Assembly: GCA_049999805.1 (NCBI GenBank)
Contig: JBNGIO010005723.1
Coordinates: 1 to 64,000, forward strand
Reading direction: 5' to 3'
From: Folioceros fuciformis
Lineage: Eukaryota
DNA length: 64,000 nucleotides
In this document: piece by piece, positions 1 to 64,000 of the stretch
Layout of the letters: each line of letters begins with the position of its first letter
Position numbering within the stretch: position 1 is the first letter of the stretch
Notes under the pieces: generated by a model
Databases searched by the model: none
Told to the model about the DNA's origin: nothing
Seen by the model: only the letters and a program-made list of their open reading frames with translations
Made by a program: the position numbers and the translations under genes

Positions 1-430
1 ACACGATCACGATCAAGGGTTGCATGAAAGACTTGACGGTACTCGATCACGATCAAGGGTTGCATGAAAGACTTGACGGTACTCGATCATTCAAGGGTTG
101 CACGAAAGACTTGACGGTACTCGATAACGATCAAGGGTTGCACGAAAGACTTGACGGTACTCGATAACGATCAAGGGTTGCACGAAAGACTTGACGGTAC
201 TCGATCACAATCAAGGGTTGCACGAAAGACTTGACGGTGCTCGACCACGATCAAGGGTTGTACGAAAGACTTGACGATCACGATCAAGGGTTGCACGAAA
301 GACTTGACGGTGCTCGACCACGATCAAGGGTTGCACGAAAGACTTGACGATCACGATCAAGGGTTNNNNNNNNNNCACGATCAAGGGTTGCACGAAAGAC
401 TTGACGATCACGATCAAGGGTTGCACGAAA
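1..430. repeat. Tandem minisatellite, ~40-bp unit (CACGATCAAGGGTTGCACGAAAGACTTGACGGTACTCGAT) with shorter variants; N gap inside
   Basis: About ten near-identical head-to-tail units with no unique spacers; 10-N gap at 366-375; runs off the window start. Confidence 0.95.
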
Positions 431-641
431 TGATCACTTGCACTAGGGATCATCACTTTTATGATACCTTCCAAATTAATTTCTCTCATTTTTAAGATAG
501 TTTGTGAGACATATTTTTTTTTGTAGATGGGACATCCCATCCCTGTAATTTGGTGGCAAAGGTAACCCCGCGATACCCGTCACCACTTTGGTAGGCTCGG
601 AAGAGGGGATGTACCTTAATATTTGCCCAAAAGATTTTCCG

Positions 642-712
642 TGCACCGGCCGGGAATCGAACCCGGGTCTGTACCGTGGCAGGGTACTATTCTACCACTA
701 GACCACCGGTGC
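642..712 (-). tRNA. tRNA-Gly(GCC), nuclear type
   Basis: Reverse complement GCACCGGTGGTCTAGTGGTAGAATAGTACCCTGCCACGGTACAGACCCGGGTTCGATTCCCGGCCGGTGCA: 7-bp acceptor stem, A box, GCC anticodon (678-680), GTTCGATTC T loop, TTTT about 10 nt downstream. Confidence 0.97.
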
Positions 713-1010
713 CCATGTTCACAGCTATGAAAGCTAAAATTTTAATTTTTAACACATTTGAGAGTGGTGTTTGCAGTAGCTATGTCATTCCTCTGTACCG
801 AAGAAGCATTCCAGCACCAGGCCGCCGCAGTCATGTAAGACTCCTCTCTCGGACAATCTCGCCCCTTCGCTACTTACAGACCTCGGCAAGGATTCACTAC
901 TAAGTGTCCGAGAAGAAACCACGGCCCACAATGTAGCACATCTCACCAGCTGCGAGTGCACAGTTTTGCAGCGGTGATTAGCCCTTTTCTCTTCCAATCA
1001 CGAGCCCTGC

Positions 1011-2690
1011 TTGCACCTGAAGGCCATGAAAGTGCCAGTCCCCGCTGGAACTGGTTGCGGCGTGCGCCGCCTGTGGCGGAAGGGAATTTCGGCGGCCGTA
1101 GGAGCGGAATCGAGCAGCAATCGGAGACAGAGATGGCACAGGCTACCCCCGGTCCCGCCCAGCACCTACTTGCTCGCCCAGGAATCCAAGAACCCAGCAG
1201 GCCTGATTACAGCGCTCAGGTGGGCGGCTCTCTGCCGCCCTGCCCTCCCCGAGGATCTCCTGCACAGGCTCTTCCGGGATCGCAAGGTCCGCGTCCTCCA
1301 ACACCATCAGCAGGATGAGGAAATGCGGAAGGTGGCAGGAAACTCAGCAATGCAGGAGGGCGACGTGCTATGCTTCCCCGAGCCGGTGATCCAGAGCTGC
1401 CGCGCCGCCAGGCGCGCAGGCTACGTCCGGGAACGTTCTGGCGCCGCCACGGCAGCCCCCTCCAAGCTCCTGCCCCCGGAGCAGGTGCGGAACAGGCTGC
1501 TATACCAGGACCCGGAGCTTCTGCTGCTGTGCAAGCCCGGGGGCGGGGTGGATGCGGAGCGGGACATGGCGCCGACCCTTCCTGCAAGCTTCCCGCCCTC
1601 GCCCAGCAGCTTCTCCACGCTCCGGAGACCGGCGCTTGTGCAGGGACTGGACCCCGAGGCCACTGGCGTCGTCACCTTCGCTCGAACCGCCCAGGGAGCC
1701 GCCTTCCTGCAATCGGTCCTTTCCGAGAAGGAAGCGGCGGCGGAGGACGTGGATGTGAGCTCGGTGCAGGACACGGTGTCCGGGAAGCACGAGCTGCGGC
1801 GGGCGGGGATAGTGGAGCACGTTCTGCGAAGCTTCCAGCACAACCCGCTGCTGCATCCGTACTGGAGTCTGGAGATGGGGTCCCCGGAGCAGTTGCAATC
1901 TCGGGTTTATGCTCCCCGGTCTTCTTCCGTGCTGGTCACCAACGGGAAGCTTCCCAACAAGATCGTGGTGGCGGATGTGGAGAGGCGCTTCTGGGCGCTG
2001 GTCGTGGGGCATCCGCCCAGCCAGCTGAGCGGGCTCATTTCCGCCCCGCTGCGCAGGATCGAGGATGCTTCCGGGGGCAACGTTTCTGCGATGGTGGCGG
2101 TGGCGGCGCGAAGGGGGCCTGAGACTCACGAGGCGCTCACGGAGTACCGAGTACTTGGGAAGGGGCTGATGGGTTGCACCTGGCTGGAGCTCACGCCACT
2201 CACGGATTGTTTGCACCAGGTGCGGGTACACTGTGCTTCTGTCTTGGGAATGCCCATTGTGGGCGATTACCGTTATGGCTGGCGAGAGCATGTGGGGTGG
2301 CCCAGGAACGGGAGGAAGGAGGTGGAAGAGGAGGATGTTGTGGGGAGAAGGAGAGAGGATGGGGATGTGCTTTCTGAGAAGCCTGGGTTGCATTTGCATT
2401 GCAGGGTAGTTACGCTGCCTAATGTGGATGGCATTTTGTTTTCTTCCACCGTGCCGAGATCTAAGAACTCGGTTACCAGGCCTTTGTCTAACAAGGTAGT
2501 GGAGAGGCTGAAGAGGGTGATCAGGATCACGGCTCCTTTGCCACCACACATGCTGGCGAGTTGGCATTTGAAGCATTTGCCTGATGTGTTTCTCACCAAG
2601 GAGGAGTATCCTGGATGGAGAGGGAGGGGCCCTGAATCCGTGGAGAAGAGGACGAAGAAAAAGAAGAAGAAGAGAGAATATTGGAGATGA
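1011..2690 (+). CDS. RluA-family RNA pseudouridine synthase-like protein, probably organellar, intronless; active-site motifs diverged
   Basis: LLYQDPELLLLCKPGG (motif I), LVQGLDPEATG (HRLD equivalent), RRFWALVVG, ALTEYRVL, LELTPLTDCLHQVRVH, PIVGDYRYG, LHLHC; basic N-terminus. Confidence 0.85.
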   Translation: MHLKAMKVPVPAGTGCGVRRLWRKGISAAVGAESSSNRRQRWHRLPPVPPSTYLLAQESKNPAGLITALRWAALCRPALPEDLLHRLFRDRKVRVLQHHQQDEEMRKVAGNSAMQEGDVLCFPEPVIQSCRAARRAGYVRERSGAATAAPSKLLPPEQVRNRLLYQDPELLLLCKPGGGVDAERDMAPTLPASFPPSPSSFSTLRRPALVQGLDPEATGVVTFARTAQGAAFLQSVLSEKEAAAEDVDVSSVQDTVSGKHELRRAGIVEHVLRSFQHNPLLHPYWSLEMGSPEQLQSRVYAPRSSSVLVTNGKLPNKIVVADVERRFWALVVGHPPSQLSGLISAPLRRIEDASGGNVSAMVAVAARRGPETHEALTEYRVLGKGLMGCTWLELTPLTDCLHQVRVHCASVLGMPIVGDYRYGWREHVGWPRNGRKEVEEEDVVGRRREDGDVLSEKPGLHLHCRVVTLPNVDGILFSSTVPRSKNSVTRPLSNKVVERLKRVIRITAPLPPHMLASWHLKHLPDVFLTKEEYPGWRGRGPESVEKRTKKKKKKREYWR

Positions 2691-2877
2691 AACACGATGG
2701 TAAGATGGGGATGAGGAATAAGAAGTCAGGTGGCACGCAGAATAGAATAAGGAGGAAGAAGGGGCTTCGAAAAGGCAAGCAAGTCGAGACAAATTGCTGC
2801 CAGTGGGCCACTGGCTTAATGAAGACGAGGCCCAACAGTAATCAGACATAACAGCACAGAGGTGAGGTCCCATCTTC

Positions 2878-4560
2878 CTACTGTTTGAAAGGAATGGGAG
2901 TGAGCTGAGAAGATGGAGTGATCATGTCGTCTTTGAGAACTTGGAGAAGGAATTTGCTGACTTTTCCTGGTTTTCCTGCAGGTATTTCAGCATGAAAAAA
3001 CGTGGTTGTGAGCGACTGGTGGGGATGTGTTGCTAAGACTGGGATCGGAAGATTCAAGAGGACTGGAATTGAGGGTAAAGAGATTTCACCGTCTCCGACA
3101 AGTTGGCCATCCCAGCGGGTGACGGGCATGATGAGCACTCCGCTTCCCACCAGCATCATTTCAGGGCACGCTCGTGCCTCTTCCACGGTGATGTTGCCCA
3201 CACGGATGCCAGTGAGAAGGCTGGCACCGTTGGTATCCAAGCCTGCTGCTGACTCCTGACTGCGTTGCTGGGATAGGAAGTCAGTCGCAAGAGCCAGCAT
3301 CCTCTTGGCAGTGCAGCCTGCAAGAACTTTGTCGAAAGAGGGCACCAACAATACTCCAGAGCTATTCACGAATGCCACATTCATGTTGGGGCCCTCGGCT
3401 ATGAAGCCCTCCTCATCCAACCAGATACCAGCCTCCGTGTTACTATCTATGGCCTCCATCTTGGCAAGGGCATTTGGAAGATAGTTCACACTCTTGACTG
3501 TTGCAAACTGGGGTGGCTTAATGGGTACAGAAGTGGTGATCACATCCACTTGCTCCACATGCTTGTCTCTCTCGTCCACCACAATCGCATACAAGGTGGG
3601 TCTTACACACCTTGATGGCGAGAGGAGGAAGTTACCAGGACCAACAGACAGCCAATATCGCAGTAGTCCGTTGCGGGAGTTGGACACCGCAGTGGTCTCG
3701 ATCAGAATGTCCCTTATGGTTGTCCTGTCAAAGGGAAGCGTGATCCTGGCCTTCGCTGCCGACGAGAGAAATCTGTCTAGGTGAGCATCCAGCTCGTACA
3801 GATACCTGCCGCGCGCAGCAAAGGAATTACAAAAAAAATCCACCCACCACACCTTGTAGAAAACACCCCACTTTGCAACCCGGAAGCTGAGCTCACCCAT
3901 CCACGAGGAGAGCCGTATCAAACACGCCGTGGCCACGATGGACCATGTGATCATCTAACGGGATGACCATTGCGGCAGGGTCGGTTGTGATTCCCCCAAT
4001 CCAGCTGGAATACATGGCTTTAAAGGTTTCTCGGGCTTCACCGTGAACATTGCTGGCAAGCTTGGCACAAACCTGCACTCAAACCCCGCTGGACCATGTC
4101 AAAAACCCCAATCAACATAATCGACAAGAACCTCGGGCGACGAGTTTGCCATACTCACCTCAGACAGAGACAGTATCTCTATGCTCCTTCCCTCAGGCGA
4201 CGCCACTTCTTTCTCGTCCTCCGCCGTCTTCTACATGTGGTTGTACAAAACCCACCCAGTCTCAGACCGAAGCTCAGCTTGTTCAAGTTCACGTCACTCA
4301 CACAAGCTGCCACCCCCACTCAAGGTTTCCTTGCCTGGACAACTGCGGGAGATAGCCAGCTGCTTGTTGCACGCACGACTAGACCATGTTGAGGGACTGG
4401 GCATCGAACCATCATCCCGACATTCGCTGCTGCAGCCATGCCCCTTTCCCCTCCAGCCTGAGTCCTCGAGCCTTGCTGTCACAACCCGCAGACAAATGGA
4501 ATTCCGTGAGGAAGGCGACGGATGAACCCACTCATCAGATGGTGCCCAGATATCTTCCAT
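2878..4560 (-). CDS. Class IV PLP aminotransferase, D-amino-acid transaminase / 4-amino-4-deoxychorismate lyase (multi-exon; start approximate)
   Basis: Spliced exons give AMYSSWIGGITTDPAAMVIPLDDHMVHRGHGVFDT, YLYELDAHLDRFL, FATVKSVNYLPNAL, FIAEGPNMN, VLAGCTAKR. Confidence 0.88.
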
Positions 4561-4872
4561 CTGCGCTGCCTTCCACGCGATGCCAAGGACTGTCTGCTCA
4601 CCCGAGGAGGCCGAGGCAGGTGCAGAGACATGTCCACCGCAGGCGCTGCACACTGACAGGTCTCCATTCCTCTCGTACCTGACGACTAAGAGAGACAGTT
4701 ATCGACCATCTCCCACTCGTCTTGACCGGTGCCACCAGCCTCTCTGGATGTACGTGAATCCGTAGGGCTCTAGATATTTCAGGGAGACGGAAATAATACG
4801 GCTTGGGCGACCTCAGGCTTCCCGCACAGGAGATTTGTGCTCTGGCCTGTCGCACAGCTGGGCAATCTCCAC

Positions 4873-5807
4873 ATGGCAGCCTCCGTAGCCCCGTCCCTTA
4901 TCCTGGGACTGGGACGGGCCCGAGGAACTGCTGAGGCGCAATATTGGTGCCCCAACCCCAATCCTTGGAGCCCGCAGTCCGGGGTGAGTTCCGTCGTCTG
5001 ACAAAATCTGAAGGAGAGTTTGGGAGTGTGAAGTCACATCCGGGTTTGGCTGGCTGTGTTTAGAGCAGCAGGAAGAGAACCCAGGTGTGTGGCGTGAACA
5101 AAGGGAGCAGCAGCAACGACAACAGCTGGGACAATGTGGATCAGTCCAGGAGGAGGTTTCTGAAGCTGAGAGGTGAGGAAGGTGAAGGCAAGAGTGGGCT
5201 TGCCGGGGTGGAGGACTGGGGAGAGCCGGTATCGCTTGGGACTGCCATCTTGCCAGAGGATGTGAACCTGGCCAAGCTGCAGGAGCTCCTCTTTCAGGTG
5301 AATGCACTGCCAGGCAGCATTGTAGTTCTTGTTCCCCCAACCATTTCTGAAGAGCTTACGAACGCAGAGTCTATGACACAGCTGTATGCTTACCTGACGC
5401 AGTGGGGCAGCAGTCTAACCCAGACCGCCAACCTGCCACTGCCACTGCCTCTCAAGGTACCTGGAGTTTGGGAAATCGCAGTTGTGTGGTGGACTAGCAT
5501 TGAAAGTATGTGTTCGGCCATGGCCAAGCGTTTGCTGCAGAAACGTGTTGTCACATGATTGTGTTTGCAGGTTGACAAGGTTGCAGGTGGAGTCCGGCTG
5601 GGCTACATCAAGCTGACAGATGGCCTTGTGGAAGATCTGGTGCACATCGACGTGATTGTGGCTCCAGGTGTGGGGGGTGCAAAGCCTACATTTCAAGCCA
5701 GCCGAAACGGGAGGTACAAGGCCCAGGTTCCTCCAGGGGAACCCGTTATCATGCAAAGCCTTTTGCAAGCTCTTCGCAAATCCGTTGTGCTTGCCAAAAA
5801 CACCTGA
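4873..5807 (+). CDS. Conserved plant hypothetical protein, probably plastid-targeted (4 exons)
   Basis: MAASVAP... start; GT-AG introns join LPEDVNLAKLQELLFQ|WGSSLTQTANLPLPLPLK|VDKVAGGVRLGY...PGEPVIMQSLLQALRKSV into one frame. Confidence 0.7.
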
Positions 5808-6799
5808 TCAAACGGGCGTAGAAATGGACAAGTAGGGGTGATGAAGACCTCTACTTCTCATCCTAGGTTGTCCGAATCAGTACGTTTATTCTCAGTACTG
5901 CAAAGCACACTCGTCACGCTGTTCGAGAGATTACACTTCGCTTGGTATCTTCACAAGGGACCTTTCGTGTGTCAGTCTTTGCTCCTTGCGAATCCCCCGT
6001 CGCGTCTCTTCTTAGCGATTGGTCTGTAGTCAAACACAGATGAACATGGGTACTGAAGGCGAAGACATCAACATCTTAAACAACTTGAAGGCAACATGTG
6101 TGGACAAGGTTACGAGGGAACACTGTGCTTTTACGAGCAGCCTAGAAATGGACAGTTGTTTGTAGACCCTTCGAGGACAAAATCGGGTGACGCTCCGCCT
6201 TTTCACGCACATCCGCGCGAAATTCGACACAAGGTTTGCTGGACGCGCGGAAAGGATGGAGTGACCCGTTGAGGGCCATCTGACCCATGGACGCCTGCCT
6301 CATCAGCCTTGCAGGTTTGCCTTGAACTTCTCAAAGATCACAAAGCGTTTTCGGATACGTCATCCGGCACTCAGGATTACCCAGCGAAGTGAGCGTGACC
6401 GGTAGGCATCTCCTGACCACGTTTTGGGCGACGACATCCCTAACGAGACACCGCGGGAGATGCAAACACTCCAGCAGGTGCTCGTAACCTGACGCAGTTT
6501 GTCTTGTCGTTTGCCCTCAGATGTCACAGTTCGTCTCCCCTCTAGGAGCAGCGCGATTCAAGTTTTGCCGCACGTATACGCGTTGGCAGCTATGACATCC
6601 GCCTCTTGCAGAGACCTCTAGAGCTGGCCGATGTGGTGCAGTTGGTCAAAATCTGCAAAGAATGCTCAAAGACAACTGGATGAATAGTGCCGTCGAATCT
6701 CAAGGCGCTTCCGTGACTTCGGCCTCCACTCACTTGTTTGCCCGGCAGGACGCTTGCGTCGTCCTCCTGAAGCTTGGCCCAGTGATCGGAAGTGCTTGA

Positions 6800-9700
6800 C
6801 TAGGAAATCTGGAGCTTTGCACGCAACGTCGTCACAAGGTCCTTGCGAGCCACCTCTACCTCTTGCTTGCCTTGCATGTCCTTGAGCTTCACAATCTTGC
6901 GTTGCAGTTCGGCATCCCCCACCGAAACAACCCACGGGATTCCGTCAGTGTCTGCACGCTTGAACTCGTTAACAATTTTCGCGGGTGCGGTAGCCACGAA
7001 TTCCGTTGCGATGGAGGCGTCCCAAAACTCCTCCGCGATCTTGATCGCTACATCCACCTTGTCCCTCCCGATGGCGATGACAAGCACTTGAGTCTGTTTT
7101 TCACGCACCACCTGCAGCAAGCGACTATCCTGCTTCAGCATGCCCACAAACGTGAAGTGACAAACGGGAGGAAACCGAAGGTCTTTTCCTCCACGTACCT
7201 TTCTCTTGTCTTCTTCCATGATGGCGAACACTCGCTCGATTCCCAAGCTCATCCCTACAGCAGGTACATCCTTGGGGCTGAACATGCCAACCAGCTTGTC
7301 ATACCTACCTCCAGCCGCTATTGAGCCTACCTGCAAAGGAACAAGGAGTCGACTTAAGACGGTAAAGAACTTCTGATATGGAACATGCATAGAATAGAGG
7401 GAGAAGGTACGGGATGACCAGGGAGCAGCTCATCGCGCACCTGAACAGTACCCTTGAAAACCGCCTCAAAAATCACTCCTGTGTAATAGTCCAAGCCTCG
7501 AGCGAGGCTCAGGTCAAACAGAAATCGGTGTAGACATTGTCCAGACAAGTATTTGAAGAGCAAACCCAGCTCGTCCAGAGCAGATTTGGCTCCATCATGC
7601 TGCAAAAAAACACTGCCCTCTTGGACCAACTCAGCCAACAGATCCAGTGGCTTCCCATGTTTTTGCACCAATAGACCAAGTTTGTCTGCTGTCTCTGCCG
7701 TCAGACCCTTCTCCTCTACCATTTCTCTCTGAACTTGCTCCCACGGCAGCTTGTCGAGCTTGTCGATGGCTGAACAAATAGACCTGAATTTCGAAGCAGG
7801 AACTCCACTAACATCGAGCATTGCATCCAGCAATCGTCTATGGTTCAGCTTTATCTGAATCCAACAACAGCGTCGGTCTCTTCTCTTCTCTCTGCTTCCA
7901 TCATTTATGAATACACGAGACAACGTATGAAATGCTTACCACATAGTCGCCGATATCCAGCCCATCCAGGAGCTCAGTCAAAATTTTCAAAACTTCATAG
8001 TCTGGCACCATGGACTGATACTGGCCAGCGATGTCAAAATCGCATTGATAGAACTCTCGAAACCGTCCTTTAGATGGGTTATCTCGCCTGTAAACCTTAG
8101 CTATCTGGTACCGTTTCATACTGCTTGAACCACTTGTTGCCAAATACCGAGCAAATGGCACAGTAAGATCATATCTCAAAGACAACCGCTCTCCACCCTA
8201 CACCTCCCAAAGAATCAGACCACCCTGTAAGAGTTCATATAAAAAACCCACCACAGCAGCAACAAAGAATGCCATTAGGAGACACAAAGACACTCAACTC
8301 ACCTGATCGGCAAGGTCGTATATTAACTTGGAGTCTTCACCGTACTTGCCCATGAGAGTCTCACGAAGTTCAAACACTGGTGTGTCTATCGCTCCAGCAC
8401 CATGCCGCTTGAAAACTGATGTTATAATACTAAATGCGTTGTCTCTGACAGCCATTTGCTTGGGACCAAAATCCCTAGCGCCCTGCAGAAACACATCCAT
8501 CAATTTCAAGCAACTTACATGGCGTATCAAGCAAGCAGTCGTTCCAAACTTGAGATGAGAAGGGGACAGTCCGAGAAGGGGACAGTCCACAAAGGCATTA
8601 CCTTGGCAACCTTGGGAACCCCACGAGATTCATTGCTCTCAACAAGTGCCTTGACTTCGGCAAGAAGAGCTTGCAGCTCCCTATCTTCGGGCCTAAAAAA
8701 CTTCTCCAGGCAATGAGCCCACTCCATCAAACGGTCTCCTGCATCTATATCTGGTTGCAATTGCAATCGTTTTGAAAGAATTCCAGTCAGACCCTGTCGC
8801 ACAAACGCAGTCCCCTTTCCTGTAACAGGCCCTTGGTTACCCTTCTTCTTCTTCTTCTCGCCAATCACTTGTGCTCCTCCTTGACCTAAATCTTTACTCA
8901 GGCTACTCCCATTGCTCTCCACGCCGATCTCTTCACTTTCCTTCTCGCCAAGGACAGAAGCCAGCACTGCCAGCGCAGTTGTTGCCTCGAAGGCCAGACG
9001 ATTCGTTACCCTCGTAGCCTCATCGGGAACATACTGTGATTTTCCATTGGTTGCATCGTTATGAAAGGGAGCTTCGAAACGCGCGAAGTCCGCCGCCAAG
9101 ATATCACGCCCAACTGCAGACCTTCCCTCACTGTTGGACGCGAGCGTCCGCAGATCGCTGGACAAGGCACCAACACTTCTGGCAACCGACAGCGTCGTCG
9201 GAGACCTGCAGCCCCAGTTGATCCTAACAGCCACCACCTCCGAAGCCGACTTGAGCGACTCGCGGAGCCCGCCATGAGCCTCTGGAATGCAGGAAATGAA
9301 TTCCCCAGACGTCGCTCCTTTCCTAGGGTTCACAAGACTAGATCCTGCCAGCAGCGTCCTCAACGCACTAGCAACATCCGCTGCATGCCTCTCGGGAAAC
9401 AGCTCCAATTCGCGGGTATCCGCCTTCAACGCCTCGCAAGAGAGCGCGGCAATGGCATCCGCCAGCACCGGCAAATAGGAGGCCCTGTGCACAAGCAAGG
9501 CAGCCTTTCCCAACGCTGCGGCATTGGATTGCTGGATGTCTTCCAGCTCCTCCTTGGTGACGCCATCAGCCTGCCGGCCGTACAGAGCACGCACAATGGA
9601 CACCAGGTCCGGGTCCCCGTCCTCGCCCCTGGTGAACTCGATCTCGATGTCCTCATTCAACAGTTCCACAAGAAACAGAGGCACCACAGGTCTCAGCTTC

Positions 9701-9978
9701 GTTCCGGCGTTGCCGCTGCGCAGCAGCTTGTTCAGCAGCACAACGAGGCTCGCTCGCACCTCCTTCCTGTCACAATCTCCCTTCCTCTGGAAGACAGGCG
9801 CGATAGCATCCTCGGGCAGCACTGGCGCAGCTGCTCCTGCTCCCTTAGATCCAGGCTTCACGGTCACCAAACCCTCCCGATCTGCAGACCCCAGCTCCAC
9901 CTTTGCCTCGAGGACTGCCACGTTGTATACTGCCTCGAGAGACAGGTCTGCATCCTTGGTGACCAACACGCTCGTCAT
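6800..9978 (-). CDS. Cytosolic histidyl-tRNA synthetase with N-terminal ammonia-lyase-like extension (multi-exon)
   Basis: [85 protein letters not shown], anticodon-binding domain; ~450-aa N-terminal extension as in plant cytosolic HisRS. Confidence 0.95.
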
Positions 9979-10959
9979 CGCTCCTGGGGTCGAAGCGAAA
10001 CAGTCTAACGACTTGTAGGTCGGTCGAATTTCAACAAATCGGTGCCGCCATCCCGTCGCCTACAAGAAAGGGCAATTGAGCTTGCCCTGCATGGAAGTCG
10101 AGCCGAAATGGAAAGGGGAAAGGCAGCTACAGCTTAATTTCCAACGACCTCCAATTGGGCATGGGCATGGCACTGTGGCAGAGGAGGGAAAACCAGTTGC
10201 CGGCTGGAGGAACATGTCGTCATGGTGGAGAAGACGCAGGATATGCTCATCCCTCAGCCATCGCAACGCCTGAAGCAGGCAAAACAAAGGCTCGCTTTCA
10301 TCCAAAGCTTAGCTGCTAGGTCTGTCCCATTCGGTTCAGTCTTAGCGCAGGATCTGCATTTCCGCAATCTGTGTGGGTGAGATTGGATCCGTCACATTGC
10401 GTACTTAGCTGTCTGTGCTCTATCCTGTAAACAGCTCACGAAGAGAGGTCAAGGTACTTGCGAGGCTTTGGCTGAAGCTGGGGTTGAGATGGGAACCATC
10501 AACTTCGAAAAGAATCAAGTAAGATGGAATGGAAGTCTCTTCGGTCACGCTGGCAGGATGAAGCTTATCAGGTTGAGGAGGGATGGGAAGAGTTGCCAGT
10601 TTTCCTGTTTCAGGAATGTGCTCTGAGTAACTTGCATCTAAGCTGGTCGACCCACTTTGCATACAACCTGGATATAATGTGTGCAGGCGTTGATGAATTT
10701 TCAGTAGCTCAACAGTATCAGCAGTTCAACAGAAGGAGCAAGAAGTAGCCATTGACGCGGAGAAGGAAGCAGTTTGCAAAGCGGTAACTGAGGAGAAGCA
10801 GAAGATTGTGAAAAGTGGAGCTGCAGCTGAAGATGTCCCTCAAGCAAGTCGATCAGGTCGTGGATGAGCAACTTGGAATTCCTGTGCAGTATTGGGACAA
10901 TATAGTAACTGTCGAAGAACATTCACTACTACCGAGGTGCAGAGCGAATGGGTTGTGTC

Positions 10960-11650
10960 AAATCCAGCTCTACTCGGCCAGCGCGAGCATTGGCATCAAG
11001 CATGCGCACGCCTGGGCACTCCAGCTTTGGAAGGAAAAGTGCCTTCGCCTACAAGTCGGAGAACTTGGACACTGAGCTGATGTATTTGTAGCCAGCAGTT
11101 TGGTCGACATGTATGCAAAAATGCGGCAGCTTGGAGGACGCTCAGGGATAGTTTTTGAGCCTTGGTCAAAGCAATGTGGTGACAGCTCTATGTAATTGCA
11201 GGGTATTCCCAGCAATTGGAGCTGCTAGCTTTTGCATGTGGGAAGGGAGCTTCATTCTTTGATTGAAGAACAGGGAAGCCTATTCCTTGTTCAATCTGAT
11301 AGCTGGCACTTTGACGAACATGTACGGCAAGCGTGGAAGAATGGTGGATGCACACTAGCTATTTTGATGCATTGTTAGGAAGAGACGTTGTCACATGGAG
11401 TACGCCGATTGCAGGCTACACCTGTCACGGAGACATTGAAGCGGTCTTTGAGTCGGTGAGCAAATGAGAGAGGATGGCATACAACTAGCCAGCATGCCAT
11501 TGTTTGTCAGTGTGCTAACAGCATGCAGCCATTTGGGTCCCGTGAACCAGGGGATAGGGTTATTAGGGCCATGAGCAGAGATCTTTGCATCATTCTCACA
11601 ATGGGCACCACTCATGCAAGCTGGATCTGTTGGGCCGTGGGACATCACCA
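10960..11650 (+). pseudogene. Degenerate PLS-PPR gene remnant
   Basis: Broken motifs GH*ADVFVASSLVDMYAK/CGSLEDAQ, NMYGKRGRMVDA, RDVVTWSTPIAGY, VSVLTACSHLG with stops and frameshifts; boundaries approximate. Confidence 0.8.
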
Positions 11651-12219
11651 CATTTGCGGCAGCATCTCTCCTGCCTAGCTTCACTGCTTCATCAGAGGCG
11701 TCCCACCTCCAGGCTGCTCCACTTTCATTCTGAGAACTAGCTGACAGCCTGTTCACTGAGGGATGTGATGCTGCATACAGTCCTCCCTCATTTTGAGAAC
11801 TAGCTCGTTGAAAGACCTGAAAGGTCCGAGGTCTGTCGAGGAGCTTCTGTCTCAAGCAGCCATGGCTGCCCACAACGGGGTAACACAGAAGAGAAGACTG
11901 ACACTGAAAATGGGGGCGAGAGACATGTCGGTCGTTGAAAAGACGGGGAAACCATACATGGAACGATAGATAAAAGGAAGAAAGGTAGAATTATAAGTGA
12001 TAATGTCTTTCATAAAATTACAAACAGGGAAACAGTTGAAACGTTTCTACTACACATAATTCGTGAACAGTGTGTCTACTAGAGAGAGGCACCGGTTGGT
12101 TGATTTCGTGTGAACTTTGAATATTGCTTTTTCTACATTGATCGCAGCTAGCACCTCGGGTGCATTATCTGTAACACGAGGTCCAAGGCCAGTAAAATGA
12201 AGGAGCCCACATGACCTCA

Positions 12220-12850
12220 CCGCGCCTTGTGCCTCCTCCACTTGGCCTGCACGACTGACGAAGTCCACCAGTCAAGTGTAGTTCTTCGAGAGTGGTCCCC
12301 CTTTGTCCACACCAACCCTGTCACAGAGAATCGTGCATCCCTAATGAGAGGATGCCACACTAGCACATGTGGGATATCGTGCAATCAGAGTGGTCCAGGT
12401 TACCCCAATTTCTTGACCGAGCCTGCACATTCCACCTTGCATCTTCTAGGCCGCCGGACAGCACATTTGTGGGAATATCCCGCAACAAGAATAGTCCAAA
12501 TCACTTGGTTTTCACCAAGCCTTCACACACATTTCGTGGATCCTCTGTAACCTGCCACTCCTCCCGGACTGTTTGTCTACTGTGACTGCTGCCCTGGCCA
12601 CATCCACATCACTTCAATTCCTTGCCCTCGCAGCTTTGCGTAGCTGTTGCCCCTTTTCCAAAAGCTAGGGGGCCCACACTTGCACATGCGATGCCTGTTG
12701 CACTGCGGCACTGCTGAACTGCCACAAGCTGCAAGAGGCTCACAATAATGTCGTAGTACAGTTTGCAACCATGCCGTCTTCTTGCACAACTCTGTACACA
12801 GCAGCGGCTTCCTCCCCACTGGCGTGCCTTGCTGGCTGGGAGTAGCCCCA
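12220..12850 (-). pseudogene. Degenerate PLS-PPR gene remnant on the opposite strand
   Basis: Fragments GEEAAAVYRVVQEDGMVAN, ACASVGPLA, VIWTILVAGYSH, GGLEDAR, VTWTTLIARY, YT*LVDFVSRAGQVEEA; boundaries approximate. Confidence 0.75.
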
Positions 12851-14995
12851 GTGTGTACGACCGCCGACCTGGAAGTGTGTTTGTGGCTGTGGTTGCTTGA
12901 CGAGTTTAGGGTGGTGCCAGGACTGACCTTAGGACTAGGGTAAGGGTTTGGGGACCCTGTCATAAGGAGCACCGCAGGTACAAGAATTTCAAAGTGTTGG
13001 GCTTCCGGTACCAGTTCTACCAAAGACTGTTGTCTTGGGCTAGCATTGTGTAGGCGTGTCTGCGTGTAACTGCCCGGTCGATGACGGTGGCCTTCCTCCC
13101 CTGTGCTTCCGTGTTGTCCCGGCCACTACGATCCTCCGCAGCGTCGTGTTGACTTGGAGAGAGTTCATCAGTCTGTAAACATGTCGTCGTGCAGGTCTCC
13201 CCAGAAATCGATGGTGAGCTGAGGCAAAGATGCCCTGAACTCCCCGGATCACTGCGAGTCCGGCATCTTGGAAATGTGACGCTGAGACTATACTTGTCGT
13301 GTCTGTTTTGCAGGTCCGTCCTCTTACCTATCTGTCTTAGTACGACGCCCTGCTGCACAGGGGTGTATGATATCCCTGTCGGAAACTATGGCTTGGTGGA
13401 GGGGAGCTGGATCTCGATAGCTGTCAGTGGGATGACCACAGACATGACAGTTCTCACACGTGATGGACTCTCTTCAAGTCAACAGGACTCTGGGGGAGGA
13501 TTGTCATACTTCGGGTGACACAGACAGTGGAGGGAAAGGTGTGATTCTCGACCAGACCTTGTGCGAAATTTTTGGCAACGAACTCACACACTTTGCCGCT
13601 TGTATGGGTAGGTGAGATTTGAGATTCGCGAGGTTCGCTAGGCGCAGGTCGTCCTCCAGGTTCACTGGCGCCTCTACGTACCTCGGTAAATCGGGCGGGG
13701 GATCCCGATCCAGTTGTTTTGCAGGGTGACATGGAGTACGCGCGGTGACGTCGCGCCTGCAAGAGTGTTTTTGGCAGCGAGATCGGTTTAAGGTCTGGAA
13801 TTTGATGTGGGTACTGCCATGGAACGATCTCGGGCCTCTGGATCTGGGTACGATTGTTGTTTTGGTAAAGGTAGATTGCAAGATTGTTCAGCTGGGGGTC
13901 TACCTTACCGGTTTGGAGGGCAGCGGTTCGCTGATGAGAGTTAAGCGTCGCAGATGTCTACATTGTGGCTAGAAGAGGATGTTTGTGCTATTCTAAATGT
14001 CGATCTCGATCTTATTTGTCGGCTGTTATGTTCCTGTATCACTCGTTCGTGTGTCTGGAACGTCATTGGGGAAGATGAAACATGTGATTGTCTGATTCGT
14101 CTAAACAAAAACGAATGGATATCTTGTAAATTATCAAGTTGTTGCTTGGTGAAAACAAGGCCACTCAAGTGGCGGGCATTATAGGCAAGCAAGCACAAAG
14201 GACCTGGCGAGGACTTGGGCAAGCATGCACAAAGCGTCCAGCAAGCACTATAGGCAGACACAAACCGTCTAGTCATGTACCATCTGCAGAAAACGGAAGT
14301 TGCATCCAATCCCCTTTCCAAAGTTGAGAAGTTGGGATGATATTCCTTATCAAGAAAGGACAGGATGCCTATGGGTCTGGGTTTGCGTCTTCGCTCAAGC
14401 CCGCATCGTCGCGTGAGATCCATCTTAGGAGCACTGAGAGGATGTAGGTTAAGTGTGTTCATTGTCCTCGACATTGCTTAAATTGCATACTCCTTTTTGT
14501 ATTAGAGCAAAAGACAGATGGCACGGTAAATGTGGAGTGGAGAACGATGATATGATTGATATGGACATGAATAATACATATGACATGAATTACGAAAATG
14601 ATGAGGTTCTCATGATCTAAAGTAGTTTGGATTGGTTCACAAACTTGGGTTTCGGCCTGGATCTAAATTGTAACTGGCCATGCTATTCTACTTGGTTTTA
14701 GTAGATTTTTATAGCTGGTAAAAGGTGCACAACATACACTCACACCATGAATGATATAAACAAAACATTAATATACTAGATTTCCGTCCACACATGATTT
14801 TGCATGTTCCTTCACACTTGCGCTCAATTTTGCACCCACCATGAGGCATGACATGTTCAAGTGCTATTATCCATCTCATCCAAAAGATAATATGGNNNNN
14901 NNNNNNNNNNNNNNNNNNNNNNNNNNNNNNNNNNNNNNNNNNNNNNNNNNNNNNNNNNNNNNNNNNNNNNNNNNNNNNNNNNNNNNNNNNNNNNN

Positions 14996-15272
14996 TGGAT
15001 GACGTGGATGACGTGGATGACGTGGATGACGTGGATGACGTGGATGACGTGGATGACGTGGATGACGTGGATGACGTGGATGACGTGGATGACGTGGATG
15101 ACGTGGATGACGTGGATGACGTGGATGACGTGGATGATGATGTGGATGATGTGCCAACATGTGGATGATGTGCCAACATGTGGATGATGTGCCAGCATGT
15201 GGATGATGTGGATGATGTGGATGATGTGCCAGCATGTGGATGATGTGCCAGCATGTGGATGATGTGCCAGCA
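14996..15272. repeat. 9-bp tandem repeat (TGGATGACG)n grading into ~19-bp GATGATGTGCCAGCATGTG units
   Basis: Directly visible; abuts an N gap of about 100 nt at ~14896-14995. Confidence 0.95.
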
Positions 15273-15929
15273 TGTTCCTCTCAGTGCTAGCATTGTCATG
15301 TGTTTAGCATTGTCATGTGTTGTGTTCTTATAGCTACTTATACTGTTAACTATGTTTTATCATGACCATGGGTACACACACATCATATATGTGCATGCCC
15401 AACATTATCAGCTACTCTGGGTCCCCTACCATCATGCATGATAGCTGTCACTTCGTACAGGCAACATATTTGTGATGACAATGTCGTGTTCATGTTCATC
15501 TTTTCTATGCTAACCATAGTCACTCACTGCCAAAGAACTACATTTGTTCATGGCCCTTAACCACAACCCCCTTGCCCAAAGTTGGAGCACACGAAAAAAG
15601 TTCTTTGAGGGGCATATGAACTATTTTAAATGGAGGTGCGATTTGGATGCACTCTATCCTCATATGCATCATTTTTTTATCTTGAGAATGAGAATTGGGC
15701 CTACTCATAGATGGATTGAGTTGGCTGAAAAGTAGGTGACCTTTGTACATTCGATTACTGTATCTTCAGTGAGACCCCATCTGAGCTCACGACGAGACTT
15801 CGAGAAGAGTTTGAGAAGCTTCAAACAGAATGGGACCAAAGCACGCAGGAGACTAAGGCCACCCTCTCGGACCTCTAGAAGGATAGTGTGCCTAGAGGGA
15901 GGAGAAGATGAAATTGGGCTTGCAACTTA

Positions 15930-16195
15930 CAACCACTTACAGACCTGGTGTTGTTCTCAACAGGTCTCTGATTCTCAACACCAGCCACCATACATGCGCC
16001 ATGACAAGCAGCGTAGTCCAGGTCGATGTGAACTAGCTTTGTTCCATCTCCTGCTCTGTAAATCGTGTGTACTTCCAGCCTGCACAACCTCGTTTGCCAA
16101 AATGAGAGCCACGCAAACTGCCCATCCTGCATGAGAAGCACGCAAACTGCCCATCAAGCACGCCAATCCTACATGAGAGGCACACAAACTGCCGT
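15930..16195 (-). pseudogene. Inverted, degenerate partial copy of the ALG14 gene (intron plus exon sequence)
   Basis: Reverse complement matches ~27836-28080, e.g. GGCGTGCTTGATG.GCAGTTTGCGTGC.TCTCATG and CAGGCTGGAAGTAC...GATTTACAG...ACAAAGCTA.TTCACATCGA.CTGGAC.ACGCT...GGTGGCTGGTGTTGAGAATCAGA. Confidence 0.85.
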
Positions 16196-16196
16196 C

Positions 16197-16329
16197 GGTG
16201 AATCCGGCTCCCAACGACCTGCAGCTGCGTAAAGTCGAACGGAGCTCCCGCCACAGGTTTGATCTCAACGGTAAGAATGAGCTTTTCATTCACTGGGTTG
16301 ATGTGGTCCCCGAATATCTGTATCTCGTG
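16197..16329 (-). pseudogene. Isolated fragment of an aldose 1-epimerase (galactose mutarotase) coding exon
   Basis: HEIQIFGDHINPVNEKLILTVEIKPVAGAPFDFTQLQVVGSRIH resembles the H-x-L/I-QI...TPVD..LIPTGEI.PV.GTPFDF....IGSRI segment of the family. Confidence 0.8.
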
Positions 16330-16782
16330 CAGTGGTGTTCCACTTGTTTGGAGAAATGATGGATGGTGTACAGCCATCCGGCATCACATTCCTGTGTGTA
16401 CTAACAGCTTGCGGTCATTGAGGCCTGATGAAGGAAGGACAAGAGTACTTCTCAGCTATGAGCAGAGACTACGGCATCAATCCAACAGCAGAGCGCTACA
16501 CATGCATAGTGGATCTCTTGGGTCGTGCAGGCCAATTGTACGAAGCGAAGCACTAGCTGTGATAAGCAGTGTGCCTGTGCCGCCTAATGCTCCAGTTTGG
16601 CACACTCTACTGGGTGCTTGTCGAAAGTGGAGCAACATTGAGGTCGGACTACGCGCCTTTCATGAAGCAGTGAAGCTGGACAAATAGGACGCCGCAGCAT
16701 ATGTGCTAATGTCGGGCATCTACACCGGCTCCCAGATGTGGGAGTAGGCGCATGACTTGCAGGCAAGGAAGATATAGTCAGG
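16327..16782 (+). pseudogene. Recent partial duplicate of the 3' end (P2-L2-S2-E1-E2) of the PPR gene at 18834-21677
   Basis: Near-identical to ~21130-21582 but with TGA/TAG stops and small indels, including a CGAAG duplication. Confidence 0.93.
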
Positions 16783-16789
16783 TAGTGCA

Positions 16790-16960
16790 GCTGCAACGAG
16801 TAGCCCTTCTTTGATGCCCCACTGCTTGCAGAGGTTTCTGAAGGCACGCTAATGTCACGTGGCTGTCCATTATCAGCTCCTCCTGCTGAACTTGTGCATA
16901 TACATAAAGTGCCTCATAGCCGAGCGGGAAGAAGATGCTCATAGCATAGTTCACATGTGG
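16790..16960 (-). pseudogene. Short PPR P/L-motif remnant
   Basis: GYEALYVYAQVQQEELIMDSHVT followed by frameshifted ..ASSGASKKG..LH. Confidence 0.5.
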
Positions 16961-18833
16961 TCGTCCCACGTGAAAAGCAGTGTACCCGATGCTGCTGTAG
17001 TGCCTGCCTCCGTGGTGAGATTTGAAGGGGAGTTTTGTTTGCAGGAATAACCATGTGGCTGATAGGGAGGATCGGACCTTGACCAAAGGGCTTAATCGTA
17101 CAGCCGGTCGGAGCAAGAGCTTGGGTAGTTGTTAATGACCAATAAGATCGGTGATTGTCATTGCTTTGTTGGTTACTAGCGTGAATGTATATTCCTTCTT
17201 TTCACCAATGACTTGTAGTGCAGTTTTGTGTGGCAGTTTCAGTGAGGGCTGAACAAAACAATGCGCGAGGACAGCGATACTGATGTTGATATCACCATCC
17301 CCGTGGTGGTATTGCCCCAAGATGTTGAATGCAGGTGGTATGTACCTGCACTATCGTAGATTTATTTGCTGCGGCCGCAGCAGTATCGTGTTCCTACTCT
17401 TTATCCTGTGTTTACAATGAGAGCTCTTCTTCTCTCCCCAACTCAGCCAACCGGACTTTTTGGATGTGCGGAATGTTTCTCTTGCTTTCTGACGGTTGGT
17501 ACTACCCAGAAGGCTTGAACTTCTTGGTCTGCATGGTGGAGTGTAAAAGAAACGAAGATTAAAGGTGTGCTGATGGGCTGCAAGGCCAACTTGTATCAGA
17601 TAGCCCACCTGCTTGACTTACCTGCTATGCATGGCATGAATAGAGGCAACCCAATCGCAAGGAGCGGGGCTGCTGTCATCTGAATTGGAGTACTCTAAGG
17701 GACTACTCCCACTGCATAAGACGGACATCTCATAAACGATGCGGGAAGGCCTGCATGCCTCCTTTAGAAGGAAATGATCGAAATGCAGCACTAGAAACTC
17801 CTCAACGAAAACCAAGACCTCCTCTACGTTAGGATGTCTGAATGGGATGTCTTGGTCACGGCAGCTTTCAGACTTGGCGTGTCATATTATTTAAGCAGAT
17901 TCATTGATTGCTGCATGCACCTATACACCATGAGCTGTTTCTGTTCTGTGGTTCTTATCATCAGGTTTGGTGTGCTTGGTGTGCCGCCAGTGAAAGCATA
18001 ATCTGGAAGGCGTGCAGTCCCCGCACCGTCAACAGCGGTCATGGCCTGAGCTCAGTTCGAAGGTGCAGCTGTTGCCCTTCACCATGCGGCCTTCCTCAAG
18101 GGTGGAACGGTACAGGCACTGAAACATGCCTTCTTCAGGCAGGAGCTTGGCAATACTATCGACGCTTCTCGCTTGCGAGTGTCCCAGACGGAGGAGGGAG
18201 TCAGATCGTTTGGGAGTCAACCGCTACGACGGTGGAAGCACCATGTAGATATGACGCGTGGAGGTAGACTACCTGATTCAGATCAGCAAGACCACCCTCC
18301 ACAACACCCAATGACAAATGTTCTGTTGCCACGCCAGCTAAGGCAATGCATGAGAACTTATCCCGCATGTGCTGAACACTCCTGGAGTCTTCAGCACAAA
18401 AGCAACTTGCAGTGGAACTCATCCTACAAAGGAAAAGATAGTTTTCCAAACTCAGGACGAACGCAAGGAATGTTTAGCACTACAGCATTGGAAGATGGAA
18501 GCAAGCCTTTAGCCAATCTGGAGGAAAGGTACCTCTTCCTGAAGCTGAAAATCAACGAAAGGAGTTTCTGCTTGAACAACTTCCCTTCGGCGAGTCATGG
18601 CTGCCTGTCGCCCTGTACTTCATTCCTACCAAGGACAGCACGGCCTCTCGTGGCAGCAGCTTTTTTGGATCCAACAACTGCATATCGCTGGGACGAGACG
18701 TGACCTAGGAAGAGCTATTGCGCGGATGGGCTGGGAGGTCGAGTACTTCCGATAGGCTGACGGGTCGCGGTGCATGTTTATCCAGCTAGGACGTGCTGGA
18801 TGATCATGACCCTTGTAGGCCTGCAGGATACGA

Positions 18834-21677
18834 ATGACGACTGAATTGGTGAGCCAGCTATGTCACCAGGGCCAGCTCACCGAAGCTGTCGAGGCTCTGG
18901 GTGTCCTGGTCCAGAAAGATTGCCCTGTTTCTCGGCCTTTCTTTTACAATGTACTGAAGAAATGTGTTGTTGAGAAGGATCTGGTTCTGGGTCGCCTTGT
19001 CCATGCCCTCGCAGTGCGCAAGGGGTATGAGTCGGATACGTTCCTGTGCAACCACATCCTGCGAATGTATGCTTCGCATGCCAGGTTGCAAGAAGCGATG
19101 GATGTGTTCACCATGGTAGCTGACCCAGACGTCTTCATGTGGTCTGCTGTCATTTCTTGCCATGTTAAACTCGGACAACGTAAGCAGGCCGTACAGCTGT
19201 ATCGTGGTATGCGCAGGTCCAGTGTGAAGCCTGATGGCCATGTGTTCGTCGCAGCCCTTCAGGCCTGTGCGAGGGCGGGAGACTTGGAAACTGGGAAGCT
19301 GGTGCATGATGATGTTTTGGCCAGCGGGGTTGAGCCTGATCTGTTTGTTTGTAATGCATTGGTAGACATGTATGCGAAATGTGGCAGCTTGGAAGATGCA
19401 CAAAGGGTCTTTGACGGACTTGCTGAGAAAGATTCTGTGACTTGGACAGCTCTAATAGCAGGATATTGCCAGCAAGGCATGGGCCATGAAGCTCTTCGTC
19501 TTTGGAGTGGTATGCAGGACGAAGGCATCACCGCACCTGATTCTGTCACGTTCGTATGCCTCCTGCAGGCGTGTGCTAGTGTGGGTTTCTCAGCTTTAGA
19601 GAAGGGAAAGCAGCTTCATGCACAGATTCGGCACCGAGGAGTCGTGGATGATGTGCTTGTGGCTAACAGTCTGGTAAACATGTATGCAAAGTGTGGCAGC
19701 TTGGAAGATGCTCAGAGGATATTTGACGGGCTTGTCCAGAAAGATGTGGTTACGTGGAATGCCATGATCACAGGATATGCCAAGTGCGGCAGTTTACAGG
19801 ACGCTCAGCGCTTGTTTGAAGGGTTTGGTAAGAAAAATGTGGTGACTTGGAACACCATGATCGCAGGCTATTCCCAGCAGGGCATGGGTCTGGAGGCCCT
19901 TCGCCTTTATCACGCAATGAAAGACGAAGGGATCACTTCGCCTGATTCTGTGACATTTGTTTGCCTCCTGCAGGCATGCACAAGTGTGGGCAAGGTCGCC
20001 TTGGACGATGGATTGCAGCTTCATGTGCAGATTAGACAACAAGGATTTCAAGGTGATGTGTCTATAGCTAACAGTCTGGTAAACATGTATGCAAAGTGCA
20101 GCAACTTGAAAGAGGCACGAGCAGTGTTTGACGATCTGCCCCAGAAGGATGTGGTGACCTGGACCACTCTGATAGCGGGATATACCCAGCAGGGCATGGG
20201 TGATGAAGCCCTTCTTCTATACAAAGCTATGCAAAACGAAGGGATTAGTGCACCTGATGCTGTGACATTTGTGTGCCTCCTGCAAGCTTGTGCAAGCGTA
20301 GGCATCCCGGCATTGAAGACTGGGAGGCAGCTGCATGGACAGATCAGAGAGAGAGGGCTTCAGGGTGATATCTTTGTAGCCAACAGCTTGGTGAACATGT
20401 ATGCAAAATGTGGAAGCTTAGTGGCTGCTCAGATTGTGTTCGATGGACTTGGTCACAAGAATGCGGTGACATGGAATACAATGATAGCCGGGTGCTCCCA
20501 ACATGGCATGGGACAGGAAGCGCTCCATCTCTACAGGGCTATGCAAGAAGACAGCACTGTCGTACCCAATTCTGTGACATTTGCAAGCCTCCTGCAGGCA
20601 TGTGCAACGCTGGGCACCGTTGCTTTGGAGAAGGGGAAGCAGCTTCATGCTCACATGAGAGAGCAAGGACTTGAAGCAGATGTGTTTGTAGCCACCAGCT
20701 TGGTAAACATGTACGCAAAGTGCGGCAGCCTAGAGAATGCACAGCTCGTGTTCGATGGACTTGATGAAAAAGCCACGGTATTGTGGAGCACCTTGATAGC
20801 AGGGTACTCCCAGCAGGGCATGGACCAGCAGGCCCTGCACCTTTACTGGGCTATGCAGAAAGAAGGCATTGCCGCAACAGACCGTGTGACATTCATATGC
20901 CTCCTACAGGCATGCGCAAATGTGGCTGCTTTGGACCTGGGAAGGCAGCTTCATGCACAGATTGAAGAACAAGGCCTTCAGGCTGATGTTCTTGTAGGTG
21001 TCAGTTTGATGAACATGTATACAAAGTCTGGGAGCACAACTGACGCACAGCAAGTGTTCGATGCACTGCCAGTAAGAGACGAAGTTGCCTGGAATTCTCT
21101 GATTTCAGGCTACACCCGTCAAGGAGACAGTGCAGTGGTGTTCCACTTGTTTCAGAACATGATCAAGGATGGTGTACAGCCATCCGGCATCACATTCCTG
21201 TGTATACTAACAGCTTGCAGTCATGCAGGCCAAGTGAAGGAGGGACATGAGTACTTCTCAGCTATGAGCAGAGACTATGGCATCACTCCAACAGCAGAGC
21301 ACTACACATGCATGGTGGATCTCTTGGGTCGTGCAGGCCAATTGGACGAAGCACTAGCTGTGATAAGCAGTATTCCTGTGCCGCCTAATGCTCCAGTTTG
21401 GCACACTCTACTGGGCGCTTGTCGCAAGTGGAGCAACGTTGATGTCGGACTCCGTGCCTTTCATGAAGCAGTGAAGCTGGACAAAAAGGACGCCGCAGCA
21501 TATGTGCTAATGTCGGGCATATACACTGGCGCCCAGATGTGGGAGCAGGCGCGTGACTTGCAGGCAAGGAGGATATTCATCGGGGCATCCAAGCAACCAG
21601 GCCAGACGTGGTGGACAGACATGGACGGACTAGTCCATAGCTTTTGGGTCGGGAATAGGATGGCTCCTGAGTCCTGA
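18834..21677 (+). CDS. PLS-class PPR protein, E1-E2 plus truncated WW-type DYW start (E+), putative organellar RNA-editing factor
   Basis: P-L-S triplets, one SS motif, HYTCMVDLLGRAG (S2), VWHTLLGACRKW (E1), AAYVLMSGIY (E2), KQPGQTWWTDMDGLVHSFWVG then stop; true start may lie upstream. Confidence 0.95.
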   Translation: MTTELVSQLCHQGQLTEAVEALGVLVQKDCPVSRPFFYNVLKKCVVEKDLVLGRLVHALAVRKGYESDTFLCNHILRMYASHARLQEAMDVFTMVADPDVFMWSAVISCHVKLGQRKQAVQLYRGMRRSSVKPDGHVFVAALQACARAGDLETGKLVHDDVLASGVEPDLFVCNALVDMYAKCGSLEDAQRVFDGLAEKDSVTWTALIAGYCQQGMGHEALRLWSGMQDEGITAPDSVTFVCLLQACASVGFSALEKGKQLHAQIRHRGVVDDVLVANSLVNMYAKCGSLEDAQRIFDGLVQKDVVTWNAMITGYAKCGSLQDAQRLFEGFGKKNVVTWNTMIAGYSQQGMGLEALRLYHAMKDEGITSPDSVTFVCLLQACTSVGKVALDDGLQLHVQIRQQGFQGDVSIANSLVNMYAKCSNLKEARAVFDDLPQKDVVTWTTLIAGYTQQGMGDEALLLYKAMQNEGISAPDAVTFVCLLQACASVGIPALKTGRQLHGQIRERGLQGDIFVANSLVNMYAKCGSLVAAQIVFDGLGHKNAVTWNTMIAGCSQHGMGQEALHLYRAMQEDSTVVPNSVTFASLLQACATLGTVALEKGKQLHAHMREQGLEADVFVATSLVNMYAKCGSLENAQLVFDGLDEKATVLWSTLIAGYSQQGMDQQALHLYWAMQKEGIAATDRVTFICLLQACANVAALDLGRQLHAQIEEQGLQADVLVGVSLMNMYTKSGSTTDAQQVFDALPVRDEVAWNSLISGYTRQGDSAVVFHLFQNMIKDGVQPSGITFLCILTACSHAGQVKEGHEYFSAMSRDYGITPTAEHYTCMVDLLGRAGQLDEALAVISSIPVPPNAPVWHTLLGACRKWSNVDVGLRAFHEAVKLDKKDAAAYVLMSGIYTGAQMWEQARDLQARRIFIGASKQPGQTWWTDMDGLVHSFWVGNRMAPES

Positions 21678-22050
21678 TAGGAAAGCTGCATGCCACAACC
21701 CTTTTCCCCACGCCTGGTAGCACCTGTGGGGCTTGCAACTTCTGAAAGAGAGACGGTGAACTCTGTCTTGTCCATCTCAACAAACATCTTCTTTCCAGAG
21801 TTTGGAACATGCTCAGTTGTCCAGAGCTACCCAAGAGCACAGCCTACCTTGGACGGGAACACTACTGATACACAGTTCATGCAAATGCAGCAAATGCAGA
21901 AGAGCCTGGAAATGGAAAGAGTGTCTTGCTGGGCTGGCCACAAAGGAACTTGGATCGAAGCAAAACACTACAATCTACATGAAACGCCATGACAACCTTG
22001 AATCTTTGTTGCGGACAACATCAATACGCTAATCATCACTCCTATCTCTC

Positions 22051-22226
22051 AAGGTAGGACAACCTTAATCCTAAATCGCAAGGTAGGACAACCTTAATCC
22101 TAACTCGCAACCTTAATCCTAACTCGCAAGGTAGGACAACCTTAATCCTAACTCGCAAGGTAGGACAACNNNNNNNNNNGTAGGACAACCTTAATCCTAA
22201 CTCGCAAGGTAGGACAACCTTAATCC
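22051..22226. repeat. 29-bp tandem repeat AAGGTAGGACAACCTTAATCCTAACTCGC, N gap inside
   Basis: About six units visible, one internally deleted. Confidence 0.92.
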
Positions 22227-22721
22227 CAAGTCATAAGGCAAGATTTTTCTCTTGGACTCTTTCCAGATAATAGATGTGATGAAAGGAAAACTTGATCAAG
22301 TATATAGAGTGATGGTTTTGTGACTCTTCTTGGATATACAATGCAAAGAAAACCCTTAACCCTAAAACTACAACTAGACAATGTGTTTAGAGTGATGTTT
22401 TGTGGCTTGCATTTGATACAAGTAACACAAAGAAATATGTCAAAATTTTAGGCTTACGTATGTAATATAAGCTTAGCTTTTGATGTCTCCTTAATTATTA
22501 TAATAAAAATATTCAAACTCTCATAATTATTTACCTGATCCTTATCAAGAAAAGAACTAGTAAACTTTTAATGTCAAACTTTTATGTAACACTTCTTATT
22601 AGGTCTTTGGAGCTATCTGCTTGTAAACAGATAGAGTGAACTCCTACTCTTGCATTAATCCGTGACCTTTTGTACTAGGTATGTAGAGCGGCTCTTTAAG
22701 GTGTAGAGAGTGACTTTCTAT

Positions 22722-22833
22722 TTATGTGGAGCGCCTTTCTATATGTGTGGAGCGCCCTATATGTGTGGAGCGCGTTTTTATGTGTGTGGAGCGCGTTTTT
22801 ATATGTGTGGAGCGCCTTATTATGTGTGTGGAG
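22722..22833. repeat. ~21-bp tandem repeat TATATGTGTGGAGCGCGTTTT
   Basis: Five to six degenerate units. Confidence 0.85.
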
Positions 22834-23496
22834 CTTTGGAGAGGCCTTGGACGGGCAGTGGAGTGTGGAGGGGCCTTCGTAGGTCTGTGGAGCTTTGGAT
22901 CTAGGAGCGGCCTTATTCGGTCAGTGGAGCAACTTGCCCTGTGGATCACCTGCTCTACAGATCATGGATTGCTAGGTGTGTGGAGAGGCCTGCGAGTGGT
23001 GGAATGTGTGTCGGCCCTGATTCATGGTCTATTTGTTGTAAGATCTTAGGAGTGGCCTGTATACGCGTTGTTGAACTTGACTTGGTGTGGTATCATAGTA
23101 TGTGGGGTTGCGTGTAACTAGAATTGCATGCTTCTTGGAGCAACCAGTCCGAATAGCTACTATGATCTACCTCTGTAGATGCTTGAATCTTAGATTGTTG
23201 TCATCATGACGCGTCTTCCTCTCTACAATTTTGAATAAATACTTGAGTCTGATGCCCTCGAATTGTCACTTCTGGCTCAAGGTCACTTCTATGGCTTGGT
23301 GAGAATAATGCACTTGACTTGTTGCTTAGGTAGCTTGACTTTTGTGTTTGTGGAGTTAAGTTCTTTGTTAGAAAGTAATAAGTGATAGCTATCACAGATA
23401 CTTGCATGCCATGCACATGCATCTTGATTTGTGGGGTTTAATGCTACATTTGAAAGTAGCAAGCAACAGTGGTCGCAGATACACTCCATGCGGTGT

Positions 23497-23680
23497 GCAT
23501 GCAGATATGTAGCTTAATTTGTGCAGTGCTACATGCAGATATGTAGCTTAATTTGTGCAGTGCGCATGCAGATATGTANNNNNNNNNNCATGCAGATATG
23601 TAGCTTAATTTGTGCAGTGCGCATGCAGATATGTAGCTTAATTTGTGCAGTGCGCATGTAGATATGTAGCTTAATTTATG
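23497..23680. repeat. 33-bp tandem repeat GCATGCAGATATGTAGCTTAATTTGTGCAGTGC, N gap inside, embedded in longer degenerate repeats (~23300-24070)
   Basis: Directly visible units; the flanks repeat TTTGAAAGTAG...CATGTAGCTTGATTTGTGGGG. Confidence 0.88.
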
Positions 23681-24532
23681 CGGCTCAAGCAGTGACCATG
23701 CAGACATGTAGCTTGATTTGTGGGGTTTAGTTTTGCGTTTGAAAGTAGCTAGCAATAGCGGTAGCCAATACATGCATGTTGTGCACATGTAGCTTTGACT
23801 TCCAGTGTTTAGCTCAGCATTTCAAAGTAGCAAGTAATAGTGGTCATAGATACAAGCATTGCTCATGTAGCTTTGATTTGTGGGGTCACTTTCTTCATTT
23901 GAAAGGAGTAGGAGCAATAGTGGTGGTAGGTTTGTGCATTGCTCATGTAGTTTGATTTTTGAGATTGAGTTCTCTATTTGAAAGTCCAAGCCATAGTAGT
24001 GGCAGATACATGCATTGTTCATGTAGCTTGACTTGTGCGGCTGAGTTCTTCATTTGAAAGTGGTAGTTAGTGATAGGATACTTGCAGTGTTATTTTGTTC
24101 TAAGCATGACTTTGTCTTTGGCATGAAGTATCTTTGTCTTTGAACTCATATATGTGCATGTAGAAATGTCCATGTGTTTGACTTGTGATTATTTAAATAA
24201 GTAATTCTAACTTGAATTTGGGCTTGAATCCTTATCCTTGGCCAAAGAAACAATGAAGTGTGTATAGCATGTTTGACATGTCATGTAGGGCCGGTGTTTA
24301 TTTTAAGCATATCTTTAAACATGGTTATTCTTTTCATTATATTTTTATCATTGTTTTCAAAAAATTAGGTGAGTTTTTTAAATTTATATAATATAGCTTG
24401 TTCACCAGAAACTAATTCTCTTTTGAATTGTGTTGAATTCTCGCTTCGGTTAACTAGCCTAATTTAGCATCTCTTAATGGCTCATAGCCCCCTTCTAATG
24501 AATGTGAAGGTACTTTAGTCCTTTTACCGCCC

Positions 24533-25216
24533 ATGGAGACGGAGGGTGGAGCTACTTCGGTCGAAGTTACGTCTAGTGGCACGGAGAATCGTGAGAAATT
24601 ATTAAGTTGCGCGGAACCTAAAGCTACTCTTAGAGCCACGGAGCATCCAGAGGAGGATTGCAGCGCAACTCCTAGTGCCACGGAGCACCCTGAGGAGGAT
24701 TCCAACGCTACTCCTAGCGCCACGGAGCCTCCTGAGGAGGTTTCTAACGCTATTCCTAGCGCCACGGAGCATCCCGAGGAGGATTCTAACTCTACTCCTA
24801 TTGGCACGGGGCATCCTGAGGAGGATTCTAAGGCTACGCCTAGTGCCACGGAGCATCCTGATACTCCTACTGCAGCTCAGCATCCTGAGGAGGATTCTAA
24901 AGATTGTAATGGTGCCACGGAGCATCATGAGGATTGTAATGGCAATGACACGGGACCTAAACAGAAAAGACCTTCTGTATTTCTAGCAAGGAAGAAAAGC
25001 AAGGTGATCAAGTCTGAGGTTGATGAAGCTGCTGCCATGCTCCAAGCCATGAAGGGAGTATTAGTCGTGGATGGTTTGGACCTGCGTCCTCATATTACCT
25101 ATAGGCTGGGTAGCGAAGATTTCTTCTACCGCCCTGCCGCCCTTAGAAGAGGCGCACGACATGGCGCCCAGAGGAAAAGAGTATTGAGAATTGAACATTT
25201 TCTGAAGGCAGATTGA
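24533..25216 (+). CDS. Hypothetical ORF with 14-aa acidic repeats (SATEHPEEDSNATP) and a basic NLS-like patch; possibly repeat/TE-associated
   Basis: 227-aa ORF; 42-bp repeat at ~24630-24940; PKQKRP..RKKSK; no recognised domain. Confidence 0.4.
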   Translation: METEGGATSVEVTSSGTENREKLLSCAEPKATLRATEHPEEDCSATPSATEHPEEDSNATPSATEPPEEVSNAIPSATEHPEEDSNSTPIGTGHPEEDSKATPSATEHPDTPTAAQHPEEDSKDCNGATEHHEDCNGNDTGPKQKRPSVFLARKKSKVIKSEVDEAAAMLQAMKGVLVVDGLDLRPHITYRLGSEDFFYRPAALRRGARHGAQRKRVLRIEHFLKAD

Positions 25217-25592
25217 GGCTCTGGGAGTGGCTGGCTGTTGCAAGATGTATGTATGCGCGCGATGACCTTTAAAACAGTCGAAGCCTCCTCGGTCTCCTTT
25301 GGTTGTTCCTCTCGTTTTCTTGGTACCTGGGGCTCCGCACCTCCACATGACATGTTGCAACTGCAGCGTTGAGAGAGTACAAGAAGGCTTGTTTCGTGTT
25401 GAGCTTCATGATGTAGTTTCTGCTAGTAGTCCTGCGAATCACAACCGCAGACATGGCCGCAAGAAGAAGCTACACGTAGCTATATTAAGCAAGTACTGTT
25501 ATTGTGATGTATAGATCACTCGCACCTAAACCTAAGCGAACATGGTTGCCCGCTTCGGGGAGCAGGTTTGGGCAAGACTTTAATGATAATCT

Positions 25593-26515
25593 ATGGCGGT
25601 GAGGCCGAAGCTGTTGAGAAAGCGCCTATCCTCCTTCGAGCAGGTGCAAGGTGTCCTTCCTTGCCTGTTCTGTGCGGCCGCCTTCCTCGCGCTCTCGCTG
25701 GCTCTCCTCTCTCTTCTCGCCTCTATATATTGCGACTCGCCTCTGTGTATGGGATCATCCAGTTCCAAGTCCGAGCCCGCTGCATCGTCCAGCTACGGCG
25801 CCATGGCCAAGGTTGCGCCTCCTGTTGTGTCTACTCTCAGCAAAGTTCAGGGCATCGTGGAGAAGGAGCCCCTCGTCGTTTTCAGGTGTGGCAACCGGAA
25901 GAAGTTTGTCACAATTTGGTTGAGGAAGCGGGCCGGTGTTTTGATCCCGCGACTGCCGATTGCCACGGCCTGACTTGATTGGCTTCCTTTCTCCTGGCTG
26001 CAGCAAGTCCTACTGCCCCTTCTGCAAGCGCGTGAAGAAGCTGTTTTCGGATTTAGGCGCCACCGGATCGGTGGTGGAGCTAGATGAAGAAGGTATGTTG
26101 ATGAGTGTGCTTGGCCTGGTGCAGTGGATTAGGGGCCGGATATGATTGAGTTGGTGACTGAAAGGTGTGCAATTGAGCTTTCGCCCTCGCGCATGCGTGT
26201 TCGCAGCTGACGGAGATGCGATTCAAAACGCCCTAGCCAGCTGGACGAAGCAACGGACGGTGCCGAATGTGTTCATCGGTGGAAATCACGTCGGTGGATG
26301 TGATGGTGAGCTTCTTTTTGGTTCAGTTTGGTTCGGTTTCGATTCTGGCGAGGCCTGGTTCGAATGTTTCCTACGTTTTCTGACGTTTTCGTTTTTTCTT
26401 CTGTGTTTCCCGTGTTGCGACGGCAGATACTTTGCTACTGCAAAAGCAAGGAAAGCTTGTGCCTATGCTTAAAGAAGCTGGGGCGGTGAAGGAGGAGTTG
26501 AATGTTTCTGCTTAA
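25593..26515 (+). CDS. Class I (CPYC-type) glutaredoxin, active site YCPFC (4 exons)
   Basis: VVFS|KSYCPFCKRVK, VVELDE, QRTVPNVFIGGNHVGGCD|DT, GKLVPMLKEAGA; alternative start MGSSSSK at 25749. Confidence 0.93.
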
Positions 26516-27388
26516 GTACTAGGTTTGTCCGATTTAGCGTTACCATATTGGCCGGCACAATCTTCTGTTGTACAGTAGCAGTACACTGGTCACCAGGCAG
26601 TGCACCAGTCCGTCAGGAGCCTTTCGTTGTTTTCAGGGCACTTTGGTCTGGCAGACGTCCGGCAGCCCGGGAATCTTCCAGGCCCGAAGGCTTCCTTCTG
26701 TTTCCGGATGCGGCATCCTCTTCTCCTGGGTCTGCAGGTGACCAGGTCTCTTTACTGGCTGGTGTTGTAACCACGAGATCCGAATCCAATTCTTGTGCGA
26801 GATGCGGCAGAGCCTCGTGGCTGTCGACTGAGTTGACAACGCCTGCCAATTGGTGAATTCTCGAAACGGGATGCAAACGTTTCTGCCCCGTAGTATCCAT
26901 CCCTTATATAGGAAACATTTGTTGACTAACTTCCATTTTGTCACAATGGAATTCGTCATAGAAGTTGCAGAACGACAGTGTCAAAAGACGAAATTCTTCT
27001 GCTGTCACAGAAGATGGTTTGCCAAGTTTCAATGAATCATATTAACTACCTAAATAAATTAAGTATATCATATTAATTCTTTAACATGATTAGATTGGCT
27101 TGTAAGTTCAATGATAAGAACAGACAAACCTGTTCATGGGCTATCCATGGAGACCTAATCGAGAAGAAATGTGAAGGGGCCATGTTTGCCTAATACATAC
27201 ACAGGCAGTGTCTAATTACATGAAGGGCAGATCTGGGGCATGAGGAATGAACCCCCGGGCCCCGGGGGAAGTGAAGGATTGGTCCAAAGCATGCACTGTG
27301 ATGCTTCCTCGCAAGTAAGTAGCGCACATCATCAAGCAGCAGCAGCAGCATCGTCCTGTATCCTGTAACGTGGTGGAAGCGGGGCCCG

Positions 27389-28550
27389 ATGGGGCTGGAC
27401 ACGCTGTTGCTGCTCCTCCTATGGCGTCTCATTTGGCTGGTGCTTGCATGGCGTCTCCTCTGGGCTTTCTGGATTACAGGGAGGCCCAAATCACGGCCTG
27501 CTCCAAGACGTGCTCTGCGCACCTTGATTGTGCTGGGATCTGGTGCGCTCCGATGCCTGGCCTGGCCTGTCCTGGCCTTCCTTGGCTTGCTGTCTTGTCT
27601 CCATGCCTGCTAAAGCTCAACTTGTGCGTGCTGTCGAACAGGCGGCCATACGGCAGAGATGCTGAATTTCGTGAGCGCGCTCAGTCCCCGGAGATATGCC
27701 CCCAGATGGTATGTCGCGGCCATGAGTGACAACATGAGCCTGGGGCGTGCGCAGCATGCGGAGGAAACTGCTGCGGAGATAGCTTCGTTGTCTGAGAAGG
27801 TGTGGAGAATCTGGTCTCGTCGGGCGGAACGAGTAGGCGTGCTTGATGTGCAGTTTGCGTGCCTCTCATGTAGGCCAATCCTACAGTGCTGATTTTGGCA
27901 GACTGGATGAGGATTCTCAGGCTGGAAGTACGTACGAACAGGAGCTGCATTACCTCCAGATTTACAGGAGCAGGGAGGTGGGACAAAGCTATTTCACATC
28001 GATCTGGACCACGCTTCTTGCCATGGCGCATGGAGGGTGGCTGGTGTTGAGAATCAGACCTGATGTTGTAAGTGGCTGGGCCTGCTTTGTGTTCTCCGCC
28101 ACAGCGCCTTGTGTAGAATTGAGGATACCCGACTTGCTTCTTGGATGAGACAATTCATTCATCGATACGATGCACTGAACGAACGCTACTCTTCGTCATG
28201 TATATGCAGGTGCTATGCAATGGCCCGGGTACTTGTCTTCCGATCTGCGTGGCCGCTTTCCTGTACAAGGTGAGGATCCGTTTGCCAACACCCCTATTGT
28301 GGCCTTTGAGATGTCAAGGTTGAGATCCGGTGTAAACTCCCCTTGCCTTTTCTTAATTCTTGTTTTTGCCCAGGTTGTAGGATTCAAGCGGGTGGTGATA
28401 GTGTACATTGAGAGCATTGCTAGAGTCCGCAGGCTCTCCCTCACGGGCTTGCTGCTCTACAGGCTCCGGATCGTAGACCAATTTTTTGTGCAGTGGCCAA
28501 AGCTACAGGAGGAGTTCCCAAGGACGCAATACCTGGGCAGACTCATGTAG
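27389..28550 (+). CDS. ALG14: UDP-GlcNAc transferase subunit ALG14 (multi-exon)
   Basis: TLIVLGSG|GHTAEML, QIYRSREVGQSYFTSIWTT, RIRPDV|VLCNGPGTCLPIC, VYIESIARVRRLSLTGLLLY, FFVQWPKLQ. Confidence 0.93.
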
Positions 28551-28808
28551 GATTCGATGCTGCACTTTAGGATATTAGCAAGTTTTCAAGCTGTGCATTT
28601 ACAGCTAGACCGAAAGGTCCTACTTCTACTAACAGACCAAGGTTCTCAGAGATGACGCCTCGTTGTATGCGGATACCTTGTAACCAACCACTCTGTATCA
28701 TGACCATGAAAAAATTCAAGTGCAGCATCCCTGAGATGTTCCGACAAGTTACAGGATGATTTGCAGACGTGAGTCAAGACCACGGGGGAAAACAATCTTT
28801 GTTCCCTG

Positions 28809-29217
28809 CTACCGTTGCATCATCCTAGATATTCTTTGCAGGTGGTAGTTGATAGTTTGATTTGGCTTTCCCTTCTTGCCCTGCACATCAAAGGACCCTA
28901 CCATGTCAGAAGCATTTCGATCGCAAACTTGGGACGCAACTACTCCATAGCTTGACTGTCCTTCGCTGCTTAATCCACCCTTCAATGAGGCAATAAGCTC
29001 CTCACAGATAAATTGTAACGTTCAAGCATGCTGTTAACAAACTCACCTGAAGATCCATGCAGGTGTTGAGAGCAGCTCTCTCCGTAGCGCAAGCAGCATC
29101 ATCAAAGTTGGTTCTTCCAAGAGCTCCCAGATACCTCAACATTTCGGTAAGGCATGGGAACTGCTTCCGAGTAAGGGTCTTGGGGTTTACTCGCATGATA
29201 CCCGCCTTGCGCCCCAT
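28809..29217 (-). CDS. Small CX9C protein resembling mitochondrial ribosomal protein mS37/CHCHD1 (2 exons)
   Basis: MGRKAG..RVNPK...PCLTEM...DDAACATERAALNTCMDLQ|GKKGKPNQTINYHLQRISR. Confidence 0.75.
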
Positions 29218-29310
29218 GATGGCTTGCTTCGTCCACGCCGTGGATGATCACTTCCTTCTCGAGTGGTATCATCCGGGAGGGGCTGTGGAAGAACAATAGT
29301 AAGTGGATTC

Positions 29311-29325
29311 AAACCCTAACCCTAG
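29311..29325 (+). promoter_or_regulatory. Telo-box (AAACCCTAACCCTAG) in the divergent promoter between the mS37-like gene and PNO1
   Basis: Exact AAACCCTA motif, known upstream of plant translation and ribosome-biogenesis genes. Confidence 0.6.
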
Positions 29326-29454
29326 AATGGCAAAAATAGAAAGATACCGAGTCTGGAACGGGAAAGGGTATTCCTAAAGTCTCTATATATATGTGGCCTG
29401 TCACCCATGATATCGTCTTATTCGAGAAGACTTGTTGCTTTCGAGTCGGCTCAG

Positions 29455-30252
29455 ATGGCGGACTACGATACCTCTCCGATGGAGGATGCTCCTCCGCTGG
29501 AGGAGTCCGTCGCGATGGAGGAGGCTGGGCCGTCGAAGCCTCAGTTTCCGCCGCTGTCTGCCCAAGAGATGGGGGGCGGCCGAGTGCAGGTTCGCAGACT
29601 CTTTGTGCCCTCTCATCGGTACAGTCCTTTGAAACAACATTGGATGGAAATTTACACGCCAATCTACGAGCAAATGAAGATCGACGTCCGGATGAACCTC
29701 AAGGTACGATGCATTCAGCTTACTTCAGCTGCCTGTCTCTGCGCGCTCAGCTGGCTGTGTAGGGTACCCAGTGATCGATCGTGTAGGGCATCGAGAACTC
29801 ACAATCAACTGCCTTATTCTGGCTTGCAGACTCGCAAAGTGGAATTGAAGACAAGACGACATACTCCTGATGCCGACGCTTTGCAGAAATGTGCCGATTT
29901 TGTGCATGCTTTTATTTTAGGGTTCGACATCGCTGATGCAATCGCGCTGCTGAGATTGGATGACCTGTATGTTGAGTCTTTCGAGATTAAGGATGTGAAG
30001 ACGTTGAGAGGGGAGCACTTGTCTAGAGCTATTGGAAGGTTGTCAGGCAAGGGAGGGAAGACAAAACATGCGATTGAGAACACGTCCAGGACAAGAATCG
30101 TCATTGCTGATACGAGGATACACATCCTCGGCTCCTTTGCCAACATAAGAGTGGCAAGGAATGCTCTTTGCAACCTTATTTTAGGGTCCCCTGCGGCGAA
30201 AGTTTACTCGACGTTGAAGAATGTATCTCGCCGATTGGCGGAGAATTTTTGA
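29455..30252 (+). CDS. PNO1: Pre-rRNA processing KH-domain protein PNO1/DIM2 (intron ~29704-29829)
   Basis: VPSHRYSPLKQHWMEIYTPI, DAIALLRLDDLYVESFEIKDVKTLRGEHLSRAIGRLSGKGGKTKHAIEN, LILGSPAAKVY. Confidence 0.96.
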   Translation: MADYDTSPMEDAPPLEESVAMEEAGPSKPQFPPLSAQEMGGGRVQVRRLFVPSHRYSPLKQHWMEIYTPIYEQMKIDVRMNLKVRCIQLTSAACLCALSWLCRVPSDRSCRASRTHNQLPYSGLQTRKVELKTRRHTPDADALQKCADFVHAFILGFDIADAIALLRLDDLYVESFEIKDVKTLRGEHLSRAIGRLSGKGGKTKHAIENTSRTRIVIADTRIHILGSFANIRVARNALCNLILGSPAAKVYSTLKNVSRRLAENF

Positions 30253-30666
30253 GCTATGTTCCACTTGTTTCAACATTCGACATGGAAAAATTATCGTTCT
30301 TGCAGTGCTAGGATGATGCATCGGGGCAAAGGTCCCTGAGGGTGAAGAAGTTTATACGCATATGTTTGGCAAACTTCGCGTAACAGGATGGTACATCGAT
30401 GTAGACTAACAAATTGATTTTCTGTGGAGGATTACACAAGTTAACAGCATGATCAAGCCAGTGAGTATGTATGGCCTATTTAAGTATAACCAATTCACTC
30501 CTTTTGAAAAGTTTGTATGCACTTATCACCCCGAGTCCTCGGGCTGCTCTTACGGACGTTCTTCGTCGGAAGGTCGGTCTATTCCTAAAGGCCTGAAGCC
30601 TGGAGCCTACCATCGACTTTCTCTTGGTTGACTACCTTGTCAGTGCGGACATTGTGTGGATCGAGA

Positions 30667-31778
30667 CTATAACCAAGCTTCTGCATTATCACCCTGACTA
30701 GCAAACTCCTGAATTGCTGCGGCTGTCTGCCTTGCAGTCGCTGGCAATTGAGCAGCAACAGCTAGGTGTTGTGCCAGTGCCATCTGCTGCTGAGCTGCTT
30801 GACCTTGCTGCAATGCTGCCTGAAACCCAGAATCCAATGCAGTAAGTAGCTGAAGATTCCTGGACAAGTATTCTGTGATGGGCAGTACAGGTGGCTTGAA
30901 AGGTAGATAGCTTGAAAGGTACATACCTCCTGTGTTGCTGCATCTAGAGAAGTGTGTGCTATGTCTTGAGCAGCCTGCAACTGAGTTGTAGCGGCCTCAG
31001 CCCTCCTAAGGCAACCAAGGTCAGCATCTGCTGGCAGCACGCGTCACTGGCCTCTTGAGTCAGCGGCGGTGGCACAGGCTGTCGGCCACATGATCCTAGA
31101 TAGATGAAAAAGGCTTGTACTTTAAATAAAGTGAGATATGTCATACACGATGCCAAGGCAACTGGAATCAAAGCTCATGCTGTTCTTACCACCACTGCCA
31201 TGCACAGCCTGTAGTTGTGCTGCGGCCTGCTGCTGTCGAGCCAGTGCTTGCTGCTGAGCCACTGCCTGCTGCTGAGCTTGGGCTGCTTCCTGCTGCTGGG
31301 GTAACTGCTGAGCAGCGATATGTTGTGCAGCGATTTGGTCCACCTGTCTATCAGCAACATGCATCTGCTCCGCAACAGCATCCTTCGCCGCCTGTCTGGC
31401 TGCAGTGTTGGCGGCAGAGAACGCTGTCGTGTGCGCAGCTTCCTGCCGCGCTGCTGCTTCCTGGATGGCATGCCCAGCCTTTTCTTCAGCAGTGATCCAC
31501 TTATGGTACGCTATCTTAGCTGCTCTCTCAGCCTTGGCTTGCGCCTCCGCCGCCTCCTCCGCGGTGAACCTCGCCTGTTGCAAGACCCGGTTGTACCTCA
31601 GTGAGGAAACACGGCGAAATTGTCAAACGAAAAGGCTTCAAAGGCAACAACCGTCACTCACTTGAACTTGAGTCTCGGACGACCACTGCTCCGGAGCTTT
31701 GTCCTCCTCCATTCTCTCTCGTGAAAGTTTCTCTTCTTCTTGCGGAAAATTCTCTCTCGATATCTGTGATTCCGTCAT
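30667..31778 (-). CDS. Ala/Gln-rich predicted coiled-coil protein of unknown function (multi-exon)
   Basis: Successive GT-AG-bounded exons MTESQ..., QQARFTAEEAAEAQAKAERAAK...QQQAAAQLQA, AEAATTQLQAAQ..., AALQQGQAAQQQ...EAWL*. Confidence 0.6.
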
Positions 31779-33743
31779 GATACCTCAGCGGGATTGACTG
31801 AGCCTGGGCCTACAACAGCGAGGCAATCTCAGTCCTCACACTAAGCCAGCATTCAATGGCTTCCACACACAAGAAAACATCCTCTCGTAAGGCTAGATCG
31901 AATTCCAAGACCGGAAGCACTACCGTGCGGTTCTCAAATGTGGGTGGCACGTTCACCTGGTGAACTGCAGATCGTTCGTGTGAGAGCTCGAATCCTTCCT
32001 CGAAGGAGAGATTGAAATATTGTATAAATTGAACTTCAAATCGGGCATTAGATGACCCGACTGCTAGCAGAACCGGAGATTCTTCTCAGGATAATCTGCC
32101 TCACTCGCCTCGGGACAGGCACTTCTCGGACTACTTCTTCCACCACACGGATTATGATGAAGCAGTATGCTTCAAGCAGATGGGCTAGCAATGCGACGAG
32201 AATCATCTCCGATTGCCTGCAATTCCTCACACAGTTGCAATTGGTCCAGACCAAAGCTAAAAAATCGGGACCCAAGCACTCTAAATCAAGTAGAACTCTT
32301 GTATGCTAGATGCACAACACAACACAGTTCAACACAACACAGTTCAGCACAACAGCAGGGCAAGGAAGAAGAGCAGATATTCCGTCTTCCTCAATGCTCA
32401 AACGTCAAACCCCCTCCCTATCCACAGGGCTTCATCTGCGATACGATCAGAGCAGATGTTGGACAGGCCGTGCAGATCTGGGACAGACCGTGCAGCGTCA
32501 AGGTTCCGTGTAGAGCGAGATCATCAAAACGACAAAAATAGCCGCTCTCTGCAGCCCAAAAAACGCATAAAAAAAGGCACACCATGCAACGCGCTGTCCA
32601 GCATCTCCAGAACAACGGCCAGCCTGACTATTTCAGGGTAGCGACAATCGGGATCGGAGCCGAACAGATAGCAGAGGTACACAGTACCTGCATACTCACA
32701 TGCCCAGAGCCGCCAGCGGTCCAGATCTAACCATGTTGCAGTGTGGGAGCCAAGGTCGGTGCGGCTGCTTAGGTGTTGCCAGAAATTCCAGTACTTCACT
32801 GGGGATGCGAGGCTATATTCCTGAACCTCACTCCAGCTGCTCAGCATGTTTTGCCGAAGTGCCAGTGAAGACTGCGGATTCGGTGAAGTTGCTGTGCAAC
32901 GTGTCTGCGCGCATGCTGCCCACAAGCCAACGCCGAATTTTTTCACCAGCTAAACGAAATCAAACTCAAGTAAATTAATCTTTAACGCAGTCAAAGAACG
33001 CTGCTACTTGCAAGAACCACCTGGTCCTGGTGTTCCCGAGCTCTGCTTCTGCACTGAGATCACATTAGATCAGAGCTTTGAGTTGATGATGAAATTCGAT
33101 ATAAATTAGGATCAGTATCTCCATCGCCGCGGTGTTGTTCAGCTAAGCTGAAATGTTACAACTTAGCCTGCATTGTAATTGAGCTGATTAGGCAGGGCAT
33201 TGGCTCCATTCGTGCATCCTGCAAAATCACTCTACACCTGTTTCTTGTCGCTGTCTGAAGAATGGGATTCATGGTTCAGGAGACTTGCAATTGAAGGAAC
33301 ACGACGACTTCCATGGTCCATTGATTCCTTTGGAGATGCATGCGAATGAGGTGCATACATAACCTGAAGGGACATGGAGGGTTTCAAACTGTCGGAAGAA
33401 CGAAGGCACTTGACTGGCCAGAGGCAGCTATTAGCAGCTCCGAACCAGTCACCTGCCGCAGGTTCTTAAAAAGGGAAACCTCGGAGACCTTTGGAGCCGC
33501 AAAGCTCAGCCTTGCAGGCGCTTCGCTTCCTCGAGACCGTCGTCGGTTTGCTTCAAGATCCTAAGCTTCACAAGACACTTTGAGACGATGGCCTTGACAA
33601 AACCCTAATCTGCCGTAGAAGAGTTCGCTTCGGTGCTTCGACGCCTGGACGCCCTGACCGTTGATCCAGGTCGTTCAGAAGGGTAGTAACGCATTATCTG
33701 CATAAAGTTGTCTCCCTTGTTCAGCCCTCACAAATCCTTCAAT

Positions 33744-36700
33744 ATGCTGGTTCCACAGCTCCCATTCGACAGTAAGTCTCACTTGAACTTTGTTCCTTGT
33801 ATGCCTTCTGCTACACTTCTTTGGTGGCGTGCTATCTTGGCTGCTGAACTCACTTGACCTGCTTCATTGACTCGAACACAGGATGGGACCTTCTTCTTGC
33901 AGCTATTGCTGTCTTCCACGTCATAATGGCACCCTACACCAAAGTAGAAGAAAGTTTCAACGTTCAGGTACCTTGAGGTTGAGAGCCCTCAGAAAGTAAT
34001 GTGCAGAGTGTGATGATCTAACCGGATAGTGACGATTCGGTTTTATCGTGATGAGATGCAGGCTATGCATGATATTCTGTACCATGGCAGTCGCCTTAGA
34101 GGGGCAAGTTTCTTCAATCGTGTGTTGTTGAGGCTCAATGTTCCAATTTGTAACAGCCTTGGGCTGTCAATGACGTTTCTTCGTCTAAAGACCGATTGTT
34201 TGGGTGAACTGATCGGAGCCGCTTTCTGCAGTACGATCACTTTGAGTTTCCGGGGGTTGTTCCTCGTACATTCCTTGGTGTGTGAATCTACCTCTTTTTT
34301 TACATAGCGAGCACGTTTCCTGAACTTCATGAAATTGCCAGTGTTTGTGGAGGGAACTGATCTGAGTATGTGCTAGGTGCTCTTTGCCCGCAGGTGCCTT
34401 TGCAACAGCTGCTCTTGCATCGCCGCTTGTTCTACTGTTAAATCTGCTGCAGCTGCCGAAACTGTACTCGCTATATGCGGGTAGGATTCTGGTCAAGCTA
34501 ACATCTTTTTACATTTTCAGCTCAAAGTCCTCCACAGATACAATATGCCTTTCTAAGGGTATAAATTTGATGTGCAGTTCGTCTTGCATTGGGTGGGATG
34601 GTGCTCGCAACTTTGCACATTTTCCGGGAACAGGTAAGGATGATAAGATATGAGACAAAAGCAATTGGTTGATGAATTTTCTACCTGATAAGAACTGTTT
34701 GAGTGTGTTGTCTTGCTGTCGAATGTGATTGGATTAGGTTTCAGTTGGTTGAGTGCAGCTTTTGCATTTCAGGTTTCTGCCAAATTTGGACGTGATGTGG
34801 GAGTGGCATTTACAATAGTCACTGCCACACAATTCCATTTCTTGTTTTACTGTACTCGGCCTCTTCCAAACACATTTGCTATTGTGTTGGGTAAGTTGTA
34901 AAGCTTTCTGAGATCTCAGCTGCAGTGGCCGCAATCAAATTGGGGCTGCCTGTTTGACCTTGAGATATTTGTGGTTGCTGGAGCAGTGAATTTGGCATAT
35001 GCTGCCTGGATTAGGGGGGAGCCTGCAGTGGCCTTGAGATATCTGGTACCTGATTAGGTGTTAAGTGGCTGCTGTTACAGATACCGGTGTAGCTTATGTC
35101 TGGGGAGGTATTTGATCCACAACTAAGACTGGACATTGGAATGCTTACAGGTGTTCACTACAATTGTGTTCCGATGTGACATGGTGTTGCTGTTAGTGCC
35201 GATTGGGCTCAGCTTTCTACTGGTAGATGAAATGGAAACTATAATCTATCTGATCCTTGGAAACTGCATTTTTTGAGTTCGTTGTCTGATTCTTTACTCT
35301 TAACCCCAAGTCATAATGTGTTTTCAGTGATTATGTGTCCTGGTCCAGTAGGAACTGTCCTCATTACTTTGATCTTTCTGCTCATCACAGAGTTCATTCA
35401 TCACAGTCCCTAAAGCGGTAAAGCATTGCATAGCAATGGCAACGATGAGCATTGGTGAGAAAATCCAGTTGGGCATAGTTTAAACTGATATATGTTAGAC
35501 AGAGGTAGTATTGGGGAATGTAGTCTGCACCTGACATCGCCATTCCTTTATTGCAGGTTTGACTTTTGTACTTGATTCCTACATGTGGCAACAGTGGGTA
35601 TGGCCAGAGTTTGAAGTGTTCTGGTTCAATACTGCCTTGAACCGGAGCTCAGAGTGGGGTGTATCCCGTAGCTATGATTTTCTCCGATTATACTAATTGT
35701 GCTCCATGGTGGCACAGTGTCATACTATTGAGATGTGTTCCTAAATTTAAGAATCAGGTTTCCTCTACACACTGGTATTTCACCTCGGCACTCCCAAGGG
35801 CATTGCTCATAGCATATCCTCTGGCATGTGTGAGCTCCATCTTCCAAACCTCAAGGTGGCTGTTTTTACAGATGCATTTGTTCTTGCATTGCAGGCACAG
35901 GATTGGCACTCAGTTGCAATCGCTTTTACTGCTGACATGTCTTAATTAGAGTGGATTTTTCGATCAAAGTCTGAGGCCTGCTCCTTGGAGAACAAAAGTT
36001 TGATTGGCATCAGTTTTTGTTGGACTTTGCTCATGGTTGCGTTCGGGTAATTTGACAGGTTGGTGTTGTGTTTGAACGTCGGTTGGCTGAGTATCTTGGC
36101 CCTGTTATAAGTTTTGTTCTCCTTTACTCAAAGCTGCGGCATAAGGTACTCTATCTGAGGTATTTGAAGCTGTTGAGTACCACCAGCTTCTCGTATCTAT
36201 CCCCCATTTTCAGTTCAGAATCCTGAATGTGCCGCTTTGCTTGTCAGGAAGAAACTCTCTTTTGTACTGACACCAGTATTTGCTTTTCCAGGAACTGAGA
36301 TTCATCCTAGTTTCAGTGCCTATGTTGAATCTTGCTGCTGCAACTGCTATCACAAGAATGTATGATGAGCAACTTCCTTCAAAAATCTTTCGGTTGTGTA
36401 GACTTACGAGCAGATTTGGTACTGGATGTTTTTTACACATTCTGGGTGGTTGTCTTCAGATATCATAATCGTCACAAAGCAAGATGGCATCTAATCCATT
36501 TGTTATGTGTTGGTTTGTTACTAGGAAGGTTAGACCTTGCCTGCTCCCTTCTTTCTTTGTCATTTTTGCTGTGGCGCAGTGTCCCAATGTTTAGCCGAAG
36601 GCTTGACGTATTTATCACGATTCCAGTTTTGGCATAACGGTAATTATGTCTATTGCATCATATGCAAATTACCCTGGTGGACGAGCGATCACAATTTTGC

Positions 36701-37440
36701 ATGAAAAGGGTAGGTTGCCTTGTCTTTGGAATGGAACAGTATCCAAGTCCCATGCAGAACGATGGCATTCGTTGATTCAAATTTGCGGTGATGCAGAATC
36801 TTTTCCGGGCAAGGATGGTCCCTTGTCTGTGCACATCGACACCTTTGCGGCAATGACTGGAGTCTCCCGGTTTTGTGATCAAGGGCCACCGTGGAGGTTG
36901 TTTGTCTCTTCACATTTCTTCCTTTTAACACTTTTGTCTGCCGAGAGTAAGCCAGTTTTTCTGCTCTCTTCTACACTCCCGTGTTTGTCTCCAGCTATTC
37001 AAAGCAGGAGATGGACACCTTCTCATTTGGGGAGAACAACTTCACCTTTCTTTTAGAGTAAGTGACCGACACTGTTCGTTGTTCATCAACATCCAAAATC
37101 GCTGGCTCGGTGATGCAAACTACTGACAATTCTTGGACTATCACACAGCACGATGGCAATCATTCCAGACTATAGGTGCTTGATGGGTGTTGAAGGTTAC
37201 AAACGAGCCAAGCTAGAAAAATCACTCCATCCCATACACTTGGTAAGTTTTCACAGGACGTATGCCATTACGATTCATTTTGTGTTATGACGTCATGCTT
37301 GTTTTCTGAACGTGCTGGGGCCCGTTCGTTGATTTTCACCCTTTGAAACCCGTTCTGCGCAGGTGACCGAGCCAGTTGTGTTCATCCACGGTCGCCTAGA
37401 TATCGACAGGGTGACAGGAACATGGCCTGGTTGTGAATGA
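33744..37440 (+). CDS. ALG12: Dol-P-Man alpha-1,6-mannosyltransferase ALG12/EBS4 (many short exons)
   Basis: [104 protein letters not shown]. Confidence 0.95.
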
Positions 37441-37600
37441 CCGGGGCATCGTATTGTTGACTGGTGCGGAGAGAATATTCTAATCTGGTCTGCTTGGACA
37501 TCAGAAAATTGCTAGGCACGGTTAGAAGCGCTCAAGTTCGCTGAAGGACCTACTTTATTTTCCATTCAAGTCGGACGGTAGAAAACTACAGTTATATAGA

Positions 37601-40600
37601 CTAAGGGCCGAACAAGTTGTGATGTGAATCTATTCGAACGACGATCTCCTCGTCATCGTCGGACTCTCTTGATTCGGAGTTGGGTATTAGAGGACGAAGC
37701 AAATCGGAAATAGAGTGGATGTTCGCGTTAGACAAGTACGCCTGAGTTGCAAGCGGTCTGCTTAGTCCTCCGGACTGAAGCAAATGTCCCGAATTGAGGC
37801 GCACCATTTTTCTCACAAGGGACGAGCTAGACCGAGGGCGGATGTAGCTCTCGGTGACATCGACACTTGAATGGCTGCCTTCTAGGCCCTTTTCCTGCAC
37901 ACACACGTCCAAGGTGCAGGCGCATTGGGAAACGCGAACTGCAACCTTGATTTTTAACTAGACTGCAGGAAAGAGGCGGTTCGACAACGCACCTGACTTC
38001 CGAAGAGGCCGAGCTCCATTGCCCTCGCCAGGTGCCGTGAAGATCTTCGTCTGGGCACAGTTTCTTCGGATCCTCCACTGACAGATGTTACTGACCCGTT
38101 CCTGCTTGCTGCCAAGCTTGTATGGAAGATTAGAACTCGGCTTCGAGACTCCGAATAGAAGTAGGTGTTCCGGCGTCCTGCCTCCTCACTTCCTGTGGGG
38201 TGGAAGGAGCAAGAGTTCTGCTCAAAACTGCCAAGCCCCCGACGTCCAAACGAAAGTCATTCCAAAGCAAGCAATCAGCGCATTCACCTGTGGCTTCTTC
38301 ACTCGACACTGAGGTAAGACCTGTGGGTGCTGTGATGATGCTGCTATCCACACCGTCTCGTTTCAGGTACCCTTCCAGCAGTATGCCAATCTCACCTTGG
38401 TTTAAGGTGATCATTTCCCTATCGATATAATCTACCAGTCGACCGCTTGCAGAAATGAGGGCTCTCAACTCCTGGATTGTGTGCTCTTCAAATACCTGGG
38501 GAAGGTAGATTTTTGCCAATGACACACCACTTTCCTGCAACATGTGGACCCGTTAGTTCACACAGGTTGTTTCTGTTAACTCTAACCGGTGATTAGTTTG
38601 CCTGCTCACCAGCCAAAAGAAAAGTTCGATCTCGGGATCTGATCCGATTGCATGCAGCAGGATCTGCCTTTCAATGAAGAAACAATGCACAGCCGTGTCG
38701 GTTTTGACTCTACAAATGCGGTTTCTCCCTGTCAGAACTTCATACAAGCCCAGGGTTGCACCATGCGAGAAAGATGGGTGAACCACGTAGTCTACGACGT
38801 CCTCTTTACTCCACTGCAAGGACCAGCAGAGCGCATGTCAACCTCTAGAATCAAAGATCTGAGCAGGAAAAAAATGTCAGAAGACTTGGAGGCTGTAACT
38901 GACCTTCACCACTCCATTTGCAATCAACCAAATACCATCGGGGTTTGAACCCTCTTCGAATAGGATTGAACGACGGACTCTCATGTATTCGCGAGCTGAC
39001 TCTATCAGAGGCTTCTGAATGTTTGCAGGCAGTGCTCCAATCAGAGGTTGAATCCTCAGCACTTCTCCGGGTGCTGGTATGTTCACGGTTGGTGGATCTC
39101 GCAGTAGTTTCTTCAGATTCATCTGCACAGACCGTTTGCTTCTGTGAGGGCACTCCGTGAAAAGCCATATGATTCAGATCGGAGCTTGTTGGCAAGCATG
39201 CACTTGGCCAGGAGAGATGTAAACTGACCTGAATTGTTTCATGGAGCTGTGTGGTCTCTCTCAGCTCAAGGAGCCCGCAATGCTGAAGATGGCGAATGTA
39301 GCCATGGAGATGCTGAAGCGTTGCTCTGGAAATCTGTTTGTCTTTGATAACTCGTAACACCTGACACCGTGGTCCCAGCCACCGTTCAGCAACGGCAGAA
39401 TCATCACTGGACTACACCCACTGCATGAGAATCCCTCACCTGCGGGAAGGTAATTCGGACATCTTCAAGGAAAGTCTGAGCAGCTGCCCCTTCTTCCTCA
39501 CTCTCATTCAACACTCTAACGGCGTAGGAACTTCCCCCTGAACCAAGTTCCGCAAACACAGTCAGATGCCTTGCTTACATGACGGATTTCAGACCGGACA
39601 TCCTGTCAAACCCAAGGATTGAAGGGGCAACATGCTGGCATCTGAACGTTGTACCAATGAACTGGTGCAGCTGCTGGCGAGCCAATCTATGACCCCGGAG
39701 AAATGCTGCCGAGATGTAACAGGCTAGCTCCAGTCTTTCAACCAGCAGTAAGGAGGTGAGTTTCGCAGGAAGAAAAGCCAAGTGGGTGTTCCTCCTCTGC
39801 ACATACTTGTAGTGTCGTGGAAAGCGTACATAACTAGCAAGCCCTTTCCAGTCGTTGATAGGGGTACTGGTATGAGTCACCTCGTCCACAGCAACGTTTA
39901 CTGATTCCATGAGTATGATGGCTGCAGTTTGTGTGACTCTGCCCTCCTCCAGCATTCCCCAATAGGCTGCTTGCAAACCTGGAAGTTGAGGTCTACACAT
40001 TGATCACATAGCTCCTGACGTTGATGACCTGAAACTTTGACATCATCCAGAAACAGCCCTTCATGATACTTACCATTCAAGAACCGTATGCGAGTGTCCT
40101 GAAGAAGTAAGTCCTGCAGGTGGGTTTGAGAGGAAAGTGAATCATGCGGATGGAGATGCTTGCTGTCCTCTGTACTTGCTCTAATAGAGCTCAAGTACTT
40201 GCGCACAACCGTCCAATCTCCAGGGCCAAGCTCTTCATCCTCGCCCAGCTCTGCGAATGCACTTACAGCTTTGCTGTATATCTCATTTTCCACGAATTCG
40301 AGAATGCGTGTCTGCTCAGCATGGCAAGCAAGTTAACGTGAGCAAGCAAGCAGCATGCATGCAACGGGAGCTGTTGGACTCTCAAAAGGGATGACTATAC
40401 GAAGGACGAGCATATCTTCATGGAATTCGGACCTTAGCTTCCGATGGCCTTGTCAGTTTCAGAACCTTGATCAGGTACTGAGCCGTGGATCCATTGATAA
40501 TGAGGGTTAAAAACACAACACCTCCTGTAAAGAAAATGAACTGTATGCCACAGCCCAGAGTACGAGTACGAGTGCTGTTTGTTAGATCACTGGCAACTGA

Positions 40601-43071
40601 TTGACAATCGCCTGTGCATGAAAGCTCTTTAGAATGACCTACCCTCGCCTCTGTTTGTTTTGAAATCACCCAGTTGTCCAATGAATCCCAGTCTGCTGGT
40701 TTCTGCACAGATGTTCAAAGAGGAGAAGCAGCCTGAGGAGAGCGCAAACCGGACACGCCTCTGCAAAGCCGTCAATTGGAATAACATCACTTACAGCTAC
40801 AGAGAGAGCAAGAGAGAGAGCGACGGCCCCTCGAAGACCAGACCAGATGAGGACAGTAGCCTCCTTCCAGTCAAGCCCATAACCGTAATATCTCAGCGCT
40901 GGGTACAAGATCGTAACCACCAGAAGTCTTGAAAGCTGTACACCCAGATACAGAATTCCTAGATAAATCCAGTCCTGCCCTGTATCAATCAGGAAATTTC
41001 GAATAAGATCTCAACTCCATGTCCCTTGTTAAAGCAGACTCACATTGAAATCCCACCAAACACAACCGATCTCACCTTCAATATTATCATATGTCCTCAG
41101 AATGCTCTCAGCTATGACTGTTCCACTGAAACCAAACCAAAAATGTAGTTCACATCAACATATGGAATCTCGCGTACATCCTCGACATACGTCATCAGTC
41201 ACTACTGTAGAGCGAGAAGCCAACCTGAGTATAAATATGAGGGTATTTGCAACGTATGCAATCATCTCCCTGAATTACAACAACAACACAACTTTGTTAG
41301 ACTGTAGTCAGCTACACAAGACTGCCACGGCCCAAGGTCAGGTGATATGTTGCTCACCAAAAGTGATGAATACTCTCCTGACTTTCACCAGCAAAAGCGG
41401 TCTTTCCAAAAGCTGCAAAAAAGCTGCACAAGTTCCTTTCACAGTCATCAATGATCCCCATCTTGGCCCTAAAACCTGAAAGAACGAAGAAAGAAAGCAA
41501 GAAGAACGGATGGAGCAAGCTGGCAGAATGGCTTACATTCCAACTGTCATGACTGTGAGAACACCTGATACCCCAGCTTGATCCTCCGCCTGCCAGGCAA
41601 GCCAGATTTTGTGTACGTGCGCGCTGGAACACAATCATCCTTCAAATACAAAGTGTGCATAGAAACGACGAGCTTACAATGAAAAATGCCATGTAGCTTG
41701 CAGTAATTGTCAACGTGATCTCAAGGACTGTGTCACTAAATAGTGTTCCCACCCACAAAACCGATAAAGCTCCCACCAGCAATCCCAATGCCACACTGCA
41801 ATGGCGGTAGCTTAGGAGAGCTCAGGCAAATAGCTGAACGACAGTTCGAACCAAACCATAGGATATGTGTAGGTTTCATACGTACGCTCCAAAAGCGACT
41901 TGAGACAAGAATGCAAGCGTTTGTGTCGAACTGAACTGTTGGCCCATCACCATGCTGAGAAAAAGCCTAAACACAACTATGGCCACCCTGGACACAGGAC
42001 AATGAGAAGAGGAAGAAAAGTTAACATGAGATGTTGAACACAGTTCTGGCAATGAACCACAAAAGTGCATGAATGCCGGATATCATGGTGGCAGATCACA
42101 CCTTCCAGGGGACATACCCGTCATTAATCAAAGATTCGCCCTCAATTATGGTGTTGAGCTTCTTGCTGGTGCCAAGCTCTTTAAGCAACGCAACAACAGC
42201 CACAGGATCCGTGGCACTCAGCAAACCTCCGAGCAGAAACGATGTGGCCCAGTTCCATCCGTAGGGGAAAAGGAACTACGACAGGAGAGTGAAATGGGTC
42301 TTGAATTCAAACGTCTTGCCACACTATGCAGCGCATATTGCGTCACTCACTGTGCAGGAAGATTTTGGTGAAAAAATATACTCACCATATTCACCAAGCC
42401 GAGACAGCATGTTGAGATGACCACTCCTGGGCCAGCAAGGAGGACCATCTGGATCAAGCATTTCTGTCGGACAGGCACGCGATTTTAGACTTCGTACACG
42501 GCATTCATGAGACCGTGACAGAAGCAGCAATCGCTGAAATCAGTTACCTTAATCTGGTGAACATCCATCCCAAACGAGCTCTCGAAAAGAAGGGCAGGCA
42601 GAAACACGAACAGAATAAGATTGGGATTGATATTAGCCCCTGAAACGAAACAAGAAGAAGGTGAGCGGAGGTGAGGCTACATCCCGTCCAGAAATGCTTT
42701 GCGGGCTGCGCCTGCAACGCTTTATTCGACGTTAGAGCTGCACTAGTTCCTGGTTGCTACTCACACTGCCGGATGCTGAGACCCAAGACTCCAAGGCCAT
42801 TGCTTGTTCCATATTCTACAGCAGCAAATCCAACCACCAGAGTGAGGGACCCAAAAAGCAAACAGCAAAGCCAGGGTGTGAAGGGCGAATCCGTACCCAG
42901 CGATCCAAGCCCAATTCCCAGTAGCAACAATGCGACAGTATACGGAACACGTGTCCCTTTAAGAAGCTGGCGAGACGCTAGTCCCAGCAGGAGAGACACT
43001 CCGAGGAAGAGCACGGCCACCTCCGGTCGGCCTCCCTCCTCAACACCATAGCCATGAGCCTCGCTTGCCAT
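37601..43071 (-). CDS. SOS1: Plasma-membrane Na+/H+ antiporter SOS1/NHX7 with cyclic-nucleotide-binding-like domain (multi-exon)
   Basis: TRVPYTVALLLLG, FLPALLFESSF, LLSATDPVAVVALLKELG, IEGESLMNDG, WSGLRGAVALSL, FFTGGVVFLTLIING, QAAYWGMLEEGR, HPSFSHGATLGLYEVL, C-terminal EEIVVRIDS. Confidence 0.96.
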
Positions 43072-43520
43072 GCTACCGATCCGCAGCGTCTGTATCACTG
43101 CCCATCAACTGGGCCTGAATTATTCCTGCAGCTTGGGTGCAATACAATCTGTGAAGTAGCACCCCAACCGGGATGGCTCTGCCTCAAGCAAGGCTCCTTG
43201 TACTGAGCCTTGTATCACAGGGCCATGCCCCAGTGATTCCCTCCCTCTTCCCGGCTCCTGCTTACTGCCCAATGCCCCAACGATTCCCGTCGGTTTCCAG
43301 GCTCGGGGTTCAGGTCCTGAACAGACAGAGTCGTGATCACCACAGCGTATGCGGACTTGAAAATAGCTGAGAGGCAGGGAGATCGTGACTCTGTCCTGGG
43401 CTGGCAGAGACTGGAAGCAACCTCAGTGAAAGATGCCGTCTCCGCTCTGCAGTCCAGTCAGCCGATCCAATGACAGCTCAAGGAATTAATGGTCAAACAG
43501 TACGTATCAGCCTGACGGAT

Positions 43521-43644
43521 GAGCCCTGGAAATCAGGCTGGCCGAGAATGGGAAGTGGGTCCTGCTCACAAGAACAAGAGCAGACGAGCCTTGGGAATCA
43601 CCTGGCCGGGAAGGGGAGTGGGTCCTGCTCACAGGAACAAGAGC
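43521..43644. repeat. Imperfect ~62-bp direct duplication upstream of SOS1
   Basis: GAGCC.TGG.AATCA..CTGGCCG...GAGTGGGTCCTGCTCACA.GAACAAGAGC occurs twice. Confidence 0.7.
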
Positions 43645-44877
43645 TGGTATTACACTCATGCTCTCTCTTCCTCACCTATCCTCTCTCATCCACCAATTAC
43701 ATCTCGTGTACAGTACCTCTCCTATTGGTTTGCAGGTACATATGTCCGTACTGTATGTCGTCCACACCGACCCCGGATGCGACCAGCAAGCAGCGAGCGA
43801 AAAGGCTGGAAAGCACCAACGTAGGTACATACATACATATATATGTAGCTGCTTCAGCTTTAATTGAACACGAAATTGCTAAAATTGAAGTACCTGCCTG
43901 GACGACTGTAGCTGGGGACACTTGGGTCTCACTAATATGAACTCAGATGCAGAAACCAACATTACAAAGCTACAAGCGAAGCGATGGTTTGGTTGTTATA
44001 CCAAGATAATCTACTACTCTAACATCAATGTCGAATAAAGAGAGTTAGAACTACTAATCTTGAGATGAAGACTAGACATAGAATCCACTCGCTTGAATAC
44101 TTACTTAATAGATGGATGGAGAAAAAAAACATGTAGCATGACCAGGGCCCAAGACCAGGTAAGGCAAGCCTTGGGCTGATGGAAACAACGCTTTTTTATC
44201 AAGAAACGGAGCACGAACGCAAGCACTTTCTGAGACGTGCCAACTTTGTAACCAAAGAAGAGGAAAATTATTTAAAGGATGTCATGATATCGGGATAGGG
44301 AACGCAATTTAGCAAACGTTGGTGACAAACGAGAAGGATGTTCACTGTACATATGCATTATTGTACGTGTCCAGGAGAGAACAGATGAACCAAAGCCATC
44401 CATTCACTTTCTCCTGCTGTGCCTGCAGCTCCCACGGACAAGCTAGGGCCCACGTTGGGACGACCATGAGAAATAATCGTGGATTCCTACACCCTACACT
44501 TCCAGACTCGGTCTCGGACTTGGCTTTCGAAAGATAAAAACAAAAAGCTGCGGGACAACAGGGATACACATCTGGTGCTGGTCCGAGGCAGCGCAAGACC
44601 AAACGGCTGCCACAGCCGGGCTCCATTTTCAATACATGAGATCCCAAGTGTCAGCGCGGGGCATGTGCGCAGACATGATTCACTGGCAACTTTTTAGGAT
44701 GCAAAAAGCTGTGCTCCTCAACACGTGTGCAGACGACTTCCCGATCTTCGCGTGGATCGGAGCTTTCAGCCGCTGCCCGGGAGGCCTTCTCAGGTCTTGG
44801 CGTCTGCTGCAGTGATCTTTTAAGGAAATGCGTGTGGACAGTCAGGCCAACAACAGCCAATAAATCTCTACACTTTG

Positions 44878-47800
44878 TCACTTCGGCTTGCTCATATCTC
44901 GCCGCACTGTCAGTTTTTCTCTTCTCGCGCCGTCTCCATTCCCAGCCTCAGAGGGTTCGAATTGGGGGCCCTCCATCTTGTGTTCTGCAGCCTCTGATTG
45001 CTGTTCGCCACCAGCTGTCGACCATGTAGATGTCTTCGGTAATTTATCTTCAAAGTTCTTTGGAAAATTCAGCACTGCAGCAGCTCCGAGCTCTTTGAAC
45101 GCTGCTTTGTCATAGGCGTGGGCTGCTTCTATCGCAGACTTGAAGTTTCCACAATAAAAAGGCAGGTGATTCCTGTCGTTGTAAAACATTGCATGATACA
45201 AACCACCAGTCTCGCAGACTCCATAATACTCACCTGTCCCCCCTGACAAAGGATGATAACAACTTGCCGACCTAGGCAGCAGTTCCTCAGGAGACAGCTT
45301 CAGGTTAGGAGACTCGCCAAATTGCCAGAACCAGAGCTGATCATACACTCTAGCAGCCTCCTCCGCGGTCACAAAGGATCCCAGATAAGTGTGCCGTTTG
45401 GCGAGAGGGTTATAATATATACACTTAAACTTCATCCCATTAGAGTATACACCTTTGTAGTGCCGATGAAGTGTCTTCCCTGGCTTCCTTTGCCGACGTT
45501 TTCTCTCATCATCTGCAACTGGTACATCGGCGGGCTCCACCAAGGGTTTCGTCTTCATCACAAAAGGGCTGTCATCTGCACTGATTGATCTTGTTTTAAC
45601 CTCACGATCCTCGTCATATGCTTCATCATTTTGCACCTCAAACTTTTGGGATAACTTACTGCCACTACAAACTTTTCCCTGCTCCTCTTCGGCCAGTTTA
45701 CTTTGATGCCCCAACGCCTTCACATTAGAGGCAGATGATGGCCGCCACTGACGCTCGTCAGATGCATGTCCTACAGCAACCTTCTTCCGGGTCTTCACTC
45801 TCTGCTTCTTTGCTGCAGGAACATTTAGACCATATCGCTCCGGAAAATTCAACCGCTTTATGTTTCCGGATCGTTTAAACACCATGTCATCATAAGCCTT
45901 GGCTGCTTCTACTGCCGAGTCAAAGGTTCCCACATATATATGCTGTTTCGTTGCCGCCAAATACATTTTTGACTTGAAACGCCCTCCGGCCGTGGCCTGA
46001 ACACCAATGTACGGACATCTTCTCGGAGGTCTTTTCAAGTCTGACCTTCCAGCTACATCTTTTCCAGAATCAGGTCCCCCTCCCACGTGCCTTTGGTTCT
46101 TGATTGAACTTGTGCTCTGCAATCGTTTCTCCAAACCTGTGCAGGAGTCGGTCTGTGCCCTTGTACCTATTCCCTCAGCTTGCTCATCGCTGTCACCAGC
46201 TGGACTCCTGACTGAAATACCTGCATCATCCTTAGGGCCATGATTCAGCCTACTCTGACCTAGCATGGCTCTCCTTTTAGATGTTGTCTTGTAGATGCGG
46301 CCGTATTCAGACTTCAAGTCTTGGAACATGTATTCATCCACTGTGTCAGTTGACAATCCAGATGAAATGCGTCGTCGGCGAAATTCATCTCCAGGCATAT
46401 GTTCCCCTTGAAGAGGTTGGTTGAACTCCTGACCATCCTCTGAAAGGAGCTCATCACCACTGCTTGACAGCGAGTTATCGTGATGTGAAATAGAGCCACG
46501 CTTTCTTTTCAACCTGGATCGATCAGCAGATCTGGAGAATCTCTTCAGCCTAGCATAATCATATCCAGAGTCACTTGCATCTGAAGCAAAATCCTCGGAA
46601 TCTGCCTCCTCAGATGCAGTATAGTCATCACTGAAGTTACTATGATCACTCTGGGAAACCTGTTGAGGTAGGTCTGCATAAGAAATGGAGTGTTCATACT
46701 GGGAAGCCTCTTGAGGTGGGACTGCATAAGGAACAGAGTGATAGTCCTGTGATATTTCTTGAGGTGGGACTGCATAAGGAACGGAGTCACCACCACCACC
46801 ACCACCACCACCACCGGGTGCTGAGTTCAAATCCACATGACCTGACTTTCTTTTCAACCAATGAGCGATTTTAACAGCTCGATCTCTAGCTCCACTTCCT
46901 TTGTTTGCCTTCAACGCAGCAACAGGCTTATGACTCTTCCTGGAAGCCAATGGAATGGGACCCTTGTCCTTTTGGGCAGAGGCTGCCCACTCGGGAAAGT
47001 TAAGGTGTGATGTGGCACCACACTGAACTGCTAGCTGATCCCGTGCACATGCAGCTTCAAGGTCAGTCTCAAACATACCCACGTACACCTTCCTCTTCTC
47101 ATTCCTGTCGTAGAAACTTGCCTCATATCGTCCTGTGCTCCACTTCTTGGTCACACCGAAGAGCTTATGATCACCACCACTAGTTTTTGGAACAGCTAAT
47201 GGATTAGCCCGCCCCGAGTCTGATGCCGATCGGCCACCAGTAGCTTGAACAACTAGACTTTTATCAGCCGACCCATGGGATGTCTTTATATCTCTCGGGA
47301 TGTGTCCAGGTGTGGGAGTTCTCACAAGGTCTGGATCACCCAGTGAGAAGTCTGCAGCAGCACTAGGCACCTTCTTCCTATGCCGCCGTCTAGCAGGGCC
47401 AGTTTCTGGTTCACTGACCGGTTTTTGGTTCGACATACCGCCTTTGCCTGTGTGAGTTCGTGACTTCTCGCCACTCTGGCCTGGAGCTTCATCAGACTTT
47501 TGATGCGCTGCGGTGCCCGGAGAGGCCCCTTTCTGCTTGTTGCTGTCAACAATAACATTTGCAATCACCCGATCTCTTGCAGTGACTGCCTCTTCCCTTG
47601 TGTCAAATCTCCCAACGTAGATCATCTTCTTTGTCAGCTTATTATACACGCTGGCTTCATACCTACCAGTATTGATTCTTCTTACACCAAGAGACCTACT
47701 TTCCTGAACATACTTTTCCACTGATGAGCAATCAATGGGCTTTGACTGTCTGCTTGTGCTCCGTGAAGTATTCGCACCTGCAAGTTGATGAGGAGGTTTC

Positions 47801-49254
47801 ACAAGGCTCTGATGTTGAGTTCGTGAGATCCCTGGTGTTGGTGTATGGAGTTCCCTCCCCTCAATACCCATTTCTGTGTCCATTTCAGTCTCAGTAGATG
47901 TATCGGGACGAGCTTCCAGCACTCGTTCACCAGCACTACCTGGAACTGGCTCAACAGTCATAGCAGAGGCAGCAGGGGCGGCTGGCTTGACTGCAGAGAC
48001 TTGTTCACCCGATACATCCTGCGTTTCACTGTGAGGCCAAGGTAATGATGGTTCCGCATCCTCAGATCCTTCACCAAAGTTTGTGCTTGCACCTGTCCCA
48101 CGAATTAAGCGAGCAGCATCATCGTAAGCACTTGCGGCAAGGGCCTCTGTATCAAAGGTGCCTAACCACACACGACCTTCAGGGGTACATATCTCTGCTC
48201 CATATGTACCCCAGGGACGCCTCCGCACACCAACAAACTTAGAAAGCCCACGCTGAGCAGACCCTCGCTTCTTTGAGGAAGAGTCGTTTCCACAATCCTT
48301 GCTCAGACAGCCAGACCCTGAAAGATCGATTCGCTCCATGTCCACCTGCTGCCATTTTACAGCTCTCGCTACGCGAGACACAGAACACAGCCCTACTCTA
48401 GTCAGTTCCACAGGTCCGACATCAATTCCACCATCAACAGTAACCCCAGCATGTTCCTGGCCAGCAGAGTCAGCCATAAGAAACGGGGGAGATGCTGAGA
48501 GAGGTAAACTCTCCAGAAACTTGGACGACTTTCTACTTCCTTTTCTTTCAGCAGTAAATGCCGACGGGCTACTATTCTGGCCGGCATCCCCTGTACGGTG
48601 ATTGGAAGAATCTGGACACACAAATTCTCTCTTAAACCGCTTGGAAGGCCTGCAATCGACCCTGAGCCCCTTGTCGGAGACAAAATCACCTGGTGCAGAA
48701 TCCGACAAGGAGCTTCTTTCCATAATATCCACATGGTGAGCAACCGAGGCTGCCATCACAACAACAGAAAACTCTCCCAGTGTCGACGACTGTTTCATGA
48801 GCTGCTTCCGTTTCAAACCTGCAAAATTCTCCTTCATGGTTGAGTGCATCAAACAAAACCTGCACCAGGTTTCCACCACAAGGACCATGTTAACAATTGG
48901 TTCAAGTCCAGGAATCATGTGTGCCACTAACTTTTTGCAAGCCACATTGCACACGAGAGGTGACAGTTTGGGACAGAACCTGGGATCTCTAGTCTTGAGG
49001 TAGACCGAGAACTGGCACCGCACATTCGTCAAATTTTCCACATGGTCGCACTGCTTGTAGGGAGCCTCGTGGTCTTCCAGTATGTGCCATATACAGAACC
49101 GATACCCATGTACACGATAGTGATTACATTTCTGCTTTGCAGACTCACAGAAGCCACTGCCATAACATCGGGGCTTCTCCATTAACTTGCGCTCATATCT
49201 TGGAGTCCCGGATTGAGACATCGCTGGGACACCTTCTCTCACACCTACAGCCAT
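44878..49254 (-). CDS. Large nuclear protein: N-terminal C3Hc3H-type zinc finger plus six AP2/ERF-like domains
   Basis: [30 protein letters not shown]...RC...PR|FCLMH after removing in-frame intron 48860-48979; AP2-like units at ~48076-48240, 47565-47695, 46993-47163, 45841-46011, 45295-45459, 45061-45228; start and 3' end approximate. Confidence 0.85.
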
Positions 49255-49906
49255 GGAATGCAAACCTTTCAAGACCCGAGGCTGATCAGCTCGTCGTAAC
49301 ACCAATTGAACTCCTACCTTCTCCCGCCAGGGGCGGCGACAAGCCCAGCGAAGCCACCTTGCTTTACAAGCTTCCGGGAACCTGCTCTCCAAGGAACTCC
49401 CGGCTTCTTTCACAGGCAAAATCAGGATCTAATGCGTTAAGTCCTGGATTCAAGTCTCCTCCGAGCCCGCACATCTTTTTGTGGAGCCGAGACCTAGTCC
49501 CCACAGTCTTGAGCTACCCATCGTTCCTTCCAAACGCATTTCTGCGTGGCGATCATCGACACATCATATTTCACGCCTCTTAAGGTCGTGGATCAAGTCG
49601 CTAACACAGTTCACCTCAAGGACAACCTCCAGCACCGCTCTTAGACACGAGAGCCGATCAAGTCAGAGACGTACACGCACGCCCATTGTGGCTCGTCAAG
49701 CAAGATTGAATTACACGAGCGTTACGTGAATAAACAATGTCATTCCAGACTTACTATAATCTGGGCTAAAGAGAAATTACTAAGGAGTTAACGTATCAGG
49801 CACTGTTTGCTTTGAATTCCGCATTCCCGGGATTCGACAAACTGAAGAGACCCAAGACAGGGAGGCCAATACTGTTCTCGCATCTTTCTCTTTGTTGGCG
49901 CCAGGC

Positions 49907-52240
49907 TCATCCTTCTAGATCGGAAGACAGGCCAGCTGCATACAAGTTTCCAGTTGCGAGGTAGGCTTCCCGTTCGGATGGAACTAGCTTCACATCTCCT
50001 GTTCTGACATAGTTTTGGTAGCACATGAGGGCAAAGGAGATCGCCAACGCAATGCAGTAGAATCCGAAAGCGTAGAACTGGTGTTGGATGGGCAGCTTGA
50101 GAGATGCCTGCACCGCATGCCAAATTTTGTGACGTATGTTGACTAGGAGCACATCTGGGAGCGCAAAAGACACAGAATGATTTGAGGGAGAGGAACATGA
50201 AGGGACTTACAACAACTGCCTGGAGTAGAGACTGGATGATCAGGCCTGCAACTGAGTTGAGACTGAAGAGGAGAATGAATTGGCCATTTGTGAGAGAGCG
50301 CGCACATTGCACGTAGACAAGGCACAGGAGCAGTTGATTGATTCCTACAGCGATCACATAGGTGGGGTATGCAATGGTGAGGGTACTGCTGGAACCCATA
50401 ATGATGCAGAGGAGTCCCACGATCCCAGATCCGATGATGTACACAATGCCCCCTGTCTGGGCTGCAATCTTTGAAACTTGAACGGCTGCTAAAGCTGCAA
50501 TGCATGCAGCTCCCTGGGCTGCTGCAATGACATGGCCGTTGAAGTTAGAGAGTGGATCGATCCCATCAAACAAGCTTGTGCCATAGTTGGGGATCATAGC
50601 AAACCCAGCCGTTCCGAATGCCCACCTGTTCCAAAACACCAAAGTGATGCGATTTCAGTGGCTTGTAACAGCGACGTAGCGGACGACGTACAAGACCAAA
50701 CTATGAACAGGGTCTACCAAAGAGAGAGCAGACAGAGACCCTTGCTTCCCCAGGTTTCCCTCACAATGTTCAGGAAGCCCTGCAGCATGAAACACGATGT
50801 TCAGTAGACCCTCAGGGCTAACCAGTCATGACAACTAGGTGACTGCAAACATAGTCACATGCTGTGAGTCAAATTCATCAGTATACCTGACGAGAGGAGC
50901 ACAGGTTGGGGTTAAAGCGACCATTGCTTTGGAAATCTTGTGGTTCCCTTGGAAGTAGGAAGGAGGTCAAACAAGCAATAGATACCTGAAAGGACAGGAG
51001 AGGCGATCAATGAGTGACCACCAACAGCAAAGGCCAGCAAACATAACCCTGCAGCTCGTATATTGTTTGTTTTCTAGTTGACTCACCGAGGCTATGGTGA
51101 TGTATAAACTGCTCACCAATGGAAAGCCCCGATTTATAACCAGTTGCCCTGCAGCAACAACAGGAGTGACTTCGAGTATATGTACGTCGACATAATCCTT
51201 CCCATGGAAAAGTTATACGGGATATCTGGTGCCATTACTGGCAAGCTCCCAGGAGCCTTGCCCATGCAGAATACAACCTACCGATTTCAGCAGCGATTAC
51301 AAACGAGGTGAGGGATGACGCTTGCGAGAAGCTTGTCTGCACATACATGCGAACACCGTACCTGAGACCTTCAGTGACGTGTACCATGCATGAACTGGAT
51401 CTGATATATAGTGACGTATCTTACCAGCAGCTGATAGTCTTCCTCAGCTACCAGCAAAAACAGGTAGGATGAGAAAACCACATCTGAGGCTGTTCCGAGC
51501 CCATACGTAACCTTCAAGAAGAAGTACACGTACATCAGAGAATGGCCATGATGTATCACGTATCCACCCTCTCACCAGGTATCCAGAGAAGCACCTGCAT
51601 GAGCTGCATGGACAGCAAAGATGTGCCCGAAAGCAAGATAACGAATGTTGCTAAGCGTCCCAAAGAACCTGTGGAAGTCATCACATCTACCTTCATCAGG
51701 AGCTCTTACAACGACGCATTTCGGAGAACCAGAAACTTCTCTCCCTCCAACCAGAATGAAAGCATGAGCAATTACGATCCAGCAAACTGCTACTCACCTA
51801 CCAATTATGATGACAGTGCGGTAAGAGAGGATGGAACAAGCCGGGACAGCCAGCAAAGTGAAGCACAGCATTGAGTAGACTCCGACCGGGAAAATATTCC
51901 TGCTAACCTGTCAAACGTCCGCTAGCTCTTCAAACCTCGGCTCACACCAAATCTCAGCTCAGACTAACATTGCAATGCAGTCCAGTCGCATAATTTACCG
52001 GTATGGAGTCCCGCCACCTCTTACCTCATCATTCGTAAATTGCTTATCTCTGGTGAGGTAAGGGACCAGATACGGCTCCGACGGCTCAAATTGCAGACAC
52101 ATTGTGTAGAAGGTGAGCAGCAGAAGCAATTGCCATGGCCCCTCCCTCCAGAAAGACACAATTTCGCTGCAGACTGACATGCTTCTTCGCTCGCCGACCA
52201 CAGCAACCTCACTCACAGCTACGGATTTCCACTCTCCCAT
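49907..52240 (-). CDS. Reduced folate carrier / thiamine transporter (SLC19)-like membrane protein (multi-exon)
   Basis: FYTMCLQFEPSEPYLVPYL...FTNDEV, SLLSMQLMQ|VTYGLGTASDVVFSSYLF, SLVYPVHSLVLYVVRYV, NFNGHVIAAA, FILLFSLNS, LPIQHQFYAFG; many hydrophobic segments. Confidence 0.8.
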
Positions 52241-52704
52241 CCAGACATCCCTGTCGGCCCCGTAGCAGGAACGGGAGCCTGAACTGTCTCATCGTTTCTG
52301 TTTACCGTGCTGTCATCGCATAACGGCAAACGAAGGTCCAGCTGCGCCGGGAGAAACGTACGAGCGGCTGCTGCTACCTGACCGGAATGTGTGCCAGCAT
52401 GATGCTTACCATTGGCGGAGCCTTTTTCCACTGTGGACTGGAACCTTGAGTAAGTGGGGAAAAAGAAGGGTAAAAACAAACAAAAACACAACGACAAAAA
52501 GAAACGAGTGCAGGAGAGAGAGCCAGAAAGGACGACAGGGAAGCATTCCAAGTCGAAACTGGCCAGCCTTACCACACAGAGCCCAACCGAGCCCGAGACC
52601 GAGACCGAGACCGAGCTCTACGTGGGAAGTACAAAAATTCGAAGGCACGGTACAGTCGGTCCACATCGCTGTTGGTGGTGCTGAGCATTGCGATAAGCGA
52701 GTGG

Positions 52705-55244
52705 ATGCCCAGGCATGCTGTAGAGATGGAGGTGTCGGAGGAAGCGCGTCATGACAAGCGGGCTGTGGATGAGGATGCGGCAGCCAATTCTGGGGTGCCA
52801 TGTCCTGAAGGGGCAAGCTTGATGGAGACCACTACTTCCACATGGAATTTCTCCTCTGGCAGCCCCGGGCGGGAGGCTACACGAGGAGTGGTGCATCTGT
52901 TCAACAGTAGCGAAATTGACGGGGACTGTCAGCATGAGGCTCTGCCTGTAATTCTCGATTTCCCTGCAGCGGATGGTGGTTCTGTGCTGGGCAGCAGCGA
53001 ATTCGAAAGGGAGTGACCGGCATTGCGGCTTGGTGTGCAGGCTGGGCGGCGTCCACATCTGTGCGTGCTGGGTGTTCCGAATCACGTGACTGGAGCTGAT
53101 TTCTGTGTGTTTGCAGGATCCTTCATCTCCAACATCACGGAGGTGCAGTTGATCAGGTGACCTGCATGGTAGTTTCAGTCAGTGGGGATGTGTCACGCAC
53201 AGTGTACTGGCGCTAATAGGTGGGGTGACGACTTCCTGGCAGGACTGAGGGAGTGAAGGATAGGTACTGTGCGTTGCTCAAATTGGACACGCTTGAGTCG
53301 GCTGATGCTTTCTGCAAGGACCTGAACGGCAAGAAGTTCACCTGGATTGAGGTATGGTCCTCGTGTGCCGTGGATGTGGATATGGCAACTTGGCGTTCCA
53401 TGGATTGTTCTAGACTGCTGGAGGTGGTGAACGTGGCAGGACGACGTGTGCAAGGTCATGTATGTAGCAAACGTGCAGTGCGTTGGTGATGAAGACCAAT
53501 CCTCAGCTCCTGCGATTGTGCCGGCAGAGCCTCCCAACTGCCCCGTGTGCCTAGGTATGCTTCTGTGTGAACCCGTCAGGAGGATGTGCGATGCGGACTT
53601 GTTGACATTCGTTTATTGTCTGTCTAGAGAGGCTGGATCAACAGGTTAGTGGAGTTCTTACGACGCTATGCAATCACTCGTTCCATACAACATGCATCTC
53701 ACAGTGGAGAGATTCATCATGTCCAGTAAGTTTGGTATTTGTTGACTGTTTGCTGTTGGTCCTGGGTGTGGGTGGGGAGGAGGCAAAGGGGGAAAGCTTC
53801 TCATCTTTTTTGTGCTCCATGATTTGATCTACAGGTGTGTCGTTACAAACAGCAGCAGTCAGAAACATCCATATGCTCGATTTGTGGAGCTTCTGAGAGC
53901 CTTTGGATCTGCGTTGTGTGTGGATTTGTAGGGTGCGGAAGGTACTGAAGATCTTTCCTTTTTTCCTTTGTCTGCTTGTGCTCTTTGCATCTTGACCTGA
54001 ACCGGACACTTCAACCCTGCAGGTATCAAGCTGGCCATGCTGAGAATCACTACAAGCTCACCAATCACTGTTACTCTTTAGAGCTTGAGACGCAACGTGT
54101 GTGGGACTATGTGGGAGATGGGTACGTACATCGTTTGATTCAGTCAAAGACGGGCGGAAAGGTTGTAGAAGTTCCAAGCCCTTGCCAAGAAGGTTCTGAT
54201 GACAGGAGTAGCTCATATGGATGGAGCAAAGGTGCAGAGTACCTGGAAGCGATCACTCAAAGTAAAATAGAATCCGTGAGCGAATCTGTCCCCCTTGAAA
54301 TCCTACTTGCTGGTTTCACAGTCTTGGGAGATGGTTTGATGGATTTTCACTGAAAAACGGAGTCGCGGGTAAGACATCAGAAGCAGCTCACTGTGCTTTC
54401 CTCTTCCTAATTTTCCAGATATCTTACGAGTACAATCATCTTCTGACTACTCAGCTGGAAAGCCAGAGAGAGGTACAAGCATCGTATGAATGTGTGGTTA
54501 CGCTACAGCCATTCTTCTCCTTCACCAAGTGGTGCATCTCTCATCCGTACTGTCTTGTGTTTGCAGTACTTCGAACGAGAAATGACTACCATAGAGGAGC
54601 GCACAGCAAACACTGTTGAGGCATCTTTCAACCAAAGACTGCAGAAACTTCACAGGAAGATGGATGACAAGCTTCAGGCACGGGATAAAGAGAAACGGGA
54701 GTTGGAGCAGGTACTATTGCGACCTTTCGTCTTGGATTGCTTGCTACGAGATGCTAATGTGGTCCTTACCCTTGCCCTACCTTGTCAGATCAATGAGGCA
54801 TTGAGCAAGGACCAAATGCTATTGCGCCAGAAACTGAAGGACCTAGAAGCCAGGTACATTGATGAGTCAGACTCGTGTTATTGTAGAAGCTGGCATAAAA
54901 ACTGAGAGGCTGATGGTCGATGGGTTTGTCGCCATTGTGGACAGCCATGAAGCTCAACTGAAACAGAAGGATGCGATGATTGCAGACCTGGAAGAGCAGG
55001 TGGGTCGTCTCACGTTGTTGTTGGATTACAGCACCCCTCCCCTAGATACTGGAGCTATGAACAATAAAGTGCCGTGTCCTGCTCATAGGTGAGGGACTAC
55101 ATGATTCATATTCAGGCCCAGCAAACGGTGGCAAAAGATGCGGATGCCAAGGATACCCGAGACGGTACTATCTTACCTCTTCCTTCCAACAATCGTGCCG
55201 AAAGGAGCGGAAAGCCTTCCAAACGGAACCCCAGGAAGAAGTGA
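52705..55244 (+). CDS. BRAP2 / RING / ZnF-UBP E3 ligase (BRIZ-like), multi-exon
   Basis: [94 protein letters not shown]-terminal coiled coil; start approximate. Confidence 0.92.
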
Positions 55245-56026
55245 TGGCTGACATGCGTTGTACAGTGGTTAGACTGGAGTCCATGTGTAGATAATAGATG
55301 CATATGAAGATGGATATAAGGCTGCCGATTCTAAACATCCACACTTCTGCAAATGCGGTGTACACTGTTTTCCTGTGGCGTGCAACTTGCCGGTGTGTTG
55401 ACGGACCCACAAGCTGACTGAATCAGGAATTTTGGCCGGGAATCACGGCACCAATCGTCAGCTATGGACGGACGCTCCATACGCCCACATCACCACCATT
55501 CGGCTCTTCTCTGGCTACGTCACTGTCACAGTACAAATGCACATGCTAGTTAGAGGCCGGCCTGGCCTGGGCAGTCGACTAACGACCTCTTCCTGCGTTG
55601 ATTCCTATGATATCTATTGATACCAGTCAGAAGACATGGAGATGCACCAATAACAGGCAGATGGGAAGGCATGCGCGGCATAGAACAGGGATAACAAAAA
55701 TACGTAGCACATGGCATGGGTCCACTTTGTGGGCGCGCAGCCGCTTTCCTCATACAGATGTTTCGCATCTTCGGAATGTAACTTTCATCCTGTAAAACTG
55801 AAACACGAATATCTCGAAAGAGGCCGAAACCGCGTTCAAAAGAGCCCCACGAGTGCAGGTAGTAAGTGCAGTGAATGGTCTGCATCTTCACTTCTCATTG
55901 CACATCATTTCTGAAGTCTCCTGGGACGGCATCTGAAAGGCGATGGCTAGGAGTTGCGAATGCAGGCGAAGCATCATTTGATGCAGGCCATCTCCCCGGT
56001 CGGGGGAAGCCATTGGCAGTACTGGT

Positions 56027-59000
56027 TCAGCCTCGCTTGGCTTTTGGAATGATTTCATTTCCAACCTGAAAGCTGTGCACCAATCCGTCCTTGTCTGTCC
56101 ACCAGCTCTGACCCGGCTGCTTCCTGGCCCTGATTCGCTTTCTCCTTCCCAGTAACTCCTGTGCCTGCTCCCACATCTGGACACCGGTGTACAAGTTGCA
56201 CATCACCACATACGCTGACACATCTTGCTTGTCTATCTTCACTGCTTGCTCAAAAGCATAGCGTCCCACCTCCACGTTGCTCCACTTGCGACACGCACCC
56301 AAGAGTGCATGCCAAACTGCAGAATCAGGCACAACTGGCATTGTTTTAACCAAAGCGAGCGCTTCATCCAGTCGGCCTGCTCGGCCCATAAGGTCTACCA
56401 TGCATGTGTAGTACTCCACCGTGGGTGTCATGGCGACATGTCTGCTCATCGCTTCGAAGAACTCGAGCCCTTCATTCAGTAGCCCCGTGTGACTGCACAC
56501 GTTCAGCACAGCAGCGAACGTGTGGCGATCAGGCTGAATGCCGTCTTGTATCATTCTGATCACCAAGCGAAAGACCTCTACACTGTCTCCTTGATGACTG
56601 TACCCTGCAATTAGTAGATTCCAGGCCACGAGGTGCCTTTGAGGCAATGTTTCGAACACCTGCCGTGCATCAACCATGCTTCCAGACCGTGTGTACATGT
56701 TCATCAGACTCCCGGCTACAAACAGATCGGCTCGAAGTCCTCGTTCTTCAATCTGCGCGTGCAGCTGCCTCCCCAAATGCAAAGCTGCCAGATTTGCACA
56801 GGCCTGCAGAAGACCAACGAAAGTCACAGAAGTGGGTACAGCAATGCCTTCGTTCTGCATACCTCTGTACAGATGAAGGGCTTCCTGGCCCATGCCCTGC
56901 TGGGAATACCCCGCAATTAGGGCAGTCCACGTCACCACATCTTTATCAGCAAGTCCATCAAACACTGCTCGGCCATCTTCCAAGCTGCCACACTTTGCAT
57001 ACATGTTCACCAAACTGCTCCCAACAAACACGTCAGCTTGGAGCCCTCTTTCTCTGATTTGTGCATGAAGCTGCCTCCCCATTTCCAGAGCTTCGGTGCC
57101 CAGACGTGCACATGCCTGCAAGAGGCACACCAGGGTAGCGGAATTCGCCACTGCCATTTCATCCTCTTGCATAGCGCTGAAGAGTTGAAAGGCTTGCTGG
57201 CTCATCCCCCGCTGACAATATCCTGCAATTAGAGCAGTCCATGCCATTGCATCTTTCTGACCAAGTGCATCAAATACACTCTGAGCATCCTCTAGGTTGC
57301 CACACTTTCCATACATGTTTACCAAACTGCTCGCTAGTAACAAATCAGCTTGGTGTCCTCGTTCTCCAATCTGCACGTGGAGCTCCCTCCCCTTCTCTAA
57401 GGCTGGCGTGCCAACACTTGCGCATGCCTTCAGGAGGCACACAAATGTCACAGAATCGGGTTCAGCACCGTCTTGTTGCATATCAGTGTAAACTTGCAGA
57501 GCTTCCAGGCCCATGCCCTGGTGAGAGTACCCTGAGATCATAGCATTCCATGCAACCACGTCCTTTTCAACAAGCCCATCGAACACTCCGTGAGCATCCT
57601 CCAGGCTGCCACATTTTGCATACATGTTCACCAAACTGTTGGCTACAAAGACATCCTTTTCATGTCCATGTTCTCTAATTTGAATATGAAGTTCCTTCCC
57701 CTTTTCCAAGGCTAGGGTGCCGACACTTGCACATGCCTGCAGGAGGCACACAAATGTAACAGAGTTGGGTGCAACAATGCCATCTCGTTGCATTGCGCTG
57801 TAAAGATCAAGAGCTTCCTGCCCCATGCCCTGATAGGAATAACCTGCTATCACGGCACTCCATATCACCACATTTTTATCGGTCAGTCCATCGAACACAC
57901 CCCGAGCATCCTGTAGGCTGCCACATTTTGCATACATGTTCACCAAACTGCTGGCTACAAACACATGGCCCTGAAGCCCTTGATCTGTAATTTGCAAATG
58001 AAGCTGCCTCCCACTCTCCAGAGCTTGGGTGCCAACGCTTGCACATGCCTGCAAGAGGCAAACAAATGTCACGGAATCAGGTAAGACATTGGAATCTTTT
58101 AGCATAACACTATAAAGATAAAGGGCTTCCTGGTTCATGCCGTGCTGGGAATACTGTGTTATCATTGCATTCCACGTTGCGACATCCTTTTGACCAAGTT
58201 CGTCAAACACTCTTTGAGCATCTACCAAGCTTCCACACTTTGCATACATGTTCAACAAACCATTGGCTAAACGCAAATCAGTGGCCTCTCCTCGTTTTCT
58301 GATTTGTATATGGATCTGTTTCCCCTTCTCCAATGCTGGGTTTCCCACACTTGCACATGCCTGTAAGAGGCACAGAAGTGTCACAGAATCAGGTACAACC
58401 ATTCCATCTTTTTGCATGACACTGTAAAGATGAAGGGCTTCCTGACCCATTCCTTGCTGACAATATCCTGAGATCATGCCATTCCAAGTGACCACATCTT
58501 TTCGAGCAAGTCCGTCAAACACTTTGCGGGCATCTTCTAGGTTGCCGCACTTTGCATACATGTTTACCAAACTATTGGCCACAAAAGTGTCGGCTTGGTG
58601 TCCTAGCCCTTTTATCTGCATATGCAAATGCTTACCGTTTTCAAGAGCTGGAGCACCGACACTTGCACACGCCTGGAGGAGGCACACGAAAGTCACAGAA
58701 TTGGGTACAGACATGCCGTCTTTTTGCATGTCGTTGTACAGGCGAAGGGCTTCCTGGCCCATACCCAACCGGGAATATCCTGCGATCAGAGCAGTCCACG
58801 TCACGACATCTTTCTCCCCAAGACCGTCAAACACGCTTTGAGCGTCTTCCAAACTGCCGCACTTTGCGTACATGTCCACGACGCAATTACAGACAAACAA
58901 GTCACTCTGAAACCGGCTGGCCAATACATGGGCATGCACCTCCTGCCCAGACTCCAAATCTGCTCCTTCGCCACAAGCCTGGAGAGCTGCCACAAACACA

Positions 59001-59797
59001 TGCCCATCCGGCTCCACACCTGACCCCCGCATCCGACGATACAGTTTCATAGCCTGCTTATCTTGCCCGTTCTTCACATGGGCACATATGATCGAGGACC
59101 ACATGAAAGCATCTGGTTTGGCCACCAGGGAAAACACATCCATCGCATCTTGCAACCTGCCATGAGAAACATACATTCGCAGGATGTGGTTGCACAGGAA
59201 TGTATCCGACCGATAACCTGCTGCAACCGTGAATGCATGGACCCGCCGACCCAGAACAAGATCCTTCTTCACCATACATTTCTTCAGGACAGTATAAAAA
59301 ACAGACGTGGAAACACAACAGTCTCTCTGCACTAGAAGTCCCAGGGCTTCCACTGCCTGTGTGAGATTGCCTTGATGACATAAAGCGCCGACAGTTTCAG
59401 CCGTGACGACCATTTCATGTCCAGCGGCCCTGGCATCACTCGCCAGGCTGCAGTCAGATTCCCTCGTCGCCACATCTACCGAAAATGGTAACGTCCAGCG
59501 AGGATTTTCGGCGACCGATCCGTGCCCAGTCACACGCCCTCCTTGATGAGCTGCCTTTCTTGCAAATGTGCTTAATCTAGCTGCTTCCTTGTTCGTCAAG
59601 GATCGGTCCCTCAAATTCAGGCGAGCGGGAGCACTTCCTGTAATACCAATTTGCTCGCTCCACCAACACGATCCCCCCAAGGGGTCTGGTGGTCCTTTCC
59701 GTGGATCCACAATCATGCCCCAGACAAGCATGGCGTCTAGGATACGCAGCAAAATTCTCTGCCAAAACCCTACTGCAAGGGTTAAAGGGTTTAACAT
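56027..59797 (-). CDS. PLS-class PPR protein, E+ with truncated WW-type DYW start
   Basis: Long P-L-S array, YYTCMVDLMGRAG, VWHALLGACRKW, KQPGQSWWTDKDGLVHSFQVG then stop; start codon uncertain. Confidence 0.95.
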   Translation of the reverse strand: MLNPLTLAVGFWQRILLRILDAMLVWGMIVDPRKGPPDPLGGSCWWSEQIGITGSAPARLNLRDRSLTNKEAARLSTFARKAAHQGGRVTGHGSVAENPRWTLPFSVDVATRESDCSLASDARAAGHEMVVTAETVGALCHQGNLTQAVEALGLLVQRDCCVSTSVFYTVLKKCMVKKDLVLGRRVHAFTVAAGYRSDTFLCNHILRMYVSHGRLQDAMDVFSLVAKPDAFMWSSIICAHVKNGQDKQAMKLYRRMRGSGVEPDGHVFVAALQACGEGADLESGQEVHAHVLASRFQSDLFVCNCVVDMYAKCGSLEDAQSVFDGLGEKDVVTWTALIAGYSRLGMGQEALRLYNDMQKDGMSVPNSVTFVCLLQACASVGAPALENGKHLHMQIKGLGHQADTFVANSLVNMYAKCGNLEDARKVFDGLARKDVVTWNGMISGYCQQGMGQEALHLYSVMQKDGMVVPDSVTLLCLLQACASVGNPALEKGKQIHIQIRKRGEATDLRLANGLLNMYAKCGSLVDAQRVFDELGQKDVATWNAMITQYSQHGMNQEALYLYSVMLKDSNVLPDSVTFVCLLQACASVGTQALESGRQLHLQITDQGLQGHVFVASSLVNMYAKCGSLQDARGVFDGLTDKNVVIWSAVIAGYSYQGMGQEALDLYSAMQRDGIVAPNSVTFVCLLQACASVGTLALEKGKELHIQIREHGHEKDVFVANSLVNMYAKCGSLEDAHGVFDGLVEKDVVAWNAMISGYSHQGMGLEALQVYTDMQQDGAEPDSVTFVCLLKACASVGTPALEKGRELHVQIGERGHQADLLLASSLVNMYGKCGNLEDAQSVFDALGQKDAMAWTALIAGYCQRGMSQQAFQLFSAMQEDEMAVANSATLVCLLQACARLGTEALEMGRQLHAQIRERGLQADVFVGSSLVNMYAKCGSLEDGRAVFDGLADKDVVTWTALIAGYSQQGMGQEALHLYRGMQNEGIAVPTSVTFVGLLQACANLAALHLGRQLHAQIEERGLRADLFVAGSLMNMYTRSGSMVDARQVFETLPQRHLVAWNLLIAGYSHQGDSVEVFRLVIRMIQDGIQPDRHTFAAVLNVCSHTGLLNEGLEFFEAMSRHVAMTPTVEYYTCMVDLMGRAGRLDEALALVKTMPVVPDSAVWHALLGACRKWSNVEVGRYAFEQAVKIDKQDVSAYVVMCNLYTGVQMWEQAQELLGRRKRIRARKQPGQSWWTDKDGLVHSFQVGNEIIPKAKRG

Positions 59798-59880
59798 GTC
59801 TAGCAACAATCTGGTTTGATATTTTCTTCAGCCTCTGCTAGCCGTCCGGTGATCCAACCACATTTGGCAAGTGAACGGAA

Positions 59881-61232
59881 ATGGGAATACAAGGATTGAA
59901 GAAACACGCCCAGGCTGTACGTGAATCGCTCACGGTAATGCTTCTGCAAATTGCTTCGCAGAAGATCTCAAATTCATTTGCGTTGTGTTTGACATGTTAG
60001 AGCTGCAAATCCTGAATGAATTTTGCGTGGCAGCTGCTGGATGTGCCTGCAATCGATTCTGTTCAGAAAGTACCATGGGATGACGTGAAAAAACTTGCAG
60101 AGCAAGTATCTAAGCATGCGACAACAGGTAGGGCGGACATCAGGTCTTCCAAAAATTTGCAGATGCTTGCGTCCAGTCTTGTGGGATGATCCAGCCCAGT
60201 TTTGTTGGATGTGTGCAATTCAGTTGGATTGTTGGGAAGTAAACTTGAAGACACAGTTGAAGCCGTGAAGACATATTTGGATACACTTGAAGGGTTGGTT
60301 CTACTGTCTCATGGGAGCACAGTCGGAGCAGGCCACACGCTTTTAACTGCTGTTCGTGAGAATACTCTCAAAGTGGTAGAGACGAGCTTGAGCCTCCTGG
60401 ACACAGCCATGCTTCTAGCCTGTAAAAGTAAGCATCGTTTCCATCAACTGCTTCGTGCACAAGTTGCATGTCGGGAGCCCTAACTGGGCTAGTTGTGTCT
60501 TCAGCAGCTGATGACAGTGAACGAAAGGTCGTCCTACCGACTGCAGTTGGCAAGGTTTGGGAAGCATGCAAGGCTTTGCAGAAGGTTCCCACGGACAACC
60601 GAGCTGCTGTCGGAAGGAGCATAATCCAAGTAATCGCGAGCATGCAAGATGTCACCCGGGAGTTGGATCAGGTCAGGGAATCTGCTCTGAATGACTCGAC
60701 TGCCATCTCCGACCTGCGCCTGGATGAGAGAATATCAGATAGTGGTACCAGTAGCAGTCCAGTAGCTCTACTGCCCGAAGAGGTCCCCCCTTCTCCTGCG
60801 GGCGATGACGAAGCCTCTGCCTCCGAGGACATGGATTTCGGCCAAGAACTGTCTGACGAGGAAATGGGAGTGGTGAAAGCGTCGACGCCGGTGATTGATT
60901 CCTTGATCCTAGTGCTCAAGGAAGTGGTCTATGTGGTTGCTGACAAGAAAGCAGAGACACCAGTGGACCACTGGGAGGGCCTGCTGGCGTGTTGCAAAAC
61001 CCTGGGAGTGACTGTGGAGGAGCTTGGGTCATTCCTATATCCCCCGCAAGAGCAGGATCAGCTCCAAGGCTGTTTGCGGAAGCTTAACTATGTATTAGCC
61101 CAGGTGCAGGAAGAAATTTTGGGGATGCGGGGCCCCTTGCCAGAGAGCCTTCAAGCAGCATGGGATCACGCGCAGTCTTCTATAGCTCTTCTCCAGCAGA
61201 CTTTGAATGCTGCAGATGCCAAACTTGAATGA
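59881..61232 (+). CDS. GCIP / cyclin-D1-binding protein 1 homolog (multi-exon)
   Basis: VPWDDVKKLAEQVSKHATT, LLSHGSTVGAGHTL, VGKVWEACKALQKVPTDNRAAVGR, acidic linker, VEELGSFLYPPQE. Confidence 0.82.
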
Positions 61233-61406
61233 CCTCGTGTGCAGCAAAGGATACGAGAGTGATATTCCCCTTGAGCTATCACGAAGCGCTCTCTAGCCGC
61301 GAATCAGCTGAATCCAGGTTAACGCGGGCACGCAAGATGTCATTGTCAACCCTAATTGCACACCGTTTGTCATCCGCGGTGGTCACGTATCGGTAGATTG
61401 TCATGT

Positions 61407-64000
61407 CTACTGAGTTCCATTTTCTTCTTGGCCGATATCAAACGTGTCTAGAGCTACAAATGAGTGTTTTTGTTCTGATTGGGGGGGGATGAAAGTGTCA
61501 TCTCCAACCAAAAAACTGTGTACTATTCCGTCCATGTCGGCCCACCAACTCTGGCCCGGCTGCTTCCAGGCTCTCGCTCTTTTTCTCCTGGCATGCAACG
61601 CCTGGGCGTGCTCCAACTTCTGGGTAGCGGTGAATAAGTTAGACATCAACACATATGCTGCTGCATCTTGCTCGTCCAACTTCACTGCTTTCTGGAAGGC
61701 ATAGCGTCCCATCTCTACGTTGTTCCACTTCCGACAAGCGCCCAACAGAGTGTGCCAGACTGCAGCACTGGGAGGGACCGGCATTGTGCTCACCATATCC
61801 AGAGCCTCATACAGCTGGCCTGCCCGGCCCAGGAGGTCCACCATGCACGTGTAGTGCTCCACACTAGGAGTGATCCCGAATTGCTTGCTCATGGCCGCGA
61901 AGCATTCTCTCCCCTTGTCTACCAGGCCCGTGTGGCTGCAGACAGTGAGCACACTGAGGAAGGTGATGCCGACTGGATCTATGCCAGCTTCTCTCATTTT
62001 CTGCAGCAAATCGAACACCACTCTGCTGTTTCCTTGGCAGCTGTAGCCGGCAATCAAAGCACTCCACGCGACAACATCTCTGTTTGGCAATGCGTCAAAA
62101 ACCTGCTGTGCATCCGCCATGCTGCCGGCCTTGGCGTACATGTTTATCAAGCTACTGGCAACAACGACATCAGCTTGGAGCCCCTGTTCCTCGATCTGTG
62201 CATGTAACTGCCTTCCCACATGCAAGGCTGCCACATTTGCACATGCCTGCAGGAGGGCCAGAAAGGTGACGGAATTGGGCACAGCAATGCGTTCTTGTTG
62301 CATTGCCCGGTAAAGGGAGAGGGCTTCGTGCCCCAGGCCCTGCTGAGCGTATCCTGCTATCATGGCGTTCCATGTTACCACGTCCTTTTCAGCGAGTCTG
62401 TCGAAGGCTCGCTGAGCATCTTCCAAGCTGCCACACTTTGCGTACATGTTTACCAGGCTGCTGCCTACAAACACGTCGGCTTCGTGCCCTTGTTCTCGAA
62501 CCTGCGCATGAAGCTGCTTTCCCGTCTCCAAAGCCGACGTGCCCATGCCTGCACACGCCTGCAGGAGGCAAACAAATGTGACAGAATCGGGCACGGCTAC
62601 GCCTTCGTCTTGCATTGCGCTGTAGACACGAATGGCTTCCTGTCCCATGCTCTGCTTGGAGTATCCTGCGATCATAGCATTCCAGGTAACCACATCCTTC
62701 CGAACAAGGCCGTCGAACACACTCTGCGCATCTTCCAAGCTGCCACACTTTGAATACATGTTCACCAAGCTGTTGGCTACAAACACGTCACTTTGAAGGC
62801 CTCGTTCTCGGATTTGCACATGAAGCTGCTTCCCCTTCTCCAGTGCAGAGGGCCCCAAACCGGCACAGGCCCGCAGGAGGCTTACAAAGGTGATGGAATC
62901 AGGTTCATCGATGCCTTCATCTTGCATGTTGCTGTAAAGGGCGAGCGCTCTGTCGCTCATGCCCTGCTGGGCATACCCGGCTATCATGGCATTCCATGTC
63001 ACCACATCTTTCTGACCCAACCCGTCGAACACTCTCTGAGCATCCTCCACGCTGCCACACTTCGCATACATGTTCACCAAGCTGTTGGTTATGAACACAT
63101 CAGCTTGATGTCCCCGTTCTTTGATTTGAGCATGGAGCTGCTTCCCCATCTCCAAAGCTGGGGTGCCCAAACTTGCACATGCTTGCAGGAGGCAAACAAA
63201 TGTGACAGAGTTGGCTACAGCAATGCCTTCTTCTTGCATACGACTGTAGAGGTTAAGGGCTTCCTCGCCCCTGCCCTGCTGGGAATATCCCGTAATCATG
63301 GAATTCCATGTTGCCACCTCCTTTTCACCTAGGCGGTCAAATACTCTCTGAGCGTCTTCCAAGCTCCCACACTTGGCATACATGTTCACCAAACTGCTGC
63401 CAACACACACATCAGCTTGATGTCCTCCTTGTCTAACTTTCGCATGTATCTGCTTCCCCTTCTCCAGTGCCGTCGGCCCCACACTTGCGCATGCCTGCAA
63501 GAGGCAGACAAATGTGACAGCATCCGGCACGGCAATCCCCTCTTCTTGCATGGCACTGTATAAATGAAGAGCTTCCTGCCCCATGCCCTGATGGGAGTAT
63601 CCTGCTATCATGGCAGTCCACGTCACCACATCTTTGTCACCAAGTTCTTCAAACGCCTTGCGAGCTTCTTCCAAGCTGCCACACTTTGTGTACATGTTCA
63701 CCAAGCTGCTGGCTACAAACTCCTCCGCTTGACTTCCTCGTTCACGAATCTGCATATGAAGCTGTTTTCCCTGCTTCAAAGCAGGAATGCCCACAGTTGC
63801 ACATGCCTGCAGGAGGCATACAAACGTCACCGAATTGGGTACAGCAATGCCTTCATCTTGCATGACACTGTAGAGATGAAGGGCCTGCTGCCCCATGCCC
63901 CGCTGGGAATATCCTGCAATCAGAGCTGTCCAAGTCACCACATCTTTTTGACCAAGTCCGTCAAACACACTCTGGGCATCTTCAAGACTGCCACACTTTG
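61407..64000 (-). CDS. PLS-class PPR protein, E+ with truncated WW-type DYW start; 5' part lies outside the window
   Basis: P-L-S array open to the window edge; HYTCMVDLLGRAG, VWHTLLGACRKW, KQPGQSWWADMDGIVHSFLVGD then a short unrelated tail. Confidence 0.95.
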   Translation of the reverse strand, partial: KCGSLEDAQSVFDGLGQKDVVTWTALIAGYSQRGMGQQALHLYSVMQDEGIAVPNSVTFVCLLQACATVGIPALKQGKQLHMQIRERGSQAEEFVASSLVNMYTKCGSLEEARKAFEELGDKDVVTWTAMIAGYSHQGMGQEALHLYSAMQEEGIAVPDAVTFVCLLQACASVGPTALEKGKQIHAKVRQGGHQADVCVGSSLVNMYAKCGSLEDAQRVFDRLGEKEVATWNSMITGYSQQGRGEEALNLYSRMQEEGIAVANSVTFVCLLQACASLGTPALEMGKQLHAQIKERGHQADVFITNSLVNMYAKCGSVEDAQRVFDGLGQKDVVTWNAMIAGYAQQGMSDRALALYSNMQDEGIDEPDSITFVSLLRACAGLGPSALEKGKQLHVQIRERGLQSDVFVANSLVNMYSKCGSLEDAQSVFDGLVRKDVVTWNAMIAGYSKQSMGQEAIRVYSAMQDEGVAVPDSVTFVCLLQACAGMGTSALETGKQLHAQVREQGHEADVFVGSSLVNMYAKCGSLEDAQRAFDRLAEKDVVTWNAMIAGYAQQGLGHEALSLYRAMQQERIAVPNSVTFLALLQACANVAALHVGRQLHAQIEEQGLQADVVVASSLINMYAKAGSMADAQQVFDALPNRDVVAWSALIAGYSCQGNSRVVFDLLQKMREAGIDPVGITFLSVLTVCSHTGLVDKGRECFAAMSKQFGITPSVEHYTCMVDLLGRAGQLYEALDMVSTMPVPPSAAVWHTLLGACRKWNNVEMGRYAFQKAVKLDEQDAAAYVLMSNLFTATQKLEHAQALHARRKRARAWKQPGQSWWADMDGIVHSFLVGDDTFIPPQSEQKHSFVALDTFDIGQEENGTQ

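What the first reader, a model, noticed from the sequence alone, without database searches (positions are those of the whole stretch)
44878..49254. KANSL2/INO80D-type C3Hc3H zinc finger fused to six AP2 domains
Seen: one ~1,400-aa frame carries an N-terminal C..C..FC..HILED..AP.KQC..RC..FC..H module, completed by splicing 48860-48979. It also carries six AP2-like domains: one ERF-like ([16 protein letters not shown]...VWLGTFDT...AYDDAA...TNF) and five divergent (GV...GRY/F...YVG.F....AA.AYD/RD...LNFP), the last two in tandem, separated by low-complexity linkers with basic patches. Known: land-plant AP2/ERF proteins usually have one or two AP2 domains, higher numbers are mainly reported from algae and apicomplexans, and zf-C3Hc3H occurs in the chromatin-complex subunits KANSL2 and INO80D. 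Inference: a multivalent DNA-binding factor that may tether a chromatin-modifying complex. I do not know this architecture from the literature, and it is the best candidate for an undescribed system here.
Basis: partly seen in the sequence, partly recalled or inferred. Interest (0 to 1): 0.85.

Follow-up and report, generated by a model that had tools for sequence, protein, structure and literature searches.

The report
Zinc-finger protein with six AP2 folds
This is a real, spliced plant gene for a 1,407-residue protein with one KANSL2/INO80D-type zinc finger and six AP2-type folds; it belongs to a little-known family of non-flowering land plants that was catalogued in 2019 and whose function nobody has tested.

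Summary
One minus-strand gene encodes a zf-C3Hc3H finger and six AP2-like units.

- **Transcript:** A 5,036-nt contig, identical to the window, bridges the whole gene. It skips the predicted 120-nt intron (48860-48979) and a second 73-nt intron (49245-49317).
- **Start codon:** The CDS starts at 49221 and gives 1,407 aa.
- **Domains:** Pfam finds the finger (38.8 bits, cut-off 27) and AP2 (75.5 bits). Only unit 1 passes the cut-off alone. Units 2-6 are supported by weak Pfam hits, profile comparison (88-98%) and predicted three-strand-plus-helix folds whose best PDB matches are AP2 domains.
- **Selection:** The units are 321 of 351 residues identical to the closest relative, against 360 of 970 outside them.
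- **Already in print:** A 2019 Taxus paper describes the architecture as a subgroup with three AP2 domains plus zf-C3Hc3H, with or without B3 and Agenet. A 2024 pine survey lists a B3-plus-three-AP2 protein that may belong. Homologues occur in mosses, liverworts, a lycophyte, ferns and Taxus.
- **Added here:** The AP2-like unit count is four to six in bryophytes and the lycophyte, not three. Only unit 1 keeps ERF-type DNA-contact residues. The chromatin-tethering idea is untested.

The parts
44483..49711 (-). Span bridged by one 5,036-nt contig of run X1, identical to the window, with two skipped stretches
   Evidence: table 8: record 1 has pieces 44483-48856, 48977-49242 and 49316-49711, with 0 other letters and 0 gaps. 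Contigs do not show true RNA ends.
44878..49221 (-). Coding sequence, 1,407 codons plus the stop at 44878-44880, interrupted by intron 2
   Evidence: One search gives the longest ORF of the spliced form. One search gives the frame.
49245..49317 (-).
   Evidence: table 5 (X1 skips 73; X2 has a similar joint that skips 88 with 12 other letters between). One search gives the intron ends.
48860..48979 (-). Intron 2 (120 nt, GT..AG, in frame, no stop), inside the zinc finger
   Evidence: table 5 (X1 and X2 each skip 120). Searches give the ends. One search shows the finger is complete only after splicing.
48844..49149 (-). zf-C3Hc3H finger (C-x6-C-x10-C-x2-H, then C-x9-C-x13-C-x2-H), split by intron 2
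   Evidence: Pfam PF13891, 38.8 bits, cut-off 27. (8 of 8 ligands invariant in 12 of 12 sequences).
48748..48777 (-). Family-specific hydrophobic motif just after the finger (GEFS...AA type)
   Evidence: found in 18 of 169 session proteins, all of them family members.
48388..48420 (-). Family-specific motif ([11 protein letters not shown] type)
   Evidence: 14 of 169 session proteins, all family members.
48067..48243 (-). AP2 unit 1, ERF-like
   Evidence: 40.3 bits, above cut-off. (ERF096 5wx9 E 5.4e-14, AtERF1 1gcc E 2.5e-12). (6 of 7 ERF contact positions kept).
47539..47697 (-). AP2 unit 2, divergent, found only in the window and its closest relative P0002
   Evidence: E 5.6e-5. (hhalign 88.1% against unit-1 profile, 0.1% reversed). 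(three strands plus helix, block pLDDT 82-91). (WRI1 alignment spans both units). (sister to the unit-3 clade, 96/86).
46987..47166 (-). AP2 unit 3, divergent, AP2/ANT-like 'GRYEA' type
   Evidence: E 0.0089. (94.7%). (pLDDT 84-96). (AtERF1 Z 8.6, rmsd 2.5, 60 aligned, model 182-244). (orthologues in Riccia, Diphasiastrum and two mosses, 97/82).
46267..46293 (-). Family-specific motif (YKTTSKRRA type)
   Evidence: 24 of 169 session proteins, all family members, ferns included.
45835..46014 (-). AP2 unit 4, divergent
   Evidence: E 0.00081. (98.2%). (pLDDT 82-90). (TEM1 Z 10.7; AtERF1 Z 10.2, rmsd 1.8, 62 aligned, model 6-67).
45283..45462 (-). AP2 unit 5, divergent, the most widely kept unit after unit 1
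   Evidence: E 0.037. (97.1%). (three strands plus helix, pLDDT 70-80). (clade 94/94 that includes ferns). (two AP2 stretches pass in the three longest fern proteins).
45055..45231 (-). AP2 unit 6, most divergent, net acidic, found only in the window and P0002
   Evidence: E 0.0095, helix half of the profile only. (92.8%, reversed control 8.0%). (three strands plus helix, pLDDT 66-78). (0 of 7 ERF contacts, net charge -1).

Best explanation
The locus is an expressed, intact gene of a non-flowering land plant. It encodes a member of the AP2/ERF subgroup first listed in 2019, the TcA3Bz1 / Marchantia PTQ32953.1 type.

**Shown:**
- The protein has 1,407 residues.
- It carries one N-terminal eight-ligand zf-C3Hc3H finger.
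- It carries six units predicted to fold as three strands plus a helix, the AP2 fold.
- The units are separated by linkers of roughly 100 to 330 residues that the models leave unstructured. Unit 6 is the exception and follows unit 5 after 17 residues.
- Several short family-specific motifs are present.

**Inferred:**
- It is a nuclear, sequence-specific DNA-binding regulator.
- Unit 1 anchors it on a GCC-box-like site, because it keeps ERF-type base contacts.
- The basic divergent units 2-5 add further, different DNA contacts, so the protein reads composite or spaced sites.
- The acidic unit 6, the finger and the short motifs are more likely protein-contact surfaces.
For: **One spliced gene**
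- One contig of run X1, identical to the window, bridges 44483-49711 and skips two GT..AG stretches.
- A related species (run X2, about 93% identical) skips the same 120-nt intron and has a similar joint at the 5' one.

**Frame under selection**
- The indel rows printed for X2 against the window form 6 events inside the CDS. All are multiples of three (table 4).
- Of the 25 differences printed between 45055 and 45474, 24 are at third codon positions. This is my count, table 3, where 258 further rows were not shown.

**Domains**
- Pfam finds AP2 and zf-C3Hc3H above their cut-offs.
- AP2 is the best family for 6 of 6 units scanned alone.
- hhalign of each divergent unit class against the ERF-like class gives 88.1, 94.7, 98.2, 97.1 and 92.8%. 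Reversed controls give 0.1 to 8.0%.
- AlphaFold models give strand-strand-strand-helix for all five divergent units.
- The nine best Foldseek PDB matches of both models are all AP2 domains: WRI1, AtERF1, TEM1 and ERF96.
- VIA-align gives Z 10.2-10.7 for unit 4 and Z 8.6 for unit 3.

**Units conserved, linkers not**
- Against P0002, 321 of 351 unit residues are identical, compared with 360 of 970 outside the units.

**Family**
- 7 of 7 long top hits of the N-terminal search carry zf-C3Hc3H plus AP2.
- They come from Physcomitrium, Marchantia, Ceratopteris, Adiantum and Diphasiastrum; a partial Taxus protein was also among the hits but was not scanned against Pfam. Ceratodon and Riccia add two more species.
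- Units group by position, not by species.

**Unit 1**
- It keeps 6 of 7 positions that contact DNA in AtERF1. The list of contact residues is recalled, not taken from a call.

**Basic patches**
- Basic stretches sit directly before units 4 and 5.
Against: - No DNA binding, nuclear location or target was tested here or in any paper I found.
- Units 4, 5 and 6 keep 0 of 7 ERF-type contact residues. Unit 2 keeps 1 and unit 3 keeps 1, plus conservative Arg-to-Lys changes.
- Unit 6 is net acidic overall (-1) and in its sheet half (-2).
- Units 2-6 each fall below Pfam's cut-off when scanned alone.
- The structure models rest on shallow alignments of 6 and 7 rows.
- For units 5 and 6 no AP2 row with their own range was listed by VIA-align. 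The rows for 270-318 were dsRBD-like at Z about 4.
- The runs are only guessed to be RNA. A processed retrocopy could in principle give the same joints.
Confidence: 0.6

Rival explanations
1. Only unit 1 binds DNA, perhaps with units 2-3. The other AP2 folds have been re-used as protein-protein or structural modules, so the protein is a scaffold anchored by a single ERF-type domain rather than a multivalent DNA reader.
For: - Units 4-6 keep 0 of 7 ERF-type contact residues and unit 6 is net acidic.
- They are still almost invariant against P0002: 59 of 60, 59 of 60 and 46 of 59 residues. So they are constrained for something.
- The two most degenerate unit classes in liverworts and mosses score only 23.9% and 36.8% against the ERF-like profile.
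Against: - AP2 domains of other subfamilies bind DNA with other residues (general knowledge, recalled). Loss of ERF contacts therefore does not show loss of binding.
- Units 2-5 have net positive sheet halves, +2 to +5.
- Basic arms sit directly before units 4 and 5.
Confidence: 0.3
2. One reading: the zf-C3Hc3H finger docks an NSL-type or INO80-type chromatin complex, and the AP2 array brings that complex to specific sites.
For: - The nearest named non-AP2 relatives of the finger are KANSL2-like proteins of dictyostelids and a mollusc, and INO80D-like proteins of amphioxus and a mite (E 6e-8 to 2.4e-5).
- Liverwort members also carry an Agenet domain. Agenet is a Tudor-like domain of the kind that reads histone marks (general knowledge, recalled).
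- PMC4588387 suggests the finger may serve protein contacts.
Against: - No partner is known for this finger in any protein. The same passage says experimental evidence is lacking.
- NSL2 and INO80D carry two fingers; this family carries one.
- Similarity to KANSL2 and INO80D is limited to the finger (matched ranges).
Confidence: 0.15
3. The long frame is an artefact: separate neighbouring genes read together, a decaying pseudogene, or a transposon-borne array.
For: Units 2-6 are individually weak in Pfam, and large parts of the frame are low-complexity linker (pLDDT under 50).
Against: - One contig bridges the finger and all six units.
- The frame is kept in a related species, with only in-frame indels and mostly third-position changes.
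- The same order of finger, motifs and units is found in mosses, liverworts and a lycophyte.
- No transposon domain appeared in Pfam.
Confidence: 0.03

Closest known systems
TcA3Bz1-type subgroup of AP2/EREBP proteins (Zhang et al. 2019, PMC6781369): Taxus TcA3Bz1, Ginkgo Gb_05581, Marchantia PTQ32953.1, two Physcomitrium proteins. Possibly also Pinus taeda PITA_21665 (PMC11122039), for which only a B3 and three AP2 domains are reported.
   Same: - zf-C3Hc3H lies N-terminal to several separately evolving AP2 domains.
- The short motifs are shared.
- Units 1, 3, 4 and 5 have positional counterparts in these species; units 1, 3 and 5 form supported clades, while the unit-4 group is unresolved.
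- There is no B3, as reported for the two Physcomitrium members.
   Different: - The window protein has six AP2-like units, where the paper counts three.
- Units 2 and 6 are found only here and in P0002.
- B3 and Agenet are absent.
ERF-type AP2 domain (AtERF1 GCC-box binding domain, PDB 1GCC; ERF96, 5WX9)
   Same: Unit 1 matches with E 2.5e-12 and 5.4e-14, and keeps 6 of 7 DNA-contact positions. Units 3 and 4 superpose on 1GCC with Z 8.6 and Z 10.2.
   Different: ERFs have one AP2 domain and no finger. Here one contact Arg is Cys in unit 1, and the other units lack the contacts.
Double-AP2 proteins of the AP2/ANT/WRI1 type (WRI1 with DNA, PDB 7WQ5)
   Same: WRI1 is the best Foldseek match of both models. 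Its alignments (162 columns and 115 residues) reach across two units. Units 2-3 carry the 'GRYEA' signature that I recall from this subfamily.
   Different: - The WRI1/ANT linker between the two domains is short and conserved. Here the linkers are roughly 100 to 330 residues and not conserved, apart from the 17 residues between units 5 and 6.
- The relative orientation does not superpose (rmsd 11.4-11.6).
KANSL2/NSL2 and INO80D (zf-C3Hc3H, Pfam PF13891)
   Same: The finger family is the same, and these are the nearest named relatives outside the AP2 family.
   Different: - There is one finger instead of two (for NSL2 and INO80D).
- No similarity exists beyond the finger.
- No evidence places this protein in either complex.
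Multi-AP2 proteins of apicomplexans (ApiAP2)
   Same: Several AP2 folds are spread along a long, mostly disordered protein. Papers listed report up to four domains (search listing only).
   Different: The lineage is unrelated, there is no finger, and no unit orthology was seen. The P. falciparum AP2 structure 3IGM appears only at E 1.2-2.0.

Membership tests
AP2/ERF superfamily (Pfam PF00847) | At least one AP2 domain above the curated score | tested here: met
   The whole protein scores 75.5 bits and unit 1 alone scores 40.3 bits, against a cut-off of 33.3.
AP2/ERF superfamily (Pfam PF00847) | Three-stranded sheet packed on one helix, in each claimed unit | tested here: inconclusive
   - Predicted for units 2-6 at block pLDDT 66-96.
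- Explicit AP2 superpositions exist for unit 4 (Z 10.2-10.7) and unit 3 (Z 8.6).
- Unit 2 is covered only through the two-domain WRI1 alignment.
- No AP2 row with its own range was listed for units 5 and 6.
- These are models from 6-7-row alignments, not solved structures.
AP2/ERF superfamily (Pfam PF00847) | ERF-type DNA-contact residues (three Arg, Trp, Glu, Arg, Trp of AtERF1; list recalled) | tested here: inconclusive
   Unit 1 keeps 6 of 7, units 2 and 3 keep 1 of 7 each, and units 4-6 keep 0 of 7. Other AP2 subfamilies use other contacts.
TcA3Bz1-type subgroup (PMC6781369) | zf-C3Hc3H N-terminal to three or more AP2 domains in one protein | tested here: met
   The same arrangement is seen in 7 of 7 long homologues.
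TcA3Bz1-type subgroup (PMC6781369) | Each AP2 repeat groups with the repeat at the same position in other species | tested here: met
   Unit tree: unit 1 clade 100/99, unit 3 clade 97/82, unit 5 clade 94/94. The unit 4 group is unresolved. Only 64 columns were used, so many forks stay open.
TcA3Bz1-type subgroup (PMC6781369) | N-terminal B3 domain (Agenet as well in Marchantia) | tested here: not met
   No B3 or Agenet was found in the frame. The bridging contig adds only a 417-nt leader with short upstream ORFs. The paper reports the same lack for two Physcomitrium members, so this feature is optional within the subgroup.
KANSL2/NSL2 or INO80D | Two zf-C3Hc3H fingers | tested here: not met
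   One finger is present. NSL2 and INO80D have two, according to PMC4588387.
KANSL2/NSL2 or INO80D | Membership of the NSL or INO80 complex | not testable with these tools
   This needs affinity purification.

The most novel reading that the evidence does not exclude
This family is an ancient land-plant regulator, older than the split of bryophytes and vascular plants. No flowering-plant member appeared among the homologues that I named, and the 2019 paper reports it absent from angiosperms. It reads DNA with an array of four to six AP2 folds, of which only the first is ERF-like. It uses its single KANSL2/INO80D-type finger, plus Agenet and B3 in some lineages, to bring an acetyltransferase or remodelling complex to specific sites. 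That would make it a sequence-specific recruiter of a kind not known in plants.
Probability: 0.12. Interest if true: 0.65.

Novelty: new member of a known kind. Interest (0 to 1): 0.38.

Why it matters
**Why the family is little known**
- The family is conserved from liverworts and mosses to ferns and a conifer relative.
- It appears in two gene-family surveys (one firmly, one as a possible pine member) and has no known function.
- It seems to be missing from the flowering plants on which almost all AP2/ERF work is done.

**What this work adds**
- Survey counts of three AP2 domains miss further divergent units that are nevertheless strongly conserved.
- The units are positionally orthologous across land plants.
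- The protein combines them with a finger otherwise known from two chromatin complexes.

**What could be done next**
Marchantia seems to have one copy (only one 90% cluster was seen here), so a knock-out and a binding-site map there could assign a function to both the divergent AP2 units and the zf-C3Hc3H finger. No experimental function is on record for that finger in the passage I read.

Tried and rejected
- **Own genome:** No whole genome is held for this window. Copy number and the organism could not be checked.
- **Organism:** Not determined. The closest protein (P0002, 50% identity) has no name, and no identical protein is in the collection. Neighbouring genes are ordinary plant genes, including three E-type PPR genes. 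I ran no further search on a housekeeping gene.
- **Sequencing runs:** No RNA holder listed. Runs X3 and X4 laid nothing.
- **Solved structures:** A PDB sequence search with the finger exon found nothing at E up to 10. With the whole frame it found only unit 1 relatives.
- **Units 5 and 6 in VIA-align:** It listed no AP2 chain with the range of unit 5 or unit 6. Rows for model 270-318 were dsRBD-like at Z about 4. One domain can fill that list, so this is inconclusive.
- **Unnamed short hits:** The short hits of the N-terminal search (P0014, P0018-P0026) carry no names, so they add nothing on distribution.
- **Earlier notes of this scan:** None for this genome. A word search returned only phage HNH-AP2 endonucleases and one unrelated algal finger protein.
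- **Ideas rejected:** A fusion artefact, a pseudogene and a transposon array (see rival explanations).
- **Not attempted:**
  - A fold of the finger.
  - A complex prediction, because no partner sequence from this organism is at hand.
- **Supplementary files:** They are closed, so I could not check that P0010 and P0162 are the Pp3c identifiers named in PMC6781369.
Full report
**What is in the sequence**

On the minus strand a stop-to-stop frame of 1,516 codons runs from 49428 to 44878. The window is about 50% G+C. Its other long frames are ordinary plant genes:
- three PPR proteins with E motifs
- PNO1
- a class IV aminotransferase
- a pseudouridine synthase
- a folate-carrier-like membrane protein
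- a GCIP-like protein

**Gene model**

Run X1 holds a 5,036-nt contig with no difference from the window. It covers 44483-49711 and skips two stretches.
- Both have GT..AG ends on the minus strand.

Run X2 comes from another study and another organism label. Its largest piece has 218 other letters and 30 gaps over 3,217 bases, about 93% identity. It skips the same 120 nt and has a similar joint at the 5' intron, where 88 nt are skipped and 12 other letters lie between.

The runs are only guessed to be RNA. Canonical intron-shaped joints in two species are what one expects of spliced RNA. A processed retrocopy is the only formal alternative.

In the spliced form the long frame starts at the ATG at 49221 and encodes 1,407 residues. 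The contig carries 417 nt before the start, with several short upstream ORFs, and 395 nt after the stop. Contigs do not show true RNA ends.

**The frame is under selection**

- The indel rows printed for X2 against the window form 6 events inside the CDS. All add up to multiples of three (table 4).
- Of the 25 single-letter differences printed between 45055 and 45474 (units 5-6), 24 fall at third codon positions. This is my count, table 3. That table shows 40 rows and leaves out 258.

**The finger**

- Pfam finds zf-C3Hc3H (PF13891) at E 1.2e-9 and 38.8 bits, against a cut-off of 27.
- After splicing, the eight ligands align with 11 homologues and are invariant in 12 of 12 sequences. They are arranged as C-x6-C-x10-C-x2-H, then C-x9-C-x13-C-x2-H.
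- Without the splice the last His is displaced by 40 residues. This supports the intron independently of the contigs.
- A full HMMER search of 1.84 billion representatives used the N-terminal 335 residues. It gave 136 hits at E up to 0.001.
- The top hits are AP2-bearing plant proteins.
- The next hits that carry names are KANSL2-like proteins of three dictyostelids, NSL2 of a mussel, and INO80D-like proteins of amphioxus and a mite.
- No solved structure was found by sequence.

**The six AP2 units**

| Unit | Pfam E, scanned alone | hhalign vs ERF-like class | Reversed control |
|---|---|---|---|
| 1 | 4e-10 (40.3 bits, above the 33.3 cut-off) | reference class | - |
| 2 | 5.6e-5 | 88.1% | 0.1% |
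| 3 | 0.0089 | 94.7% | 1.0% |
| 4 | 0.00081 | 98.2% | 0.6% |
| 5 | 0.037 | 97.1% | 0.2% |
| 6 | 0.0095 | 92.8% | 8.0% |

- AP2 is the best Pfam family for all six units.
- Unit 1 matches ERF096, AtERF1, TEM1 and WRI1 in the PDB at E 5.4e-14 to 7.9e-9.
- The ERF-like class used in the profile comparison had 12 rows.

AlphaFold models were made for units 4-6 (7-row alignment) and units 2-3 (6-row alignment).
- Each of the five units is predicted as strand-strand-strand-helix.
- Block pLDDT is 82-91 for unit 2, 84-96 for unit 3, 82-90 for unit 4, 70-80 for unit 5 and 66-78 for unit 6.
- The linkers fall below pLDDT 50.
- The nine best Foldseek PDB matches of both models are all AP2 domains.

VIA-align gave these per-unit results:
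- Unit 4 matches TEM1 at Z 10.7 and AtERF1 at Z 10.2 (rmsd 1.8, 62 aligned).
- Unit 3 matches AtERF1 at Z 8.6 (rmsd 2.5, 60 aligned).
- A WRI1 alignment of 115 residues spans units 2 and 3.
- No AP2 row with the range of unit 5 or unit 6 was listed. The structural support for those two rests on predicted topology and the profile comparison.

**Conservation**

Against the closest relative, P0002 (unnamed, 1,313 aa, N-terminus cut at the intron), identical residues per unit are as follows:

| Region | Identical residues |
|---|---|
| Unit 1 | 54 of 59 |
| Unit 2 | 45 of 53 |
| Unit 3 | 58 of 60 |
| Unit 4 | 59 of 60 |
| Unit 5 | 59 of 60 |
| Unit 6 | 46 of 59 |
| All units | 321 of 351 |
| Outside the units | 360 of 970 |

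Three short motifs outside the domains occur only in family members among the 169 proteins fetched. They are GEFS..AA after the finger, IGP....RVGL, and [10 protein letters not shown] fourth motif, of the IAQWF.K type, follows unit 3 in the mosses, liverworts and the lycophyte, and is altered in the window protein.

**The family**

- Seven of seven long top hits carry zf-C3Hc3H plus AP2. Four of the seven also carry B3, and the Marchantia protein also carries Agenet.
- Named sources are Physcomitrium patens, Ceratodon purpureus, Marchantia polymorpha, Riccia sorocarpa, Diphasiastrum complanatum, Ceratopteris richardii, two Adiantum species and Taxus chinensis. The Taxus protein is partial and was not scanned against Pfam.
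- I built an HMM from the window's six units, so the window's own hits are by construction. It finds the following unit counts:

| Protein | AP2-like units found |
|---|---|
| P0002 | 6 |
| Riccia | 6 (2 weak) |
| Marchantia | 5 (2 weak) |
| The longer Physcomitrium protein | 5 (1 weak) |
| Ceratodon | 5 (1 weak) |
| Diphasiastrum | 4 |
| Ferns | 2 or 1 |

In a tree of 45 units (64 columns, many forks open), units group by position:
- Unit 1 forms a clade at 100/99.
- Unit 3 forms a clade at 97/82.
- Unit 5 forms a clade at 94/94 that includes ferns.
- Unit 2 is sister to the unit 3 clade (96/86) and occurs only in the window and P0002.
- Unit 6 also occurs only in those two and is not placed.

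The array is therefore old. This lineage has two units not seen in the other species.

**Literature**

- A search for 'zf-C3Hc3H' with 'AP2' finds one paper, PMC6781369. I read its passages.
  - B3 is present in Taxus, Ginkgo and Marchantia, and Agenet in Marchantia.
  - Two Physcomitrium members have the finger but no B3.
  - The paper states that function is unknown and that the subgroup is absent from angiosperms.
- PTQ32953.1, named there, is in the cluster of my hit P0016.
- A search for six identifiers of these genes finds only that paper.
- 'zf-C3Hc3H' alone occurs in four papers.
- PMC11122039 lists one Pinus taeda protein with an N-terminal B3 and three AP2 domains (passages). No finger is reported for it.
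- PMC4588387 notes that NSL2 and INO80D carry two such fingers and that evidence for any function of the domain is lacking (passage).
- Searches for 'four/five/six AP2 domains' return apicomplexan papers and plant surveys, none on this family (listing only).

**How it most likely works**

*Shown:* one protein with a zinc finger, six AP2-type folds under strong constraint, long unconstrained linkers, and basic stretches next to units 4 and 5.

*Inferred:* it is a nuclear DNA-binding regulator.
- Unit 1 keeps 6 of 7 positions that contact DNA in AtERF1 (list recalled), with one Arg replaced by Cys. It is the likely anchor on a GCC-like site.
- Units 2-5 have lost most of these residues. Unit 2 and unit 3 keep 1 of 7 each, and units 4-5 keep none.
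- Units 2-5 still have net positive sheet halves (+2 to +5). They may bind DNA in another manner, as other AP2 subfamilies do (general knowledge, recalled).
- Unit 6 keeps none of the contacts and is acidic. It may serve protein contacts.
- Whether the finger binds DNA or a partner cannot be told from sequence.

**Verdict**

The claim of an undescribed architecture fails. This is a new member of a family known only from catalogues. Two modest additions come out of the work:
- There are more AP2 folds than had been counted.
- There is a clear split between one ERF-like unit and several constrained units that lack ERF-type contacts.

Noticed in passing
window 18819-21677 (+), 56027-59827 (-), 61407-63998 (-, runs off the window): Three long, apparently intronless PPR genes that end in an E motif and show no DYW domain in the frames read. 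Pfam gives PPR_2 at E 4.5e-122 and 4e-141, and E_motif at about E 4e-10, for the first two. The third was recognised by eye.
   Followed up: partly
window 16202-16687 (+): A short frame repeats the C-terminal end of the PPR gene at 18819-21677 almost word for word. It is probably a truncated duplicate or pseudogene copy.
   Followed up: no
window about 14860-15300: The window's run of N (130 in all) sits inside a trinucleotide repeat that reads as long Ser/Thr or His/Val/Ile runs in all three minus-strand frames. This is an assembly gap in a microsatellite.
   Followed up: no
window 49788-50654 (-): The gene directly upstream of the AP2 gene, on the same strand, encodes the C-terminal part of a reduced-folate-carrier-like membrane protein (Pfam PF01770, E 1.3e-16). 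A separate X1 contig covers 49738-50000.
   Followed up: partly
window 8527-10059 (-) and 6800-7935 (-): A 510-codon frame has a partial match to aromatic amino acid lyase (PF00221, E 1.7e-12, profile 186-299 only). It lies next to frames that look by eye like exons of a histidyl-tRNA synthetase. The relation between the two was not examined.
   Followed up: no
spliced leader of the AP2 gene, window 49222-49711 (-): The 417-nt leader carried by the contig holds seven upstream ATGs with short ORFs of 3 to 36 codons. This hints at translational control.
   Followed up: no
P0004 (Lolium multiflorum, 1,036 aa): A grass protein with seven Pfam AP2 stretches and no finger turned up in both word-based searches. 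It may be a tandem ERF cluster fused by annotation, or a true multi-AP2 protein.
   Followed up: no
PDB matches of both models: Several Toxoplasma gondii mitoribosome proteins (9i05, 9hqv, 9g6k chains) appear just below the plant AP2 structures at Z 5.0-5.8. This suggests AP2-like folds inside that ribosome.
   Followed up: no
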